Position numbers and translations under genes: made by a program. A stretch of 63,828 bases of DNA, counting the filler, from a bacterium (GTDB lineage: Bacteria; UBP15; UBA6099; JAJRTR01): NCBI GenBank assembly GCA_024278215.1. It is 3 parts of 3 records of this genome, joined end to end, with 100 filler letters (N's around TTAATTAATTAA, not from the genome) between each part and the next. Parts side by side here need not be neighbours in the genome. Positions count along the whole stretch, not along the records: positions 19,220 to 49,043 come from JAJRTR010000045.1; 2 more parts are not named here. One strand, written 5' to 3'. The notes under the pieces were generated by a model that did no database searches, was not told the origin of the DNA, and saw only the letters and a list, made by a program, of their open reading frames with translations. Below are positions 1 through 63,828 of the stretch, piece after piece. Every line of letters starts with the position of its first letter. The stretch's first letter is position 1.

Positions 1-240
1 ACGCAGGATGGTAAAGAAATGCTGAAAAGAGATCGGGGAAAGCTGGAGCTTCCAGTTACAGGCGTTTCCAAGGTAGACCTTGGAAACGATGAAACACTGT
101 GTGCCGTGCTCAAACCGCATTTGTTTGGGCACGAAAATGCGGCCTGTTTGGTACCGGCTTTGCCGGGTTGGGAATACCGTTATACAGAAGGTGCCGGCAA
201 TGGGATAGGCAACGGATCGGGAAAGGGAATTATTTCTTAA
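1..240 (+). CDS. Hypothetical protein, probably the 3' part of a gene starting left of the window
   Basis: Frame 1 is open from base 1 to TAA at 238-240; no recognisable motif. Confidence 0.35.
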   Translation, partial: TQDGKEMLKRDRGKLELPVTGVSKVDLGNDETLCAVLKPHLFGHENAACLVPALPGWEYRYTEGAGNGIGNGSGKGIIS

Positions 241-257
241 TATAATCGGAGGATGTT

Positions 258-773
258 ATGGAAGAACGAACAGGACTGGTGACATTGCAGGGGAATCCGG
301 TGACACTCGTCGGGCCGGAGATAAAGATCGGCGACGCGGCCCCGGACGCGACTCTTACGGCCAACGATATGACACCCGTACGCATATCGTCATTCAAGGG
401 CAGGGTGACGATCATATCGGTCGTGCCTTCGCTGGACACCCCGGTTTGCGACACACAGACGCGCAGATTCAATCAGGAGGCCGCGGCGCTTGGTGATGAT
501 GTTGTGATTCTGACAATAAGTGTGGACCTTCCGTTCGCGCAGGCGAGATGGTGCGGCGCGGCGGGAGTTGATGCTGTGCAGACCCTCTCGGACCATCGCG
601 ACGTGTCTTTCGGCAAGGCGTATGGCGTACTGATAAAAGACCTGCGGCTGCTTGCGCGCGCGGTGTTTGTAGTGGACAGAGACGGTATTATACAACATGT
701 GCAGCTTATCAGTGAAATAGCTGAAGAGCCGGACTATGCAGCGGTCCTCGATGCGGCGGAAAAATTGATATGA
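258..773 (+). CDS. tpx: Thiol peroxidase (Tpx, atypical 2-Cys peroxiredoxin)
   Basis: VPSLDTPVC peroxidatic motif, SVDLPFAQARWC resolving Cys, LARAVFV; GGAGG RBS. Confidence 0.95.
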   Translation: MEERTGLVTLQGNPVTLVGPEIKIGDAAPDATLTANDMTPVRISSFKGRVTIISVVPSLDTPVCDTQTRRFNQEAAALGDDVVILTISVDLPFAQARWCGAAGVDAVQTLSDHRDVSFGKAYGVLIKDLRLLARAVFVVDRDGIIQHVQLISEIAEEPDYAAVLDAAEKLI

Positions 774-809
774 CTGTGTGTTCGGTACGATAAGGTCGGG
801 AGGCATATT

Positions 810-971
810 ATGAGCGACGATCAGAAATGGAAATGTTCGAATTGTGGATATACGGTACAGCAGAAAATACCACCGGACAAATGCCCTTCATGTAGTAAGA
901 GTTGCGGCTTCATAGATATATCATGCTACATTCCGGACTGTAGCGACAGCAACAAAGACGACAGGTTATAG
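810..971 (+). CDS. Small rubredoxin-like protein (53 aa, not in the ORF track)
   Basis: MSDDQKWKCSNCGY...PPDKCPSC...CYIPDC...RL*; GGGAGG RBS; two CxxC knuckles. Confidence 0.85.
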   Translation: MSDDQKWKCSNCGYTVQQKIPPDKCPSCSKSCGFIDISCYIPDCSDSNKDDRL

Positions 972-1076
972 GGATAACCGGACAGTGGATCTGTGGCGAA
1001 AACGGCTTGATAATATGTGCTGATAAAAACAGAATCCTGAACAGCGGTGAAAAAAATAGTGAGGAGGCATGGCAAT

Positions 1077-1514
1077 ATGGCCAGAGCACTGGTTTTGTAC
1101 ACGACAAAAACAGGAAATACAAAGAAAATAGCGGATTTTGTAGCGGAAGGATTGAGGTTCTCGGGTGCGACGGCGGAAGTGAAAACTATTGATCAGATAG
1201 CAGACCCGGCGCAGCTCGAGGAGTATGACGCTCTGATACTGGGCTCTCCGACTTACGGTGCGCAGATGATGGGTGAGATGAAGGAGTTTCTGGAGGTGAT
1301 GTCGTCGTGCAAATTGAGCGGCAAGCCGGGTGGAGCGTTCGGAGCGTTCGGCTGGAGCGGCGAGGCGCCCGATGAGATTTACGACTACCTGAAGAAAGAA
1401 TGCGGCATGGATATGGCCGGTGACGCCCTGCGTCTCAAGGCGGCGGACATTGAAGGCGGCATGAAGATGGCGCAGGGCTATGGCCGGGAAATAGGCGACA
1501 AAATCGCAGGATAG
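1077..1514 (+). CDS. Short-chain flavodoxin
   Basis: YTTKTGNTKKIA FMN loop, LGSPTY, AFGAFGWSGEA; GAGGAGG RBS before ATG 1077. Confidence 0.92.
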   Translation: MARALVLYTTKTGNTKKIADFVAEGLRFSGATAEVKTIDQIADPAQLEEYDALILGSPTYGAQMMGEMKEFLEVMSSCKLSGKPGGAFGAFGWSGEAPDEIYDYLKKECGMDMAGDALRLKAADIEGGMKMAQGYGREIGDKIAG

Positions 1515-1529
1515 AATTGGAGAAAAATC

Positions 1530-2054
1530 ATGATTAAAGAAAAAATTCAGGAAGAACTCAACCGTCAGATAAACGAGGAGTTATATTCATATTACCTTTA
1601 TTTATCGATGTCGGCGTATTTCGAAGACATTGACCTGCCGGGTTTCGCGAAGTGGATGAACGCGCAGGCGCAGGAGGAAATGGCTCACGCGATGAAGTTC
1701 TTTCACTTCATTATCGAGCGCAGCGGTAAGGTAACGCTGCTGCCGATCAAAGGTCCTCAGACGGACTGGGAAAGTCCTCGCGATGCTTTCGAGGCGGCCT
1801 ACAAACATGAGTGTTATATCTCCGACTGCATCAACAAGCTCGTCGATCTGGCGCTGGCGGAAAGCGACCATGCGACAAATGCATTCCTGCAGTGGTTCGT
1901 CAGCGAACAGGTCGAGGAAGAAGCCACAGCCGACGCGGTTGTCAAGAAACTCCGACTTGTCGAGGGACACCCGAATGGAATGTACATGATCGACAAGGAA
2001 CTGGGCGCACGTATATTTACACCTGCCTCGGCTGCCGGTGAAGAAGGTGCGTAA
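1530..2054 (+). CDS. ftnA: Non-heme ferritin
   Basis: QINEELYSYYLYLSM, EEMAHAMK, FLQWFVSEQVEEE ferroxidase motifs. Confidence 0.95.
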   Translation: MIKEKIQEELNRQINEELYSYYLYLSMSAYFEDIDLPGFAKWMNAQAQEEMAHAMKFFHFIIERSGKVTLLPIKGPQTDWESPRDAFEAAYKHECYISDCINKLVDLALAESDHATNAFLQWFVSEQVEEEATADAVVKKLRLVEGHPNGMYMIDKELGARIFTPASAAGEEGA

Positions 2055-2272
2055 ACCGGATTACTTCGCGGGAAATCCGGGAAAGCTTATTAACACTCAT
2101 CCTGCTGTGTTGCGACGGCGTGTACGGAAACGATCACATATATGAAGTTCCATCAACGCACATTCGCCGCGACTTGTATTGCAGTCATTTTATGATATTT
2201 CACCCGAATTGAAGTGAGGTATCTGGTATGGTAACCACAAGTACTTGCAGCTAATGGCAAAAGGAGGCCAAA

Positions 2273-4264
2273 ATGGCAAAAGAAAAAAAGATTGTCGATG
2301 TGAACGACCTGACGATATGCGAAGCGACCGCACAAATGATAACAAAATCAAGGGAAGACGGTGTCGAGACGGCCTTCGACAGGGCGCAGAACATGAAACC
2401 GTGTCCGATAGGCGCGGACTCGGCCTGTTGCAAGCACTGTTTCATGGGGCCATGCAGGCTTTCGGCTAAAGACCCTTATGGAAAAGTGGGTGTATGCGGA
2501 GCGACTATCGATACGATTATGGCCCGCAATTTTGCCCGCATGGTGGCGGCCGGAACAGCAGCGCATACCGACCACGGTATGCACATGCTCGATGTTTTCA
2601 GGGGTGTCGTCAACGGGGAAATTTCCGATTACGGCATAAAAGATGAAAAGAAGCTTGTCGCCGTCGCCGCCTCTATCGGCATCGAAACCGACGGTCGCGA
2701 GATCATGGATATCGCTAAAGACCTTTATGTGGAACTAGAACGGACTTATACACAGGTTGAGGGCGAGATACCTTTCGCAAAACGAGTACCCGTGAAGACG
2801 CTCGAGATGTGGCGTAAGAATGATATCGTGCCGCGCGGCGCAATGCGTGAGATAATGGACATCATGCACCGCTCGACTATGGGAGTCGATCAGGATTACG
2901 GGAATATCATGAAACAATGCAGCAGAACAGCGCTCTCCGACGGATGGGGCGGTTCTATGGTGGCGACGGAACTTTCAGATATCATATTCGGAACACCGAA
3001 GCCGGTTGTCGCCGATGTGAATATGGGCTGCCTTGACGAGAAACAGGTCAACATCATCATACACGGACATGAGCCGAACCTTTTTGAATCAATTTTCGCG
3101 TCGGTAAGTGACGCGGCACTTGTAGAAAAGGCGAAAGCGCTTGGGGCGGAGGGCATAAATCTTGTGGGCATGTGTTGCTCGGGGGCGGAGATGCTCATAC
3201 GTCACGGAGTGCCCCACGCAGGTAACTTCATGTCGACGGAAACTGTTCTTGTGACGGGTGCCGTGGATGCTATGGCCGTCGATGTGCAGTGCATCAAACA
3301 GGGGCTCGCAAAAGTGGCCGACTGCTACGACACAAGGCTTTTCACCACAAACCCAAAGGGACGCATCGAGGGGGTCGAGCATATAGAATTCGACGACCAC
3401 AATCCGAAGGAATGTACCGACAGGATAGTGGAATTGGCGATCGAGCGTTACGGCAGAAGGAGTAAACCTGTCGAGATCCCCAATATTGTAAACAGAGGTG
3501 TTCACGGTTTTTCACATGAGTATATCAATTACATGCTCGGCGGTACATTCAGAGCTGCATACACGCCGCTTAACGACAACATAATAAACGGCAGGATACG
3601 TGGCGTGGCGGGTGTCGTGGGATGCACAACTGCAAGGTCGAAACAGGACTTTTCGCATGTCGAACTTGTCAAAGAGCTTATTAAAAACGATGTGCTTGTC
3701 CTTCAGACAGGCTGCTCGCAAATAGCGCTTGCGAAGGCCGAATTATGCACGCCCGAGGCGGCTCGTTTCGCTGGAGCGGGCCTGGCTGAAGTGTGCGAGA
3801 CTGTGGGTATGCCTCCAGTGCTTGGCATGGGCTCCTGTGTGGACAACAGCAGGATACTGATTGCCGCGTCGGAAATGGTGCGCGAAGGCGGCCTCGGAGA
3901 AAGCATTGCCGACCTGCCCGCGGCGGGCTGCGCACCCGAGTGGATGAGCGAAAAAGCAATCGCCATCGGTCAATATTTCGTCGCGTCTGGGGTTTACACG
4001 GTGTTCGGCGGTACTTTCCCGATTGTCGAGGATACGAAGTTTTTCAAACTTCTTTTCGGCGGACTCGAAGAGCAGGGGCTCGGCAAATGGGGTTTCGCGC
4101 CTGATCCCATAGAAATGGCCCGGCTTATGATCGAACACATAGATAAAAAGAGAAAAGCGCTCGGCATCGACAAACAGCGCGAGCGTATCCTCGTAGGCAT
4201 GGAAGAAAGGCGCGACATGAGTAATAACCCTGTCACGAAAGGATGTAAAGGCCCGATGCATTAG
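2273..4264 (+). CDS. cooS: Anaerobic Ni,Fe carbon monoxide dehydrogenase catalytic subunit
   Basis: C-x7-CCxxCxxGPC D/B-cluster motif; AAHTDH; C-cluster ligand motifs HGH, GMCC, DVQC, VVGC, TGC, GSCVDN; EKA Lys. Confidence 0.96.
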   Translation: MAKEKKIVDVNDLTICEATAQMITKSREDGVETAFDRAQNMKPCPIGADSACCKHCFMGPCRLSAKDPYGKVGVCGATIDTIMARNFARMVAAGTAAHTDHGMHMLDVFRGVVNGEISDYGIKDEKKLVAVAASIGIETDGREIMDIAKDLYVELERTYTQVEGEIPFAKRVPVKTLEMWRKNDIVPRGAMREIMDIMHRSTMGVDQDYGNIMKQCSRTALSDGWGGSMVATELSDIIFGTPKPVVADVNMGCLDEKQVNIIIHGHEPNLFESIFASVSDAALVEKAKALGAEGINLVGMCCSGAEMLIRHGVPHAGNFMSTETVLVTGAVDAMAVDVQCIKQGLAKVADCYDTRLFTTNPKGRIEGVEHIEFDDHNPKECTDRIVELAIERYGRRSKPVEIPNIVNRGVHGFSHEYINYMLGGTFRAAYTPLNDNIINGRIRGVAGVVGCTTARSKQDFSHVELVKELIKNDVLVLQTGCSQIALAKAELCTPEAARFAGAGLAEVCETVGMPPVLGMGSCVDNSRILIAASEMVREGGLGESIADLPAAGCAPEWMSEKAIAIGQYFVASGVYTVFGGTFPIVEDTKFFKLLFGGLEEQGLGKWGFAPDPIEMARLMIEHIDKKRKALGIDKQRERILVGMEERRDMSNNPVTKGCKGPMH

Positions 4265-4303
4265 AAATCAGGCTGAATACTTTATATAAGGAGAAGATGT
4301 AAA

Positions 4304-4795
4304 ATGAGTAAGACAAAAGAGAATCTGATGGCGGCTTTCCAGGGTGAATCAATGGCAAACAGAAAGTATCTCGCTTTCGCGCAGAAGGCGGACGAGGAAG
4401 GCTATCCGGAGATAGCGAAGCTGTTCAGGACACACGCCGAGCATGAGACCCAGCATGCGCTGGCACATGCGCGGAGGCTCGGACTGATCAAGTCGACTGC
4501 GGAAAATCTCGAGACCGCGATAGCAGGCGAGACGGACGAATCAAAAGAAATGTATCCTCAATTCGCTAAAGAAGCTCGTGAGGAAGGCGACGAGGAAACA
4601 GCGAAGTATTTCGAGGCGCTCGCGGAGGCCGAAGACAATCATGCTCATGAGTATTATGTTGCCCTCAAGAAACTTGAAGGCAAGCAGCTCAAGTGGAAAT
4701 GCGCTGTCTGCGGCTACATACACACAGGCGAGAATCCGCCCGACCGCTGCCCGCGTTGCGGCGCAGGCAAGGAAGCTTTCCATATCGTCGAATAA
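4304..4795 (+). CDS. rbr: Rubrerythrin
   Basis: [22 protein letters not shown] diiron motifs; C-terminal WKCAVCGY...CPRCG rubredoxin domain. Confidence 0.94.
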
Positions 4796-5071
4796 ACGAT
4801 TTTGCAGAGTTTCCACCGCAGAATCTGTTGGCCGGAAATTAAGGTTGTTATAAAAAGTGCCATGTAGAAAGGACTTTTTTACTACAAATGACTCGGATTT
4901 TTTCATAGTCATTTCTACAGAAGAGTTTTACACAAGTCCACCTTCCGGCAATCCTTTAAAATTGCCGGGAAAAGGTGGGCCTTGTGCTAAACTCGGCTCG
5001 AAACAAAATTCACAGATTCTGCGATAGCGCCTTTAAAGATAGTAAACGATGTTCCGACAGGAGTTAAAGGT

Positions 5072-6619
5072 ATGATAGAAGCCATAAACCCGGCTACGCT
5101 GGAAGTTAATGCTGAGATTGAAGAAACTCCGGTCGAAGACGTCGGCACTGTGTTTGAAACTGCGCGCGGTGCGCAGCGCGAGTGGGCCGCCCTCGGCACG
5201 GCCGCTCGCGCAAAACACCTTATCCGCGTCAAAGAACACATACTGGACCGGATAGATGACATCGCGGAAACTATCACCATAGACAACGGCAAGACGCTGC
5301 TCGAATCCGTAAACTCGGAGATATATCCCGTTCTGGACATGCTGACTTTCTGCGCGAGGGAGGCACCCGGATACCTGAAAAAAGAATCTCTTAAAAATCC
5401 GATCTTCCCCATCGCGAGAATCGAGAGCAGCAACATCTTCGAGCCCCTGGGCGTGATAGGAATTATCTCGCCTTGGAACTTTCCGTTCGCTATTCCCATG
5501 ACGCAGATCGCAATGGCGCTGATTACGGGAAACGCGGTGGTTCTGAAACCCGCCGAGCTTACCGCGCTGACCGGTGAACTCATCGGCGGCATTTTCAAGG
5601 ACAGCGGACTGCACGACGGCGTTGTAACCGTAGTGCAGGGCGAGGGAGCGGTGATAGGCGGGGCGATGATGGACGCACGCCCCGACCGCGTCGTTTTCAC
5701 GGGCAGTGTGCCGGTCGGGAAGCATCTCATGAAAAGAGCGGCGGAAACCCTTATCCCGATCACGCTCGAACTGGGCGGAAAAGACCCTTTCATCGTTCTG
5801 AAAGATGCCGATGTCGAGCGTGCTTCGAGCGCGGCCGTATGGGGCGCTTTCATAAATGCCGGGCAGGTGTGCGCGTCCGTCGAGCGCGTGTATGTACACC
5901 GGAGTATCGCCGACGAATTCATCGCGAAAGTTGTGGGGAAGACAAAAAAGATTCGTGTGGGCAACGGCCTTGATCATAAAGTTGACATGGGGCCGATGAT
6001 CTCCATGAAACGAATCGAGGCGGTCGAGCAGCATGTGACGGATGCAGTGGCAAAAGGAGCGGAAGTCGCCGCGGGCGGCAAACGTATCGGTAGTATGCCC
6101 GGCTACTTCTTCGAGCCCACCGTCCTGACCGGAGTGGACCACACGATGGATTGCATGAGCGAGGAGACATTCGGTCCCACTCTGCCGATCATGGTTTTTT
6201 CGGATGTCGACGAGGCGGTCGCTCTGGCGAACGACAGCAGGTACGGCCTCACCGTCGCCGTATGGTCCAGGGATACGGCGAAGGCGGAGAAGGTCTGCCG
6301 CCGCATCGAGACAGGAACGGTCGTTGTGAATAACTGTCTCCTGACCTACGGTTTCTCGCAGTGCCCATGGGGTGGCGTTAAGGACAGCGGCATAGGACGC
6401 ACTCATTCCGTTCACGGACTCTATGAGTTCACAAACATAAAAAATATCACAATCAGCAAAAGCCTGCTCAGGGAAGACCTGTGGTGGCATCCGTACAGCG
6501 AAGCGAAATACAGGGGTATGAAAGCCGTGATTAAAACGCTTTTCTGCGAAGGCGTCGTCTGCAAGGGCGAGGGAATCGTTGATATACTGAAATCTTTCAA
6601 GTTGCCGGGCAGAAAATAA
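5072..6619 (+). CDS. NAD(P)-dependent aldehyde dehydrogenase
   Basis: PWNFP, FTGS, LELGGKD, GQVC catalytic Cys, EETFGP, PWGGVKDSG. Confidence 0.95.
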   Translation: MIEAINPATLEVNAEIEETPVEDVGTVFETARGAQREWAALGTAARAKHLIRVKEHILDRIDDIAETITIDNGKTLLESVNSEIYPVLDMLTFCAREAPGYLKKESLKNPIFPIARIESSNIFEPLGVIGIISPWNFPFAIPMTQIAMALITGNAVVLKPAELTALTGELIGGIFKDSGLHDGVVTVVQGEGAVIGGAMMDARPDRVVFTGSVPVGKHLMKRAAETLIPITLELGGKDPFIVLKDADVERASSAAVWGAFINAGQVCASVERVYVHRSIADEFIAKVVGKTKKIRVGNGLDHKVDMGPMISMKRIEAVEQHVTDAVAKGAEVAAGGKRIGSMPGYFFEPTVLTGVDHTMDCMSEETFGPTLPIMVFSDVDEAVALANDSRYGLTVAVWSRDTAKAEKVCRRIETGTVVVNNCLLTYGFSQCPWGGVKDSGIGRTHSVHGLYEFTNIKNITISKSLLREDLWWHPYSEAKYRGMKAVIKTLFCEGVVCKGEGIVDILKSFKLPGRK

Positions 6620-6660
6620 GCCGTGCGGGTAAAATATTCGGCGGGACCGCGAAACCGATC

Positions 6661-7902
6661 TCAAGGGGCGTAACTATTGCGGATTGCGGTCATTAATTTG
6701 AGTATTATTATTGCGGAAATAATCAGTAACAGGCCCGCGACACCCCTGATGTAGCCGCTTTTGAAGTATATGCCGATGCACATAATGATGATTCCAAGGT
6801 GCATGAGAACATAGTGGATATTGCTTATCGCGCTATGCTCGAAACGGCCCGAAGTCCACATCAGATATATGAGAGCGCCGGTGATACCCATGCCCGCCCA
6901 GCCGAGCAGCGCGAGATGAATATGGCCCTGGATAAGAAAATAAAACATTGCCGATTTATTGTCGAATCCGTACCCGAGCGCGAGTCCGGCGAGCCCGGCG
7001 AGTGACAGATAAAATATCGCGCTTGCAAAATATCGCCATATATAATCAGGAAGCGCCTCCAACGTCTTTTTCCTGTCCTTTATCACTCCGGCGGCGAACA
7101 CTACGATGCTCATGACGAGCACGAATGAAAACAGGAATTGAAGTGTCGCGAAAATATGGTGAAATTTTGTGCTGTCGAAAAGAATCGCGCCAAAGAGCGC
7201 GAAAACGCCTGATACCAGTATCGCGTACTGGGCCTCCCACAGCGCTTTGCTCCTGATGCGGCCTGCCTCGTACTCTTTGAAATAGGGTATGTAAAGCGTT
7301 CCCATAATTGTTAGTGAGATCGGGAACGAAAACGCGAGATAATTGGTTTTTAGTGATATAGCCTCTGCAAACGGCAGTATCGGTTTGATCGTGTTGATAG
7401 TGACATGAATCAATTGGCCGTAGGCGAGAAAACACATAAACAGCGAGGTGGCGAGAAAGCGAAGAGGAATATTTGAAAGCAGTTTTGTCGCCGTCACGCC
7501 GGCATAAATGTTGTACGCGAATAGCGCGAGGCATATCAGTATGACGAAACCGAAGATAATGCCGATGTAGTAGAAAACGCAGTTGCCGGTGAGACCTTCG
7601 AGAAGATACGAAAGCCATATCGACCAGAGTGAAATGTTGAAACTCCTGAACAGCAGAGAATCAGCGTGGGCGGGGATTCCGGGGCTCTTGAGAAGCAGGT
7701 GCACAAACGCTTTCTGCTGCCCGAGTATCATCAGTGTGCCGAAACCCATGAAAGCGATGTATGCGTGGAAGATGAACGGACCTTCGGCCTGGAGTCCGCT
7801 CGAGGCACGGTCGCTTATGGAAATGCCGGCAAGCGCGGCGGTCATAAAATATATGATCGCAACTCTATGGTATGCGGAAATTTCGATCTCCGTTTTTTTC
7901 AA
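6661..7902 (-). CDS. Multi-pass membrane protein with His-containing helices (heme-copper oxidase subunit I/NnrS-like repeats)
   Basis: About 12 hydrophobic segments; FHAYIAFMGF and GHIHLALLGW motifs; TTG start with GAGG RBS. Confidence 0.6.
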   Translation of the reverse strand: MKKTEIEISAYHRVAIIYFMTAALAGISISDRASSGLQAEGPFIFHAYIAFMGFGTLMILGQQKAFVHLLLKSPGIPAHADSLLFRSFNISLWSIWLSYLLEGLTGNCVFYYIGIIFGFVILICLALFAYNIYAGVTATKLLSNIPLRFLATSLFMCFLAYGQLIHVTINTIKPILPFAEAISLKTNYLAFSFPISLTIMGTLYIPYFKEYEAGRIRSKALWEAQYAILVSGVFALFGAILFDSTKFHHIFATLQFLFSFVLVMSIVVFAAGVIKDRKKTLEALPDYIWRYFASAIFYLSLAGLAGLALGYGFDNKSAMFYFLIQGHIHLALLGWAGMGITGALIYLMWTSGRFEHSAISNIHYVLMHLGIIIMCIGIYFKSGYIRGVAGLLLIISAIIILKLMTAIRNSYAP

Positions 7903-7987
7903 TACTTTATCCTCTTCGACATTTGTTGTATTTTATAACGTGCAGGATAAATTTACGATTTTATTTTAAAGAATGGAGAAAATGAAC

Positions 7988-9181
7988 ATGAATGCTTTAG
8001 AAGTTACAAACGGAATCTACTGGGTCGGTGCAATCGACTGGAATATTCGCGATTTCCACGGCTATTCCACCGAAAAGGGAACCACTTACAATGCTTACCT
8101 TGCACTAGATGAAAAAACAGTTCTTTTCGACACTGTCAGGCATGGCTTCTACAGGGACCTGCTTCATAATATCAAGCGAGTGACAAATCCTGAAAAGATT
8201 GATTACATTGTTGTCAATCATGTCGAACTGGACCACACGGGTTCTCTGCCTAAAGTGATCGAACTCGTAAAACCGGAGAAGATTTTCTGCTCGAAAATGG
8301 GGAAGCGGAACCTGCTCGACCACTTTCACAGGGAAGACTGGCCGCTGGAGGTCGTCAAGAGCGGCGACGAGATCAGCATAGGCAAGAAGACAATCACCTT
8401 TCTCGAAACCAAAATGCTCCACTGGCCCGACAGCATGTTTTCCTATATTAAAGAAGACAGGTTCCTTATATCGAGCGACGCGTTCGGACAGCACTGGGCA
8501 ACTTCCGAGCGTTTCGCCGATGAGGTGGACGACCCGGAACTGTTCCGGCACGCCGCGAAGTATTACGCTAATATCCTCAACCACTTTTCGGACAGGGTGC
8601 AGAAGCTGATCGAGACCGTAACGGAGATGGGGCTCGAATTCGACATGATCGCTCCCGACCACGGCCTTATATGGCGCAGGAATCCGGCGCGCGTCATCGA
8701 AGCCTACGACAAATGGAGCAAGCAGGAGCCGGGCAAGAAGGCGCTCATAATCTACGACACGATGTGGCACAGCACGGAACACATGGCAAAAGCAGTGTGC
8801 AGCGGCCTGATGCAGGAGGGCATCCCGGTGAATATTCTGAATCTCCATCACACGCACCGCTCGGACATCATGACGGAAGTGCTCGACGCGAAAGCGCTTA
8901 TCTTCGGGTCGCCCACTCTCAACAACGGCATGTTGCCGTCTATGGCTGACATCCTGACATATATCGGCGGCCTTAGACCCGCGAACAGGATAGGGGCCGC
9001 GTTCGGTTCCTATGGCTGGAGCGGCGAGGCGGTGAAAAAAATAAACGCGATGCTCGAAGAAATGAAGCTCGAAGTCGTATCGCCGGGCGTAAGAGCGAAA
9101 TATGTGCCGGGACATGACGAACTGCGTCCCTGCGTGGAACTCGGCAGGCAGATAGGCGCGGCGATAAATGCGGCTGTGTAG
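7988..9181 (+). CDS. fprA: Flavodiiron protein (FprA/Roo; O2/NO reductase)
   Basis: GTTYNAYL, HVELDH, LHWPDSM, SSDAFGQH, PDHG; C-terminal flavodoxin domain; start could also be 7973 or 7982. Confidence 0.95.
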   Translation: MNALEVTNGIYWVGAIDWNIRDFHGYSTEKGTTYNAYLALDEKTVLFDTVRHGFYRDLLHNIKRVTNPEKIDYIVVNHVELDHTGSLPKVIELVKPEKIFCSKMGKRNLLDHFHREDWPLEVVKSGDEISIGKKTITFLETKMLHWPDSMFSYIKEDRFLISSDAFGQHWATSERFADEVDDPELFRHAAKYYANILNHFSDRVQKLIETVTEMGLEFDMIAPDHGLIWRRNPARVIEAYDKWSKQEPGKKALIIYDTMWHSTEHMAKAVCSGLMQEGIPVNILNLHHTHRSDIMTEVLDAKALIFGSPTLNNGMLPSMADILTYIGGLRPANRIGAAFGSYGWSGEAVKKINAMLEEMKLEVVSPGVRAKYVPGHDELRPCVELGRQIGAAINAAV

Positions 9182-9189
9182 GCGCGGTA

Positions 9190-9216
9190 TGCCGACCGGC
9201 AATAGACAGGTCGGCA
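9190..9216 (+). terminator. Hairpin after fprA, possible terminator
   Basis: TGCCGACC...GGTCGGCA inverted repeat just after the stop; no clear U tract. Confidence 0.35.
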
Positions 9217-9469
9217 ATATGCTGAACCGATTGCAATATTCTGATTCTGCTGAAAACTGAAAGAATTTTTAAACGCCGTGATGCAAAAAGAAACCTGATT
9301 AACACTAATCTTCAGATAGTCAAAAGCGAGAAGAGGGACGCATACGCAATGAATTCGGCAGAAGATGTAGACAAGGGCGGGGTACGGTGAGCCCGCCCTT
9401 CACAAAACCGGATGGTTGTTTTTTTAAAAATCACCACTACCAGAATTTCAGGGGTAATCAGGAAAAGAA

Positions 9470-10147
9470 ATGAAAAAGAGAGTTGCAGAGCTTATGCGGT
9501 CGGGTACGCTCGGTTCGATGCTGTGTGAGTTCGAGTCACACCCGGCACGCAAAGTAATCAACGCTCTGTATCCACACTTATGCAGCGGCAATGATGGGAT
9601 AAGATGGGCGGCGATAAAAGCTATGGGTGTCTCGATAGCACGTCTTGCCGCGGAGAACGAGGAGTCCGCGAGGATAATTATGCGGCGGTTTATTTGGAAC
9701 CTGAACGAGGAGTCGGGAGGCGCGGCCTGGGGTGCGCCGGAGTCGATGGCCGAGGCGATGGCGCTTCATGAGGGGTTGGCGGAGAAGTTTGCGCATGTTC
9801 TGGTTTCCTTCATCATGCCCGATGGGCTGTATCTCGATTTTGAACCACTGCTGCGAGGCGCCGTGTGGGGCATAGGAAGGCTGGCGGAGAAAGAGCCCGA
9901 CCGGGTCGGTGATGCTGTGGAATATCTCATACCGTTCCTTTCCGCAGCCGACGCCGGGCTCCGGGGCATGTCGGCGCGTGCGCTTGGCCTGCTGAATGCA
10001 CGCGGCGCTGTGCGCGAACTGGAAGGACTGGCGGGCGACAAGTCGGAAACGACCTTTTTTCTTGGTCGTGAACTTGTGACAAAAGAAGTGGGCGAACTGG
10101 CCTCGGAAGCGCTGTCCGCTATCGGCAGCCGACGTGAAGGACAGTAA
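9470..10147 (+). CDS. HEAT-repeat protein (DVU0298-like family)
   Basis: RRFIWNLNEESGGAAWGAPESMAE signature; LRGAVWGIGRL helical repeats. Confidence 0.8.
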   Translation: MKKRVAELMRSGTLGSMLCEFESHPARKVINALYPHLCSGNDGIRWAAIKAMGVSIARLAAENEESARIIMRRFIWNLNEESGGAAWGAPESMAEAMALHEGLAEKFAHVLVSFIMPDGLYLDFEPLLRGAVWGIGRLAEKEPDRVGDAVEYLIPFLSAADAGLRGMSARALGLLNARGAVRELEGLAGDKSETTFFLGRELVTKEVGELASEALSAIGSRREGQ

Positions 10148-10191
10148 CACTTTGACATAAATCAGGAGTAGAAAAAGGGGGAATAAAAATT

Positions 10192-11535
10192 ATGGATGTT
10201 GTCTTATTGTCACGGTTGCAGTTCGCGGCTGCAACAGCGTTCCACTTTATTTTTGTCCCGCTCACACTGGGGTTGTCGCTGATTATCGCGTTGATGGAAA
10301 CAAAATATGTCCGCACCGGTGATGTGACGTACCAGCGAATGGCGAAGTTCTGGGGAAAAATGTTCCTGATCAATTTCGCTATAGGGATCGTCACGGGGAT
10401 CACACTCGAATTTCAGTTTGGCACGAACTGGTCGCGCTATTCGCAATATGTCGGCGATGTCTTCGGATCGTTACTGGCCATCGAGGCGACCGCGGCGTTT
10501 TTTCTCGAATCGACATTCATCGCAGTATGGGCCTTCGGCTGGAAAAAACTTTCTGCGAAGATGCACGCGCTCACTATATGGCTCGTCACCATCGCGTCGA
10601 GTGTATCGTCGATATGGATAATTATAGCAAATTCATGGATGCAGCATCCGGTAGGATACACGATCCGCAACGGGCGCGCCGAAATGACGGATTTTATGGC
10701 GATAGTCACCCAGAAACTCGCCTGGATGACCATAGCGCACACGCTTTTTGGAGCTTTCATTTTCGCCGGTTTCTTTGTGATGGGCATCAGCGCTTACCAT
10801 CTGCTGCGAAAACAACATCTGGACGTTTTTCGCAAATCGTTCCGGTTCGGGCTTGTGTTCACGACAATATTTGCGTTCGCAATTGTTGTGCAGGGGCACT
10901 TCCATGGAGAGAACGTTTATCACCAGCAGCCTGCTAAACTCGCCGCTATGGAATCATTGTGGGAAACTACCGAAAGTGCGCCGATGTATCTGCTGACGGT
11001 CCCGGATGAAAAGAATGAACGTAACAAAGTAGACCTGTTGCCGATCCCCGGACTCATGAGTCTGCTCGCGACCGGTTCCGCCGATGCCGAACTCAAGGGG
11101 CTGAAGGATTTCCCGAAAGATGAGCGGCCTCCCGTCGCCCTTGTGTTCTACGCATTCCGCCTGATGGTCGCCTGCGGTATGTTTTTCCTGCTGCTTGTCG
11201 CGGTCGGCTGGCTGCTCGGCGACAAAGTCGAGACAAAACCGCTGTATCTCAAGCTGCTGATACTGGCCATACCTTTGCCTAATATAGCGATACAGGCGGG
11301 CTGGATCGTCAAGGAAGTCGGTCGCCAGCCGTGGATAGTATACGGTGTAATGAAAACATCCGAAGCCGTCTCTCCGGTGCCCGCCGTAAATGTCGCAATA
11401 TCGCTTGCGGCTTTTATCCTTGTGTATTCACTGCTCGGAGCGGCGGCGATATTTCTGATATACAAAGCGGCGGTGAACGGACCAGTGCCGCTGCCCGCAG
11501 ACGCGAAAACGGCAGACTCGAAAGGAGGGCGGTAA
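10192..11535 (+). CDS. cydA: Cytochrome bd ubiquinol oxidase subunit I
   Basis: LSRLQFA..FHFIF, EFQFGTNW, QPAKLAAME, EVGRQPW. Confidence 0.97.
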   Translation: MDVVLLSRLQFAAATAFHFIFVPLTLGLSLIIALMETKYVRTGDVTYQRMAKFWGKMFLINFAIGIVTGITLEFQFGTNWSRYSQYVGDVFGSLLAIEATAAFFLESTFIAVWAFGWKKLSAKMHALTIWLVTIASSVSSIWIIIANSWMQHPVGYTIRNGRAEMTDFMAIVTQKLAWMTIAHTLFGAFIFAGFFVMGISAYHLLRKQHLDVFRKSFRFGLVFTTIFAFAIVVQGHFHGENVYHQQPAKLAAMESLWETTESAPMYLLTVPDEKNERNKVDLLPIPGLMSLLATGSADAELKGLKDFPKDERPPVALVFYAFRLMVACGMFFLLLVAVGWLLGDKVETKPLYLKLLILAIPLPNIAIQAGWIVKEVGRQPWIVYGVMKTSEAVSPVPAVNVAISLAAFILVYSLLGAAAIFLIYKAAVNGPVPLPADAKTADSKGGR

Positions 11536-11538
11536 GCT

Positions 11539-12558
11539 ATGGAAATGATATGGTTTATAATCTGGGGTATACTCTGGTCTGTATACTTTGTCCTCGACGG
11601 CTTCGACCTCGGCATCGGCGCGTTGATCCCGTTTCTGGGCAAAAGTGAAGAAGACCGCCGCGTGATGGTGAACGCCGTTGGGCCTTTCTGGGACGGCAAC
11701 GAAGTCTGGCTCATCACAGCGGGCGGTGTGACGTTCGCCGCGTTCCCTACGGCATACGCGGTAATGTTCAGCACACTCTATTCACCGCTACTGCTGCTCC
11801 TGTTCGCCCTGATTTTCAGGGGCGTCAGTCTCGAATTCAGGCACCATGTCGACAGTCCCGGCTGGCGCGCGCTCTGGGACAGGTGTTTCTTCCTCGGCAG
11901 CGCGTTGCCCGCAATACTGCTCGGCGTTGCGTTCGCCAACATATTTAAGGGTATCCCTTTCGACAGCGAATATGTTTTTCACGGCACGATCCTCACGCTG
12001 CTTAATCCATACGGACTGCTCGGCGGTGCGCTGTTCCTGCTTCTGTTCGTAGTCCACGGCAGTCTCTGGCTCGCGACAAAATCAGACGGCGACCTGCAAA
12101 AACGCGCGGGCCGCGCGGCATCGGGCGTGTGGCTGGTTCTCCTTATTATCGCGGTCGTCTTCCTGGTCGCCACATGGTTCAAGACCGGTCTTTACGACAA
12201 TTATCTGGATCACCCCGCGCTGTTCATCATACCGCTGCTTGCAGTAGCCGGTCTCGTTCTGACACGCATTTACATAGCTGCCGCCGCATGGCTCAAAGCC
12301 TGGTTCGCGTCGGCGCTCACAATATTCGCCTGCGCCATGTTCGGCATAATCGGACTCTATCCGAACATATTCCCGTCGAGCCTGGACCCCGCGATCAGCC
12401 TTACTGTCCTGAATGCTTCATCCAGCCCGCTCACACTTAAAATCATGCTCGGCGTGGTCCTGATATTCGTTCCCATAGTTATCGCATATCAGACCTGGGT
12501 GTATTTCCTTTTCAAAGGTGTTCCCGATCATGATGAATCCGGGCACGGCGCGTATTGA
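11539..12558 (+). CDS. cydB: Cytochrome bd ubiquinol oxidase subunit II
   Basis: LDGFDLG, PFWDGNEVWLI; directly follows cydA. Confidence 0.97.
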   Translation: MEMIWFIIWGILWSVYFVLDGFDLGIGALIPFLGKSEEDRRVMVNAVGPFWDGNEVWLITAGGVTFAAFPTAYAVMFSTLYSPLLLLLFALIFRGVSLEFRHHVDSPGWRALWDRCFFLGSALPAILLGVAFANIFKGIPFDSEYVFHGTILTLLNPYGLLGGALFLLLFVVHGSLWLATKSDGDLQKRAGRAASGVWLVLLIIAVVFLVATWFKTGLYDNYLDHPALFIIPLLAVAGLVLTRIYIAAAAWLKAWFASALTIFACAMFGIIGLYPNIFPSSLDPAISLTVLNASSSPLTLKIMLGVVLIFVPIVIAYQTWVYFLFKGVPDHDESGHGAY

Positions 12559-12634
12559 AACAAACAAGGAGTTGTAAGTCGCTCGTTATCACCGTTCCCG
12601 GCGGGGACGCAGGGCGGAGCCTTCCGCCCGGTAA

Positions 12635-13924
12635 TCACATGCCGCTTTTCTTTGTGATGAACTCGACGAAGTTGGACTTCAGTTCCTTATTGAGAAGTAT
12701 CTTTTTCGAGAGCGGCATTCTGAGTACCGCACCGAATATATTCTTAAGAAACTCTCCCGTGTTTCCGTCGACATCGTCGAAAAGGAAATGTTGCAGCTTA
12801 CCGCGTTCGATGGCCATTGTGAGTATCCTGTCGAGCGTCGATTGCGGTGTCAGAACTTTGCGGTTCTTCCGCTTTTTCATAGTCAGCGCATCGAACTTGC
12901 AGGCGCTTTCGCACACGCCGCAACCGAGGCAGATCGACTTGTCAACTTCAGCCCACTTTATTTTCTTCCCGTTCTTGCCCGGTTTTTCTTTTATTGTTAT
13001 TGCATTGATCGGGCAGCGTCTCGCGCACTTGCCGCAGCCTTTGCAGGCGTCTGTGTCGACGGAAGCGATGAAACCGGTGGTATGGACGGCGTTTGATATG
13101 CCGTGATTATTTATAGCGCCGAGCATACCGCAGCAGCAGCCACAGCAATTGCAGATGAATGTCGGTTCCCTGACGATATTGTCGGCGATATGGACGAGGC
13201 CGTGTTCGCGGGCGGCGGCGAGCAGGTCGAGCGCTTCTTCTTTTGATATTTCGCGGCCGAGATTTTTGCTTGTCAGCCACTCCGCGCCCTGGCCGAGAGA
13301 GAGGCATATCTCTTCGGGCTTGTCGCAGCCTTTGCCGGCGTGCTGCGCCTTGTGGAGACAGTAGCAGAGTGATACAGCGCGCTTTTTCGCTTCGGAAACG
13401 ATCATCGACGCGCGTTCCCAGTCGAGCACTTCCGTGATGTCGTCATCCGGGAGCGCGGTTTCGTGGACGAGTGCCCGGCCGACCTGTGTTTGCTGTTGAA
13501 ACACTTCATGCGCGAATATATCATCGTTCTCGAATATATTGTGCATTGCTTCGGCGAGCTCTTTCTGCGGCAGGTCTTCGCGGCGGCGCATGAGAGAGAA
13601 CTCGAAGAAACCGACAACTGTCGGTGGCAGCATGTAAAATGTTTTTCCGCTTCTCTGGTGATGAAAATCCATCATGCTGCCCTTGAACGACATTTCAGTC
13701 AGGATTTTTTCAACTTTATCTTTCTCGATTCCAGTTCTACGCGCGATCTTGCCGGCGGTCGCGGGCGCCATCGGCATCCGTGACGCTATGCGCGCTTCTT
13801 CTTCTGTGAAAAGAAGCCTGAGTACTTCATACATATCTTTCGTTTCAGGCGCGCCGACCGGATACCTATCCAGCCTTTCGCGCAGTTCGATGTATTCCTT
13901 CTTTATATTGTTCAGGTGAGCCAT
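12635..13924 (-). CDS. 4Fe-4S dicluster-binding protein with N-terminal helical/wHTH-like region
   Basis: CYC..C..C, CNCCGCCCG and two CxxCxxCxxxC ferredoxin motifs; GGAGG RBS before ATG 13924. Confidence 0.85.
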   Translation of the reverse strand: MAHLNNIKKEYIELRERLDRYPVGAPETKDMYEVLRLLFTEEEARIASRMPMAPATAGKIARRTGIEKDKVEKILTEMSFKGSMMDFHHQRSGKTFYMLPPTVVGFFEFSLMRRREDLPQKELAEAMHNIFENDDIFAHEVFQQQTQVGRALVHETALPDDDITEVLDWERASMIVSEAKKRAVSLCYCLHKAQHAGKGCDKPEEICLSLGQGAEWLTSKNLGREISKEEALDLLAAAREHGLVHIADNIVREPTFICNCCGCCCGMLGAINNHGISNAVHTTGFIASVDTDACKGCGKCARRCPINAITIKEKPGKNGKKIKWAEVDKSICLGCGVCESACKFDALTMKKRKNRKVLTPQSTLDRILTMAIERGKLQHFLFDDVDGNTGEFLKNIFGAVLRMPLSKKILLNKELKSNFVEFITKKSGM

Positions 13925-14062
13925 TACCGCCTCCGTATCGAATCGCCGCCTGCCGACTTCGATCAAGATATTATTACGAATTCTACATTATCCAGCTTTT
14001 TGCTTACAACTGATACATTATAAGGAATTACCGACGGATTTATCCATTATCATGTTTTTGGG

Positions 14063-14091
14063 TTTACAATCTGAACTTGCGACATTAAAAT
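14063..14091 (+). promoter_or_regulatory. Putative sigma-70 promoter
   Basis: TTTACA-N17-TAAAAT upstream of the CDS at 14179. Confidence 0.4.
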
Positions 14092-14178
14092 CAATGTATA
14101 TGTAAGCCAACATCACCACGCTATATTATAAGGAACCGAATTGTAATATGCAGCGTGAAATGAAAGGGAGAATATCAC

Positions 14179-14679
14179 ATGAAGCTCGAGAAGATAAGTG
14201 CAGTAATGGCGGCGTTTGCGTTGATTTTCGTTTTTTCGACTGCGGTTTTTGCGCAGACGCTCGAGACTAAAAAGGTGGAACCGGCGCAGTTCGATTATTC
14301 ACGGCTGGCGGTCGCGCTGGAACAATCAGGACTTCAATACCAGAAACTCGCTCTGAATCACTGGTCGATGACAATTATGAACGGCGATAAACCTGTCAAG
14401 GTTTCTATCGCTACAAACAAAGATATCATATCCCTTATGATAGGCATTATCCCCGCGCCGAAGGAAGCTTCAGCCGAGTTGAATAAAGCTCTTTTGGACC
14501 TCAACAATAAGTACTACTTCGTGAAGTTCGTCGATGATGGTACGAATATATATTCACGCGTAGATATTCTGCTTGTATCGGTTAACGGCGCTTCACTGGC
14601 GAATCTCGGCACGCGACTGGTGATGGCGACGAGTGACGAGGCAGAAGGTATAACTAAACTGGTTCCTGCTGCTGAATAA
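14179..14679 (+). CDS. Secreted protein with YbjN-like domain
   Basis: Signal peptide (..TAVFA|Q); LLDLNNKYYFVKFVDD pattern resembles the YbjN/T3SS-chaperone fold. Confidence 0.6.
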   Translation: MKLEKISAVMAAFALIFVFSTAVFAQTLETKKVEPAQFDYSRLAVALEQSGLQYQKLALNHWSMTIMNGDKPVKVSIATNKDIISLMIGIIPAPKEASAELNKALLDLNNKYYFVKFVDDGTNIYSRVDILLVSVNGASLANLGTRLVMATSDEAEGITKLVPAAE

Positions 14680-14703
14680 TATTTTGCCACGGGGTTTTGT
14701 CAA

Positions 14704-15204
14704 ATGAATGTTTTTCTGCTCAGACATGGAGCATGTGAGGATATATGTGACGGTGTCGAGGACGCTGCTCGCGACCTCACCCCGGAGGGGGAGGCGGCGA
14801 TCAGGGATTCACTGCCCGGAATGAAACAGCTCACAGGGCAGGTGGATTTTATTCTCACCAGCCCGTTTGTCCGGGCCGTCCGGACTGCGAATATTGTTGC
14901 CGGGTACTTCAAATGTACGGACTTCATTCATCCCCTCGACGCTCTGGCCGAACGGGGAAACGAAGAGAAAATAGCCTCGGAACTTAACCGGCTTATCGGC
15001 AAGGAAAACATTGTTGTCGTCGGGCACATGCCCCATCTCGCCGAATTGGCGGAATACCTGGTCGGCGATACGTACGAGGGCGGGATAGTTTTGAAAAAGG
15101 GCGGCATGGCAAAAATTTATATTCAGGGTTTTCCCGCGAAAAACAGCGGAATGCTGAGATGGGTTATGACTGGCGATGAACTGCGCACTTCCGGCGAAAG
15201 GTGA
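14704..15204 (+). CDS. sixA: Phosphohistidine phosphatase SixA
   Basis: LLRHG, RDLT, TSPFVRAVRTA, VVGHMP. Confidence 0.9.
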   Translation: MNVFLLRHGACEDICDGVEDAARDLTPEGEAAIRDSLPGMKQLTGQVDFILTSPFVRAVRTANIVAGYFKCTDFIHPLDALAERGNEEKIASELNRLIGKENIVVVGHMPHLAELAEYLVGDTYEGGIVLKKGGMAKIYIQGFPAKNSGMLRWVMTGDELRTSGER

Positions 15205-15412
15205 TCCGGCTCAGGTATAGCGATATTCAGATTCACACCATATCTATTGTTTCCGGCACTGTGGGGATGATCTTTCAAGCTGATTATTGCGCTCCTTTTC
15301 CCAATGCTTCCGTTGTCTACGCCTTTACTTTTTCACAATCAAACATTATTTTATGAATGGATCCGGTGCGTACTGCACGTGAATTTTGCCGCGCCGGAGC
15401 GGGAAGTGTTTA

Positions 15413-16228
15413 TTGCTGAAAGCGCTGTCATTTCTTATCGCCGTCGCATACCTCGTTTCGTGCGGGGCTTTTTTCCGTGTCTATATCACTGAAAATACGG
15501 GCCTGAGAAAAACCGCCCGGTTTATTTCAATCGCGGCTGTTGTGATGCATTTCGCATATCTTGTCGCCCTGACTGTCATTACCGGACACCACCCGATAAC
15601 CAACATGTTCGAGGCGCTCACGACGCTTGCGCTCATGATCGTGCTTGTTTTTTTCTACATCGATTTCCGCGTCGGGGCGAAAACAGTCGGCATACTGACT
15701 TTTTTCTTTGCCTTTATTGCACAGACCGTTTCATCAATCTTCATACGGTTTGAGCCCGGAAATTATGAGATGATGCGCGGCCTGATCCTACCGGCGCATG
15801 TGTATCTCGCCCTGCTCGGCTATGCGGCGTTCGCTACGGCTTTCCTTTACAGCATCATGTACCTGATGTTGTACGGAAATATAAAGTCGAGCAGTTTCGG
15901 CAGGCTTTTCCGGCGCTTCCCTTCGCTCGAGGAACTCGATGAAATGAACTATCGCGCTATTGCCATCGGTCTGGTGCTCATGCTCATATCAATAATACTC
16001 GGTTTTGTCTGGTCCTACAGAACATTCGCTGCGTTGCCGCTGTGGGACGCGAAAGTCATGTTTACGCTGTTCACCTGGATGGTCTACGCGGCGATAATTG
16101 TGTGCAAATACTTCTTTGGCTGGCACGGACGGCGCAACGCGATTCTCGCAGTGTGTGGTTTCATACTTGTTATGACCTCGTTCAGTCTCATAAACACGCT
16201 CGCAGGCTCTTTCCACGTTCATTTCTGA
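15413..16228 (+). CDS. ccsA: Cytochrome c biogenesis/heme-handling membrane protein (CcsA/HemX family)
   Basis: HV..ALLGY, PSLEELD, WDAK..W..Y, GSFH; upstream of hem genes; start uncertain (TTG 15413 or 15386). Confidence 0.85.
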   Translation: MLKALSFLIAVAYLVSCGAFFRVYITENTGLRKTARFISIAAVVMHFAYLVALTVITGHHPITNMFEALTTLALMIVLVFFYIDFRVGAKTVGILTFFFAFIAQTVSSIFIRFEPGNYEMMRGLILPAHVYLALLGYAAFATAFLYSIMYLMLYGNIKSSSFGRLFRRFPSLEELDEMNYRAIAIGLVLMLISIILGFVWSYRTFAALPLWDAKVMFTLFTWMVYAAIIVCKYFFGWHGRRNAILAVCGFILVMTSFSLINTLAGSFHVHF

Positions 16229-16250
16229 ACCGGCGCGGCGGGAGGTTTTA

Positions 16251-16892
16251 TTGGAAGAAAAAAAGAAAAATATGTACCCGGTTTTTCTGTCTCTTGCGGG
16301 CAGGAAGTGCCTTGTAGTGGGCGGCGGCGGCGTGGCAGTGCGTAAGATCGCTGCGCTCGTTCGGACGGGTGCCGATGTCACTGTTGTCGCTCCCGATGCC
16401 GATAAGCGAATACAAGAAATGGCCGGGCGGAACGAAATAACATGGGAGCGGAGACAGTACGGGAATAAAGAAGCTGCGGACTATTTTATTGTGGTCGCGG
16501 CGACTGACAGTCGTAGTGTGAACACGTGCGTGAGCAAAGATGCGAGGGAGGCGGGCAGGCTGGTGAATGCTGTCGACATGCCTGACCTGTGCGATTTTTA
16601 TGTCCCTTCCGTGATCACGAGAGGTGAACTGCAGATAGCGATGTCTACATCCGGGGCGTGCCCGGCGATGGCGCGGAAGATACGCGAAGACCTCGAGTCG
16701 ATGTTCCCGGAAACTTACGGCCCGCTGCTGGCGCGCCTGCGCGAGTTCAGGAAGGATTTGATGGAGAAAGTGCCGGAGTGGGACGACAGGAAAAGGATTC
16801 TGGCGCAGGTGGCCGGGTCGGCTGAAGTGGAAAAATATTTGCAGGGTGACTGCTCACCCCTCGAGGAGATGTTGTCGAAATGCATCTCATAA
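16251..16892 (+). CDS. sirC: Precorrin-2 dehydrogenase/sirohydrochlorin ferrochelatase (CysG N-terminal type)
   Basis: YPVFL..LVVGGGGVAVRK, VNAVDMPDLCDFYVPS, STSGACP. Confidence 0.92.
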   Translation: MEEKKKNMYPVFLSLAGRKCLVVGGGGVAVRKIAALVRTGADVTVVAPDADKRIQEMAGRNEITWERRQYGNKEAADYFIVVAATDSRSVNTCVSKDAREAGRLVNAVDMPDLCDFYVPSVITRGELQIAMSTSGACPAMARKIREDLESMFPETYGPLLARLREFRKDLMEKVPEWDDRKRILAQVAGSAEVEKYLQGDCSPLEEMLSKCIS

Positions 16893-18163
16893 TGGTGGGC
16901 ATAAACCACGAGACGGCCCCTGTGGAGTTTCGCGAAAAACTCGCGTTCAATCATGATGAATGCACGGAAGCGCTCGCAGCTCTTAAAAAGCGTGATTATG
17001 TCTCCGAATGTATCATGCTCAGCACCTGCAACAGGACAGAACTGTATGTGCGCACATCACCTGATGCACCGCTGGACAGGGACGCTGTGTCTGAAGCGCT
17101 GGCTGATTATTTGACCGAATGCAAAAATGTTGAAACGCTGAACCGCGATCTTTTTTATGTGCGTTATGACAAATATGCGGCACGCCACCTGTTCAGGGTG
17201 GCGGCGGGCCTCGAGTCGATGATCAAGGGCGAGGCTCAGATACTCGCGCAGGTCCGCGACGCTTACAGCACGGCCTGCAAAGTACGCAGTTGCGACTTCT
17301 TCACGCACAAGTTGATGCACACCGCGTTCAGGGCCGGAAAGCGTGCACGCAGCGAAACCGATATCGGTATCGGTGCCGTTTCCGTCAGCCTTGCCGCGGT
17401 CGAGCTTGCCGAAAGAATATATCGAAAACTCTCGGAGAAAAAAGCGCTCGTGGTAGGCGCGGGCGAGATGGCGCGGCTCACTGCCGAGCATTTCATGAGT
17501 AAAGGTATACGCTCCCTGACCGTCGCAAACCGCACTCTGGAAAAAGCGGAGACGCTATCGAGTGAACTTGGCGCAAGGGCTGTTCCGTTCAAGAACCTCG
17601 TCGAGGAAATATCGGAAGCCGATGTTGTCATCACTTCCACAGCCGCTCCTTATTATATTATCAATCCCGGCATTATGCAGGTGGCGATGAAGCTGCGCCG
17701 CAACAGGCAGATATTCCTTATCGACATTGCTGTGCCGCGCAATATCGACCCGAAAGTCAAGCGCCTCTACAACGTGTTTGCGCACGACATCGACGACCTG
17801 AACCTTATCGTGGACCGCAATCTCGAACGCCGCCGCGCCGAGATGCCTCGCGTGGAACGCATCGTCCGGCAGGAACTCGAATCCTTTCAGAACTGGCACT
17901 CTTCGCTCGGTGTCACTCCTACAATAAAGGACCTTGTCGGCACTATTGACGAGATAAGGCGCGAAGAGATAAAAAAGAGCGCGAAATACTTTGACGATGA
18001 GCAACTTGAACACATTGACGCTTTGACTAGGAGTATCGTGAAAAAGATTCTTCATCATCCCATAACCAAGCTCAGGGAGAGCGGAAACGGACAGTCGGAC
18101 GGCACTTTCTGGGCCGACACGGTAAGGAATATATTCAACTTGAGGAAAACGCCTGATGAATGA
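16880..18163 (+). CDS. hemA: Glutamyl-tRNA reductase
   Basis: LSTCNRTE, GLESMIKGEAQI, GAGEMA, DIAVPRNI. Confidence 0.97.
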   Translation: MHLIMVGINHETAPVEFREKLAFNHDECTEALAALKKRDYVSECIMLSTCNRTELYVRTSPDAPLDRDAVSEALADYLTECKNVETLNRDLFYVRYDKYAARHLFRVAAGLESMIKGEAQILAQVRDAYSTACKVRSCDFFTHKLMHTAFRAGKRARSETDIGIGAVSVSLAAVELAERIYRKLSEKKALVVGAGEMARLTAEHFMSKGIRSLTVANRTLEKAETLSSELGARAVPFKNLVEEISEADVVITSTAAPYYIINPGIMQVAMKLRRNRQIFLIDIAVPRNIDPKVKRLYNVFAHDIDDLNLIVDRNLERRRAEMPRVERIVRQELESFQNWHSSLGVTPTIKDLVGTIDEIRREEIKKSAKYFDDEQLEHIDALTRSIVKKILHHPITKLRESGNGQSDGTFWADTVRNIFNLRKTPDE

Positions 18164-19088
18164 CATAGTTGCCGGAACGCGACGCAGCAGACTTGCGCGC
18201 ATACAGACAGAGATCGTAATGAATGCTTTGAAATCCGGGCGCGCGAATCTTGAGATCGAAGAAAAAATAATTGTTACAAAAGGTGATAAGATTCTCGATG
18301 TGCCGCTCGCGAAGATCGGCGATAAAGGATTGTTCACACGGGAAATCGAGCAACAGTTGCTGGACGGCGAAATTGATTTCGCGGTACACAGCTACAAGGA
18401 CCTCCCGACAGAATTGCCGGAGGGACTTGCCATAGGTGCCGTGCTCGAGCGGGAATCTCCGGGCGATGTGCTGATTGCGGAACCGGGCATAAATATCGAA
18501 ACTCTGCCGCCGGGCGCGAGAGTCGGAACCAGCAGTCTGCGTCGCAGGGCGCAGCTTCTTCATGCGAGGCCGGATGTTAAACCTGTCGATGTGCGCGGGA
18601 ATGTAAACACCCGGATCGAAAAATTTGAAGCGGGTGAATATGACGCTATACTCCTTGCAGAGGCGGGCGTGAAACGAATGGGACTGACTGATAGAATCGG
18701 ATCGAGAATCCCTTCGGATATATGGTATCATGCGGTGGGGCAGGGCGCGATTGCTGTTGAAATACGCGAGGATGATGAGCGGATGCGGGAATTACTGCGC
18801 GTGCTCGAACATGCTACGACACGTTGCGCGACCGATGCCGAGCGCGCACTGCTTGCAGGGCTCGAGGGTGGTTGCCAGGTACCGGTGGGTGTGCGGACTG
18901 GAGTGTCGCGTGGCGTTTTGAAACTGTTCGGAATGGTTGCCGCGCTGGATGGTTCGCCGTTTATTACTGCGCGGATCGAAGGCCGCGTGGAAGACGCTTC
19001 GGAACTTGGAATGAAACTTTCAGATAAATTGCGCGCAATGGGCGCGACTGAAATACTCGACGACATTAGGCTGTGCGAAAACAGATAA
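18156..19088 (+). CDS. hemC: Hydroxymethylbilane synthase
   Basis: GTRRSRLA, KGLFTREIE, AVHSYKDLP, GTSSLRR, LEGGCQVP. Confidence 0.97.
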   Translation: MNDIVAGTRRSRLARIQTEIVMNALKSGRANLEIEEKIIVTKGDKILDVPLAKIGDKGLFTREIEQQLLDGEIDFAVHSYKDLPTELPEGLAIGAVLERESPGDVLIAEPGINIETLPPGARVGTSSLRRRAQLLHARPDVKPVDVRGNVNTRIEKFEAGEYDAILLAEAGVKRMGLTDRIGSRIPSDIWYHAVGQGAIAVEIREDDERMRELLRVLEHATTRCATDAERALLAGLEGGCQVPVGVRTGVSRGVLKLFGMVAALDGSPFITARIEGRVEDASELGMKLSDKLRAMGATEILDDIRLCENR

Positions 19089-19097
19089 AGGGACAAT

Positions 19098-19119
19098 GTG
19101 ATGCGGGATAAAAAAGGGA
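19098..19119 (+). CDS. 5' stub of the next gene (probably cobA/hemD), cut by the gap
   Basis: AAGGGA RBS then GTG/ATG CGG GAT AAA AAA GG; identity inferred only from its position after hemC. Confidence 0.3.
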
Positions 19120-19219
19120 NNNNNNNNNNNNNNNNNNNNNNNNNNNNNNNNNNNNNNNNNNNNTTAATTAATTAANNNNNNNNNNNNNNNNNNNNNNNNN
19201 NNNNNNNNNNNNNNNNNNN
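19120..19219. other. Artificial contig linker
   Basis: N run containing TTAATTAATTAA (stops in all six frames). Confidence 0.97.
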
Positions 19220-19656
19220 ATAGAGCGCAAGGACGGCATCGAAAAACGATTGGCCGGGCTTCACCTCGAGGAAGGCTCTCTCGTGCTCTACGATCTGACG
19301 AGCACTTATTTCGAGGGCCGCGCGTGCCCGCTTGCCGCGCGTGGCTACAGTCGCGACGGCGCAACTATCGTCCGCCGCCGCCCGCAAAGACTGCACAAAA
19401 CGAACAGACGACGACTATGCTGTACAGATCTTCAGGAAAGTGCTTACAAATCTCGGCACCATCACCCTCAATCTCGTACAACCGAAAGTGGCTGGAGCCG
19501 AAACATTTTACAAAATAGCCCGTCCCACCAGATGTCAGCAACGAGCACTGGACCTACTGGACATTCGCCTGCGCGTACCCAGTACGCGCACATAAGAAAA
19601 TACAAATATCCCGATAAACACTGGCTTTATTGCGTTTTCACGTTGGGAAGTTCAGG
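19220..19656 (+). mobile_element. Internally deleted IS1634-family transposase remnant with right end
   Basis: LVLYDLTSTYFEG..CPLAARGYSRDG joined in another frame to a C-terminal ARPTRCQQRALDLL segment; ends GGGAAGTTCAGG. Confidence 0.8.
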
Positions 19657-19659
19657 TTA

Positions 19660-19837
19660 GAGCCAATTACAAAATTGTGTTCGTAGTGAGGTCGAGCGAA
19701 TTTGTTCAGAGCAAGGCGGAGGTGTAAAATCCTCGAAGGTGTACTTGTAGAGTACGTCGAGGATGATTTTATGCCGACAACGCAGCTATGGACAGTAGCA
19801 ACCGACCGCAGCAGAATCAGAATTTTGCAATTGGCTC
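19660..19837 (+). mobile_element. 178-bp MITE, copy 1
   Basis: TIR GAGCCAATT(A/G)CAAAATT; 4-bp direct repeat GTTA on both flanks; homologous to 31341-31518 and 63688-63828. Confidence 0.88.
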
Positions 19838-19884
19838 GTTAATATAATTTTAAAAACAATGCCGTTCAGTTATAATCTTAAGAT

Positions 19885-22119
19885 ATGGAAATGGGAAGTT
19901 CCAATAAAGCAAATCAGAAGATGTCGAACGCGCGCGACATATCAACGGTGAGCGGTGATCTGATAGAAGAACTCGAGGGTACCGTCGAACGTGTCATTTT
20001 TCATAATCCCGAAAACGGATATATGGTAATACGATTCACGCCGGTGCAGGGCGGCGAAGCTATGCTCGTAGGCAATTTTCTGAATGTAGGCGAAGGCCTT
20101 ATGCTGACGGTGCGCGGCAAATGGTCGGTGCATCCGCGATTCGGACGCCAGTTCAAAGTCTCGGAATATGAAGCGAACCTGCCCCGTTCTGAAATCGGTA
20201 TGCGCAAATATATGGAACATTTCATCAAAGGCATCGGTCCTGTTATGGCAAAGAAAATTGTCAAACACTTTGGTGAGGAAACCGCCGATGTCATCGAAAG
20301 ACAACCCGAAAGGCTGCGGGAGGTGCCCGGCATCGGGCGAGGCAAGTATGAAACGATTCGCGCGTCATGGGAAGAACACCGCAAACTCAAATCCGTAATG
20401 ATGTTCCTCCAGTCTCACGGTATAGGACCCGGCACAGCGATGAAAATATTCAACACCTACGGTGACGCTTCCGTGAAGGTGTTGAAGGACAACCCTTATA
20501 TACTTGCCTCGGAGGTATACGGCATCGGTTTTCGGATCGCCGACCGGATCGCGATGAGTCTCGGCATGGAAAAGGATTCGCCGATGCGCATCGAGGCAGG
20601 TCTGAAATACACTCTCGAAACCGCTTCCAACGACGGTCACGTATATCTCCCTCGACTGGAACTTATCGAAAAAGCATCGGAGATTCTCGAGTGCGACATC
20701 GGACAGGCCGAGCAGTCTCTCTCGATACTTCTCGACAGAGACTCTGCAATAATCGAAGAAGATCATCGCATCTATTCCTCCCGTTTTCATTACGCCGAAT
20801 GCAAGATAGCCGAGCGCCTGACCTGGATCATCAGGAGCGACAAATCTTCTTTCGGGCTTTCATACAAAGAAGAGGACATACGTAATATTGAAAAGCAACT
20901 CGGGTTCCCACTTACAGAAAAACAGAGAAGCGTCATTGATGTGCTGGCGAATAATAACGTTGTAATTCTCACGGGAGGGCCTGGCACTGGGAAAACATTT
21001 TCCACTCGCGCCGTAATAAATCTTTTCCATCAGAATGGTTTCAGTATATTGCTGGCAGCCCCAACGGGGCGGGCCGCGAAACGTATGACAGAGGCTACCG
21101 GCTGGCCTTCGCGCACCATTCACCGCCTGCTCGAATATCAGCCTGTCGATAAGAACTTTTTTCGCAACAAAGATCATCCGCTCGAATGCGACCTGCTGGT
21201 TCTTGACGAAACAAGCATGATAGATGTGCTGCTCATGTACCACGTAATAAATGCGTGCAGAGAAGGGATGAAAATACTTTTTGTAGGCGATATAGACCAG
21301 CTACCATCGGTGGGGCCCGGCAATGTGCTGGGGGACCTGATCTCTTCCGGCTGCATCTCTACAGTGCGGCTCGATGTGGTATTCAGACAGGAGGCTCAGA
21401 GTTCGATCATCTGTAATGCACATCTCATCAACCAGGGCAAAATGCCTGTTATGGCGAAGGACAGGCGTGGTAATTTCTTCTTCTCGAATAAAGAAAATCC
21501 GCAGGAAGCTCTCGAATCAATTGTTCGGATATGTACCGAGCGCATACCCAAACAGTTCCAACTCGACCCCCAGACGGACATCCAGGTAATAACACCTATG
21601 TATAGAGGTCCGATCGGTGTCGACAATCTCAACAAGGTGCTTCGCGACAGGATCAACCCCGGTGTGGATGTCAAGTGCGGATCGAAGATGTTTCGCGTCG
21701 GTGACAGGGTGATGCAGATAAAAAACAACTACGACAAGGAGGTGTTCAACGGCGATGTCGGTTTCATACGAAACATCTATCTTGAAGGCGGCCAGTTGAG
21801 CATCGAGTTCTCCGATCACAGGGTCAAATACCAGTTTGCCGAACTCGATCAACTTGTGCTGGCTTATGCTATCACTGTCCACAAGAGCCAGGGCAGCGAA
21901 TACAAGGCAGTGGTAATGCCGGTCAGCACACAACATTATATTATGCTACAGCGCAACCTGCTTTACACCGGCATCACACGCGCCGAAAAACTCGTTGTTC
22001 TCGTCGGTACAAAGAAAGCAATTGCAATCGCCGTCAAAAATAATAAAATTGAAGAAAGATACACGTCACTTGCCGAAAGAATCGAAGCGGAGATGAACAA
22101 AAAGTCGCTTTTTAAATAG
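19885..22119 (+). CDS. recD2: ATP-dependent RecD-like DNA helicase
   Basis: GIGPVMAKKIV HhH, GGPGTGKT, APTGRAAKR, DETSM, YAITVHKSQGSE; start uncertain. Confidence 0.95.
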   Translation: MEMGSSNKANQKMSNARDISTVSGDLIEELEGTVERVIFHNPENGYMVIRFTPVQGGEAMLVGNFLNVGEGLMLTVRGKWSVHPRFGRQFKVSEYEANLPRSEIGMRKYMEHFIKGIGPVMAKKIVKHFGEETADVIERQPERLREVPGIGRGKYETIRASWEEHRKLKSVMMFLQSHGIGPGTAMKIFNTYGDASVKVLKDNPYILASEVYGIGFRIADRIAMSLGMEKDSPMRIEAGLKYTLETASNDGHVYLPRLELIEKASEILECDIGQAEQSLSILLDRDSAIIEEDHRIYSSRFHYAECKIAERLTWIIRSDKSSFGLSYKEEDIRNIEKQLGFPLTEKQRSVIDVLANNNVVILTGGPGTGKTFSTRAVINLFHQNGFSILLAAPTGRAAKRMTEATGWPSRTIHRLLEYQPVDKNFFRNKDHPLECDLLVLDETSMIDVLLMYHVINACREGMKILFVGDIDQLPSVGPGNVLGDLISSGCISTVRLDVVFRQEAQSSIICNAHLINQGKMPVMAKDRRGNFFFSNKENPQEALESIVRICTERIPKQFQLDPQTDIQVITPMYRGPIGVDNLNKVLRDRINPGVDVKCGSKMFRVGDRVMQIKNNYDKEVFNGDVGFIRNIYLEGGQLSIEFSDHRVKYQFAELDQLVLAYAITVHKSQGSEYKAVVMPVSTQHYIMLQRNLLYTGITRAEKLVVLVGTKKAIAIAVKNNKIEERYTSLAERIEAEMNKKSLFK

Positions 22120-22137
22120 TGTTCCGGGAGGAAACCG

Positions 22138-22299
22138 ATGCTGGATGAAAAACTGTTGGAGATACTCGCCTGCCCCGTCTGTAAGGGTGAACTCGAATAC
22201 GATGAAACCAACGAAAAGCTTATCTGTTCGTGCGGGCTGAAGTACCCTGTGAGGGACGGTATACCGATCATGCTCGAGAGCGAGGCAGAGCGGGACTGA
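22138..22299 (+). CDS. Trm112/YcaR family protein (53 aa, not in the ORF track)
   Basis: [19 protein letters not shown]...[20 protein letters not shown]. Confidence 0.92.
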
Positions 22300-22383
22300 C
22301 ACAACAAGCGCACTGCTTTTTTTCGCAATAATGCTCATTCACTAACGAAATGACCTGTTTGCCCGGCGGCATAATATTTGACT

Positions 22384-23367
22384 ATGAAAAAAACAAAACT
22401 TGTAAAAATCATCAAGGGAATGGCCGGCAGGAAAGTACTCGTGCTCGGCGACCTGCTGGTCGATGAATACATCTTCGGCGAGACCTCTCGCATATCACGG
22501 GAAGCGCCCGTGTTGATCCTGAAATTCAGGGAACGGCGCGCGGGTTGCGGCGGCGCTGCCAATGCTGTCGCAAACATACGGGCCCTAGGCGGCGTTCCTG
22601 TTCCCGTCGGCTGCATCGGCGACGACGAAAACGGTCATTCTCTACTCGACATGTTCGAGGCGGACGGCATCCCCACCGGCGGCATTATCGTCGGCGACAA
22701 TTACCAGACGACAAGTAAAACAAGAATAATGGCGGGCGGTATGCACACTATGCGACAGCAGGTGATACGCATCGACCGCGAGCACGCCGCCGAGTTCGAC
22801 CCGACCCCGATCATAAACAATGCAAAAAAAGTTCTGGCCGACGGCGTCTGCGGATTCCTTGTGTCGGACTACGGCTGCGGCGTTCTTTCCGACAGGGTAA
22901 TAAAATTCGTAAACAGAACCGCCGGGAACGGCGCGGCAAGAGTTGCAATCGATTCGCGCTACAGGTTGAAATCATACAGAAACGCTACACTACTCGCTCC
23001 GAACGAAGAAGAAGCGGAAATTGGTGAAGGCACCCACGCGGACGACCTGCGTAAAATCGAAGTGATATGTGAGGGGCTTCGCAGAAAGCTCAAAAGCCGC
23101 GCACTGCTCGTCACGCGCGGCAGCGAGGGGCTTTCTCTTTTCGAAGAAGGCAAAAATACTTATCATGTGCCGGTGTACGGCAGCAGGACACCAGTGGACA
23201 CAAACGGAGCGGGCGACACAGTCGTTGCAACCGCACTGCTCGCACTCTGTGCAGGCGCGTCGTTCAGAGAGGCTGCCTGGCTCGCAAACAGGAGCGGCGG
23301 ACTCGTTGTGATGAAAACAGGAGCGGCGACAATCTCTCAGGAAGAACTCAAAGGTACACTCGAATGA
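22384..23367 (+). CDS. rfaE1: D-glycero-beta-D-manno-heptose-7-phosphate kinase (PfkB family)
   Basis: VLGDLLVDEY, RISREAPV, GGAANAVANI, DTNGAGDTV. Confidence 0.9.
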   Translation: MKKTKLVKIIKGMAGRKVLVLGDLLVDEYIFGETSRISREAPVLILKFRERRAGCGGAANAVANIRALGGVPVPVGCIGDDENGHSLLDMFEADGIPTGGIIVGDNYQTTSKTRIMAGGMHTMRQQVIRIDREHAAEFDPTPIINNAKKVLADGVCGFLVSDYGCGVLSDRVIKFVNRTAGNGAARVAIDSRYRLKSYRNATLLAPNEEEAEIGEGTHADDLRKIEVICEGLRRKLKSRALLVTRGSEGLSLFEEGKNTYHVPVYGSRTPVDTNGAGDTVVATALLALCAGASFREAAWLANRSGGLVVMKTGAATISQEELKGTLE

Positions 23368-23861
23368 GCATTACCGACTTCAGAGAAAAGATAAAGACAA
23401 TCGACGAACTGATCGGAATTGTCGAGGCGGCAAGAGCGGCGGGAAAGACCATCGCGTTTGCCAACGGATGTTTCGATCTTGTTCATGTCGGACATATCAG
23501 ATATCTTGAAGATGCCGCCTCGGCAGCCGACCTGCTTATTGTCGGGCTGAATAGTGATGCGGGTGTCAAACAACTAAAAGGACAAAACCGACCTTATGTC
23601 GAGGAATATGGCCGAATGATGATGGTCGCGTCGATTGAGGCTGTGGATTATATTGTGCTTTTCGACGATCTGCGCGTCGACAATCTCCTTCTGACACTGA
23701 AACCGGATTTCCACGCGAAAGGCACAGACTACACAGAGGAAACAGTGCCGGAGAAAGATGTAGTTGCTTCATACGGTGGAAAAGTCATCATCACCGGGGA
23801 CCCCAAAGACCATTCCTCCACCAATGTTATCAGCCTTATAAAAGAAAAAATGAAGTTGTGA
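23364..23861 (+). CDS. rfaE2: D-glycero-beta-D-manno-heptose-1-phosphate adenylyltransferase
   Basis: NGCFDLVHVGH, VGLNSD, KGTDY; ATGA overlap with the kinase gene. Confidence 0.9.
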   Translation: MSITDFREKIKTIDELIGIVEAARAAGKTIAFANGCFDLVHVGHIRYLEDAASAADLLIVGLNSDAGVKQLKGQNRPYVEEYGRMMMVASIEAVDYIVLFDDLRVDNLLLTLKPDFHAKGTDYTEETVPEKDVVASYGGKVIITGDPKDHSSTNVISLIKEKMKL

Positions 23862-23950
23862 CATAGATGTTTTTTCGGGTGTGCGCATGTTCCGATTCCG
23901 GCCCACACAGGTGAAATATACCGGATAACAATTCCCGTGGTAAATCAACT

Positions 23951-25249
23951 TCAGGCCGTTTCCTTGCGGTCCTCTTCATTTTGCTGATCCTGTTCCGAGT
24001 TGTCTTCTTCGTCGATAAAGGAAAGAAGCGATATTTCCTCGCCCTGTTCGACATGACACTCGTCGATGATGCACTTTTGAACACCTTTGCGCGAAGGAAT
24101 CTCGTACATAAGATCAAGCATGAGGGTTTCGAGTATAGAGCGCAGACCGCGTGCGCCCGTTTTGCGCTTCATGGCGCGGCGCGAGACGGCTTTGAGGGCA
24201 TCCTGCGTGAAGTTGAGTTCCACACCGTCGAGCTGGAACATCTTTTTATACTGTTTGACAAGCGAGTTTTTAGGTTCGAGCAGAATACGCACTAGGGCGT
24301 TTTCGTCAAGCGGGTTAAGCGTGGCGACGACAGGCATTCTGCCGATCAGTTCCGGAATCAGCCCATAGTGGAGCAGGTCTTCTGGCAGAGTTTTCTTGAG
24401 AAGATCGCCGATATCCTTCGTTTTTGAATCCTTCTTTTCCGCTCTGAAACCCATAATCTGGTGTCCGATGCGTTTGCTTATAACATCGGTGAGGCCGTCG
24501 AAAGCGCCTCCGCATATAAAAAGAATATCGGATGTATCGATCTGAATGAAATCCTGGTTTGGATGTTTACGCCCGCCCTGCGGCGGCACATTTGCCGTGG
24601 TGCCCTCGATGATCTTAAGGAGAGCCTGCTGCACGCCTTCGCCGGAGACGTCTCTTGTGATTGACGGATTGTCGGTTTTGCGTGCGATCTTGTCTATCTC
24701 GTCGATATAGACAATTCCGCGGCTCGCTTTTTTCACATCGTAGTCTGCCGCCTGTATGAGCCGGAGCAGAATGTTTTCTACGTCTTCTCCGACATAGCCC
24801 GCTTCGGTCAATGACGTGGCATCTGCTATCGCGAATGGGACGTCGAGCATCCTGGCAAGTGTCTGTGCCAGAAGTGTTTTTCCGACTCCGGTAGGGCCGA
24901 TGAGCAGGATGTTGCTTTTCTGCAACTCGACATCTTCCGCCGCATCGGCTGCGTTGATTCGCTTATAGTGGTTATATACAGCGACCGACAGGATTCTTTT
25001 CGCGAAGTCCTGGCTGATGACATACTGATTGAGAAACTCGTTTATCTCGACAGGTTTTGGAATCGACTGAAAATCCACATCGATCTCAGCGGGTTTGTAC
25101 AGTTCTTCTTCGATTATCTCGTTGCACAGATCAATACATTCTTCGCAGATATAGACTCCCGGGCCCGCAACGAGCTTCTTGACCTGGTCCTGGCTCTTGC
25201 CGCAGAACGAGCATCGCAGTTTGCCCTTGTCGTCTGTGAATTTAAACAT
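23951..25249 (-). CDS. clpX: ATP-dependent Clp protease ATP-binding subunit ClpX
   Basis: CSFCGK zinc finger, [26 protein letters not shown] loop. Confidence 0.98.
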
Positions 25250-25608
25250 AAATCCTCCGTCCGATCTTTCCTTCTATTGCCGGATATACGGCTCACTATT
25301 CCGGCGACTTAACTTCTCAAGCTGAATAATGCAACCCTGTTAATTAACTTCCGAATTCGGATGAAAAAATTTCGTCCGACGATTCAGCCTGTAAATTTCA
25401 CAAAAGCCGCCTTGTTCTATTACAAAGCGTCAGTGATGAATTTTCAAGTAAAGTACTGAACCGCCATGTTATACATGAACATCCATTACAGGCAGAAAAC
25501 TCCCCGGCTCCGCTCGGAATGACACCCTCCAGAAATGCAGGTTTTGCCGTACTGAACGAAGCGAAGTATCTCGATTATTCAAAAACGCACAAGTTCGGTT
25601 AAATAAAA

Positions 25609-26202
25609 CTAACGACCCTCTGGTTTCAGCACTTCATCAATTATACCGTATTCTTTTGCCTCATCGGGAGACATGAAAAAATCCCTGTCGGAGTCCTTCG
25701 ATATTTTGTCGAAGTCCTGTCCGCTGTGTTTCGCGATTATCTTGTATAGTCGTTCGCGGATACTGAGAATCTCGCGGGCATGGATGTCGATATCCGAGGC
25801 CTGCCCCTGGAAACCACCCATCGGCTGATGGATGAGAATGCGGGAGTTCGGCAGGGCGAATCTCTTATCTTTCGCACCGGCGCAGAGTAGTACCGCACCC
25901 ATGCTGGACGCCTGTCCCACGCAGATTGTCGACACGTCGGGCTTTATGATCTGCATAGCGTCATAAATCGCAAGTCCTGCTGTCACACTGCCGCCGGGTG
26001 AATTGATATATACATCGATATCCTTGCCGGTATCTTCCTTTTCGAGGAAAAGAAGCTGTGCTATAACTATGTTGGCTACATCATCGTTTATTGCCGATCC
26101 TATAAAAACAATTCGATCTTTCAGCAATCGTGAATAAATGTCATAAGCTCTTTCGCCGTGGGTACTCTTCTCCACAACCATGGGAATAAGGGTCATTGTC
26201 AT
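25609..26202 (-). CDS. clpP: Clp protease proteolytic subunit
   Basis: [27 protein letters not shown]. Confidence 0.98.
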
Positions 26203-26394
26203 TCTGCTCCTATCGTATAATCATTGTGCGTGATTGCCGCACTGTAACTTATAGTATAATGATTCAGCAATAACAATGTTTGGTTTGCTGAAAAATACCG
26301 GGGATTCTGGATATTTCCTGTACTCGTTCGTGTTTCCACATCGGTTTGATTCATTTTGCGGCATCGGAAAACTATCGAGTAATAACTGCGGTTT

Positions 26395-27828
26395 TTATTC
26401 GGTTTCTTCTTCTGTGCCGTCTCCGGTTTCACATTCGACCGGAGCATCTTCGGAAGCTGTCTCTTCGACAGGCGCTTCTTCAGCAGGTGTTTCTGTCGCC
26501 GGTTCTGCTTCCTCGCCTTTAAACATAATGTTGTTTCTCAGGAGCGTCATAACTTTGGTGTCCCTGATCCGCTGGCGTATGGAGAAAAGGAATTCTTCGT
26601 CCTTCATGAGCTTCTTTATATCTGATGTCCTGAGCTTGTTTTCCATCGCATATCGCTGTAAGGTCATCTCCATGTCATGGGGCAGAATCTTCAGATTCTC
26701 ATTCGAGAATATACGGTTGAAGACAAGCCTGCGCTTAACGGTCATCGTAATGTCGGGCTTTTCCTGCTCCCTCATATCTTCCTCGGTAATGCCCTGGGCT
26801 ATGCAGTAGTTCTCCAATGTGTTTCCCTGTTGCTCGATGATCGATCTTATATATTTGAATCTTTTTTCCATCTCTTCATCGATCAGTTTCTGCGGAATCC
26901 GGATGTCTGTGCCGTTTACCACATGCTCGACGATATGACGCACTAATTCCTTGTCTCGAATTTCTCGTTTCTGCTGAAAGAGACTGTTCTTTATCTGTTC
27001 CCTGAACTTTTCCTCATCCTTCGGCAAGTTGTCTGCGCCGATTTTCTCGACAAGCGCCTCATACGATTCCGGCGGCGATGGCTTCATAATGCTTCTGAGC
27101 GATATATTTATGGAGGCTTTCTTGTTTGCGAGTTCTTCGTTCGGGTAATTGTCAGGATATGTAATATCGAAGGTTTTGTTCTCCGACGGTTTCATGCCGA
27201 GTATATTATTTTCGATTTCCGGCAGGATTTCATCCGCGCCGAGATGAAACTCCACACCTTCCTTTTTATCATAAGTTTCGGCGTCATCTTCCTCGCCGGA
27301 TTTGATTTCGTAGTCGACAGTGACCTTGTCGGATTCCTGCGCGCCCCTGTCCTCGATGACCGGAACATAATCCGAAGCCTGCTTCAGCGATTCATTATAC
27401 GCTTCTTCAATTTCGTCCTCTGATATTTCTATATCTTTTTCCACATCCGTCTTGATAATGCTGTAGTCGACAACATCGAAGTCGGGCAGGATATTGAGCT
27501 TCACTTTGACTTCGAGGGGTTTCTTCTCTTCGAGAGTGGGCCATGGGTCGAATTCGGGCTGGCCGATAGGAATGATAGCTTCTTTTTCGATAGCTGCATT
27601 GTATGCTCCCGGAAGCAATTCATCGAGTGCCTGATACGCAATAGCTTCTTCGCCGAACATCTTCTTTATGACTTCGCGCGGCACTTTGCCCTTGCGGAAC
27701 CCAGGGATTGACTGCTTGCTGGATATCTTCTGGTATATTTTGTTGAAACTCTTCGCTACTTCCTCCTCCGGGACAGTGAAGGTCAACTCCAGATTTTCTT
27801 CGTCGATTCTGTTTACACTTGTTTCCAT
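26395..27828 (-). CDS. tig: Trigger factor
   Basis: IPGFRKGKVP ribosome-binding motif, FKBP-like domain; tig-clpP-clpX order. Confidence 0.95.
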   Translation of the reverse strand: METSVNRIDEENLELTFTVPEEEVAKSFNKIYQKISSKQSIPGFRKGKVPREVIKKMFGEEAIAYQALDELLPGAYNAAIEKEAIIPIGQPEFDPWPTLEEKKPLEVKVKLNILPDFDVVDYSIIKTDVEKDIEISEDEIEEAYNESLKQASDYVPVIEDRGAQESDKVTVDYEIKSGEEDDAETYDKKEGVEFHLGADEILPEIENNILGMKPSENKTFDITYPDNYPNEELANKKASINISLRSIMKPSPPESYEALVEKIGADNLPKDEEKFREQIKNSLFQQKREIRDKELVRHIVEHVVNGTDIRIPQKLIDEEMEKRFKYIRSIIEQQGNTLENYCIAQGITEEDMREQEKPDITMTVKRRLVFNRIFSNENLKILPHDMEMTLQRYAMENKLRTSDIKKLMKDEEFLFSIRQRIRDTKVMTLLRNNIMFKGEEAEPATETPAEEAPVEETASEDAPVECETGDGTEEETE

Positions 27829-27866
27829 GACTTATTCTTCCTCAAAAGTGACATAAAAAAATAAAG

Positions 27867-27938
27867 AGCGGGAAACGGGATTTGAACCCGCGACCCCTGC
27901 CTTGGCAAGGCAGTGCTCTACCACTGAGCTATTCCCGC
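27867..27938 (-). tRNA. tRNA-Gly(GCC)
   Basis: GCGGGAATAGCTCAGTGGTAGAGC..CTGCC TTGCCAA GGCAG..GGTTCAAATCC; CCA not encoded. Confidence 0.96.
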
Positions 27939-27989
27939 ATTTTCGGCTTTTGTTTTTGTTTTAATTCTGTACGCCTCTTCTCGCGCCGA

Positions 27990-28073
27990 TGGGCGAGGAG
28001 AGACTTGAACTCTCACGGGATGTGTCCCACCAGAACCTAAATCTGGCGCGTCTACCAGTTCCGCCACTCACCC
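27990..28073 (-). tRNA. tRNA-Leu(TAG)
   Basis: GGGTGAGTGGCGGAACTGGTAGACGCG CCAGA TTTAGGT TCTGG, long variable arm, GTTCAAG. Confidence 0.96.
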
Positions 28074-28084
28074 GCTTGCATCTA

Positions 28085-28157
28085 TGGGTCGTACAGGGAT
28101 CGAACCTGTGACCTTGGGATTAAGAGTCCCCTGCTCTACCAGCTGAGCTAACGACCC
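28085..28157 (-). tRNA. tRNA-Lys(CTT)
   Basis: GGGTCGTTAGCTCAGCTGGTAGAGC..GGGA CTCTTAA TCCC..GGTTCGATCC. Confidence 0.95.
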
Positions 28158-28443
28158 GGACCGCCCTGTGAGCCGATTTTATACTAATCTTACAATCGGC
28201 TCCTGAATAATTCGCATATTATAAAATACGAATTTTTTGTAAAAAATCAATATCAATCGAAAAGTTTTCTTTCTTTCCGGATCGTTCCGTTTTTTTTCGT
28301 TCGATTCTCCCTTCGAAATATCTTCCGAAAAAATCAATAAAGGATATATTACATTACATAAACTGAAACGGCAAGGTTATTGATTGTATTTTTAGGTGAA
28401 TATATGCTGTGACAACTTTTTCGCCGGCCCTCGACTTGATTCA

Positions 28444-28722
28444 TTATCCATCTTTTATCATATCTTTGAGAGTTTTGCTCGGCCTGAATCCCGGCACTCT
28501 GGTTGCCCCGATGTTTATCCTCTCACCGGTTTTTGGGTTTATCCCTTTTCGTGGCGCGCGATGTTTCACTTTAAAAGCTCCGAACCCGCCAATATTCACA
28601 TCTTCATCATTTTTCAGGCATTCCTTGATTATTCCGAATACCGATTCCACAGCCGTTGTCGCTTCTCTTTTCGAGATGTCCAGCTTTTCCGACAATTCCT
28701 CAATGAGCTTGATCTTGTTCAT
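28444..28722 (-). CDS. hup: HU family DNA-binding protein
   Basis: MNK..LI, IGGFGAF, RKGINPKTGE, PGFRPSKTLKD. Confidence 0.95.
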   Translation of the reverse strand: MNKIKLIEELSEKLDISKREATTAVESVFGIIKECLKNDEDVNIGGFGAFKVKHRAPRKGINPKTGERINIGATRVPGFRPSKTLKDMIKDG

Positions 28723-28938
28723 ATTTCACCACCTTACTTGTGATGTGTATGTATCTTTCCCATAAACGAGATTTTGCGCTATTATATCCGATATTATTTT
28801 TGCGCACAAGTACTATTTTAAAATAACTGTTTTGATTTTTCCCTTTAAGCATCATGGTTTTTCGCATAAGTGTGGGGTATCACAGATAGTTGAATTCATG
28901 GCGCGGTTTATGGTATTTAAGACATCGGAGTCGCTTGC

Positions 28939-28967
28939 AAAAAAAAAGCCACCTGCTTCTGGTGGCT
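28939..28967 (-). terminator. Rho-independent terminator
   Basis: Minus strand AGCCACC-agaagca-GGTGGCT followed by a T run. Confidence 0.85.
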
Positions 28968-29013
28968 CTTATCAGGAGGAGTTGCTGTGGCTAACAGCAA
29001 CCATGTCAATCAT
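28939..29013 (-). ncRNA. Candidate ~75-nt sigma-28-dependent sRNA
   Basis: Own sigma-28-like promoter, GTTGCTGT/ACAGCAAC hairpin, unpaired TCCTCCT, intrinsic terminator. Confidence 0.55.
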
Positions 29014-29018
29014 TATTT

Positions 29019-29045
29019 ATATCGGATGTTTCTTCTGTCAACTTA
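29019..29045 (-). promoter_or_regulatory. Sigma-28 (FliA/SigD)-type promoter
   Basis: TAAG-N15-TCCGATAT. Confidence 0.6.
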
Positions 29046-29063
29046 ATAGTTGTTAGAAAATAA

Positions 29064-29249
29064 TTATGCATACACATCCACAGTGTTTCCCACGTTGCTT
29101 AAATTGGCGAGCGGGTGGGCCTGTACAGCAACCGCCTGATTCACAACGTCCAACAACTGCAACAGTGCTTTTCCCTGTGTCAGACGCGACCTTTCGATCA
29201 TCATGTCCGTATAATTCATCCCTGATGCTGACATCGATACCGGATCCAT
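29064..29249 (-). CDS. YjfB-like small putative motility protein (61 aa)
   Basis: ALLQLL...VGNTVDVYA* C-terminus; GAGGG RBS; sigma-28 promoter upstream. Confidence 0.7.
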   Translation of the reverse strand: MDPVSMSASGMNYTDMMIERSRLTQGKALLQLLDVVNQAVAVQAHPLANLSNVGNTVDVYA

Positions 29250-29329
29250 CCGGATCACCCTCTTTCTACGGTTAAAATGTTCTCGACCGTCCCTGGCCGT
29301 TTTTAACTTGACATCAATATCCATTATCT

Positions 29330-29357
29330 ATATCGGCATTATCTTTAATTTTCTTTA
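29330..29357 (-). promoter_or_regulatory. Sigma-28 (FliA/SigD)-type promoter
   Basis: TAAA-N16-GCCGATAT, matching the consensus. Confidence 0.75.
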
Positions 29358-29421
29358 GAGCCAATTGCAAAATTCTGATCCTGCTGCGTCCGGCTGAAAT
29401 CGTCTATAGTTGCGTTGTCGC
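29358..29421 (-). mobile_element. Truncated, degenerate MITE copy
   Basis: GAGCCAATTGCAAAATTCTGATCCTGCTGCG...ATAGTTGCGTTGTCG matches the first ~62 bp of 31341-31518. Confidence 0.75.
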
Positions 29422-29513
29422 ATCGATCATTATCATGCAATTTACTTTTTAACCAGCCGTATCTGGATAATATGGATGGATTATATAGAATATATTGTGA
29501 AAGTGGGGAATAG

Positions 29514-30158
29514 ATGATCGTAGATATGCATGTACACACGCTGGTTTCTTCGCCGTGCAGTGTTATCGATCCTGTCGAGTGCATAGAGCGCGCTATCGAA
29601 CTGGGGCTTGACGGTATTTGCATCACCGAACACGACACGCATGAAGGTGCCGGGGTGGTGAAGGAAATTGCAGCGGGTTTCCCGGAAATAGTGGTATTTG
29701 CCGGAATGGAAGTGATGAGCAGGGAAGGGCACCTGCTTGTATATGGCTACGGTAAGGATATCGGCGGGGTGCCGCAGGCTGCGGAAATAGTGGATATGGT
29801 TTCGTCGAACGGAGGGATAGTAGTGCCGGCGCATCCGTGGCGGCAGCCGTTCGGGTGGTACAGCGGTGTGCCGGGAACCCCAATCGAGGACACGGCATTC
29901 CCGAAATTGTTTTCAGTGATCGAAAAATATAATGGCCTCCAGACAATAAGGCAGAACGCGAGGGGCAAGGAATATTGTGACATGATGGAGATAAGCGGCA
30001 TCGGCGGCAGTGATGCGCACCGGCTCGACTGCCTTGGTGTGGCTGTTACTGAGTTCGAGGATAATCCCGCCGATGAGCGTGAGCTTGCAGAAACCATAAA
30101 ATCCGGCAGGTACGAGGCGAAGCTCACAGATAGATACTTCGAAATGCACGAAGAATAA
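29514..30158 (+). CDS. PHP-domain metal-dependent phosphoesterase
   Basis: DMHVHT, ITEHD, GHLL, AHP, GSDAH. Confidence 0.9.
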   Translation: MIVDMHVHTLVSSPCSVIDPVECIERAIELGLDGICITEHDTHEGAGVVKEIAAGFPEIVVFAGMEVMSREGHLLVYGYGKDIGGVPQAAEIVDMVSSNGGIVVPAHPWRQPFGWYSGVPGTPIEDTAFPKLFSVIEKYNGLQTIRQNARGKEYCDMMEISGIGGSDAHRLDCLGVAVTEFEDNPADERELAETIKSGRYEAKLTDRYFEMHEE

Positions 30159-30268
30159 ACGGAATTGAATTATGAAAAGGTTTCGATTCTCGCAATAACG
30201 AACATGGTTTTGCAATCGTTTCATTTAAAACCTTGCATATTAATGGTATAGTGTTTCGAGGAGTGCAG

Positions 30269-30751
30269 ATGGAAGATAAAACACAGCAACTACAATCTGT
30301 TTTGCCGAAAGCCATCGGGCTGGCGTCGCTTGTGCCGAAACTTGTAAGACTCATGTTCGCTCTTTTCGGGGATAAGCGGGTCCCCGCATATTTAAAAATC
30401 CTCACGGCGGGTGCAGTTACTTATGTTGCGCTTCCGATAGATGTCCTGCCTGATTTTGTGCCGACAACCGGGGCGCTGGACGATGTGCTTGTTATTCTAT
30501 TGTTGCTCGTTCAGTATGCGAAAGTTTGTCCCGCAGATGTTTTCAATGAACACTGGGATGCGATAATGGGCGATGGGTTCGATGTCGAGGAAGAAGTGAA
30601 GCGGTCTATGCGCGCGCTCGAGCCCGTTGTCGGCGACAGATTCTCATCCATCAGGAACTGGATTGAGGATGCCGCAGAAAAAGTCGGCCAGAAAAGGAGA
30701 CTTGACGCGGCAACCCCCGCGGATGCAGAAAACATGGTCGAATCCGAATAA
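30269..30751 (+). CDS. DUF1232/YkvA family protein
   Basis: DKRVP..K....YVALPIDVLPDFVP..G.LDD; GAGGAG RBS. Confidence 0.85.
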   Translation: MEDKTQQLQSVLPKAIGLASLVPKLVRLMFALFGDKRVPAYLKILTAGAVTYVALPIDVLPDFVPTTGALDDVLVILLLLVQYAKVCPADVFNEHWDAIMGDGFDVEEEVKRSMRALEPVVGDRFSSIRNWIEDAAEKVGQKRRLDAATPADAENMVESE

Positions 30752-30840
30752 ATATTTCGGGCAATCAGCATTTTGCAATTTGCTCTTATGTCTTTTCAGT
30801 GTTGACACGACTCCGGCAACCTGTACGGCTACCTCCCAAT

Positions 30841-31153
30841 TCAGGACTCCTGACCTGGGAGAAGGGTAGAAAAGAGGGCAAGGCGAGAGTGGCACACAAA
30901 AAAGCGTATGAATAAAGGGAAAAAAGTTGACCTGACACGCGAAATCCTCACCACAGACGCGGACCTGATCCCCGACCATACAAACAACACCCTTACCATT
31001 CGCCTCCATCATCTCACAAATCACTCCTCAGACAACGCACTGCTCACCCTGATCGAAACTCTCAACGAATCACAGTCCCGTTATCCCAACACAAACCTTC
31101 GCCTCGTCTGTGAACTGGTGTCAAACTCTTTTCCTCCAGGTCAGGAGTCCTGA
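30841..31153 (+). mobile_element. 313-bp internally deleted IS derivative with both inverted repeats
   Basis: Perfect 18-bp IRs TCAGGACTCCTGACCTGG; contains a transposase C-terminus-like segment ADLIPD..TLTIRL...LNE...YPNTNLRL. Confidence 0.8.
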
Positions 31154-31254
31154 GGTACGTGCTCTCGTGGCGTCTGAGCATTTTCATAGATGCGGAGTTC
31201 TGCGTCGAGGCGCTGCCTGCGGCGCTTGTATGCGGGCGCCCGGAGATATTCAAC
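31153..31254 (+). pseudogene. IS3-family transposase (OrfB) fragment
   Basis: Translates RYVLSWRLSIFIDAEFCVEAL...GRPEIFN. Confidence 0.75.
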
Positions 31255-31340
31255 AAAAAACACACAAGTTCAGAATATATTTGATGGAATGCAACAGGAG
31301 GACATATAATAAGGAAAAGAAAAAGAAATCAGCATCTAAT

Positions 31341-31518
31341 GAGCCAATTGCAAAAATCTGATTCTGCTGCGGTCGGCTGCTATTGTCCATAGCTGCGTTG
31401 TCGGTGCAAAATCGTCCTCGACGTACTCTGCAAGTACGCCTGCGAGGATTTTACACCTCCGCCTTGTTCTGAACAATTTCGCTCGACCTCGCTACGAACA
31501 TAATTTTGCAATTGGCTC
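31341..31518 (-). mobile_element. 178-bp MITE, copy 2 (inverted)
   Basis: 15-bp perfect TIR GAGCCAATTGCAAAA; 4-bp direct repeat TAAT on both flanks. Confidence 0.88.
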
Positions 31519-31563
31519 TAATAAATAAATGAGGTGGAGCGCGAAATTATTGCGTAATTTCTT

Positions 31564-32733
31564 ATGGTAGACGATGTTATCAATGAAGTTAATGCTAAGA
31601 TTCGCAGCTATACGAACGAGCACGTGACAGAATGGAAGAACAGCGGCAGGCCTGTCATCGGCTATTTCTGCCACTATATGCCGGCGGAACTCATACTCGC
31701 CGCCGGTGCGCTGCCACTGAGGCTCAGGGGCGCGGGCTCGGAGGATTCGTCCGCAGGCGACGCATTCATGAGCGGCCGTGTCTGCACGTATGTCAGGCAC
31801 GTGATGAGCCTTGCCGTCGAGGGCGATTACGACTTTCTTGATGGTGAGATATGCCTCAACACTTGCGACCATGTGCGACGAGCCGCCGATCTTTTCGTTA
31901 AAAAAACAAACATCCCTTTTCACGGCTTCATCTCGCTTCCGCGCAACCCACGCGAAAGTCTGTATGGCAACCTGCTCAAAGAACTACGCAATCTGCGCGT
32001 CGCTCTACAGGATCATTTCGGTGTTGAAATCACCGATGATCGTCTCCGCGAAGCAATCATTGCGCTGAACAGGAACAGGCGGTTGCTTACTGAAATAAAT
32101 AATATGCGAAAAGAAGACAAACCGAAACTTTCCGGTGCGGAATCGCTTTCTGTGCATATCGCTTCGCAGGTTTTGCCGCCCGATGTTTTCGCTGGAATCG
32201 CCGAGCGTTTGATTAAAGAACTTAAAGACAGACCCGGTCTGGATTCGCCACGCGGCAGGCTTGTGATGCTGGGCGCGGAACTCGACGAACCCGACTATGT
32301 CGCGGTCATCGAGAGCCAGGGCGCGCTCGTCGTCGCCGACCTGCTGTGTTTTGGTCAGCGTTCAGTGCTCGACCCCATCGACGAAAACACGGACGACCCG
32401 CTCGATGCGATAGGACGGGCCTACTTCTTCAGACCGTCCTGCGCGAGAATGATAGGCGACTTCCCCGCAAGATGGGACAACCTTAACCGGATCGTAAGCG
32501 ACGCGCGTGCGGACGGTGTTATATTCACACGTCTCCTTTTCTGCGACCCATGGGGCGCGGAACAACATAACCTGCTGCACCGCGCGAAAAAAGGGAACAC
32601 ATTTCCTGTGCTTACACTTACAAAAGAATACGGCATCGTGCCTACCGGCCAGTTGCGGACACGTGTGCAGGCGTTTCTGGAAAAAATCGAAATTGCTCGT
32701 GCAAAAAGAGACGCAGTTGGAGGTGCTGTGTGA
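31564..32733 (+). CDS. 2-hydroxyacyl-CoA dehydratase/benzoyl-CoA reductase family subunit (beta/FldC/BcrC-like) 1
   Basis: GYFCHYMPAEL, CTYVR, TCDHVRR, SCARM, FCDPW, GQLRTRVQAFLE. Confidence 0.9.
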   Translation: MVDDVINEVNAKIRSYTNEHVTEWKNSGRPVIGYFCHYMPAELILAAGALPLRLRGAGSEDSSAGDAFMSGRVCTYVRHVMSLAVEGDYDFLDGEICLNTCDHVRRAADLFVKKTNIPFHGFISLPRNPRESLYGNLLKELRNLRVALQDHFGVEITDDRLREAIIALNRNRRLLTEINNMRKEDKPKLSGAESLSVHIASQVLPPDVFAGIAERLIKELKDRPGLDSPRGRLVMLGAELDEPDYVAVIESQGALVVADLLCFGQRSVLDPIDENTDDPLDAIGRAYFFRPSCARMIGDFPARWDNLNRIVSDARADGVIFTRLLFCDPWGAEQHNLLHRAKKGNTFPVLTLTKEYGIVPTGQLRTRVQAFLEKIEIARAKRDAVGGAV

Positions 32734-34046
32734 CAGTTGACGAGATGGTTGGCAAACCCGAGTGGCGCAGCATCCTCGAGTCGCTGCCGGTGATAAAGAG
32801 ATTTTTCGAAGGCGACCCCGACAGCCACGGCATAAACGCGCTTATGCGTGGAATGTCTATCTATCTGGAAAAACTCGTCGATAATCTCGAACGCGAAAAC
32901 CCTGCCGTGTGGTATAACCTCGGTTTCAATTCAGAACTCATATACGCGCTGGACGGCGGCGCGGCGGCCCTGCCTATCGAGGCGCTCGGCGTGATGCACA
33001 ATCTGCTCGGCGACATTAAAATATCGATGGATTTTATTGACACGGCGCAGGCCGAAGGTGTGCCGTCCGACTGCTGCTCGGCCGACAAACTCGCTATCGG
33101 CACTCTCCACAGGGGACTCTATCCGAAACCCGCTTGCACTGTCGGCATAAACACGCCGTGCGATTCGCAGGTGATGGCGACACAGGTGATGGCGGAAATG
33201 TCGGATGCTCCTTTTTTCGTTGTGGATGTACCCTATTATCATAATGATGAAACTGTACGGCAGGTGGCGGCGCAACTCGAAGAACTTATTCCGTTTCTCG
33301 AAGAAAACACTGGTCGCAGGATCGATTTCGACAGGCTGCGCGAGGTTTGCGAACTCTCGAATAAGATGACCGAGAATATATGGGAATGGCTCGAATGGCG
33401 AAAAAACACGCCGCTTGCGCAGTCGAGTAAACTTGTGGCGTTCACTCTTATACTTCAGATTCTTTTCGCGGGCACACAGGAAGGTGTCGACATTACGGAA
33501 GGTCTCAAACGCGAAGCACTCGAACGCACCGAACGCGGTGAGAGGTTCTTCGAGGAGCGTGTACGCGCTGTATGGTATCAGGACCCCGTGTGGACGGACA
33601 TGCAGATGTACGACTGGTTCGAGCACGAACTGGGGCTTACTGTGCCGATTGATGTTTTCGGCTACTATGCCAACGAAGGACTCATCGACACATCGACACG
33701 CGAAACGATGATCTACGGGCTTGCGCGAAAGATTGCAAACTGTCATCCGATGGCACGCCAGTTCAGGAGCAACATCGACGTATATATCCGCGACTTTATG
33801 CACATGCTCGAATCGTGGAACGCCGACTGCTGTATATTCGCGGGGCATATAGCGTGCAAACACGCATGGGGCGGTATCGGCTTGTTTAAAGAAGCGTGCC
33901 GACGGGCGGATGTGCCGCTGCTCGTGTTCGAGTTCGACATGTTCGATCCGCGAATCACATCCTACGACGATGTGTATTTCGAGGTTGACCGCTTTGTCAA
34001 TGAAATTGTTTATCCACGCAAGCTTAGAGCAGGAAAGGCGGGTTGA
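32730..34046 (+). CDS. 2-hydroxyacyl-CoA dehydratase family subunit (alpha/FldB/BcrB-like) 1
   Basis: EGVPSDCCS, PCDSQ, DVPY, GHIACKH, EFDMFDPR; GTGA overlap. Confidence 0.88.
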   Translation: MTVDEMVGKPEWRSILESLPVIKRFFEGDPDSHGINALMRGMSIYLEKLVDNLERENPAVWYNLGFNSELIYALDGGAAALPIEALGVMHNLLGDIKISMDFIDTAQAEGVPSDCCSADKLAIGTLHRGLYPKPACTVGINTPCDSQVMATQVMAEMSDAPFFVVDVPYYHNDETVRQVAAQLEELIPFLEENTGRRIDFDRLREVCELSNKMTENIWEWLEWRKNTPLAQSSKLVAFTLILQILFAGTQEGVDITEGLKREALERTERGERFFEERVRAVWYQDPVWTDMQMYDWFEHELGLTVPIDVFGYYANEGLIDTSTRETMIYGLARKIANCHPMARQFRSNIDVYIRDFMHMLESWNADCCIFAGHIACKHAWGGIGLFKEACRRADVPLLVFEFDMFDPRITSYDDVYFEVDRFVNEIVYPRKLRAGKAG

Positions 34047-34056
34047 AAGAGGTGCG

Positions 34057-34857
34057 ATGGCTGTAACAGCAGGAGTTGATATCGGATCGACGGCGTCGAA
34101 AGCCGTCGTGCTTATAGATGGAAAAACCGCAGGACAGATCATAGGGCCGAGTTCGACAAATCCCAAGCGAACCGCCCGCGAGATATATAACAGTGCGCTC
34201 GATCATGCAGGCGTTTCCGCTGCTGATGTCGCTTATGTCGTCGGCACGGGTTATGGCCGCACACAGGTCGAGTTCGCGGATAAAAATGTTTCGGAAATAA
34301 CGTGCCACGGACGAGGCGCGCATTTCCTGTGTCCCACTGCGCGTACGGTGATCGACATAGGCGGACAGGACACGAAGGCAGTGTGCATCGACTCGGAAGG
34401 CAATCTGCTCGACTTTGTTATGAACGACAAATGCGCGGCTGGTACCGGCCGTTTTCTCGAAGCTATGGCGCGCTCGATGGAACTGCCTGTCGAGGAGATG
34501 GGACAGCACTACTTCACCGGCGGCGATCCATGCACGATCACGAGCATGTGCAGCGTGTTCGCCGAAAGCGAGGTCATCAACCTGATAAACGACGGAGTGG
34601 AACTTCCCCGAATCGTCAAGGGACTCCTGCTGTCGCTCGCTGTGCGCGTTTCGTCGCTCGCGCGGCGACTGGGCATTATCGAGGATGTTGTGATGACGGG
34701 CGGTGTGGCAAAGAATAAGGGCGTTTACGATGCGATTGAAAAGAAACTCAAGATAAAAATGAAAAGTTTCGGTGACACTGATCCGCAACTTGTGGGCGCG
34801 CTGGGAGCTGCGCTTGTCGCCGCCGACTTCGCGGGGGCAGGCACAGTAAGTGGATAA
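34057..34857 (+). CDS. ATP-dependent acyl-CoA dehydratase activase (HgdC/BcrA-D family, ASKHA) 1
   Basis: GVDIGSTASK, TGYGR, EITCH, DIGGQDTK, MNDKCAAGTG, CSVFAESE, GALGAA. Confidence 0.95.
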   Translation: MAVTAGVDIGSTASKAVVLIDGKTAGQIIGPSSTNPKRTAREIYNSALDHAGVSAADVAYVVGTGYGRTQVEFADKNVSEITCHGRGAHFLCPTARTVIDIGGQDTKAVCIDSEGNLLDFVMNDKCAAGTGRFLEAMARSMELPVEEMGQHYFTGGDPCTITSMCSVFAESEVINLINDGVELPRIVKGLLLSLAVRVSSLARRLGIIEDVVMTGGVAKNKGVYDAIEKKLKIKMKSFGDTDPQLVGALGAALVAADFAGAGTVSG

Positions 34858-34878
34858 TGTGAATGTTCGGAATCTTAT

Positions 34879-35691
34879 ATGAATGAAACCGCCGAATCAA
34901 CAATGAATATCAGCGGTGACAACATTCGCTGCGCAATCGCGGGTGATATGGAACCGCTCATTATGCGTGTCAGGACGTTCTTGCAGAACACATTATCACA
35001 ATCATTGTCATCTGAAGCGATCGACTATGAAACGCTTCGCCGGACATTCGGTTACTCTCGCAGTAAGAAGAAAACGGCGGAAGTCATTATCGGCGGCGAC
35101 ATCGGACTCGAACTCGGACATCCGTCTACAGAATCGTTATGTTTCGTTCTGACAACTACAAAAGCGGAGCTTGTTGCTGATGGCCTGATTACCGTCATAG
35201 GGCCGGATGCGGGAAATATAATAACAAAGGAAAAGCGTCCTTTCGCGCAGGTGATAATGGTCGCAACTGAATCCGGAGCGGACATCGACCCATTTTCGCT
35301 GGACAGCGCGCAATATCTGATGCAGAGGCTGGACGGCTATATGGTCAGGTCGGTGCCGGGCAGACTATGGTCGCGTTTAAGCAGGAAGTGTATGGCTGAC
35401 GGACTCGATCTTCATGTTGTCGGCTCTGCGCTTGCAGATTTTTTCAAACACGAATTCGCCGGTGTGTCAAAAGCGGAGATACTTTTCGTCACATCCAGTG
35501 CGGAAGATGTGCTTTCACTTAAACCGATCGAAACCGAGGCTTCGATACTTGCGGGAAAACACAAAAAACTTTTCCTCGGACTGGACGGAGTTGTGGAATG
35601 CAGCGAGTTGAATTGTGAAGTATGCGACGAAAAACCTGTGTGCGACAGCCTCAGGGACATTGTAGTTAAACGGAGGCGAATAAAACGATGA
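34879..35691 (+). CDS. Acetyl-CoA synthase (AcsB/CdhC) middle-domain-like protein with C-terminal Cys cluster
   Basis: LELGHP, DGLITVIGPD, LWSRLSR, G..L...FK.EF; ends C-x4-C-x2-C-x5-C; no A-cluster domain. Confidence 0.7.
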   Translation: MNETAESTMNISGDNIRCAIAGDMEPLIMRVRTFLQNTLSQSLSSEAIDYETLRRTFGYSRSKKKTAEVIIGGDIGLELGHPSTESLCFVLTTTKAELVADGLITVIGPDAGNIITKEKRPFAQVIMVATESGADIDPFSLDSAQYLMQRLDGYMVRSVPGRLWSRLSRKCMADGLDLHVVGSALADFFKHEFAGVSKAEILFVTSSAEDVLSLKPIETEASILAGKHKKLFLGLDGVVECSELNCEVCDEKPVCDSLRDIVVKRRRIKR

Positions 35692-36350
35692 GCACGGAAA
35701 CACTTTCAAGGCCGTTGATACTGTCATCATTCTACATGCGGCTGGCTTCGATGGAGGAAATAGTCAGAATCGTGCTTTCCGAAGCGGAACTCAGCGCGCT
35801 GCTGACTTTCAGGGGCGCGCCCGAAAAGAAAGTGCTGCTGGACTACAGGCGGCGGCCTGCCCGCCTGGAGGTTGACGGACCGGAGAAATCAGCGAATATA
35901 TTTTTGACTATCGATGCCGATATCATGCACGAGGTGATGCTTGATCGTGTAAAACCGGGGGTCGCGCTTGCGCATCGCGAAATGCTGCTGAGGGGCAGCG
36001 CGTGCGATCTTGCAAAATTCATTCAATTACTCGAATTCGGCCCCATGCTGTACGACGAACATGCCGCGGATATCGGACTTGAAGGCTTCGCGAGATATAA
36101 AAACAACAGTCTCCTTTCGGAGGAACAACTTATGAACGAAAAGACATTTGAAGGTAACCCGATACCTGTTGTTAAGGTCTCGGCGGGCGAGAAGGCCGCA
36201 ACAGGCATAATAAACAGGCTTGGCTATGCTGTCGGCTATGCGCTCGGAGTACTGCGGTACAGGCTGCTGAAAAAACTCAGCCTGTTCGAGGTTCTGACAT
36301 GGATGTCGAAGGGGCTCGAGGCCGCACGTCCTGAAAGACCGAAGGAATAA
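35688..36350 (+). CDS. SCP2-like lipid/sterol-binding domain protein with C-terminal extension
   Basis: ANIFLTIDADIMHEVMLDRVKPGVALAHREMLLRGS resembles the SCP2 core; ATGA overlap. Confidence 0.55.
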   Translation: MSTETLSRPLILSSFYMRLASMEEIVRIVLSEAELSALLTFRGAPEKKVLLDYRRRPARLEVDGPEKSANIFLTIDADIMHEVMLDRVKPGVALAHREMLLRGSACDLAKFIQLLEFGPMLYDEHAADIGLEGFARYKNNSLLSEEQLMNEKTFEGNPIPVVKVSAGEKAATGIINRLGYAVGYALGVLRYRLLKKLSLFEVLTWMSKGLEAARPERPKE

Positions 36351-37135
36351 TGCCATCAGGAAACAGTAACAACAAACCTGTAGTCGCTGTGTGCGGCAAG
36401 GGCGGCGTCGGTAAAACAGTTTTCTGTGCACTGTTCGCAAAAGCGCTTGTTGAAGCGGGTTGGGTGCCGATGCTTCTCGTGGATGCCGACCCTGTGGGTG
36501 GACTCATCAGGGCTATCGGCGAAACCGTGAAGAAAACTATTGCATCGGCGCGCAGCGAACTTATCGCTTCGGCGAGAAATGCCGGTGCTGAAGATAAAAG
36601 CAGGATAGCGCGGCAACTCGATTATTACTTGCTCGAAACCCTTGAGGAGCGCGACAGCTACTCGATGCTCGCTATAGGCAGGTCGCCCGAAAAAGGATGT
36701 TTCTGCCCCGCGAACACGCTGTTGCGCGAAGCGATAAACGCTGTCGCAGAGCCGTTCGCTTTTGTGCTCATAGACGCCGAGGCCGGTGTAGAACAGATAA
36801 AAAGAGAAGTGACGAGAAATGTTACGGACATAATTGTAGTGCATGACGGCTCGATGCGTAGCGCGGAGGCACTCGAGTATATAGCGGACCTTGCGGGCGG
36901 CATTCGCACATTCTCTGTAGCGAACAGAAGTGAAGAAGGCAATAATATAGAGCTCCCTGCCTGTGTTCGTATGCTTGGCCATGTGCCTGAAGATGAAGAC
37001 GTGAGAGACTATGACCGCGCGGGCCGCCCTTTATGGGAATTGCCGAATGACAACTATGCAACGAATGCGGTAAGGAACATACAGAAGAACTATTCAGAGT
37101 TTACAGTGGAAACGCAACATGAGCCGAGTGAGTGA
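36350..37135 (+). CDS. cooC: CooC/AcsF-type nickel-insertion ATPase
   Basis: GKGGVGKT, VDADP, GCFCP.N (CxC Ni motif), DAEAGVE. Confidence 0.85.
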   Translation: MPSGNSNNKPVVAVCGKGGVGKTVFCALFAKALVEAGWVPMLLVDADPVGGLIRAIGETVKKTIASARSELIASARNAGAEDKSRIARQLDYYLLETLEERDSYSMLAIGRSPEKGCFCPANTLLREAINAVAEPFAFVLIDAEAGVEQIKREVTRNVTDIIVVHDGSMRSAEALEYIADLAGGIRTFSVANRSEEGNNIELPACVRMLGHVPEDEDVRDYDRAGRPLWELPNDNYATNAVRNIQKNYSEFTVETQHEPSE

Positions 37136-38246
37136 GACAGGTTTCTCCGGACTGCTCGATCTGCCGTTGAACCGGCTCGTCGATAAAGCACGCGACGAGG
37201 GCGGCAGGATAATCGGGTATACTTGCAGCTATGTGCCCGAGCCGCTTATCAGTGTCGACGGCCTCGTCCCTATCCGTATGCGCGCGCCGGGTGTCTCAGG
37301 CACACCGCTCGCTGATACCTACATGTCAAGTGTTATCTGTTCGTACACACGCAGCATACTCGAATTCGCCCTCGACGGCTTCTACAACGAACTCGACGGA
37401 TGGGTTTTTACCGCGAGTTGCGACCATCTGCGACGCCTGTACGATAACCTTTCATATCTCGAAAACCCACCCTTCAATTACATGATCGACCTGCCACATA
37501 AGATTAGCGAGCCGGCGATAAGCTGGTTCCACGAAGAACTTAAACTACTCGCGGGAGCGCTCTCCGCCGACTTCGGCGTCGACACCGGACCGGACGCTCT
37601 GCGAAATGCTATTGCCAAACTGAACAGTTTCAATGCGATCCTTCGTGAGATCGGCGAGATGCGAAAAGAAGACACACCTCCAATATCCGGTCGCGACTTC
37701 CACGAGATCGTGGCTGCCTGCGCGTCTTCACCAAAGTACTTGCTGAAAGATAAAATATGCAAATATCACGAGTCACTGAAACGCAACGACGGAACAGATG
37801 ATTACAGGGCGCGGCTGATGCTGGTAGGCAGCCAGTTGGACGACCCCGAATATATCAGCGTAATTGAATCTGTAGGCGGACTTGTAGTCGCCGACCGCTG
37901 CTGCCTTGGCTCATTCCCCGGCCTTGCGCACATCGAATGCGGCACTGACCCGCTCCGCTCGCTCGCCGAACACTATCTCGCCAAAACTTCCTGCCCGCGC
38001 ATGATGGAGGAGTTCGACAGCAGGATTGAAAACATTATCGGTATTGCGCGTGAATACCGCGTCGATGGAATAATTATCGAGACGATGAAATTCTGCGACT
38101 GCTGGGGCGTGGACTCCGGACTGCTGGTATCGGCACTCCGCGACCGTAATATACCGGTGCTCCGGCTCGAACGGGAATACTCGCTTTCCGGCGAAGGACA
38201 GATACGCACGCGTGTGCAGGCATTCATCGAAAGCATGGGCAAATAG
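37119..38246 (+). CDS. 2-hydroxyacyl-CoA dehydratase family subunit (beta-like) 2
   Basis: GYTCSYVPE, CSYTR, SCDHLRR, SCPRM, FCDCW, GQIRTRVQAFIE. Confidence 0.9.
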   Translation: MSRVSETGFSGLLDLPLNRLVDKARDEGGRIIGYTCSYVPEPLISVDGLVPIRMRAPGVSGTPLADTYMSSVICSYTRSILEFALDGFYNELDGWVFTASCDHLRRLYDNLSYLENPPFNYMIDLPHKISEPAISWFHEELKLLAGALSADFGVDTGPDALRNAIAKLNSFNAILREIGEMRKEDTPPISGRDFHEIVAACASSPKYLLKDKICKYHESLKRNDGTDDYRARLMLVGSQLDDPEYISVIESVGGLVVADRCCLGSFPGLAHIECGTDPLRSLAEHYLAKTSCPRMMEEFDSRIENIIGIAREYRVDGIIIETMKFCDCWGVDSGLLVSALRDRNIPVLRLEREYSLSGEGQIRTRVQAFIESMGK

Positions 38247-38250
38247 ATAT

Positions 38251-39687
38251 ATGGCAACAAATAAATTCAGCGCACAATGGCTGGTGGATAATGCCGTTCG
38301 CGGTACCTACTGGCTCGAAAACTGGCTGAAAATCGGCTGGCTCGGCGGCAAAAGAGGTCCGTTCTTTATCCGCAGCAAGCTCGAGCAGTTCCCATGGATG
38401 TGGAACATCATGCGCGCCAACCAACTGCTGAATATGGTCACCCGCACACGCAGTGGCCCTTATCTCGAAGCCAACGCCGTGGTGATCACGAATCTTGTGG
38501 GAAGCATTATGGAAATGGTGGACGGGATATTCGCGAGAAAAAGCGATACTGTACTGCATGAAGACCTTGTGCCGCCGGAGATTCTGTATGGTATGGGACT
38601 GAATCCATGGATGGCCGAGTTTCTCGGCATCGTCGTCCCGCTGATAAACCAGACCACGATGGAACATTACATAGATGTTGCCGAGAACGAGGGCATCCCG
38701 CCCGACGTGTGCAGTTTGCCGAAAAGCACCATGGGCCTCGCGCTCGAACATGAACTCCCTGATCCGGTTGCGATAATTTCGTCCAATATGCCTTGTGACG
38801 GCGGCATGAATTCTTACTCGCTGATCGAACAACAATACGATGCGCCCGCATACAGACTCGATGTTCCCTACGACTTCTATAACGAACGTGCAATAGACTA
38901 CTTCGTCGGCGAACTGGCTCGCATGATCGACTGGCTCGAACAGAACACGCCCGGCCGCATGGACTGGAACCGCATGCGCGGCGTGTGCGAGGAACGCAAC
39001 AGGTATGTCGAACTCGAACTCGACCTGTGGGATATGGTACACGAGGTGCCCGCGCCTATGGCTGCCGAGCCGATATACCTGACGCATCTTATGTTCGGCA
39101 TCGCGCAGCCGGGCCACCCGCGCGGCACTCGCACTATGCAGCGTGTGATCGACCTCGCTTCGAAGATCAGACACAAAGGCGGCGGCGCGTTCGGCGACGA
39201 ACGCTACAGGGTGATACTCTGGAATCCGCCTACCCTTATATTTCAGGACATTTTTGTGTGGGCCGAGCAGGCTTACGGCGTTGCGATGGTTATGGACATG
39301 CTTACTTATCATCGTCATCCATATATCGACACATCAACGCCGGAGTCTATGTTGCGCGGCATCGCCCATTGCATGATGCAAGGTCCTATGGCGCGACACA
39401 CACGCGGACCGGCGGAGAACTTTTTCAGCGATCTTTTCGATATTTACGAGCGGTTCAACGCCGATATGATATGGATGGCGGGCCACATCGGCTGCAAAAA
39501 CACACAGGCGCTCAACGGCATGTTCCGCGAGAAATGCCGTGAACGCGGCATACCGTTGCTGTTCATCGACTACGACCTTTCCGACACTCGCATCGTTCCG
39601 CCTGAAGGCATTCGACGTCAGATCGAGCAGTTTATGGAAACCGTGATGAATGCGGAGCGGCTCGATTCCGGCAGGGAGGATGATTGA
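38251..39687 (+). CDS. 2-hydroxyacyl-CoA dehydratase family subunit (alpha-like) 2
   Basis: EGIPPDVCS, PCDGG, LDVPY, GHIGCKN, DYDLSDTR. Confidence 0.88.
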   Translation: MATNKFSAQWLVDNAVRGTYWLENWLKIGWLGGKRGPFFIRSKLEQFPWMWNIMRANQLLNMVTRTRSGPYLEANAVVITNLVGSIMEMVDGIFARKSDTVLHEDLVPPEILYGMGLNPWMAEFLGIVVPLINQTTMEHYIDVAENEGIPPDVCSLPKSTMGLALEHELPDPVAIISSNMPCDGGMNSYSLIEQQYDAPAYRLDVPYDFYNERAIDYFVGELARMIDWLEQNTPGRMDWNRMRGVCEERNRYVELELDLWDMVHEVPAPMAAEPIYLTHLMFGIAQPGHPRGTRTMQRVIDLASKIRHKGGGAFGDERYRVILWNPPTLIFQDIFVWAEQAYGVAMVMDMLTYHRHPYIDTSTPESMLRGIAHCMMQGPMARHTRGPAENFFSDLFDIYERFNADMIWMAGHIGCKNTQALNGMFREKCRERGIPLLFIDYDLSDTRIVPPEGIRRQIEQFMETVMNAERLDSGREDD

Positions 39688-39689
39688 TA

Positions 39690-40481
39690 ATGACGGCTTA
39701 TTTCGGCGGCTGCGATGTTGGCTCGACAACCGGCAAGTCCGTGATCCTTAAAGACGGCGAGATCGTCGCCGACGCAATTATCAAAAGCAGGATCGATCCT
39801 GAAGAAACCGCCAGGCTCGTCATGGCTGATGCAGTGTCGAAAACCGGTGGTATCGACCGTGTCGAGGACATTGCATACCTTGTCGGCACGGGTTACGGCA
39901 GGAACGAAGTCCCGTTCGCGAATGAAAATATTTCCGAGATCACCTGCCACTCCGTGGGAGCGCATTTCTGCGATCGGAAAATACGCACGATAATAGACAT
40001 CGGAGGGCAGGACGTAAAAGCAATATCCGTTAGAGACGATGGCTCGGTGCTCGAATTCGCGATGAACGACAAGTGCGCGGCCGGCACAGGGAAGTTCTTC
40101 GAAGCCATGAGCAGGACATTCGATATGAGCATCGAAGACTTCTCCAGGTTGCCGCTGAAGGCAAACAGACTGGTGCCGGTCACGGCCCAGTGCAGCGTGT
40201 TCGCGGAGACGGAAGTGGTAAGCCTCATAAGCAGAAAAAAGCCGCCCGCCGACATTGCGGCAGGCATACACGCGGCGGTAGCCAAACGCTGCTACACACT
40301 CGCGCGCCGTGTCGGCGTGCGTCCGAAGGTTACGATGACAGGCGGCTGCGCAAAAAATGCCGGTCTTATGCAGGCTCTGGAAAAAGTACTGCATTCGGAA
40401 GTCACGAGACTTGACTACGATCCGCAACTTGTCGGCGCACTCGGCGCGGCTGTCCTGGCGATGCGAAAATGCGACAGGTGA
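39690..40481 (+). CDS. ATP-dependent acyl-CoA dehydratase activase 2
   Basis: GCDVGSTTGK, EITCH, DIGGQDVK, MNDKCAAGTG, CSVFAETE; GGAGG RBS. Confidence 0.95.
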   Translation: MTAYFGGCDVGSTTGKSVILKDGEIVADAIIKSRIDPEETARLVMADAVSKTGGIDRVEDIAYLVGTGYGRNEVPFANENISEITCHSVGAHFCDRKIRTIIDIGGQDVKAISVRDDGSVLEFAMNDKCAAGTGKFFEAMSRTFDMSIEDFSRLPLKANRLVPVTAQCSVFAETEVVSLISRKKPPADIAAGIHAAVAKRCYTLARRVGVRPKVTMTGGCAKNAGLMQALEKVLHSEVTRLDYDPQLVGALGAAVLAMRKCDR

Positions 40482-40527
40482 CACAGAGCAACCCATATTA
40501 TGATGAACGCCGGAGCGTTCAATCCAT

Positions 40528-40583
40528 GCGTTCCCACCGGAGGGCACGGTGGGAACGGGGAGTACGGTGGGAACGATGGGAAC
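40528..40583. repeat. REP-like palindrome with tandem TGGGAAC units
   Basis: CGTTCCCACCG...CGGTGGGAACG hairpin plus two further TGGGAAC copies. Confidence 0.5.
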
Positions 40584-40659
40584 ATTTTTGCACTGCACAC
40601 ATATCGTGTTTGAACAATAACACCATACCTCTTTGCTATTTGGTGTGGGTAGAGAGCAG

Positions 40660-40725
40660 CACAGGCGAGACGCCCGTGCCTCCGAAAGATGATGTTATAT
40701 ATGTAGCACAGGCGTCTCGCCTGTG
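40660..40725. repeat. Inverted pair of GTAG-type REP sequences
   Basis: CACAGGCGAGACGCCCGTG and GTAGCACAGGCGTCTCGCCTGTG. Confidence 0.7.
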
Positions 40726-40809
40726 ACAAATGAAAGTTGCGTTGTAGTGTTAATATGTAGCAATAAAAAACAGATATACTGCAACAAAATGCAACTAATC
40801 GGAGCTAAA

Positions 40810-42156
40810 ATGAAAACGATACACAAAAAAGCAGACATCGTAATAGCAGGTTCGGGGCCGGGCGGCGCGACAGTGGCCTGCAAACTCGCGCGTGCAGGCA
40901 AAAAAGTATTGCTGCTCGAGAAGGGCCGCGATATCAAGTTCCTCGGCAATCACCTGACGGGACTTCTGATATCCGATAAGTTGGGCCTCAACTTCAGCGA
41001 AGAGGGCCTTAATATCGTTCGCGCTATTGTAACCGGCGGCTCGACGATAATGTATTGCGGCGCGGCAACACCACCACCAGACTACATAAAAACAAAATAT
41101 AAAATCGACCTGGACAAGTATGTGAACGAAACGATTGACGAACTCGATCTGAACCCCCTGCCTGATGAGATCATAGGCAAAGCGGGCCTGCGTATAATGG
41201 AAGCCGGCAATGAACTCGGCTATGAGTTTGAAAGAATGCGTAAATTCATCAATCCCGATAAATGCAGGTCTGTGTGCGGCGGCACTTGCATGATGGGCTG
41301 CCCGAGAGGCGCGAAATGGAGCGCTCGCGAATATATCAAGGAGATGCAGGCGGCGGGCGGAGAACTCGTCGTGCGCGCCGACGTGCAGCATGTGAAAATT
41401 GAAGACGGCGTGGCGACAGGAATGCTGGCGCACATCCCCGGCGGTTTCCTGGACGTGGACGCGGATGTTGTGGTTGTATCGGCAGGCGGCGTGGGAACCC
41501 CCTGCATACTTCAGAAATCGGGTCTGCACGAAGCAGGCCGGGGTATGTTCGTCGATCCGCTGGTCTTCGTCACCGGTGTGGCAAAAGACAGGGGCACATG
41601 TCTCGGTCCGCCCATGTCAGTCGGCACCTATAAAATGAACGAAGAAGGCATCGTGCTTTCAGACCTGATCGATCCGCTCTGGATGTGGGTGATTATGGCG
41701 GCGCTCAAGAACACGTCGAAGGTGCTCGACTTTCTCAAATACAGGCGTCAGTACGGCATAATGGTGAAGATAGGGGACGACCGGCAGGGTTTTGTAACAA
41801 TGGACGGCAGGATATCAAAACCGTTGACGGAACGCGACAGGTACAGGCTGAACCGCGGCGCGTCAATATCTCGCGAAATCCTTATAAAAGCCGGCTGCAA
41901 CTCGAAGTCCATCATCGTCGGACCTGTGCGCGGCGCACACCCGGGCTCGACAGCGCGAGTAGGAGAAGTGGTGGATACAAACCTCCAGACCAGGGTTAAG
42001 AATCTCTTTGTTTCCGACGCATCCGTCATACCCGAAGCGCTCGACCGCCCTGTGGTACTCACGATGATAAGCCTCGCAAAACGGCTCTCCGACCACTTGA
42101 TCGAAAATGTGTTTGGAAATGGTGGAATATCGTCAAAAATCGAGGAGAAACAATAG
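40810..42156 (+). CDS. GMC family FAD oxidoreductase
   Basis: GSGPGG, LLEKG, GGST, C..C..C..GC motif, SAGGVGTP, AHPGST, DASVIP. Confidence 0.9.
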   Translation: MKTIHKKADIVIAGSGPGGATVACKLARAGKKVLLLEKGRDIKFLGNHLTGLLISDKLGLNFSEEGLNIVRAIVTGGSTIMYCGAATPPPDYIKTKYKIDLDKYVNETIDELDLNPLPDEIIGKAGLRIMEAGNELGYEFERMRKFINPDKCRSVCGGTCMMGCPRGAKWSAREYIKEMQAAGGELVVRADVQHVKIEDGVATGMLAHIPGGFLDVDADVVVVSAGGVGTPCILQKSGLHEAGRGMFVDPLVFVTGVAKDRGTCLGPPMSVGTYKMNEEGIVLSDLIDPLWMWVIMAALKNTSKVLDFLKYRRQYGIMVKIGDDRQGFVTMDGRISKPLTERDRYRLNRGASISREILIKAGCNSKSIIVGPVRGAHPGSTARVGEVVDTNLQTRVKNLFVSDASVIPEALDRPVVLTMISLAKRLSDHLIENVFGNGGISSKIEEKQ

Positions 42157-42208
42157 AGTCAATTGCAAGCGACTCTATATTGTGCAACCGGCGAATCAAC
42201 CGGTGCAA

Positions 42209-42475
42209 CTACATCTTTTCGAGCGCAAGTTCCGTCGCGCCTTCCTGCACCATCGCTATCAGATCGTTAAGAAAATCTTCGTCTTTTTTAAGGTAAATCA
42301 TTATCTGTTGGGCCGCATCCTTATCGCCACCATTGCTTTTCATTATTCTCACAACTTCTTTCGGCAACTTCTTCCTTTTTATCATGCCTTTCCTGTAAAG
42401 CATAATAAAACCATTAACCCATGTGAAAAACTCGTTAACCGAAAGGATATGTCCGTCAATCTTATATTGCGACAT
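42209..42475 (-). CDS. Hypothetical protein (88 aa)
   Basis: GGGGG RBS; sigma-28-like promoter upstream; fills an intergenic gap. Confidence 0.65.
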   Translation of the reverse strand: MSQYKIDGHILSVNEFFTWVNGFIMLYRKGMIKRKKLPKEVVRIMKSNGGDKDAAQQIMIYLKKDEDFLNDLIAMVQEGATELALEKM

Positions 42476-42507
42476 AACAGCCCCCGTATACTATTGATCC
42501 AATTGCT

Positions 42508-42534
42508 CTATCGGCTTAAATATGCTCAACATTA
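42508..42534 (-). promoter_or_regulatory. Sigma-28-like promoter
   Basis: TAAT-N15-GCCGATAG. Confidence 0.5.
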
Positions 42535-42606
42535 TTATACCCTGTCTGCTTGTTTTTCATGTCGATGTGATTGAAATTACATAAAAAACCGGTCCGCAAC
42601 ATCGGG

Positions 42607-43599
42607 TCAGGCCAATTTACCCGAAGGAGCGGGCACTTTATCCAACAGGTCTTCGACGATGCGGTCGGATTTCACCCCCTCGGCTTCAGCGCTGAAGTTG
42701 GGGATCAGCCTGTGCCTGAAAACAGGCAGTGCAAGCGCCCTTACATCACCCACGGCGGCAGCGTCCGCGCCCCGCAGCAGCGCCTTTGCCTTCGCGCCTA
42801 AAATAAGGTTTTGTGACGCTCGCGGCCCTGCGCCCCAGGCGACCCACTTCTTGACAAACTCTGTCGCCGTCTCTTCAGCCGGCCTGCTCGCACGCACGAG
42901 ACTAACAGCATATTTCACCACATGATCCGGCGCAGGAACACTCCGCACCATCTCCTGCATTGCGATTATATCTTCTTTTCCCACAACCGCTTCCGTTGCG
43001 ACTTCAACACTCGCCGTTGTTTCCTTCACAATCCGCACTTCTTCATCGCTCGTGGGATAATCTACAATCACCTCGAACATGAACCTGTCCAGTTGCGCCT
43101 CCGGGAGCGGATACGTGCCTTCCTGCTCGATCGGATTCTGCGTCGCCAGCACAAAAAACGGCGGCTCCAGTGCGTATGTCTTCCCGCTGGCTGTTACTTC
43201 CATTTCCTGCATACTTTGCAGTAATGCAGCCTGCGTCTTCGGCGGCGTTCTGTTGATCTCGTCCGCGAGTATAACATTCGCGAAAATCGGCCCCCGCAGA
43301 AATCTGAACTCCATGCCCCGCTCACCTTCCTCCAGAATATCAGTACCAGTGATATCCGACGGCATCAAGTCGGGTGTAAACTGTATACGATTAAAATCAA
43401 GAGTCATTGCCCCGGCGATAGTGCGCACAAGCAACGTCTTCGCCAGTCCGGGTACGCCGACGAGTAGAACGTGTCCCCTCGCCATAAGACCGATAAGCAC
43501 CTGTTCAATAACATTTTCCTGCCCCACAATAACTTTTGCTATCCGGGTACGAATATCTCTCATGAGTTCCGCTATTTTTTCTGTAGTCATATTCTGCAC
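42607..43599 (-). CDS. moxR: MoxR family AAA+ ATPase
   Basis: GVPGLAKT, RIQFTPDLMPSD, DEINRTPPKTQ, ATQNPIEQEGTYPLPEAQLDRF. Confidence 0.95.
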   Translation of the reverse strand: MQNMTTEKIAELMRDIRTRIAKVIVGQENVIEQVLIGLMARGHVLLVGVPGLAKTLLVRTIAGAMTLDFNRIQFTPDLMPSDITGTDILEEGERGMEFRFLRGPIFANVILADEINRTPPKTQAALLQSMQEMEVTASGKTYALEPPFFVLATQNPIEQEGTYPLPEAQLDRFMFEVIVDYPTSDEEVRIVKETTASVEVATEAVVGKEDIIAMQEMVRSVPAPDHVVKYAVSLVRASRPAEETATEFVKKWVAWGAGPRASQNLILGAKAKALLRGADAAAVGDVRALALPVFRHRLIPNFSAEAEGVKSDRIVEDLLDKVPAPSGKLA

Positions 43600-43681
43600 G
43601 GCCTTCTCTTTCTATAGCTGTTCAGATATAAATAATAACCTTTTCCTGCTCTTAAGTGAAGGATTTGCCACAAAGGGCAGC

Positions 43682-43702
43682 TGTCGTGTCAACGATGAAA
43701 AG
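43682..43702 (+). repeat. 21-bp dispersed repeat (probable IS end)
   Basis: TGTCGTGTCAACGATGAAAAG, identical at 46362-46382 and near-identical inverted at 30792-30811. Confidence 0.65.
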
Positions 43703-43863
43703 TCACAATATATCAGATTCAAGTGTAATCGTAACGGGGGATGACATTTGTCAACTGACGATGAGCAACAACAGTAAACAGGCAAAGAGCTTTTTCGTGC
43801 ATTTACACCGACTTCAACACCAAAGGCTGCACTGGAGATAACTAGTTATACACGAATCAAATA

Positions 43864-44463
43864 TTACTTTGCCAGAAGCATGTCGAGCAGCGTGTCCGGC
43901 GGGGGAGTCCTGTGTTTGTAAACAAGTCTTCCCTTTGCGTCGAACACGATATTGAGCGGAACCGCCGAAATTCTAAAGTACTTCGAGTTATCGTTAAGGT
44001 AATAAACACGAAGTGGATACTTCATCTGCCATTTATCGCGCGCGCTCAGGATTTTCTCCTTTGGGTCCTGTGCGCTCGAAGCAAAAACAGCCAGACCCGC
44101 GCCGGAATACTTTTCATATATCTCATTTATGCGCGGCACCTGCGCCATGCAGGGGCCGCCGCCACTGAGGAAAAACGCGACATAAACCGGTTTGCCGTCG
44201 GCAAGCTGTGATAGCCTGGCCGGTTTGCCGTCGAGGTCGCGCAGGATGATATTCGCGAACGGCGGCTCTTCAGGCTGCTTCGGTTCTTCCACCGTTTTCT
44301 TTTCAGGAGCGGCTTGGGCAGTCGTTTCCTGTTGCTGCGCCCGGGGCGCTTTCTCACTCTCACTTTTGTTGTCTCCAGTGCCGCCGCTGTTGCTGCATGA
44401 GGCGACAAAGACAAGCGAAATAACCATTATCAATATTGCCGAAATATTCCTGTAGTGTTTCAT
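43864..44463 (-). CDS. TlpA/redoxin-like lipoprotein
   Basis: Lipobox VASC, low-complexity linker, LRDLDGK, GGPC active-site region, cis-Pro AVP; GAGGAG RBS. Confidence 0.8.
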   Translation of the reverse strand: MKHYRNISAILIMVISLVFVASCSNSGGTGDNKSESEKAPRAQQQETTAQAAPEKKTVEEPKQPEEPPFANIILRDLDGKPARLSQLADGKPVYVAFFLSGGGPCMAQVPRINEIYEKYSGAGLAVFASSAQDPKEKILSARDKWQMKYPLRVYYLNDNSKYFRISAVPLNIVFDAKGRLVYKHRTPPPDTLLDMLLAK

Positions 44464-44671
44464 AAGTTCGATTCTCCTCTTTTTTCGCATTATTATCCAT
44501 TCTACTTAAAATACCTGTATATTCAAGGAATATCAGCGATTCACAGTTGACATCAGTTCCACGGAATCTTTGCAGGTGCAATTTGATAATGAAAAAGTGA
44601 AAAATCACAATATATGCGCGTATAATATCATAGGTCTTTTTGAGAATAACGTTATCGGGTGAAAACTAATA

Positions 44672-45520
44672 ATGAATTGCAGTGCATGTGGAACACAATT
44701 ACGGAATGACGCTGACAAATGCCGCGCCTGCGGACATCCTGTATCCAGACCGAATGTCCATGGCGGCCTATCCGGTGCGTCGAAAGTTTTTATCAGTGCC
44801 GGACGGCAACGGAACAGACAGCAGGGGGGAGAAACTCCGGACGAAAGCGCTGTAGAAGAAAAACAACCGGTGTGGAACCGGAAGTTTGTTTTTTTACTAT
44901 CGATTGCAGGCATTCTGATTATGGTTGCAGCAAATGTTGTCGGGGAGATCGAAGACAACCCGATCAAACAGTTCTACCTGGTAATAGTTGTTATGGCGAC
45001 TGTGGTAATACCCATTGTGCAGGTGATTTCCCAGAGGCGTGCCATGGCGGGACAATACATGAGAAATCTGGACATTCTGCACGATCTGCTCGAACTTCAA
45101 ATCGGTATTCTTATTGATCCGAAAGAAAAAATCGTCGACGAGGCCATAGCGGTTTCAGGGCGCGGGCAGGAGCTTCTGATACTGACGCCCCGGCGGCTTG
45201 TATGGATCACAACACAGCAGGCAGGTGGTGTTCTCGAACCGGTCACCGCATATTCATTGCTGCTTGGCAACATAAAAAGCGTGGTATATAAAAAACTTAC
45301 CGGCAAATTTATTTTGCGGCTGGACACGGGCGAAAAGCAGACATTCGGACTGCCACCATCGAGTGAAGCCGAGGGATTCGCCGCACAGGTGGACTTCCGA
45401 ATGCGCCATGCTGCCGCGTTGCGTGCGGAAAAAGATAATGAGCCTGTGACTGCTCTCTGCCTGAAGTGCGGACGCTATACCGCGCGAGGCGGGAATCTGT
45501 GTGATAAGCACGTCGGCTGA
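44672..45520 (+). CDS. Zinc-ribbon membrane protein
   Basis: N-terminal CSAC..CRAC, two TM helices, PH-like region, C-terminal CLKC..C..H. Confidence 0.7.
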   Translation: MNCSACGTQLRNDADKCRACGHPVSRPNVHGGLSGASKVFISAGRQRNRQQGGETPDESAVEEKQPVWNRKFVFLLSIAGILIMVAANVVGEIEDNPIKQFYLVIVVMATVVIPIVQVISQRRAMAGQYMRNLDILHDLLELQIGILIDPKEKIVDEAIAVSGRGQELLILTPRRLVWITTQQAGGVLEPVTAYSLLLGNIKSVVYKKLTGKFILRLDTGEKQTFGLPPSSEAEGFAAQVDFRMRHAAALRAEKDNEPVTALCLKCGRYTARGGNLCDKHVG

Positions 45521-45632
45521 ATGCGCGGCGAACTCGATAGCCGGTTGCCGCAGTTTGCATACCGGTGACGGTGATGATAATATCTGCAATGTACTTTCGC
45601 AGATAAATGAAATCGTAACGGAGGCAATAAAT

Positions 45633-46361
45633 ATGAACGATACTCTTTATAAAAACATAATGGAAGCGATTACGAAGATACAGGAAACGCAGGGAGAGAA
45701 TATACAAACAGCCGCCGGTTTCGTAGCGGATACACTCAGGAGGGATGGCCTGATCCGACCGTTCGGCACAGGGCATTCGCACCTTGTGGCGACGGAGATG
45801 TACCAGCGGGCGGGCGGGTTGTGTCCTGTGGCGCCGCTGCTTGAGGGCAACTTGATGATGCACGAGGGCGGGCGCAAGAGCGGTTCTCTCGAACGTCTTT
45901 CAGGATACGCTGCCGCGTTGCTTGGTCTGCATGATGTTGAAAGCAAAGACACATTGATTGTGATTTCACAGTCGGGCCGCAATTGCGCTCCTGTCGAGAT
46001 GGCGATAGAGGGCCGCAAGCGCGGTATGAAAACTATCGGCATAACTTCTCTGACACACTCGAAATCGGTCATTTCAAGGGTTCCATCAGGGAAAAGACTT
46101 TTTGAAGTAGTGGATGTCGCTATCGACAATTGCGCTCCTGTCGGCGACGCATCGGTAGAAATCGAGAGAATCCGGAGTACGGTAGCGCCGCTGTCGACAA
46201 TGACCGGTGTCTATATATGGCACCAGATACAGATTGCCGCAATTGATATTTTGCTTGAAGAGGGTATCGAGCCGCCGGTGTTTTTCAGCAACAACGCGCC
46301 GGGCGGCGACGAGCATAATTTCAATCTCTATATGAAATTTCGTGATCGCGTGAAATTCTAG
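45633..46361 (+). CDS. SIS-domain sugar isomerase-like protein (UPF0309-like)
   Basis: FGTGHSH, RAGGL, ISQSGRN, PPVFFSNN; GGAGG RBS. Confidence 0.9.
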   Translation: MNDTLYKNIMEAITKIQETQGENIQTAAGFVADTLRRDGLIRPFGTGHSHLVATEMYQRAGGLCPVAPLLEGNLMMHEGGRKSGSLERLSGYAAALLGLHDVESKDTLIVISQSGRNCAPVEMAIEGRKRGMKTIGITSLTHSKSVISRVPSGKRLFEVVDVAIDNCAPVGDASVEIERIRSTVAPLSTMTGVYIWHQIQIAAIDILLEEGIEPPVFFSNNAPGGDEHNFNLYMKFRDRVKF

Positions 46362-46382
46362 TGTCGTGTCAACGATGAAAAG
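46362..46382 (+). repeat. 21-bp dispersed repeat (probable IS end)
   Basis: Identical to 43682-43702; preceded by CTAG. Confidence 0.65.
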
Positions 46383-46500
46383 ACGACCGCAACACTTTTG
46401 CCGGTTGAATCGAAGTTATGGTATTCCGGATATCCCCAAGGGATTCTTCACCTGGTTGCTATGTTGCAATAAATCCGGGTTACCTGCAAACAGATACAAA

Positions 46501-47544
46501 TCAGGTGACTTGCGCCCCCGTGTTGTTTTTCGAAGAATCGGTCTTATTATTTCCTTTTACAGGTAAGTTGCTGACATACAGATATGCACCTGTAAGAAGG
46601 AGAATATTCAGGATAAGGTGCGAAAAGAAACCGACATTATTCAGTGGATTAGCGCCGGTGTCTGAAAGCATTGCCCCTTTTATCATCGGGGTGAGAATCA
46701 GCATGAGAAGAGTGGTTGCGAAGAGAGCGAAAGAATTGAAATTGCTGGCGGCATCTCTCTTTCCGATAAGTTTTCCTGTGCCGAGTACAGCAAATATAAA
46801 CATTACGCTGATTATGCCGATAGACGAAAGAGACCTGAAAATCTCGCCGGCGAGAATAATACAAACGGCCATTTCTACAGCCATAAGCCCCCTGATGTTT
46901 TTAAATCTGTCGGGGACAGGTATTGTGAGATCAAAAGCCATCATTATCAAGAAGGCAAGGATCAAGGCATACAAGAACCAGAGTACACCGGGGAAACCGA
47001 TAACAATCCCGGTTGGAGCGCCGGTTCTGAAACCCGTATCGGGAGTACGTCCGAAAGGGAATACCTGCGTGAATATAAGAAAAATGATCGAAACCGACCA
47101 CAGGATGATTGTTTTGTGCGGGATAGGCATGGGCGGCTCGTATGGCATCTCCGGCTCGCCGGGCTGTTCTTCAATAATTGGTTGAACTTCGGGAAGATTT
47201 TCTTTTTTCTCCGCAGCCATCATTCCGTATTTTTTGTTGATGGAAACCGGCGTGGGAAGCTCCGGGGCGATATGTGTACCGCAGGATGTACAGAATTTCG
47301 CGCCGGGCGCCAGGGCTCTGTTGCAACTGGGACAATTCCTTATTTTTATGACGATCCGGTTGTCGTCGGGTTCGGTGTCGAATTCTTCTTCTATGCCGAG
47401 CGACCGGGACACAAGCCGCTTTTTCATTCTTTTCTTTTGTTTTTTATCAATCGGTCGTTCGTAGCCGCAGTACATGCAGTCCGGCCTGTCGATATATATC
47501 GGCCTGCCGCATTTTGGACATTTTTCATTTTCCGGAGATTCCAT
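46501..47544 (-). CDS. Double zinc-ribbon membrane protein
   Basis: Four CxxC motifs followed by about 6 TM helices. Confidence 0.7.
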   Translation of the reverse strand: MESPENEKCPKCGRPIYIDRPDCMYCGYERPIDKKQKKRMKKRLVSRSLGIEEEFDTEPDDNRIVIKIRNCPSCNRALAPGAKFCTSCGTHIAPELPTPVSINKKYGMMAAEKKENLPEVQPIIEEQPGEPEMPYEPPMPIPHKTIILWSVSIIFLIFTQVFPFGRTPDTGFRTGAPTGIVIGFPGVLWFLYALILAFLIMMAFDLTIPVPDRFKNIRGLMAVEMAVCIILAGEIFRSLSSIGIISVMFIFAVLGTGKLIGKRDAASNFNSFALFATTLLMLILTPMIKGAMLSDTGANPLNNVGFFSHLILNILLLTGAYLYVSNLPVKGNNKTDSSKNNTGAQVT

Positions 47545-47660
47545 AGTTACATTGTATTGATTTTAGAAACAACGGCAATAAAAAAGGGAATAGTAATAAC
47601 AGGATAAGCAGAATCTGCTATAAATGACACTACGAAAACAAGCGGCGAACGAGGCGTGTT

Positions 47661-47864
47661 CTAAGCTTTAACCAACCTGCTTGAAATGTATTCGAGACAT
47701 TTCTCGCGGTCTCCATTGCCTATGTTGGCGCGGTATACGCGGCACTGGTAATAGCCGCGGCTTGTGCAATACATCCGGTATTCCTTGGGTTTCGGTTTGA
47801 GTGTACCGAAACTACCTGTTTCACAGTAAGGTCTGTCGAGCTCGATCAAAAACGGGCACTGCAT
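47661..47864 (-). CDS. Small Cys-rich hypothetical protein
   Basis: MQCPFL..YC...P...YC...YQC..Y; AAGGAG RBS. Confidence 0.7.
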   Translation of the reverse strand: MQCPFLIELDRPYCETGSFGTLKPKPKEYRMYCTSRGYYQCRVYRANIGNGDREKCLEYISSRLVKA

Positions 47865-48002
47865 GAAAACATCTCCTTTTTGGCCCTGTAAATAGTAATA
47901 TTTTATATAGGGCTATCCAAATCCTCCTTTCCCCAAAATCCCAAATAAAAATTATACATCATTTATCATTTATACGCCACAATATTTAAATAATTTTTGT
48001 CA

Positions 48003-48872
48003 CTATTGTTTTTCCTGGGAATTGATATAGTAGCTGTAACCGAGAACCTGTATCTCGCGCCCGAGCTTCTGCGCGTTCTTTTTGTCTCTGAATGCGCCTA
48101 CCTGCACTCGATAACGAGTTTCTCCGTCAACGTCGACTTTCGCAATATATACTTCGATTCCCACTTCCGACTCAACCTTTTCTTTGAAGCGGTTGGCGTT
48201 TTCTTCATCTTTGAAATTTCCGAGTTGGAGTACATAAATTACATTTTCAGGGACTTCCTTCTGCTTATTATTTTGTTCTATATTGTTTTCCGGTTTCTCC
48301 TGCACAGGTACAGGGGGCTCCTTCGCGGACGCTGTTTCCACTTCTTTTTCAGGTGTCGGTGCAGTTGTTTTTTTCTCTGCTTCGGGGGCTGCCGCCCGTT
48401 TTTTGTATAGCTTCTTTTCGGGGCTTTCCATAACGGCTTTCTTTTCGATGATGATTGTTCCGGACTCTGAGTGAGGTGTTTCGCTGGTGATTTTCTGCAC
48501 CGGCGCTGCTTTCGACCCTTTCGCCGCATGGGCAGACGTCTTCATTTTTTCTGTTTTCTTTTTCTCCTTCGGGGGAACCGGGATGCTTGCGACCTGTTTG
48601 GGAACCGCGCTCTCGATCCTGTCAATCCGGGCTATAGCCTCCTTCGATGCGCTTTTGACGGTATTGGCGTCATCGTAGTTTTCGTTGACCTCGTCAACTC
48701 TTGTAACAACTGCGGTTTTGTCTTTGTCGAGGAAAACTTTTGCCAGGTAACTACCTGTATAAAGAGCTCCGACTGTGACGATAACTATGCCCAGCACAAT
48801 AACGACCCAGAAATAGTCGCGCCGACCGGTGTTGTCGTCCAGCATCTTTTCGTCGGGTTTGAATTCATCCAT
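48003..48872 (-). CDS. SPOR-domain membrane protein (FtsN/DedD-like)
   Basis: Single TM helix, K/E/P-rich linker, YVLQLGNFKDEENA...YRVQVGAF. Confidence 0.9.
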   Translation of the reverse strand: MDEFKPDEKMLDDNTGRRDYFWVVIVLGIVIVTVGALYTGSYLAKVFLDKDKTAVVTRVDEVNENYDDANTVKSASKEAIARIDRIESAVPKQVASIPVPPKEKKKTEKMKTSAHAAKGSKAAPVQKITSETPHSESGTIIIEKKAVMESPEKKLYKKRAAAPEAEKKTTAPTPEKEVETASAKEPPVPVQEKPENNIEQNNKQKEVPENVIYVLQLGNFKDEENANRFKEKVESEVGIEVYIAKVDVDGETRYRVQVGAFRDKKNAQKLGREIQVLGYSYYINSQEKQ

Positions 48873-49043
48873 AATCAAATCACTTCCTAACTGTAATCTC
48901 CATTTTTTATTATATATTTTTGCGTTTAGTGTTAAATACTGGACAGTACCAAGTTTACCATCAAGCTGCAAGGCGAAAGTCAGGTAATCTACCAGGGTCG
49001 GCGTTTTCGAGGATGAATAACGCAAGGTCGGCCTGATTATCCC

Positions 49044-49143
49044 NNNNNNNNNNNNNNNNNNNNNNNNNNNNNNNNNNNNNNNNNNNNTTAATTAATTAAN
49101 NNNNNNNNNNNNNNNNNNNNNNNNNNNNNNNNNNNNNNNNNNN
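49044..49143. other. Artificial contig linker
   Basis: N run with TTAATTAATTAA. Confidence 0.97.
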
Positions 49144-50103
49144 GATCTCGACGCGCGCGTATTTTATGAGCAGCGGGTTGTCGGGATTCTGCATGTCGGT
49201 GAGGACGCGGATGTTTGTGCTTGTGGCGACGGCGAGCAGTGTGCCGCACACAACGCCGTGCGGTATGTCGAAAAAGCCGCCGATGGGGCCTGCGAGGCCG
49301 TGGACGATGCCGAGTCCGGCGTTCGCGAGCGTGATGCCCGACAGCATAGCGGCGTAGGCCATGTCGGCGCGGGCGTCGAGGTTGTCGCCGTAGTTGCACG
49401 ACTCCATCAGGCTGCGGCTCAGGCGCTCGAGGCCGCTGTAGGCGAGTGCGTCGGTCATTGGCGACGATTCGGTCGAGGTGTACGATTCGAGAAGTTGCGT
49501 GAAAGCATCGAGCCCGCACGCCGCAGTGACCGCGGGCGGGCAGGAGAGAGCGAGCTCGGGGTCGATCATTGCGATGTCCGGGACAAAGTTGTCGTGCCGT
49601 AGCGATTTTTTGAAGCCGTCGACACCTATCTTGCTGAGCACCGCGTTTTTGGTCGTTTCGCTCCCTGTGCCGGATGTCGTGGGCAGTGCGATGAACGGGA
49701 CTTTGCTGCCGGGATGCTCTTTTCCCGTGCCGACGCCTTCGAGATAATCGAAGACGGATTCGTTGAGATGCAGCATTGCGGATACGGCTTTGCCCGCGTC
49801 GATGACGCTGCCGCCGCCGATGGAAATTACGACATTTATGTCCGAGCCGCTGTACTCGAAAACGGTTGCGTCGACAAAATCAGGCGATGGTTCACCGCTG
49901 ATTGTCGTATGGTGCATTTCTACGGAATTTTTTTTAAGTTCATCTGAAAACTGCGTCCAGGCCCGACATCTGCCCGGGAAGCCGGGACTTGTGATAACGA
50001 GCGCGTTGTTGCAATGGCCGCTGATGATACCAGCGAGCCGGGCGAACTTGCCGGTGCCGAAAATGATCCTCGGTATTCTTGCGAAAGCGAATGGGCTTAT
50101 CAT
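49144..50103 (-). CDS. Iron-containing alcohol dehydrogenase (3' end lost in the gap)
   Basis: GGGSVIDAGKA, PTTSGTGSETT, GLDAFTQ, GIVHG, PHG. Confidence 0.93.
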
Positions 50104-50120
50104 GTTTATCTCCGATGTTA

Positions 50121-51320
50121 CTATTGTTGAACTATTTCAGCCGTGCATTTCGTATGTTCCGGGTCGCGCGAGTATTCCTTGCAGTAGGGGTTGTTTGTGC
50201 TGAGGCAGCCACCGATGGTATCTTCTCTGGCCTCGTTCTCGGTGGCACCGGTGCCCTCGAAACCGTCGTTGCGCGCGCCGTCGTTTTTCCACAGGGTGCA
50301 GGTCCAGCGCACCTGCGGTGTCGAGTTTTGCGCGGAGGCATAAGCGACGCATTTTGTGTGTGCGTCGTCCACGGCATACTGCTCGCAGTATGGGTTGTTT
50401 GTCGAACGGCAGCCGCTGATGGTATCTTTTCGCGCTTTCTCCTCGGTGGTGCCTGTACCCTGGAAGCCGTCGTTGCGCGCGCCGTCGTTCTTGCGCAGCA
50501 TACACTCCCATCTTTCGATATTTATGTCTTTCGGTATTTGATCGCGGTCGTAATCCACGAGTTTCACGTCGCCCGTGTCCTGGAACTCGACATTGCAGAC
50601 AGTATGGTCGGGGTGCCGCGAATACGCCGTGCAATGCGGATTGTTCGTGCGGAAGCAGCCGGAGGCGGCATCGTTGCGCGCGTCTTCGAGTGTGCTGCCG
50701 TAGCCGTTGAAACCATCGTTGCGCGCGCCGTCGTTCTTCTGCAGGTAGCAGTGCCACCGAGTGCTGTATTGTTTCAGCGCCACCTTTACAGTTTTCGACT
50801 GAGCGGGTGTTTTCTTATCCGGCGTCTGGACGGTCTGCGGCGCGGATGGTGCGGGTTCGGCGGTGGTCGCGCCGGACGTGTCGGCAGCTTTGCCCATCGG
50901 AGACGTCCGCACCGCGGGCAGCCACAACACGTAATCAGGGTCGATTACATAGCCTTTGTCGATCTGATTTTTGAGTTCACTCTTCAGCTTGTCGTAGAGA
51001 TTGATCTTCGCAGAGACGACAATATCTTTTTCGGGTCTGTCGCAACTGTCGGCAGCGTCGAAAAGATCGACAGTGAACGACACCACTTTCTTTGTGCCCC
51101 TGTATGATTTGTATTCGGGCGAGAACCTGACAGATGCCCTGTGCTGCGAGGCCGGGCATCTGCTATATGTGAGGAACGAGTATTCGAGCGCAGCGCCGTC
51201 GAAGCTCATCGTGTCGAGTATGCCTACCTGTTTGATCTGTGCCGCACCGGCATCGAGGCATGTCAGAAATAATGCCGCCACCACTACAAAGATAATCGCA
51301 CCTGCTTTTTTCATTTTCAT
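50121..51320 (-). CDS. Secreted protein with three Cys-rich ~58-aa repeats
   Basis: Signal peptide; 3x RWxCxLxKNDGARNDGFxGxGxTxxxARxDxxxGCxxTNNPxC...HTxC. Confidence 0.8.
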   Translation of the reverse strand: MKMKKAGAIIFVVVAALFLTCLDAGAAQIKQVGILDTMSFDGAALEYSFLTYSRCPASQHRASVRFSPEYKSYRGTKKVVSFTVDLFDAADSCDRPEKDIVVSAKINLYDKLKSELKNQIDKGYVIDPDYVLWLPAVRTSPMGKAADTSGATTAEPAPSAPQTVQTPDKKTPAQSKTVKVALKQYSTRWHCYLQKNDGARNDGFNGYGSTLEDARNDAASGCFRTNNPHCTAYSRHPDHTVCNVEFQDTGDVKLVDYDRDQIPKDINIERWECMLRKNDGARNDGFQGTGTTEEKARKDTISGCRSTNNPYCEQYAVDDAHTKCVAYASAQNSTPQVRWTCTLWKNDGARNDGFEGTGATENEAREDTIGGCLSTNNPYCKEYSRDPEHTKCTAEIVQQ

Positions 51321-51428
51321 AGCTTCCGTCTCCCTGCTTCGTGTTATTTATATATTAACAGATTTTTTTCAGGCCGCTTACACATTTTTTAACGGATCGA
51401 GTTCGGGCTATTCGCAAGTCCTGGAAAA

Positions 51429-54017
51429 TCAATACGACTCATCGAGCATATCTTTCATTTTGAACAGCATGTCGAGCGCTTTCTTCGGAGTGAGTTCGTC
51501 CGGATCGATACTCCTGAGAATCTCTTCGATGCGGCTGGGCGGCAAGTCGTCGATAAGTGTAAGCTGCGAAATGGTTCTCTCGGGTACCGTCATGTTATCA
51601 TCCCCGGCGCGGTCCGCCATTATCTCCGCCGCGCGCCGTATGACCGAAGCCGGCACGCCCGCCATCTTCGCCACCTCGACGCCGAAACTACGGTCCGTGC
51701 TGCCGGGTATCACCTTGTGCGTAAAGACAATCTCCCTGCCCTTTTCAATGGCTGATACATGGTGATTTTTTATCCGTTCATATTTCTCTTCCATTTTTGT
51801 GAGTTCATTAAAATGCGTTGCAAACAGGGTTTTCGCGCCGATGCGTTCGTGAATATATTCCGTGGCGGCCCACGCGATGCCGACGCCGTCTGTTGTGCCC
51901 GTGCCGCGTCCGACCTCGTCCAGCAGTATCAGCGCACGCTTCGACGCATTATTGAGAATCACCGATGTCTCGACCATTTCGACCATGAACGTGCTCAGCC
52001 CCAGCGCTATGTCGTCGACCGCGCCCACGCGTGTGAATATGCGGTCTACAACACCTATGTCCGCGCTCGCGCAGGGCACGAAGCCGCCTGTCTGCGCCAT
52101 CAGCACTATCAGCGCCACCTGCCGCATGTAAGTCGATTTCCCGGACATGTTGGGGCCGGTGATTATATGTATCTGGCTCGACGAGCAGTTCAGAAACGTA
52201 TCGTTGGGAATGAAAGAGTGGGCCGGCAGCGTGTGTTCGAGTACCGGGTGGCGGCCTTCTTCGATCCTGATCGTTTCCGACCTGCTCACGTTGGGGCGGC
52301 AGTAGTTGTTGTCCGCCGCGACAGAAGCGAGCGACAGCAGAGTGTCCACCGCTGCCACAACCCGCGACGCCTTCAGCATCCTGGGTATCTCTTCGGCAAC
52401 TCTGTCGCGCACCTCGCAGAATAGTTTATATTCCAGATCGTTCAGTCTGCCCTCGGCACCTAGTATCGCGAGTTCCTTTTCCTTTAGTTCTTCCGTGAAG
52501 TAGCGTTCACAGTTCGCCATCGTCTGTTTTCGGATGTAATGATCCGGCACGAGATCGAGATTTGATTTTGTTACCTCGATAAAATAGCCGAACACCTTAT
52601 TGTATTTGATTTTCAGCGATTTTATGCCGGTTTCGCTGCGCTCGTGTTCTTCGAGTTCGACGATCCAGGTGCGGCCGCCTTTTTTCGCTGCCCGCAGTTC
52701 GTCCACTTCCTCGTTGAAACCGTCATTGACGATGCCGCCCTCGCGCATGGTGCGGGGCGCGTCGTCGGAGATCGCGTTGCGGAGCAGGTCGGTTACATCT
52801 TCGAGCAGATCGAGGTCCGCCGCGAGCGTTTCGAACATGTTGCTTTTCAGCTCCGACAATTCTTTTTTCAACGGAGGCATGTAAGCGAGCGAATCGCGGA
52901 TGGCGAGCAGTTCGCGCGGTGTGATAAGGCTTGTGGCCACGCGGCTAGAGAGGCGCTCGAGGTCCCGGATTTCCGACAGGTGCGCGGCGAGCGCTTCCCT
53001 GCGGACACGGTCTTCGACAAGTTCGGATACGGCATCAAGGCGGCGGTTGATCTCATCGGCGTCCAGCAGCGGCTGTTCGATCCAGCGCCGTATCATCCTT
53101 TTACCCATGGGCGTTTGCGTGCGGTCGACGACCCACAGCAGGCTGCCCTTGCGCGCCCCCTCGCGGATGGTTCCCGTCAGCTCGAGGTTCCGCTTCGTCG
53201 ACGGGTCCATGTACATGTTTTCGTCGAGAACATAAAGGGAGATGGACTGCACATGTTTCGGCGCGGCGCGCAGGTTGTCTGTCACGTAATCGAGCAACTG
53301 GCCCGCCGCCATTATCGCCAGCGGGTAGTCTTCGAGCCCGAAACCTTTGAGTGATTTTGTGCCGAAATGCCCGCACAGCCTGTCCCGGTGATATGCGGGA
53401 TCGAAAAGCGGATCGAACGGCGTAAGGCTAAGATCGGGGAACTCGCGACCTATGGATTCGGCGAGTTCGTCCTCGGCGGCACGCACGGCGACGAGGCACT
53501 CTCTGGGCGCGATGCGCTCTATTTCCCTGAGCAGCAGCCCCGGCCCGCCGCCCCTGGGTATCTCGCCCGCGCTGAACTCGCCCGTCGATATGTCGATGAT
53601 GCTGATGCCGAATCTGTCGCGCGCCGCGACGATGGAAAGCACATACTGATTGCGACCGGCGTCGAGCCGCTCGATGTCCATATCTGTTCCGGGTGTGATG
53701 ATTCTGACAACTTCGCGATTGACGATCTTCTTGCCTTTCGTCGGCTGCTCGGTCTGTTCGACGATGGCGACTTTGTGGCCAAGTTCGAGCAGTTTAGCGA
53801 TGTAGGAGTCCGCCGCATGATGCGGTACACCGCACATCGGCAGCTTGATGCCGCCGCCGAAGCTGCGCTCCGTCCTCACAATTTCGAGCGCCTTCGACGC
53901 GACGACGGCGTCTTCGCCGAACATTTCATAAAAATCGCCGAGGCGGTACATCAGTATCTCGTTTTTATGCTGGTCCTTTATGGAGCGGTACTGCTGGTAC
54001 ATGGGCGTCATACTCAA
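51429..54017 (-). CDS. mutS: DNA mismatch repair protein MutS
   Basis: TPMYQQY, GDFYEMF, TGPNMSGKST, STFMVEM, DEVGRGT. Confidence 0.98.
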   Translation of the reverse strand: MSMTPMYQQYRSIKDQHKNEILMYRLGDFYEMFGEDAVVASKALEIVRTERSFGGGIKLPMCGVPHHAADSYIAKLLELGHKVAIVEQTEQPTKGKKIVNREVVRIITPGTDMDIERLDAGRNQYVLSIVAARDRFGISIIDISTGEFSAGEIPRGGGPGLLLREIERIAPRECLVAVRAAEDELAESIGREFPDLSLTPFDPLFDPAYHRDRLCGHFGTKSLKGFGLEDYPLAIMAAGQLLDYVTDNLRAAPKHVQSISLYVLDENMYMDPSTKRNLELTGTIREGARKGSLLWVVDRTQTPMGKRMIRRWIEQPLLDADEINRRLDAVSELVEDRVRREALAAHLSEIRDLERLSSRVATSLITPRELLAIRDSLAYMPPLKKELSELKSNMFETLAADLDLLEDVTDLLRNAISDDAPRTMREGGIVNDGFNEEVDELRAAKKGGRTWIVELEEHERSETGIKSLKIKYNKVFGYFIEVTKSNLDLVPDHYIRKQTMANCERYFTEELKEKELAILGAEGRLNDLEYKLFCEVRDRVAEEIPRMLKASRVVAAVDTLLSLASVAADNNYCRPNVSRSETIRIEEGRHPVLEHTLPAHSFIPNDTFLNCSSSQIHIITGPNMSGKSTYMRQVALIVLMAQTGGFVPCASADIGVVDRIFTRVGAVDDIALGLSTFMVEMVETSVILNNASKRALILLDEVGRGTGTTDGVGIAWAATEYIHERIGAKTLFATHFNELTKMEEKYERIKNHHVSAIEKGREIVFTHKVIPGSTDRSFGVEVAKMAGVPASVIRRAAEIMADRAGDDNMTVPERTISQLTLIDDLPPSRIEEILRSIDPDELTPKKALDMLFKMKDMLDESY

Positions 54018-55306
54018 GCGCCTGCCACCTCCCCCTGTATACCGTGGGGCGTGGCGCCCGTGACGCGAACAGTGACTGTGTCTCCCGCGCGCAACTCCCG
54101 CGTGCAGGCCAGGTCGGTCAATTTGCTCGTGCGCGTGCGACCGTAGTACCTGCCGCCGCCGCTGTTCGATCTCGATTCGATCATCACTTCAACATCCGTC
54201 CCGATGAGCGACTCGTTTATCCCGCGCGAAATCCCGTCTTCGAGTTCGTTGAGTTCGGCAAGCCGCTTTTTCTTTTCGGCGTCCGGCACGTCGTCGTGGT
54301 CGCGTGATTCGGAAAGCGGGCGCGGCGAGTATTTAAACGAGTATATGTTGTCCACGCGCACCCTGTCTATCAGTTTCAGCGTGTTGTCGAAATTCGCGCG
54401 CGTCTCGCCCGGAAAGCCCACAATGGCATCCGCTGTGATCCCCGCGCCGGGATAGTATTCCCTTATCATGTCGATCATTTCCATATATTCCGCCGCGGTG
54501 TATCCGCGGTGCATTCGCTCCAGCACATCGTCGTCGCCCGACTGGAATGGAACGTGGAAGTGTTCGCACACCTTTTCCATGCCTGCGATTCCGGCGACGA
54601 ATTCTTCCTTCACCCACGCGGGGTGCGACGTTACAAACCGGATGCGTCTAAGCTGCGGCAGATCGTGAATCAGTTCGATGACGTCCAGCAGTGTGCGGCG
54701 CGGTTTCAGGTCGTAACCGTAAGCGAGCACATTCTGTCCGAGCAGAGTGATTTCCCGCGCGCCCGCTTCGACTTTGGCGGCGATTTCGTCGCGCATCTTG
54801 AATGGGTCTTCGCTTATCTCGGGGCCGCGCACATAGGGGACGACACAGTAGGCGCAGAAATTAGTACAGCCGCGAATCACAGTCTGGTACGCGGATGCCG
54901 TCGCTTCCGGCCCCATTGATTCCGGGACATCCAGGCCGGGGAATTCCGACTGGATCAGCGCGGCGAGTTCCGCCATGTACACCTGCGGATGTTTCGCGCC
55001 GACGACATAATCGACAAACTGTCGTCCCGCCCTCAGGTCCTCTTTTTCCGGTATGCAGCCGCCGACGCCGATAATCGGCCTGCCATGTTTTTCTTTTCTT
55101 ATTCGCTGCACACCGAGAAAACTGAAAAACTTGTCTTCAGCCTTCTGACGCACGCAGCAGGTGTTGATATGTACAAGGTCGGCGTCGGCGTCGGACTCCG
55201 CAGGACGCAGACCCAGCCCGCGCAGGAGCCGCCCCATTTCCGACGAGTCGTCGCGGTTCATCTGGCAGCCGAATGTCTTAATAAAAAATGTCGGTCGTTT
55301 TTTCAT
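54014..55306 (-). CDS. miaB: tRNA methylthiotransferase MiaB
   Basis: TFGCQMN, NTCCVR, CTNFCAYC radical SAM motif, IVGFPGET, TRAM domain. Confidence 0.93.
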   Translation of the reverse strand: MKKRPTFFIKTFGCQMNRDDSSEMGRLLRGLGLRPAESDADADLVHINTCCVRQKAEDKFFSFLGVQRIRKEKHGRPIIGVGGCIPEKEDLRAGRQFVDYVVGAKHPQVYMAELAALIQSEFPGLDVPESMGPEATASAYQTVIRGCTNFCAYCVVPYVRGPEISEDPFKMRDEIAAKVEAGAREITLLGQNVLAYGYDLKPRRTLLDVIELIHDLPQLRRIRFVTSHPAWVKEEFVAGIAGMEKVCEHFHVPFQSGDDDVLERMHRGYTAAEYMEMIDMIREYYPGAGITADAIVGFPGETRANFDNTLKLIDRVRVDNIYSFKYSPRPLSESRDHDDVPDAEKKKRLAELNELEDGISRGINESLIGTDVEVMIESRSNSGGGRYYGRTRTSKLTDLACTRELRAGDTVTVRVTGATPHGIQGEVAGA

Positions 55307-55481
55307 GTTATGTTTTCAATCATTATGCGTGATCCATGTCAACACCCGCAAACCAGTTTGCGGGCGCTGCCCGGATTCTATCCCGCATATTTCACCAATG
55401 CGGGCTATTGTCAAAAACCGCCACATGGTTTATAACAACGCGCAAAGCTTACACCCGCCTTTCACCAGTGCGGGTAAAAAC

Positions 55482-55805
55482 TCACAGTGTCAGTTCCCTG
55501 TAGAAGCAAGTCCAGTTACCAGTGTGGCAGGCGCCCTTGCCGCCCTGTCTGACCGTTGCGAGCAGGCAATCGGCGTCGCAATCGTACATCAGGCGCACAA
55601 CCTCCTGCATATTGCCCGAAGTCGCGCCCTTGTTCCAGTATTCCTGGCGGCTCCTGCTCCAGAACCATGTTGTGCCTTTCTCCAGAGTTCGTTTTATTGA
55701 TTCCTCATTCATATACGCGACCATCAGAACATCTTTTGTCGCTTCGTCCTGCACCACGCACGTGATGAGGCCTTTATCGTCGAATTTAAGGTCCGAAATT
55801 TTCAT
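55482..55805 (-). CDS. hisI: Phosphoribosyl-AMP cyclohydrolase
   Basis: WSRSRQ, KGATSG, DCDADC, ACHTG..CF. Confidence 0.96.
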   Translation of the reverse strand: MKISDLKFDDKGLITCVVQDEATKDVLMVAYMNEESIKRTLEKGTTWFWSRSRQEYWNKGATSGNMQEVVRLMYDCDADCLLATVRQGGKGACHTGNWTCFYRELTL

Positions 55806-55915
55806 ATCGCAGCTCCAGTACTGTTGATAATAAAAACACGCAATTTCCGCGCAAACTATATCTTATCGCAAGTGAGATTTATTTAAAACATTATGAATAT
55901 GAAGTCGGGCGGATA

Positions 55916-56671
55916 TTACATCCTGACCAGAACGCCCCGGTCGCGCAGATATTCTTTTGTTTCCCGCACCGTGAGTATCCCGTAATGAAAGAGCGAAGCG
56001 ACAAGTACGGCGTGCGCTTTTCCCTTGTCTATCGCATCGTAAAGATGTGAAAGCTCGCCCGCGCCGCCCGAAGCGATCACGGGGATATTGACAGCCTCTG
56101 CGACGGCGCGTGTAAGTGGCAGGTCGTAGCCCGCCTTCGTGCCGTCCGCGTCCATGCTCGTGAGCAGTATCTCGCCCGCGCCGCGCTGCTCGACTTCTCT
56201 CGCCCACTCGACGGCGTCACGCTCGACGCGCGTCCGGCCCCCGTGCGTATACACCACCCAGCGGTCGCCCTCCCTTTTCGCGTCGATGGCCACCACTATG
56301 CACTGCGCGCCGAACATCGCCGAGGATTCATTTATCAGGTCCGGCGTGTACACCGCCGCCGTATTCATCGAAATCTTGTCCGCGCCCGCGTTCAGCAGTT
56401 CGCGTATCGTTTCCACACTACTAGTGCCGCCGCCGACTGTGAACGGAATAAAAATCGATTCCGCAACCCGCCGCACCACGTCCAGCATTATATGCCGCGT
56501 GTCGGATGACGCTGTTATGTCGAGGAAAACCAGTTCGTCCGCTTCCATCTCGTCATACTTAATCGCCTGCTCGACAGGGTCGCCCGCGTCGACGATATTG
56601 ACAAAGTTGACGCCCTTCACCACTCGTCCCTTATCGACGTCAAGGCACGGTATTATCCTTTTTGCCAGCAT
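55916..56671 (-). CDS. hisF: Imidazole glycerol phosphate synthase cyclase subunit
   Basis: [27 protein letters not shown]. Confidence 0.97.
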
Positions 56672-56710
56672 GAGAACTCCTTATGTCATCCGATTAAGTC
56701 AACCGAACGA

Positions 56711-57439
56711 TCAGTCCTGATACTTCCTTATCGCCTCTTCGAGATCGAAGTCGCCTGTATACAGTGCCTTACCGATAATCGCGCCGGTAATATTGTCGTG
56801 GCCCAGTTCGATGAAGCGGCGGATGTGGTCGGCATCCGACACGCCGCCCGCCGCGATAATGCCGATGTCCAGCGCCTTCGCCACCTCGTCCATCATCTCG
56901 AAATTCGGTTCCGTCAACATTCCATCCCGTTTTATATCTGTAAAGATGATCACCTTCGCGCCGTCTTCCTGCATACGCAACGCGGCGTCCACCGTATCGA
57001 GATCGGTGTAATCGGTCCATCCCTTTACAGCGACCTTTCCATTCGCGGAGTCGACGGACACGGCGACTTTATCGCCGAATTCGGCAAACAGGTCGCGCGC
57101 GAATTCGCGTGATTCGAGCACTTTCGTGCCGACGATCACACGCGCGACGCCGTCTTCGAGATACTTCCGCACATGGTCCGCCTCGCGTATGCCGCCGCCC
57201 ACCTGCACAGGCACATCCACCGCGTCCACAATCCTTTTCACCGCATCTCTGTTGGCGAAACAACGCTGGTCTATCGCGCCGTCGAGATCGATGACATGCA
57301 ACCATTTGCAGCCCGCGGCGAACCACCTGGCCGCCATCTTCTCCGGCTGGTCCGAGTACACAGTGCACTCCTCTCGCACGCCGCGAGTCAGGCGCACGCA
57401 CTTGCCGCCCATCAGGTCTATCGCGGGATACAGCATCAT
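56711..57439 (-). CDS. hisA: ProFAR isomerase
   Basis: PAIDL..GKCVRL, HVIDLDGA, VGGGIR, TDIKRDGML. Confidence 0.96.
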   Translation of the reverse strand: MMLYPAIDLMGGKCVRLTRGVREECTVYSDQPEKMAARWFAAGCKWLHVIDLDGAIDQRCFANRDAVKRIVDAVDVPVQVGGGIREADHVRKYLEDGVARVIVGTKVLESREFARDLFAEFGDKVAVSVDSANGKVAVKGWTDYTDLDTVDAALRMQEDGAKVIIFTDIKRDGMLTEPNFEMMDEVAKALDIGIIAAGGVSDADHIRRFIELGHDNITGAIIGKALYTGDFDLEEAIRKYQD

Positions 57440-58047
57440 GATTCGTTCACCCGCTTTCCGAAAAGTTCGAGCAACTTGAGTCCCAGCTTCTGGCTCTTCT
57501 CGGGGTGGAATTGTGTCGCCGCCACATTGTCCTTCAGGATCGACGAAGCGAACTCGATACCATAAGGAGTAGTCGTCATAATTATCGACGCATCTTCCGG
57601 AACCGGGTAATAAGAATGCACAAAATAGAAAAAAGAGCCATCGGCGATCTCGTCGCCCACAAGGTCGCGATTTTTGAAATAAACCTGGTTCCAGCCCATG
57701 TGCGGCACTACTTCATCGTCCGGGAAACGTATGTTTTTTCCCTTGAAAACGTCCAGGCAATCGACACCGCCACCCTCCTCGCTGCAAGTGAAAAGCATCT
57801 GGTAGCCGAGGCATATCCCGAGGAAAGGCTTGCCGCCCGTGATCTGTGCGGCAATGAGATCGACGAGATTCAACTCGCGCAGGTTTTTCATCGCCGCGCC
57901 CATCGCGCCCACGCCGGGCACTATAACACCTGCCGCGTCTTTGATCGACTGCGCGTCCGACACAACTCGCGCGTCGAGCCCCACCTTTTCGCAGCCTTTC
58001 CACACACTGCCCAGGTTGCCCATTCCGTAATCTACTATCGCTATCAT
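57436..58047 (-). CDS. hisH: Imidazole glycerol phosphate synthase glutaminase subunit
   Basis: DYGMGNL, PGVGA, GICLG, YFVHSY, QFHPEKS. Confidence 0.97.
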   Translation of the reverse strand: MIAIVDYGMGNLGSVWKGCEKVGLDARVVSDAQSIKDAAGVIVPGVGAMGAAMKNLRELNLVDLIAAQITGGKPFLGICLGYQMLFTCSEEGGGVDCLDVFKGKNIRFPDDEVVPHMGWNQVYFKNRDLVGDEIADGSFFYFVHSYYPVPEDASIIMTTTPYGIEFASSILKDNVAATQFHPEKSQKLGLKLLELFGKRVNES

Positions 58048-58211
58048 AGGCAAAAGTGTAGGGAAAACACTTGGGGATGTCAATTCTGTTCGTCGCGGCA
58101 CGCGCAACCTGCACTGCGATATTTGAAGGCGCAATTCATACAGGGAACTTGAGCCGCTTTCGTTTGTTTATATAGCTATGGATATTCTGCAAATAGCCGG
58201 GGAGGCATGAC

Positions 58212-58421
58212 ATGCAATCATGCAAAGGCGTCGCAGGCCCGAAAAAACATCCTTGCCCCGACTGCACCTTCTGCCAGTGGTGCTCGGACACAAAGTGTAA
58301 TGTATGTTTGCGCGAGCGAAAAACCTGCAAGTCATGCGCACCGGACAAAAAACGCAAGCCCGCGTCACCGCGTCACCGCGTTATCGCTGATTGCCCCCGC
58401 GATAGTGCCGCCGCCCAGTAG
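58212..58421 (+). CDS. Small Cys-rich (metal-binding) hypothetical protein
   Basis: KKHPCPDCTFCQWCSDTKCNVC; GGGGAGG RBS 6 nt upstream. Confidence 0.65.
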   Translation: MQSCKGVAGPKKHPCPDCTFCQWCSDTKCNVCLRERKTCKSCAPDKKRKPASPRHRVIADCPRDSAAAQ

Positions 58422-59474
58422 TTCTTCTCCGTCATACAGCACAGCGGCCTGACCCGGAGTGACGGCCCGCAGCGGCCTGTCAAACCTGATAATGTGTATG
58501 CCGTTTTCATCTTTACCGGCATATACAGCCGGGGCGGGCGGCGCGTTGTACCTGATCTTCACAAACACATTCATCTCGTCCGGCAGCGGGCGGCCCGACA
58601 CGAAATACGCATCGTCAAAAAACAAACCGTCCGCGAAAAGTTTGTCACCCGCACCGGCTGTGATCGTGTTGTTCGCCGGGTCGAGCGCAACAACATACAG
58701 CGGTTGCGGCGCGGCGATTCCAAGTCCTTTTCTCTGGCCGATCGTGTAATGAACAATGCCTTTGTGCCTGCCGATCTCGTTTCCGGCGGTGTCGACAATC
58801 GGGCCGGGCTTCACAGCATCGGGAAAAAGTTTTTCCACGAGTTCGCCGTATCCGCCCGGGCCGATAAAACAGATTTCCCGGCTCTCGGGCCTGTCGGCGG
58901 CGGACAATCCGAGTTCTTTCGCCTTTTGTTTTAAATCATGTTTTACATATTTGCCGTCCGGGAAAAAAACACGGTCCAGAGTCTTCTGGTTCAGTCGGTA
59001 GAGGAAGTAAGACTGATCCCTTGTCTTATCGGCACCCCGAAAGAGTTTCCACTCGTTGCCGCATCTTTTTTTGATGATGTAATGGCCGGTGGCAAGCGCG
59101 TCCGCGCCGAGTCTCCGGGCTTCCGCAAGCAGCGCGCCGAATTTTATTTTCAAGTTGCACACCACACACGGGTTAGGCGTGCGGCCTTCGAGATAGGTTC
59201 TTGCAAAATTATTAACAACCGCATCGAAAAAAACAGCGCCGAGATCGACACTATGAAAATCAATGCCGAGTTTGCCGCACGCCGCGCGCGCCGATTCAAC
59301 GGGAGCCTCCTGCCCGGCATCGCCGACGACCGTGCCGCTGTTCCAGTCGCCTTCGAGCCGCATGTGAAGCCCGAACACCTCGTGCCCTTCTTCCTTAAGC
59401 AGCCAGGCGGCGACCGAGCTGTCCACTCCGCCGCTCATCGCTACCGCTATCTTTTTTCTGCGAACCGAATTCAT
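58365..59474 (-). CDS. mnmA: tRNA 2-thiouridine(34) synthase
   Basis: AMSGGVDSS, TPNPCVVCN, ATGHY, DQSYFL, YTIGQRKGL, TPGQ. Confidence 0.97.
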   Translation of the reverse strand: MNSVRRKKIAVAMSGGVDSSVAAWLLKEEGHEVFGLHMRLEGDWNSGTVVGDAGQEAPVESARAACGKLGIDFHSVDLGAVFFDAVVNNFARTYLEGRTPNPCVVCNLKIKFGALLAEARRLGADALATGHYIIKKRCGNEWKLFRGADKTRDQSYFLYRLNQKTLDRVFFPDGKYVKHDLKQKAKELGLSAADRPESREICFIGPGGYGELVEKLFPDAVKPGPIVDTAGNEIGRHKGIVHYTIGQRKGLGIAAPQPLYVVALDPANNTITAGAGDKLFADGLFFDDAYFVSGRPLPDEMNVFVKIRYNAPPAPAVYAGKDENGIHIIRFDRPLRAVTPGQAAVLYDGEELLGGGTIAGAISDNAVTR

Positions 59475-59481
59475 ATAATAG

Positions 59482-60420
59482 TCATTCTTTATCAACATTC
59501 CGTTCTTCAACTGTCTCCGTCGACGGGACCAGGTGTTGCTTGAGAAACACAACAGCTTTCTCGCGACCGATGCGCGCCGCTTCCGTGTCGAAATAATCGC
59601 TCATGAACCCATGCACAGCGCCCGCCGCTTCGTAATATTCCACTTCACGGCCCGCATATTTCAGTGCGTCATACATCATGCGGCTCTGCTCGACCGGCAC
59701 CAGCACATCTTTATCTCCGTGCATAATCAGCATCGGAACAGAAGTTCTCACATATTTAATCGGAGAAAAATCGACCATCATTTTCCGAATCTTTTTCTTG
59801 TCTTTGACACCGGTCATTCTCTTAATTTCGTTTTTGAGGAGCATGGCAAGGTTGTTCTTCATCTTCAGGAAATGCGTGGGAGGATAAGCAGCCACCCCGG
59901 CCAGGACGGATGTATCAATACCGTCGGCCTGCGCGCAGTCCGGCTCGAATTCCGCCATACCCGCCGTCATCGCTATCATCGCCGCAAGATACCCGCCGGC
60001 GGATTCGCCCAGCACGCCCACACGGCCTTTCATCATTCCGTAGCCAGGCCCATTTTTTTTCAACCAGCACAGCGCGCATTTCGCATCCTTTATATTGTTC
60101 GGAAAAACACCGCCCTGCTGCAGTAGCCTGTAATCAGCGCTGAACACGATAAAACCGTTTTCGGCGATATACCGGATCAACTGCACCTGCGTCTTCCAAC
60201 TCTTCGTGCCGGCGACGAAACCGCCGCCGTGCAGGTACAGAACACCCGGAAACGGCCCTGCCCCGGCAGGGATATACAGGTCGCCCTTAAGATGGACGCC
60301 GCCGGCCTCGGTGAATTCCATATCTTTCTTTACAGTTATTTCACCGGCCTTTGCCGCCATAGTGCACAGCGCCGCTATGATAATCGCCGCCGCTATGGAT
60401 TTTCTGAAGATTACCGTCAT
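59482..60420 (-). CDS. Secreted alpha/beta hydrolase (HSL-like esterase)
   Basis: Signal peptide, HGGG, GESAG, HGDKD..VP, HGF. Confidence 0.92.
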   Translation of the reverse strand: MTVIFRKSIAAAIIIAALCTMAAKAGEITVKKDMEFTEAGGVHLKGDLYIPAGAGPFPGVLYLHGGGFVAGTKSWKTQVQLIRYIAENGFIVFSADYRLLQQGGVFPNNIKDAKCALCWLKKNGPGYGMMKGRVGVLGESAGGYLAAMIAMTAGMAEFEPDCAQADGIDTSVLAGVAAYPPTHFLKMKNNLAMLLKNEIKRMTGVKDKKKIRKMMVDFSPIKYVRTSVPMLIMHGDKDVLVPVEQSRMMYDALKYAGREVEYYEAAGAVHGFMSDYFDTEAARIGREKAVVFLKQHLVPSTETVEERNVDKE

Positions 60421-60800
60421 AATTTCACCTCATTGAACGGAATTTTTCTGCTACCACACATATTTCACCAAGTGCGGGTGAAAAATCGATCCAACCACAT
60501 TATATCTTAAAATACGAATCTTTTGCGCTTCGAGAGAATCAACATTACTGGGAGCAAGTAATAAAAAAAATCGGGAAAGTCTGGAAAAGAACAACAAAAC
60601 GGTTATAATAATGGATGGTTCCCGTATGTGCAGCATGATAGAAAATCTTATTTGCATCGGAAGCTCATGATGTTATAATGGAAAATATAATACAGACGGA
60701 AAGGTTGTGATTAAGAATTTATACGCTTAACAGCGTTTAAATGATCCCACTTATTCCTCAATTTCCCCTTAGTGTCTAATACGGCACTTTTGGTGGTTCC

Positions 60801-61550
60801 CTACAAGGAACCACCTTTTTTTTGTGTATCTGCGTTTGTGGAAAATCTGTGCGTGATACGGTTGCAGGCCGTGACAAACGCGACTGCGGCGCAGGCGAGA
60901 AGAGCGCGAGCGACACCCACGCCCTGTCGCGCCCGGTGGGCGAAACCACGCACCGAACGCCCGGTGGGCCGGTGCGTCATCTCCACCGGAACTTCGACAA
61001 CCCTGAAACCGCCGCGTGCCGCCTTAATCAACATATCTGTCTCGACACCGAAGTCGCGGCGCAACGGATATACAGCGTTCAGCACTTCACGCCGCATGGC
61101 GCGTTGCCCGGAAAGCGGGGCCGTCACTGTGATGCCGCCCAGTTTTCGCACCCCGAACCGCGCAAGACGCAACACGAGTCCGAACCCGCCGCCGGGCGCT
61201 GAAAACGCACCCACTGCGAGGTCGGCTTCGTCGTCGCGTACAATATCGAGTATCGGTTGCGCCGCCGCCGCCGAGCCGCCAAGATCGGCATCCAGAAACA
61301 TGATGTACCGGCCCCGCGCCGCCGCCAGCCCGGCATTCATCGCGGCACCCTTGCCACGGTTTTTCATTTTACGCACTACCATCGCACCGTGCTCGAGCGC
61401 GATAGACGCAGTTTCGTCCTTCGAGCCGTCGTCTACAACAATTACTTCGTCGCCGAGTTTCAACCGGAACAGCGCGTCGACAGTCGCTCCGATCCGCTCA
61501 GCCTCGTTGTAGGCCGGTATGATAATAGAAACCGTTCCGGGGTTTATCAC
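60801..61550 (-). CDS. GT2 glycosyltransferase
   Basis: IIPAYNE, VVDDGSKD, NRGKGAA, FLDAD, PLSGQR. Confidence 0.92.
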   Translation of the reverse strand: MINPGTVSIIIPAYNEAERIGATVDALFRLKLGDEVIVVDDGSKDETASIALEHGAMVVRKMKNRGKGAAMNAGLAAARGRYIMFLDADLGGSAAAAQPILDIVRDDEADLAVGAFSAPGGGFGLVLRLARFGVRKLGGITVTAPLSGQRAMRREVLNAVYPLRRDFGVETDMLIKAARGGFRVVEVPVEMTHRPTGRSVRGFAHRARQGVGVARALLACAAVAFVTACNRITHRFSTNADTQKKGGSL

Positions 61551-62362
61551 TTCAGGGTGTCGCTCCTTCTCTGGAGATACAATTCACTGAGTTGCGACAC
61601 GGCGTCTACCTGCCCGTTAAGTTTTTCAATATTCTGGAAATAAGGCAACCTGCCCGCCTTGAATATGTTCATATAGGCGCTCTTGCGCCCGTATGCCGCA
61701 TTCAGGACAAGCCCCTCGTTGTTCTCGATAACATTTTCTATCGGCAACACTATCCGCCTCACATCATAGAGGTCGAGATTGCTTCCAAGAATGAAGACAA
61801 TGCCGCCGACAGGTTTTTCGAAGCTGCCGGAAACAAGCGCACCTTCGCTGACGAGATTGTCGGTGAAAGATGTGCCGAAATCCGCGCCGTTAAGCATTTC
61901 CTTTGCAAGGAGCGGCACCGTCAGCCCCGGGTCTTTCCCGAGCAGTTCCTTAAGAACGGCGAGCGATGTATGCACTTTGAAAGATATACGCCCGCCGGAG
62001 GTCTTGAGCCGTCCCAGAAAAGCATCCTCATTCATTGTATCGTCTTTGGGTTCGCCAAGGACAACCACGCCCAGGTCCAGGCCGTCGAGCTTTCCACTGA
62101 GCAGCTTGGGCAACACACTGTCTTCGAGCAACTTCTTATATTTTTCCGTTTCATTAAGTTCGGCTTTGGTTTCCTTCACCTCTTTTCGAATTTCCTTGTA
62201 GTTTTCTTCCAGTTTTTCTATGATCGAATTCTGGCTCTTGATTATGGAACTGATGCCGAAAAAGTTCGTGTTGCTTCCCACAAGGATTCCCACACCCAGC
62301 GCGAGGAATACCGCCGCGAGAGAAACCACATGGTATCTTATATTTATCGGGCCCAATTTCAC
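61547..62362 (-). CDS. MctB/SteB (DUF3186) family protein
   Basis: INIRYHVVSLAAVFLALGVGILVGS signature followed by a coiled coil. Confidence 0.85.
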   Translation of the reverse strand: MKLGPINIRYHVVSLAAVFLALGVGILVGSNTNFFGISSIIKSQNSIIEKLEENYKEIRKEVKETKAELNETEKYKKLLEDSVLPKLLSGKLDGLDLGVVVLGEPKDDTMNEDAFLGRLKTSGGRISFKVHTSLAVLKELLGKDPGLTVPLLAKEMLNGADFGTSFTDNLVSEGALVSGSFEKPVGGIVFILGSNLDLYDVRRIVLPIENVIENNEGLVLNAAYGRKSAYMNIFKAGRLPYFQNIEKLNGQVDAVSQLSELYLQRRSDTLK

Positions 62363-62497
62363 GACCTCCAGTTGTTACTTGATTTTATTCACTCTGTGCA
62401 CCATCAACAAGCTGTGCGCGATCATATCAACAGGTTTCGAGCAGTAAACAGGCGATTTTTCGGTACAGTTTTATTTCCATGTTTATTCCATGCCGGG

Positions 62498-63577
62498 TCA
62501 GTCTCTTAAATAGGTTTTTCTGACCTGAACGCCGAGGCCGGGATGGGTGGGTACTGTGATCATGCCTCTTTCGACAGTAAGACCGCTGGATATAATTTTC
62601 TGGTCGAGTGCGAGGCACGAATCCATGTCGGCGTATTGGACAGCAGGGTGTGAGAGTGCGAGATGCGCTGCCGCCGTGGCGGATATGGGTGTTTCGCCGG
62701 CTGTGCCGATTACTACAATAACGTCTGAAATACGGGCCAGTTCACATATACGCCGCGCCGGCGTGAGGCCACCGCATTTCATGAGCTTGATTTTTACTGC
62801 TCCTATCCCATTTTTTATCAACTCAGCCGTTTCCGACTCGTTTACAGCCGATTCATCCGCCACTACCGGAACCGGGCATTCTTCAGATAATTTCAACAAT
62901 CCGTCGATGTCGTCGCGAGCAACAGGCTGCTCGAAAAGCTGGAGGCTCTTACCCGTTTCCAACATGACTTCTCGCGCGTCTTCTTCAGTATAGCCGCCAC
63001 GCGCGTCAAGCCTGATTGCAATATTTCTTCCGAAATCGCGTTTCAGCGCCCGGATTCGCTCGATATCTTCCGCAGCGTTGCCGCCGACGAGTTTCAAGAC
63101 CGAAAAACCTTTGTTGTATATTTCATTTGCATAAGCGGTGGTTGTCTCGGGGTCGGAAAGTTCGACCGTGCCGGAAGTGGGCATATCGAAGCGGAACGGG
63201 CCGAGAACGGAAACGAGCGCGGCGGCGAGTTGTTTTGCCCAGATATCGTGGAGCGCAATATCTACGGCAGCACGCGCGGCAGGCGCATCGGGGCACATTT
63301 CGCCAACCTCCTCGAACAGTGCGCGCACAGGTCTCATGCCATGTTCCACGAGGTGCGGTTCGATAGTATTCTTTATGGCATCAACGGTTTTTTCGATGTC
63401 TTCGCCCGTGTCGTCGGTGCATGGAGCAGCGCAGCCCCAGCCGCTGTAACCCGTATCTGACGCGATATTTACTATTATCTTTTCACTGGCGGTCTCACCT
63501 TCTTCAGCACTCTTTTCCTTCTTCGGCATATCTACCCTGAAAAGATGCACCGCGTCTATACGTAAAGGTTCAATCAT
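62498..63577 (-). CDS. Enolase-superfamily dipeptide epimerase-like protein
   Basis: AVDIALHD, RLDA, EQP, ADES, KLMKCGG, ADMD; AGGAG RBS. Confidence 0.85.
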   Translation of the reverse strand: MIEPLRIDAVHLFRVDMPKKEKSAEEGETASEKIIVNIASDTGYSGWGCAAPCTDDTGEDIEKTVDAIKNTIEPHLVEHGMRPVRALFEEVGEMCPDAPAARAAVDIALHDIWAKQLAAALVSVLGPFRFDMPTSGTVELSDPETTTAYANEIYNKGFSVLKLVGGNAAEDIERIRALKRDFGRNIAIRLDARGGYTEEDAREVMLETGKSLQLFEQPVARDDIDGLLKLSEECPVPVVADESAVNESETAELIKNGIGAVKIKLMKCGGLTPARRICELARISDVIVVIGTAGETPISATAAAHLALSHPAVQYADMDSCLALDQKIISSGLTVERGMITVPTHPGLGVQVRKTYLRD

Positions 63578-63687
63578 AAGGTTCTCCTGTTGCCGCAACC
63601 TTGACGCTGTTGATTTTTACGTATTTCGGCAGGTTCCGGTCCGTCTCAAGCCCGTTCATATTTTAAGAATATCCGACATTATCAACA

Positions 63688-63828
63688 GAGCCAATTGCAA
63701 AATTATGTTCGTAGCGAGGTCGAGCGAAATTGTTCAGAGCAAGGCGGAGGTGTAAAATCCTCGCAGGCGTACTTGTAGAGTACGTCGAGGACGATTTCGC
63801 GCCGACAACGCAGCTATGGACAATAGCA
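63688..63828 (+). mobile_element. 178-bp MITE, copy 3 (cut by the window end)
   Basis: Near-identical to the first 141 bp of 19660-19837. Confidence 0.88.

Follow-up and report, generated by a model that had tools for sequence, protein, structure and literature searches.

Two archerase-type Fe-S enzyme modules clustered with ACS-like, SCP2-like and CooC-like genes: a candidate branch of the ATP-dependent acyl-CoA reductases

Several described enzyme systems couple HGD-D family Fe-S proteins to 'archerase' ATPases of the ASKHA type. The closest to the locus reported here is the Bzd-type class I benzoyl-CoA reductase (BCR) BzdNOPQ of Aromatoleum sp. CIB (PDB 8S02, 8S1T and 8S2R; PMC11971306), for which the excerpted text of that paper lists the ligands of the BzdN [8Fe-9S] and BzdO [4Fe-4S] clusters and reports that BzdNO gains iron in E. 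coli (10.9 Fe per BzdNO), naming no dedicated maturase. A second is the double-cubane protein DCCP with its reductase DCCP-R (C. hydrogenoformans CHY_0487/0488, PDB 6ENO; E. coli YjiM/YjiL), a one-gene homodimer with a 7-Cys motif according to the part of PMC7317905 used here. A third comprises the 2-hydroxyacyl-CoA dehydratases HadBC/HadI, HgdAB/HgdC and FldBC/FldI (PDB 3O3M), in which the HadC cluster is, in the same excerpt, a single three-Cys [4Fe-4S] cluster. The HGD-D/activase enzymes PlsA (with PlsR) and Ger, which convert phospholipid ester bonds into (vinyl) ethers, are, in the excerpted account of PMC13159169, fused multi-domain proteins with HGD-D, BcrAD_BadFG and DUF2229 domains; their substrates in anaerobes are hydrophobic lipids, and Desulfatibacillum alkenivorans has them.

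Here we describe a nine-gene cluster in which two such modules flank a cut-down acetyl-CoA synthase (ACS), an SCP2-like protein and a CooC-like ATPase. The locus probably represents a hitherto undescribed group of ATP-dependent reductases in the BCR/HAD/DCCP ('archerase') superfamily, with hydrophobic acyl-CoA esters as substrates. The first-pass annotation of this DNA had called the system possibly undescribed, in agreement with our literature search, which found no account of this combination of genes. The combination of ATP-powered Fe-S enzymes with a cut-down ACS, usually accompanied by a nickel-chaperone-like ATPase, is widespread, and its fixed accessory set is a new feature relative to known archerase systems.

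Gene order and its conservation

The analyzed window is a stretch of 63,828 nucleotides made of joined contigs, being a single contig only across positions 19220-49043. ORF calls together with Pfam and NCBIfam scans confirm the previously observed nine genes at 31564-40481, with their coordinates, their location on the + strand and their order, beta1-alpha1-activase1-ACS-like-SCP2-like-CooC-like-beta2-alpha2-activase2. A further member of the conserved set, a GMC-type oxidoreductase gene, lies 328 nt downstream of Act2:

31564..32733, + strand: B1, beta subunit of module 1, 389 aa (Pfam HGD-D, 255.8 bits)
32730..34046, + strand: A1, alpha subunit of module 1, 438 aa (Pfam HGD-D, 184.6 bits)
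34057..34857, + strand: Act1, ASKHA 'archerase' ATPase (activase) of module 1 (BcrAD_BadFG, 208.4 bits)
34903..35691 (alternative start 34879), + strand: ACS-like protein (ACSl), 262 aa (PF03598 CdhC)
35688..36350, + strand: SCP2-like protein, 220 aa (AlphaFold model and Foldseek)
36350..37135, + strand: CooC/AcsF-type P-loop ATPase, 261 aa (PDB match to CooC1)
37119..38246, + strand: B2, beta subunit of module 2, 375 aa (Pfam HGD-D, 293.3 bits)
38251..39687, + strand: A2, alpha subunit of module 2, 478 aa from the ATG at 38251 (HGD-D, 205.8 bits)
39684..40481, + strand: Act2, activase of module 2, 265 aa (BcrAD_BadFG, 183.8 bits)
40810..42156, + strand: GMC-type FAD oxidoreductase (GMC_oxred_N 55.4 bits, Pfam cut-off 23; GMC_oxred_C 31.6 bits, cut-off 24.6)

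Neighbouring genes overlap by 4 nt (B1/A1, ACS-like/SCP2-like and A2/Act2), 1 nt (SCP2-like/CooC-like) or 17 nt (CooC-like/B2), or are separated by 4 nt (B2/A2), 10 nt (A1/Act1) or, depending on the choice of ACS-like start, 21 or 45 nt (Act1/ACS-like). The Act1 ATG at 34057 has GAAAGAGGTG just before it, and the A2 reading frame is open from 38212, upstream of its ATG. Family scans of the contig stretch found no CoA ligase, CoA transferase or beta-oxidation genes near the cluster, matching the earlier remark that no CoA ligase or transferase is adjacent.

Relatives' loci were fetched through similarity to ACSl alone, giving 35 genome loci, 22 of them flanked by 4 kb or more on each side; a distant subfamily contributed 80 metagenome loci, 19 of which are flanked to the same extent. 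Among these well-flanked loci, alpha and beta genes lie within 5 kb of ACSl in 21/22 genome and 18/19 metagenome loci, an activase gene in 21/22 and 17/19, a CooC-like gene in 15/22 and 15/19 (being absent from 7/22 and 4/19), an SCP2-like gene in 11/22 and 1/19, and a GMC gene in 7/22 and 4/19. The gene directly 5' of ACSl encodes an activase or alpha subunit in 21/30 genome and 48/53 metagenome loci, and that directly 3' a CooC-like or SCP2-like protein in 30/34 and 39/46. The middle genes do therefore co-occur with HGD-D and activase genes elsewhere, a point on which the original proposal had been made to depend. The SCP2-like gene is restricted to one subfamily, with 16 orthologues directly downstream of ACSl, and the cluster also occurs in Myxococcota.

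A single ACSl gene accompanies two or three alpha/beta sets in the window and in loci L010, L016, L020, L022, L023 and L051, and each module is found alone with its own ACSl gene in other genomes, e.g. module 2 only, with no SCP2-like gene, in D. alkenivorans. An obligatory two-step pathway, one of the options raised at the outset, is thus unlikely. In L011, L015, L021, L023 and L024 the gene directly after the cluster is a GMC orthologue (64-69% identity), and four cysteines spaced C-x3-C-x3-C-x3-C (residues 154-166 of the 450-aa form) are kept in 10/10. The GMC protein is likely an accessory dehydrogenase or electron-transfer partner, an Fe-S flavoprotein that would oxidize a neighbouring group or supply electrons.

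The two catalytic modules

B1 contains six cysteines (C36, C74, C101, C262, C293 and C327) at the ligand positions of the BzdN [8Fe-9S] cluster, and B2 has the same six, which are invariant in 36/36 beta sequences (BzdN positions 36/73/100/263/293/327). Three cysteines of A1 (C116, C144 and C376) correspond to the BzdO [4Fe-4S] cysteines and are kept in 36/36, 36/36 and 35/36 alpha sequences, A2 included. The best solved relatives are BzdN for B1 (8s02_B, E 2.2e-40) and BzdO for A1 (8s02_A, E 5.6e-10), and both activases exceed the TIGR00241 CoA_E_activ cut-off of 125.4 (Act1 254.1 bits, Act2 238.9 bits). The catalytic subunits lie outside the curated NCBIfam models for Bzd, Bcr, Had and DCCP, falling far under every cut-off: B1 scores 188.1 bits against double_cubane (cut-off 350) and 149.2 against bzdN (cut-off 453.8), B2 172.8 against double_cubane (cut-off 350), A1 51.7 against bzdO (cut-off 448.6) and 43.3 against HadB (cut-off 750), and A2 58.1 and 42.1 against double_cubane and HadB, both far below threshold. 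The paralogues share 37% (B1/B2), 29% (A1/A2) and 45% (Act1/Act2) identity, and B1-type and B2-type sequences form separate clades (support 98/98 and 92/94).

Each of the two paralogous modules would comprise a BzdN-like beta subunit, a BzdO/HadB-like alpha subunit and one homodimeric ASKHA ATPase. The beta subunit should carry an [8Fe-9S] double-cubane cluster, and the alpha subunit, the presumed substrate subunit, a three-Cys [4Fe-4S] cluster with its free iron site open toward the substrate. If the mechanism resembles that of BzdNOPQ and DCCP, a low-potential donor would pass an electron to the ATPase, ATP hydrolysis would drive it onto the double cubane, and its transfer to the alpha cluster would then allow ketyl-radical reduction of the thioester-conjugated part of the acyl-CoA. 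At the position of His131, the acid/base residue of BzdO, A1 has Gln147 and A2 has Gly, and the third alpha cysteine lies in H-x2-C-K here versus N-x2-C-E in BzdO, so that the chemistry may differ from a Birch-type reduction.

The replacement of His131 also suits a different reading, in which the modules would be radical dehydratases or isomerases without net redox change, of the 2-hydroxyacyl-CoA dehydratase type, acting on hydroxylated hydrophobic acyl-CoAs and using the activase for priming only. As in Had, Hgd and Fld, each module has a single activase gene of the homodimer type, in contrast to the two distinct ATPase subunits of Bzd and Bcr; the HadB and BzdO models give the alpha subunits similar scores; and linalool-dehydratase-family genes (within the cluster in L107 and L114), hydratase genes and hydroxysteroid-dehydrogenase-like genes adjoin relatives' clusters. 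We nevertheless regard redox-neutral chemistry as unlikely, given that the BzdN/DCCP six-Cys double-cubane signature, in contrast to the three-Cys HadC cluster noted above, is found in all betas, that B1 and B2 have their top scores on the DCCP and BzdN models and not on HadC, and that a distant form has two activase genes (L030-L035, L104). The six-Cys beta subunit argues for a reductase rather than a dehydratase, dehydration appearing the less likely reaction.

Accessory proteins and the substrate

ACSl is an ACS middle (A2, CoA-binding) domain with a four-Cys C-terminal tail (C233-x4-C238-x2-C241-x5-C247). It scores 48 bits against PF03598 CdhC (cut-off 24), and its profile covers ACS residues 330-481 in the PDB (E 2.4e-14). 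In VIA-align, residues 40/41-219/221 of its AlphaFold model (pLDDT 86) superpose on ACS 316/319-490/493 with Z 19.8-20.4 and rmsd 2.1-2.2 Å over 171-172 residues, the next unrelated chain reaching only Z 3.1; profile and structure comparison with ACS found neither an A1 domain nor the A3 Ni-binding (A-cluster) domain. In ACS, according to the excerpted preprint (bioRxiv 10.1101/2024.08.05.606187), acetyl-CoA is bound mainly by A2, with the adenine stacked on Trp405, and Arg383 and His386 are proposed to serve in acetyl transfer. W156-x-R158 of ACSl aligns with the ACS WVRIS motif that contains Trp405, W156 being equated with Trp405 through the aligned motif and a shift of 22 (+/-1) in residue numbers from one PDB entry to another, and ACSl has Asn and Gln where ACS has Arg383 and His386. 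Of 126 sequences, 122 keep W156, all keep R158, C238, C241 and C247, and 110 keep C233. By these residues ACSl would be a CoA-binding Fe-S subunit, whose compact four-Cys loop most likely binds a [4Fe-4S] cluster. As a shared subunit docking on alpha, it would use W156/R158 to bind the CoA substrate at its ADP end, and it may relay or gate electrons.

The multi-subunit complex suggested earlier receives a weak pass, for the B1+A1+ACSl part. Prediction with B1(1-376), A1(30-430) and ACSl(41-262) gave ipSAE 0.35, 0.37 and 0.37, versus 0.00 for the best of three controls and 0.00 when the alpha subunit was replaced, with at least 50% of contacts shared between runs and partner pLDDT of at least 69; the mark was reached by 116/157 solved complexes and 2/215 mismatched pairs, and at ipSAE <=0.60 by only 18/157 solved complexes and both passing mismatches, counts that are approximate here, as own alignments and trimmed chains were used, and weak passes of this kind are wrong more often than right unless the guess was likely beforehand. 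Physical association of B1, A1 and ACSl is thus weakly suggested by the models.

The label 'CooC', unreadable from family scans, which give only weak CbiA, ParA and MinD matches, is upheld by C. hydrogenoformans CooC1 as best solved relative (3kje, E 5.5e-8 over residues 12-233), with the CxC motifs of the two proteins aligned. The Walker A of the ATPase is deviant (GKGGVGKT), its metal-binding motif reads G-C-F-C, and GKGGxGK and G-C-[FY]-C are invariant in 25/25 CooC-like sequences. It would mature a metal site, the prime candidate being the ACSl Cys loop. A Ni-modified cluster, as first envisaged, is a candidate idea drawn from the CooC-type signature, ACSl itself lacking the whole A-cluster domain with its Ni ligands. 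Iron uptake by BzdNO in E. coli, as given in the excerpted PMC11971306, implies that a CooC-type factor is not generally required for such clusters.

That uptake bears equally on the proposal that ACSl and the CooC-type ATPase serve in assembly, as a scaffold and an ATP-driven carrier for building or repairing the double-cubane or alpha cluster of these HGD-D enzymes, comparable to NifH in P-cluster maturation or Mrp/NBP35-type carriers, rather than as catalytic partners. The ATPase is of the MinD/Mrp/CooC class and weakly matches NUBPL/ParA iron-transfer and MrpORP models, no other two neighbours stay together as constantly as ACSl and the CooC-like gene, and one ACSl serves several alpha/beta sets, like a shared maturase. 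We doubt this proposal, however: the ACS CoA-site Trp and Arg are kept with no obvious need in a scaffold, ACSl occurs without a nearby CooC-like gene in the minority of well-flanked loci counted above, BzdNO obtains its iron in E. coli, and the weak docking signal hinged on alpha and not on the double-cubane beta alone.

The 220-aa protein has no Pfam, NCBIfam or PDB sequence match, and its designation as SCP2-like is borne out by its AlphaFold model (pLDDT 77.9 overall; blocks within 11-120 at 85-97, mostly >90), which shows an SCP2 fold at residues ~8-128, a disordered linker and C-terminal amphipathic helices at 166-212. Foldseek gave 39 PDB matches at E <= 0.001, those listed being SCP2 proteins or SCP2-type domains of alkylsulfatases, with 1wfr as the best (E 1.7e-6) and UbiJ-SCP2 6h6o at E 1e-4. 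The protein would deliver the hydrophobic substrate.

A hydrophobic CoA ester, the substrate class originally proposed, is plausible in view of this fold, of a START protein gene occupying the SCP2-like position after CooC-like in L032, and of the Trp-bearing CoA-binding ACS domain. The linalool-dehydratase-family genes of L107 and L114 are a further hint of a hydrophobic substrate. Beta-oxidation-type, CoA-transferase, CoA-ligase and terpene-hydratase genes in relatives point the same way, including thiolase, DUF35 and acyl-CoA dehydrogenase (ACAD) genes directly upstream in L050, L059 and L068, a CoA-transferase III gene in L059, an AMP-forming ligase gene in L097, and enoyl-CoA hydratase, ACAD and mutase genes in L100. 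A membrane lipid, isoprenoid or quinone brought by the SCP2-like protein, in place of a CoA ester, is a more distant prospect than either alternative above. PlsA and Ger provide a precedent, the amphipathic helices follow the SCP2 domain as in UbiJ, and START in L032 is joined by polyprenyl synthetase upstream in L005 and L008 and BacA after GMC in L023; the cluster is present in Myxococcota and in D. alkenivorans, an alkyl ether lipid producer, and no DUF2229-type Ger/PlsA gene was found in the window's genome (95% completeness). Against this, it is a CoA-binding domain that constantly accompanies these enzymes, acyl-CoA genes surround the distant subfamily, the few neighbouring lipid genes are confined to three lineages, and D. 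alkenivorans has no SCP2-like gene and already possesses a proven Ger (both statements on its lipids from the excerpted PMC13159169). An acyl-CoA ester remains the preferred substrate.

Comparison with described systems

The locus shares with Bzd an HGD-D alpha/beta pair with an ASKHA ATPase partner, the six BzdN cysteines at nearly equal residue numbers and the three BzdO cysteines. It differs in its scores (149 versus 454 and 52 versus 449 bits, equivalog cut-offs), in having a single activase gene in each module where Bzd has BzdP and BzdQ, in the replaced His131, in having no benzoyl-CoA pathway genes nearby, and in its ACS-like, CooC-like, SCP2-like and GMC proteins, which do not figure in the excerpted BCR account.

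With DCCP it shares the six-Cys double-cubane signature and a single homodimer-type ASKHA reductase, and NCBIfam double_cubane is the top model for B1 (188 bits) and B2 (173 bits), although under the cut-off of 350. By contrast, it encodes an alpha/beta heterodimer, no cysteine was seen in B1 at the place of the seventh Cys of DCCP, and its ACS-like and CooC-like partners have no counterpart in the DCCP excerpt. Had, Hgd and Fld likewise consist of a heterodimer and one homodimeric activator gene (TIGR00241 activase), with an alpha [4Fe-4S] cluster held by three Cys and an open iron, whereas the beta subunits here have six cysteines and the HadB/HadC model scores are 42-108 bits versus cut-offs of 700-750.

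PlsA/PlsR and Ger share the HGD-D and BcrAD_BadFG domains and differ in being DUF2229-containing fusions, whereas ACS-like and CooC-like partners are found here, a contrast limited to the excerpt introduced above. UbiJ and UbiT have an accessory lipid-presenting role in a soluble enzyme complex. The SCP2-like protein resembles them in its N-terminal SCP2 domain and C-terminal helices, with UbiJ-SCP2 (6H6O/6H6N/6H6P) among its fold matches, but has no detectable sequence similarity to them and unrelated partner enzymes.

The Ni ligands in the A3 domain of ACS are Cys-Gly-Cys. The window's genome also has a separate full-length ACS-sized gene. ACSl is like ACS (AcsB/CdhC) in superposing on A2 at Z ~20, in keeping the adenine-stacking Trp motif, in a Cys-rich segment that starts where A3 starts in ACS, and in its pairing with a CooC/AcsF-type CxC ATPase, AcsF being the ACS Ni-insertase. 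It departs from ACS in its size (262 aa versus ~730 aa), with neither A1, A3 nor the Cys-Gly-Cys Ni ligands, and in its neighbours, which are HGD-D reductases rather than CODH and CoFeSP.

The gene cluster and its occurrence in other genomes

The cluster lies at 31564-40481, where ORF, Pfam and NCBIfam data bear out the nine-gene set and order proposed in the first-pass annotation. Two modules, each comprising a beta subunit, an alpha subunit and an activase (B1, A1, Act1 and B2, A2, Act2), share one gene for an acetyl-CoA synthase (ACS)-like protein, accompanied by genes for an SCP2-like protein, a CooC-like ATPase and a GMC-type flavoprotein. The junctions between the nine genes are overlaps or gaps of at most 45 nt. 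With two modules on one ACS-like gene, plus SCP2-like and GMC genes, the window shows the system in its most elaborate form.

Genes of the cluster, with coordinates and strand
31564-32733, + strand: B1, beta subunit of module 1; Pfam HGD-D
32730-34046, + strand: A1, alpha subunit of module 1; Pfam HGD-D
34057-34857, + strand: Act1, activase of module 1; BcrAD_BadFG; TIGR00241 254.1 bits against a cut-off of 125.4
34903-35691 (alternative start 34879), + strand: ACS-like protein; PF03598 (CdhC) 48 bits against a cut-off of 24
35688-36350, + strand: SCP2-like protein, 220 aa; no Pfam or NCBIfam match
36350-37135, + strand: CooC-like P-loop ATPase; weak CbiA, MinD and ParA matches only
37119-38246, + strand: B2, beta subunit of module 2; HGD-D
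38251-39687, + strand: A2, alpha subunit of module 2; HGD-D
39684-40481, + strand: Act2, activase of module 2; BcrAD_BadFG; TIGR00241 238.9 bits against a cut-off of 125.4
40810-42156, after a 328-nt spacer: GMC-type flavoprotein; GMC_oxred N- and C-terminal Pfam domains

Positions 19220-49043 form a single contig (C14, 29,824 bp) of a 4.5-Mb genome in 207 contigs, 95% complete. The N runs at 19120-19219 and 49044-49143 are contig joins; because the window joins separate contigs, genes beyond 19220-49043 are not neighbours of the cluster. The remainder of the contig is housekeeping (RecD2-type helicase, ClpXP, trigger factor, MoxR ATPase), and the earlier statement that no CoA ligase or transferase is adjacent holds for all 29.8 kb, which carry no beta-oxidation gene either. 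The spacer between Act2 and the GMC gene (40482-40809) contains four overlapping copies of a repeat with a 9-nt period (CGGTGGGAAC-like, 40538-40583), an inverted copy of it at 40529-40539, and a 20-nt inverted repeat (40660-40679 / 40706-40725, 95% complementary, 26-nt loop); these repeats may act as terminator, attenuator or binding site. Promoter-like sites numbered 17 (11.0 +/- 2.7 in shuffled sequence) and terminator-like sites 19 (14.1 +/- 3.9), no more than shuffling predicts. A search for sequencing runs covering 31564-40481 gave none. Two long ORFs with no significant family match, 42107-42574 (+) and 39618-40598 (-), the latter overlapping Act2 on the opposite strand, are probably not genes. 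On a different contig of the window, 258-12558 holds an oxygen/nitrosative stress set (peroxiredoxin, flavodoxin, ferritin, hybrid-cluster protein (prismane), rubrerythrin, flavodiiron-type protein, cytochrome bd oxidase I and II), together with two large minus-strand ORFs (5033-6664, 6661-7902) that match no Pfam family.

Related loci were retrieved by similarity to the ACS-like protein alone. The genome scan gave 35 loci, from Thermodesulfobacteriota (including Desulfatibacillum alkenivorans DSM 16219), Myxococcota including Haliangium, one Leptospirales genome and unclassified MAGs. A metagenome scan, seeded with a distant subfamily of the ACS-like protein (32-48% identity to the seed), gave 80 further loci, in which the usual order is beta-alpha-activase-ACS-like-CooC-like or activase-beta-alpha-ACS-like-CooC-like. 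Neighbourhood counts were made only for loci with at least 4 kb on each side of the ACS-like gene, that is 22/35 genome and 19/80 metagenome loci.

Arrangements in genome loci, read by tblastn with the window's proteins
B1-A1-Act1-ACS-like-SCP2-like: L001-3, L007
ACS-like-CooC-like-B2-A2-Act2: L004-6, L008, L018, L026
Full nine-gene form: L010, L016, L020, L022, L023
Forms ending in CooC-like-GMC: L011, L015, L021, L024
Distant form alpha-beta-activase-activase-ACS-like-CooC-like: L030-L035

Genes at most 5 kb from the ACS-like gene in well-flanked loci
Alpha and beta: genome 21/22; metagenome 18/19
Activase: genome 21/22; metagenome 17/19
CooC-like: genome 15/22; metagenome 15/19
SCP2-like: genome 11/22; metagenome 1/19
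GMC: genome 7/22; metagenome 4/19

The conserved co-occurrence of HGD-D, activase, CooC and ACS-domain genes, put forward as a check in the first-pass annotation, is thus recovered in both scans. Among loci with enough sequence, an activase or alpha gene lies directly upstream of the ACS-like gene in 21/30 genome and 48/53 metagenome loci, and directly downstream a CooC-like or SCP2-like gene is found in 30/34 and 39/46 loci, respectively. Each module is also found alone in other genomes, and the cultured D. alkenivorans DSM 16219 has a minimal five-gene form (L008: ACS-like, CooC-like, beta, alpha, activase), with one ACS-like orthologue and no SCP2-like gene. In two well-flanked loci, HGD-D and activase genes are missing from the 5 kb around the ACS-like gene, which follows a GMC gene in L027 (6422-8777) and lies between a LuxR-type regulator and a RecC-like gene in L119 (5983-6720).

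The distribution is patchy. Among 12 genomes from the family and order to which the window belongs, none has a short-frame ACS-like orthologue (0/12); their seven matches sit in frames as long as true ACS (563-783 aa). The window genome itself has a separate ACS-sized gene. The Thermodesulfobacteriota MAG that holds L001 (G042) has, besides an ACS-sized gene, three ACS-like paralogues (C4:48233-49045, C1:151483-152220 and C6:88432-89028; 460.7, 193 and 95.8 bits), which suggests several parallel systems in one cell.

Catalytic modules compared with characterized enzymes

Archerase enzymes catalyse reactions that are among the most reducing in nature, aromatic ring reduction and ketyl-radical dehydration being examples; the superfamily is large, yet to our knowledge only few of its substrates are known. 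Act1 and Act2 both score above the TIGR00241 domain cut-off for archerase activases. The closest solved relative of B1 is BzdN of class I benzoyl-CoA reductase (8s02_B, E 2.2e-40), followed by the double-cubane cluster protein (DCCP), MbdN and HadC, and that of A1 is BzdO (E 5.6e-10), followed by HadB of the 2-hydroxyacyl-CoA dehydratases (Had). In the structural study of BzdNO (PMC11971306), BzdN Cys36/73/100/263/293/327 ligate an [8Fe-9S] double cubane, and BzdO Cys95/128/380 ligate a [4Fe-4S] cluster with water on the fourth iron. When the window's subunits were aligned with those from 35 related loci, dropping hits that covered <70% of the query, the six BzdN-type cluster cysteines (C36, C74, C101, C262, C293, C327) were invariant in 36/36 beta sequences, and the alpha cysteines C116, C144 and C376 were present in 36/36, 36/36 and 35/36. 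An invariant alpha Glu69, considered as the equivalent of BzdO Glu65, was dropped because the numbering offset of the A1-BzdO alignment does not bear this out.

Placement relative to Hgd, Fld, Had, Bcr, Bzd and DCCP was made by curated HMM scores and PDB phmmer scores. The bzdN equivalog cut-off is missed by B1 and B2 (149.2 and 119.9 bits against 453.8) and that of bzdO by A1 (51.7 against 448.6), while A2 has no bzdO match. The best DCCP-model score of the cluster is that of B1 (double_cubane, NF040772; 188.1 bits against 350), which for BcrC and HadC reaches 116 against 421 and 96 against 700; A1 reaches 43 against 750 for HadB, and B2 and A2 likewise fall far under curated cut-offs. The enzymes might alternatively be redox-neutral radical dehydratases, which we consider unlikely. 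The HadB/HadC equivalog level is not reached (cut-offs 750 and 700; scores 43.3, 95.8, 107.8 and 42.1 bits), and the window's beta subunit has six cluster cysteines, not three.

The modules also differ from Bzd and DCCP. Bzd has two different ATPase subunits (BzdP, BzdQ) per enzyme, whereas the window has one activase gene per module, a pair of neighbouring activase genes being confined to the distant forms L030-L035 and L104. By sequence alignment, the acid/base residue His131, adjacent to the BzdO cluster, is Gln147 in A1, and A2 has Gly at this place, after C-D-G; around the third alpha cysteine, the window cluster has H-x2-C-K and BzdO N-x2-C-E. According to PMC7317905, DCCP is a homodimer of one HGD-D gene with a 7-Cys motif, whereas the window has separate alpha and beta genes, 23% identical.

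Between the two modules, identities are 37% (B1/B2), 29% (A1/A2) and 45% (Act1/Act2). The beta-subunit tree (29 sequences, the outgroups being two unrelated HGD-D beta genes from the window's genome) separates B1-type and B2-type sequences into two clades (support 98/98 and 92/94), with the outgroups outside; the two modules are therefore, as far as sequence tells, old paralogues within a distinct clade. The outgroups stand on very long branches that meet, and monophyly of the beta subunits linked to ACS-like proteins is tentative (support 83/67). The window genome contains two further HGD-D alpha/beta pairs with no ACS-like gene, on contigs C154 (L042) and C151 (L043). One pair has an activase of its own, and its alpha subunit is HadB-like (315.6 bits, under the cut-off of 750); in the other, the beta subunit is DCCP-like (174.8 bits) and no activase gene occurs in the 13 kb covered.

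The ACS-like protein and the accessory proteins

A profile of 24 ACS-like homologues matches only acetyl-CoA synthases in the PDB (residues 330-481, E 2.4e-14). In the AlphaFold model (pLDDT 86), residues 40/41-219/221 superpose on ACS residues 316/319-490/493 (Z 19.8-20.4, rmsd 2.1-2.2 A over 171-172 residues; next unrelated chain Z 3.1), structural matches end at ACS residue ~493-499, and on this modelled fold the region is the ACS A2 middle domain. Full-length ACS models give only 41-50 bits against cut-offs of 356-809: the protein lacks the A1 domain, the rest of A3, which in ACS carries the Ni,Ni-[4Fe-4S] A-cluster, and Cys-Gly-Cys, the Ni ligands of ACS. After A2 comes a tail with an invariant E-C-x4-C-x2-C-x5-C-D, and the protein ends 15 residues beyond this four-Cys loop, in which the C-x2-C-x5-C spacing is like that of [4Fe-4S] loops in endonuclease III/MutY and in WhiB proteins.

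The ACS motif W-V-R-I-S, which holds Trp405, aligns with W156-x-R158 of the ACS-like protein, a match that combines motif alignment with the 22-residue shift in numbering from one PDB entry to another and is good to +/-1 residue. In a study of ACS (bioRxiv 10.1101/2024.08.05.606187), acetyl-CoA binds mainly to A2, where its adenine packs against Trp405 and its diphosphate lies opposite a Lys/Arg patch. Arg383 and His386, which that study proposes for acetyl transfer, align with Asn and Gln of the ACS-like protein.

The family is widespread: searched against 1.84 billion representatives, the profile has 583 matches at E <= 0.001, 373 at <= 1e-10 (clusters at the 50% identity level) and 118 at <= 1e-30. 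The best 150 of the 583 were sampled; 149 were new, and 24 of these, shorter than 225 aa, were set aside as likely fragments. The Cys motif lies inside the last 70 residues in 109/125 of the remaining homologues, and in the alignment of these 125 with the window's protein, W156 is conserved in 122/126, R158 in 126/126, C238, C241 and C247 in 126/126 and C233 in 110/126. No fused form was seen among proteins of 460-2000 aa, which is weak evidence.

A complex of B1(1-376), A1(30-430) and the ACS-like protein (41-262) was folded, each chain with an alignment; the N-terminus cut from the ACS-like protein is unmatched in distant homologues. The ipSAE values were 0.35, 0.37 and 0.37, against 0.00 in all three controls (the control with a replaced alpha subunit likewise gave 0.00), on a scale whose calibration is only rough for our own alignments and three chains. 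The ipSAE mark is reached by 116/157 solved complexes and 2/215 mismatches, at values of 0.60 or under by only 18/157 solved complexes and by both passing mismatches; contact agreement among the runs was at least 50% and partner pLDDT at least 69. The prediction gives a slight push towards the ACS-like protein being a docked subunit that needs alpha. Clusters that hold two or three alpha/beta sets share a single ACS-like gene. The alternative that the ACS-like protein and the CooC-like ATPase are purely assembly machinery has, in our judgement, a low probability.

The labels given earlier to two of the accessory proteins are upheld. The closest solved relative of the CooC-like ATPase is CooC1 (3kje, E 5.5e-8, residues 12-233), whose C-Y-C aligns with the window protein's G-C-F-C in the metal-binding CxC motif, and the deviant Walker A GKGGxGK and G-C-[FY]-C are invariant in 25/25 orthologues. 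By sequence the SCP2-like protein has no Pfam (E <= 0.01), NCBIfam or PDB match, and the fold search alone succeeded: its AlphaFold model (pLDDT 85-97, mostly >90, residue blocks 11-120) matches SCP2 structures with a Foldseek probability of 1.00, with 39 PDB matches at E <= 0.001, including 1wfr (E 1.7e-6) and UbiJ-SCP2, and TM-scores normalised to target of 0.58-0.71. The SCP2 fold is followed by a disordered linker and C-terminal helices (166-212). The GMC protein exceeds both Pfam cut-offs (55.4 bits against 23, N-terminal; 31.6 against 24.6, C-terminal); its PDB match to FAD-glucose dehydrogenase 6a2u covers the FAD-binding N-terminus only, and four cysteines invariant in 10/10 orthologues resemble the 3Fe-4S motif of bacterial FAD-glucose dehydrogenase.

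Substrates, mechanism and known systems

No flanking gene of the window's own subfamily is conserved across lineages; TetR, PALP, 2-oxoglutarate dehydrogenase and aldehyde dehydrogenase genes recur beside it only in close relatives. The flanks of metagenome loci of at least 7 kb were scanned for 132/138 unassigned ORFs, the other six lying in the near-duplicates L052 and L121. Thiolase-like, DUF35/ChsH2-OB and acyl-CoA dehydrogenase (ACAD) genes lie directly upstream in L050, L059 and L068, with a family III CoA-transferase in L059 and an ADP-forming CoA-ligase-like gene in L068; L097 has an AMP-forming ligase directly upstream, L100 two enoyl-CoA hydratases, an ACAD and a mutase, L079 an SDR, a thiolase and DUF35, and L055, L082 and L085 3beta-HSD/epimerase-like genes. 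Linalool dehydratase/isomerase (Ldi)-family genes lie within the clusters of two metagenome contigs (L107:2758-4530, L114:1120-2934), a hint that some family members act on terpene or alkene-derived compounds. At L032, from a Leptospirales MAG, the CooC-like gene is followed by one for a START-domain protein (L032:9673-10311), which takes the position of the window's SCP2-like gene; genes for a ferredoxin and two nitroreductase-family proteins lie close by, as does a GMC gene.

The flanking genes and the CoA-binding domain together point to hydrophobic acyl-CoA esters as the likely substrate class, and different paralogues probably act on different esters. The SCP2, START, Ldi-family and thiolase/DUF35/ACAD neighbours suggest a role in turning over hydrophobic compounds anaerobically, in sulfate reducers and in anaerobic Myxococcota. 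That the substrate is instead a membrane lipid or isoprenoid, and not a CoA ester, seems very unlikely to us. An ether-lipid (Ger/PlsA) link would draw on the host taxa and the absence of DUF2229, but nothing beyond these two speaks for it. PlsA/Ger has DUF2229 (PF09989) fused with BcrAD_BadFG and HGD-D, whereas PF09989 is absent from the window's cluster proteins and from the whole genome (95% complete).

The reading we favour, with moderate confidence, is that of an undescribed branch of BCR/DCCP-type ATP-dependent reductases acting on hydrophobic acyl-CoA esters, in which the ACS-derived protein would serve as a CoA-binding Fe-S subunit of the reductase, a CooC-type ATPase would mature a metal site, and SCP2 or START carriers and the GMC Fe-S flavoprotein would be optional helpers. 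Its members always have the recycled ACS CoA-binding domain and usually the CooC-type metal-insertion ATPase. In the open-access and bioRxiv literature (subscription journals lay outside the search), no description was found of HGD-D/activase genes with an ACS-like or CooC-like gene.

A bolder reading, to which we give little credence, is that the ACS-like protein and the CooC-type ATPase build a 'mini acetyl-CoA synthase' site with Ni or another hetero-metal, a new Ni-Fe-S centre. Here the A2 domain would place a thioester or thiol beside a Cys4-bound Ni/Fe-S centre, which the double-cubane reductase would charge with ATP-boosted electrons. If true, this would be no mere benzoyl-CoA reductase variant but a new Ni-Fe-S enzyme class whose low-potential chemistry would act on the thioesters of lipid-, terpenoid- or hydrocarbon-derived acyl-CoAs, for example by forming or cleaving C-S or C-C bonds reductively. 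The CooC signature is the one sequence feature that points to nickel. The isoprene reductase operon of Acetobacterium was set aside as a counterpart, being of a different enzyme family and with HypA/HypB, and is a precedent for proposing Ni chaperones beside unusual reductases (PMC10134865).

The favoured reading, an acyl-CoA reductase branch with an ACS-derived subunit, is directly testable, since D. alkenivorans DSM 16219 is cultured and has the minimal five-gene form. In cluster architecture the clade agrees with BzdNO, from which it differs in active-site residues and in lacking the two-subunit ATPase. Should the ACS-like protein prove to be a true subunit, archerases would have a new mode of CoA-substrate recognition or electron gating, and evolution would have used the ACS/AcsF pair a second time, outside the Wood-Ljungdahl pathway.
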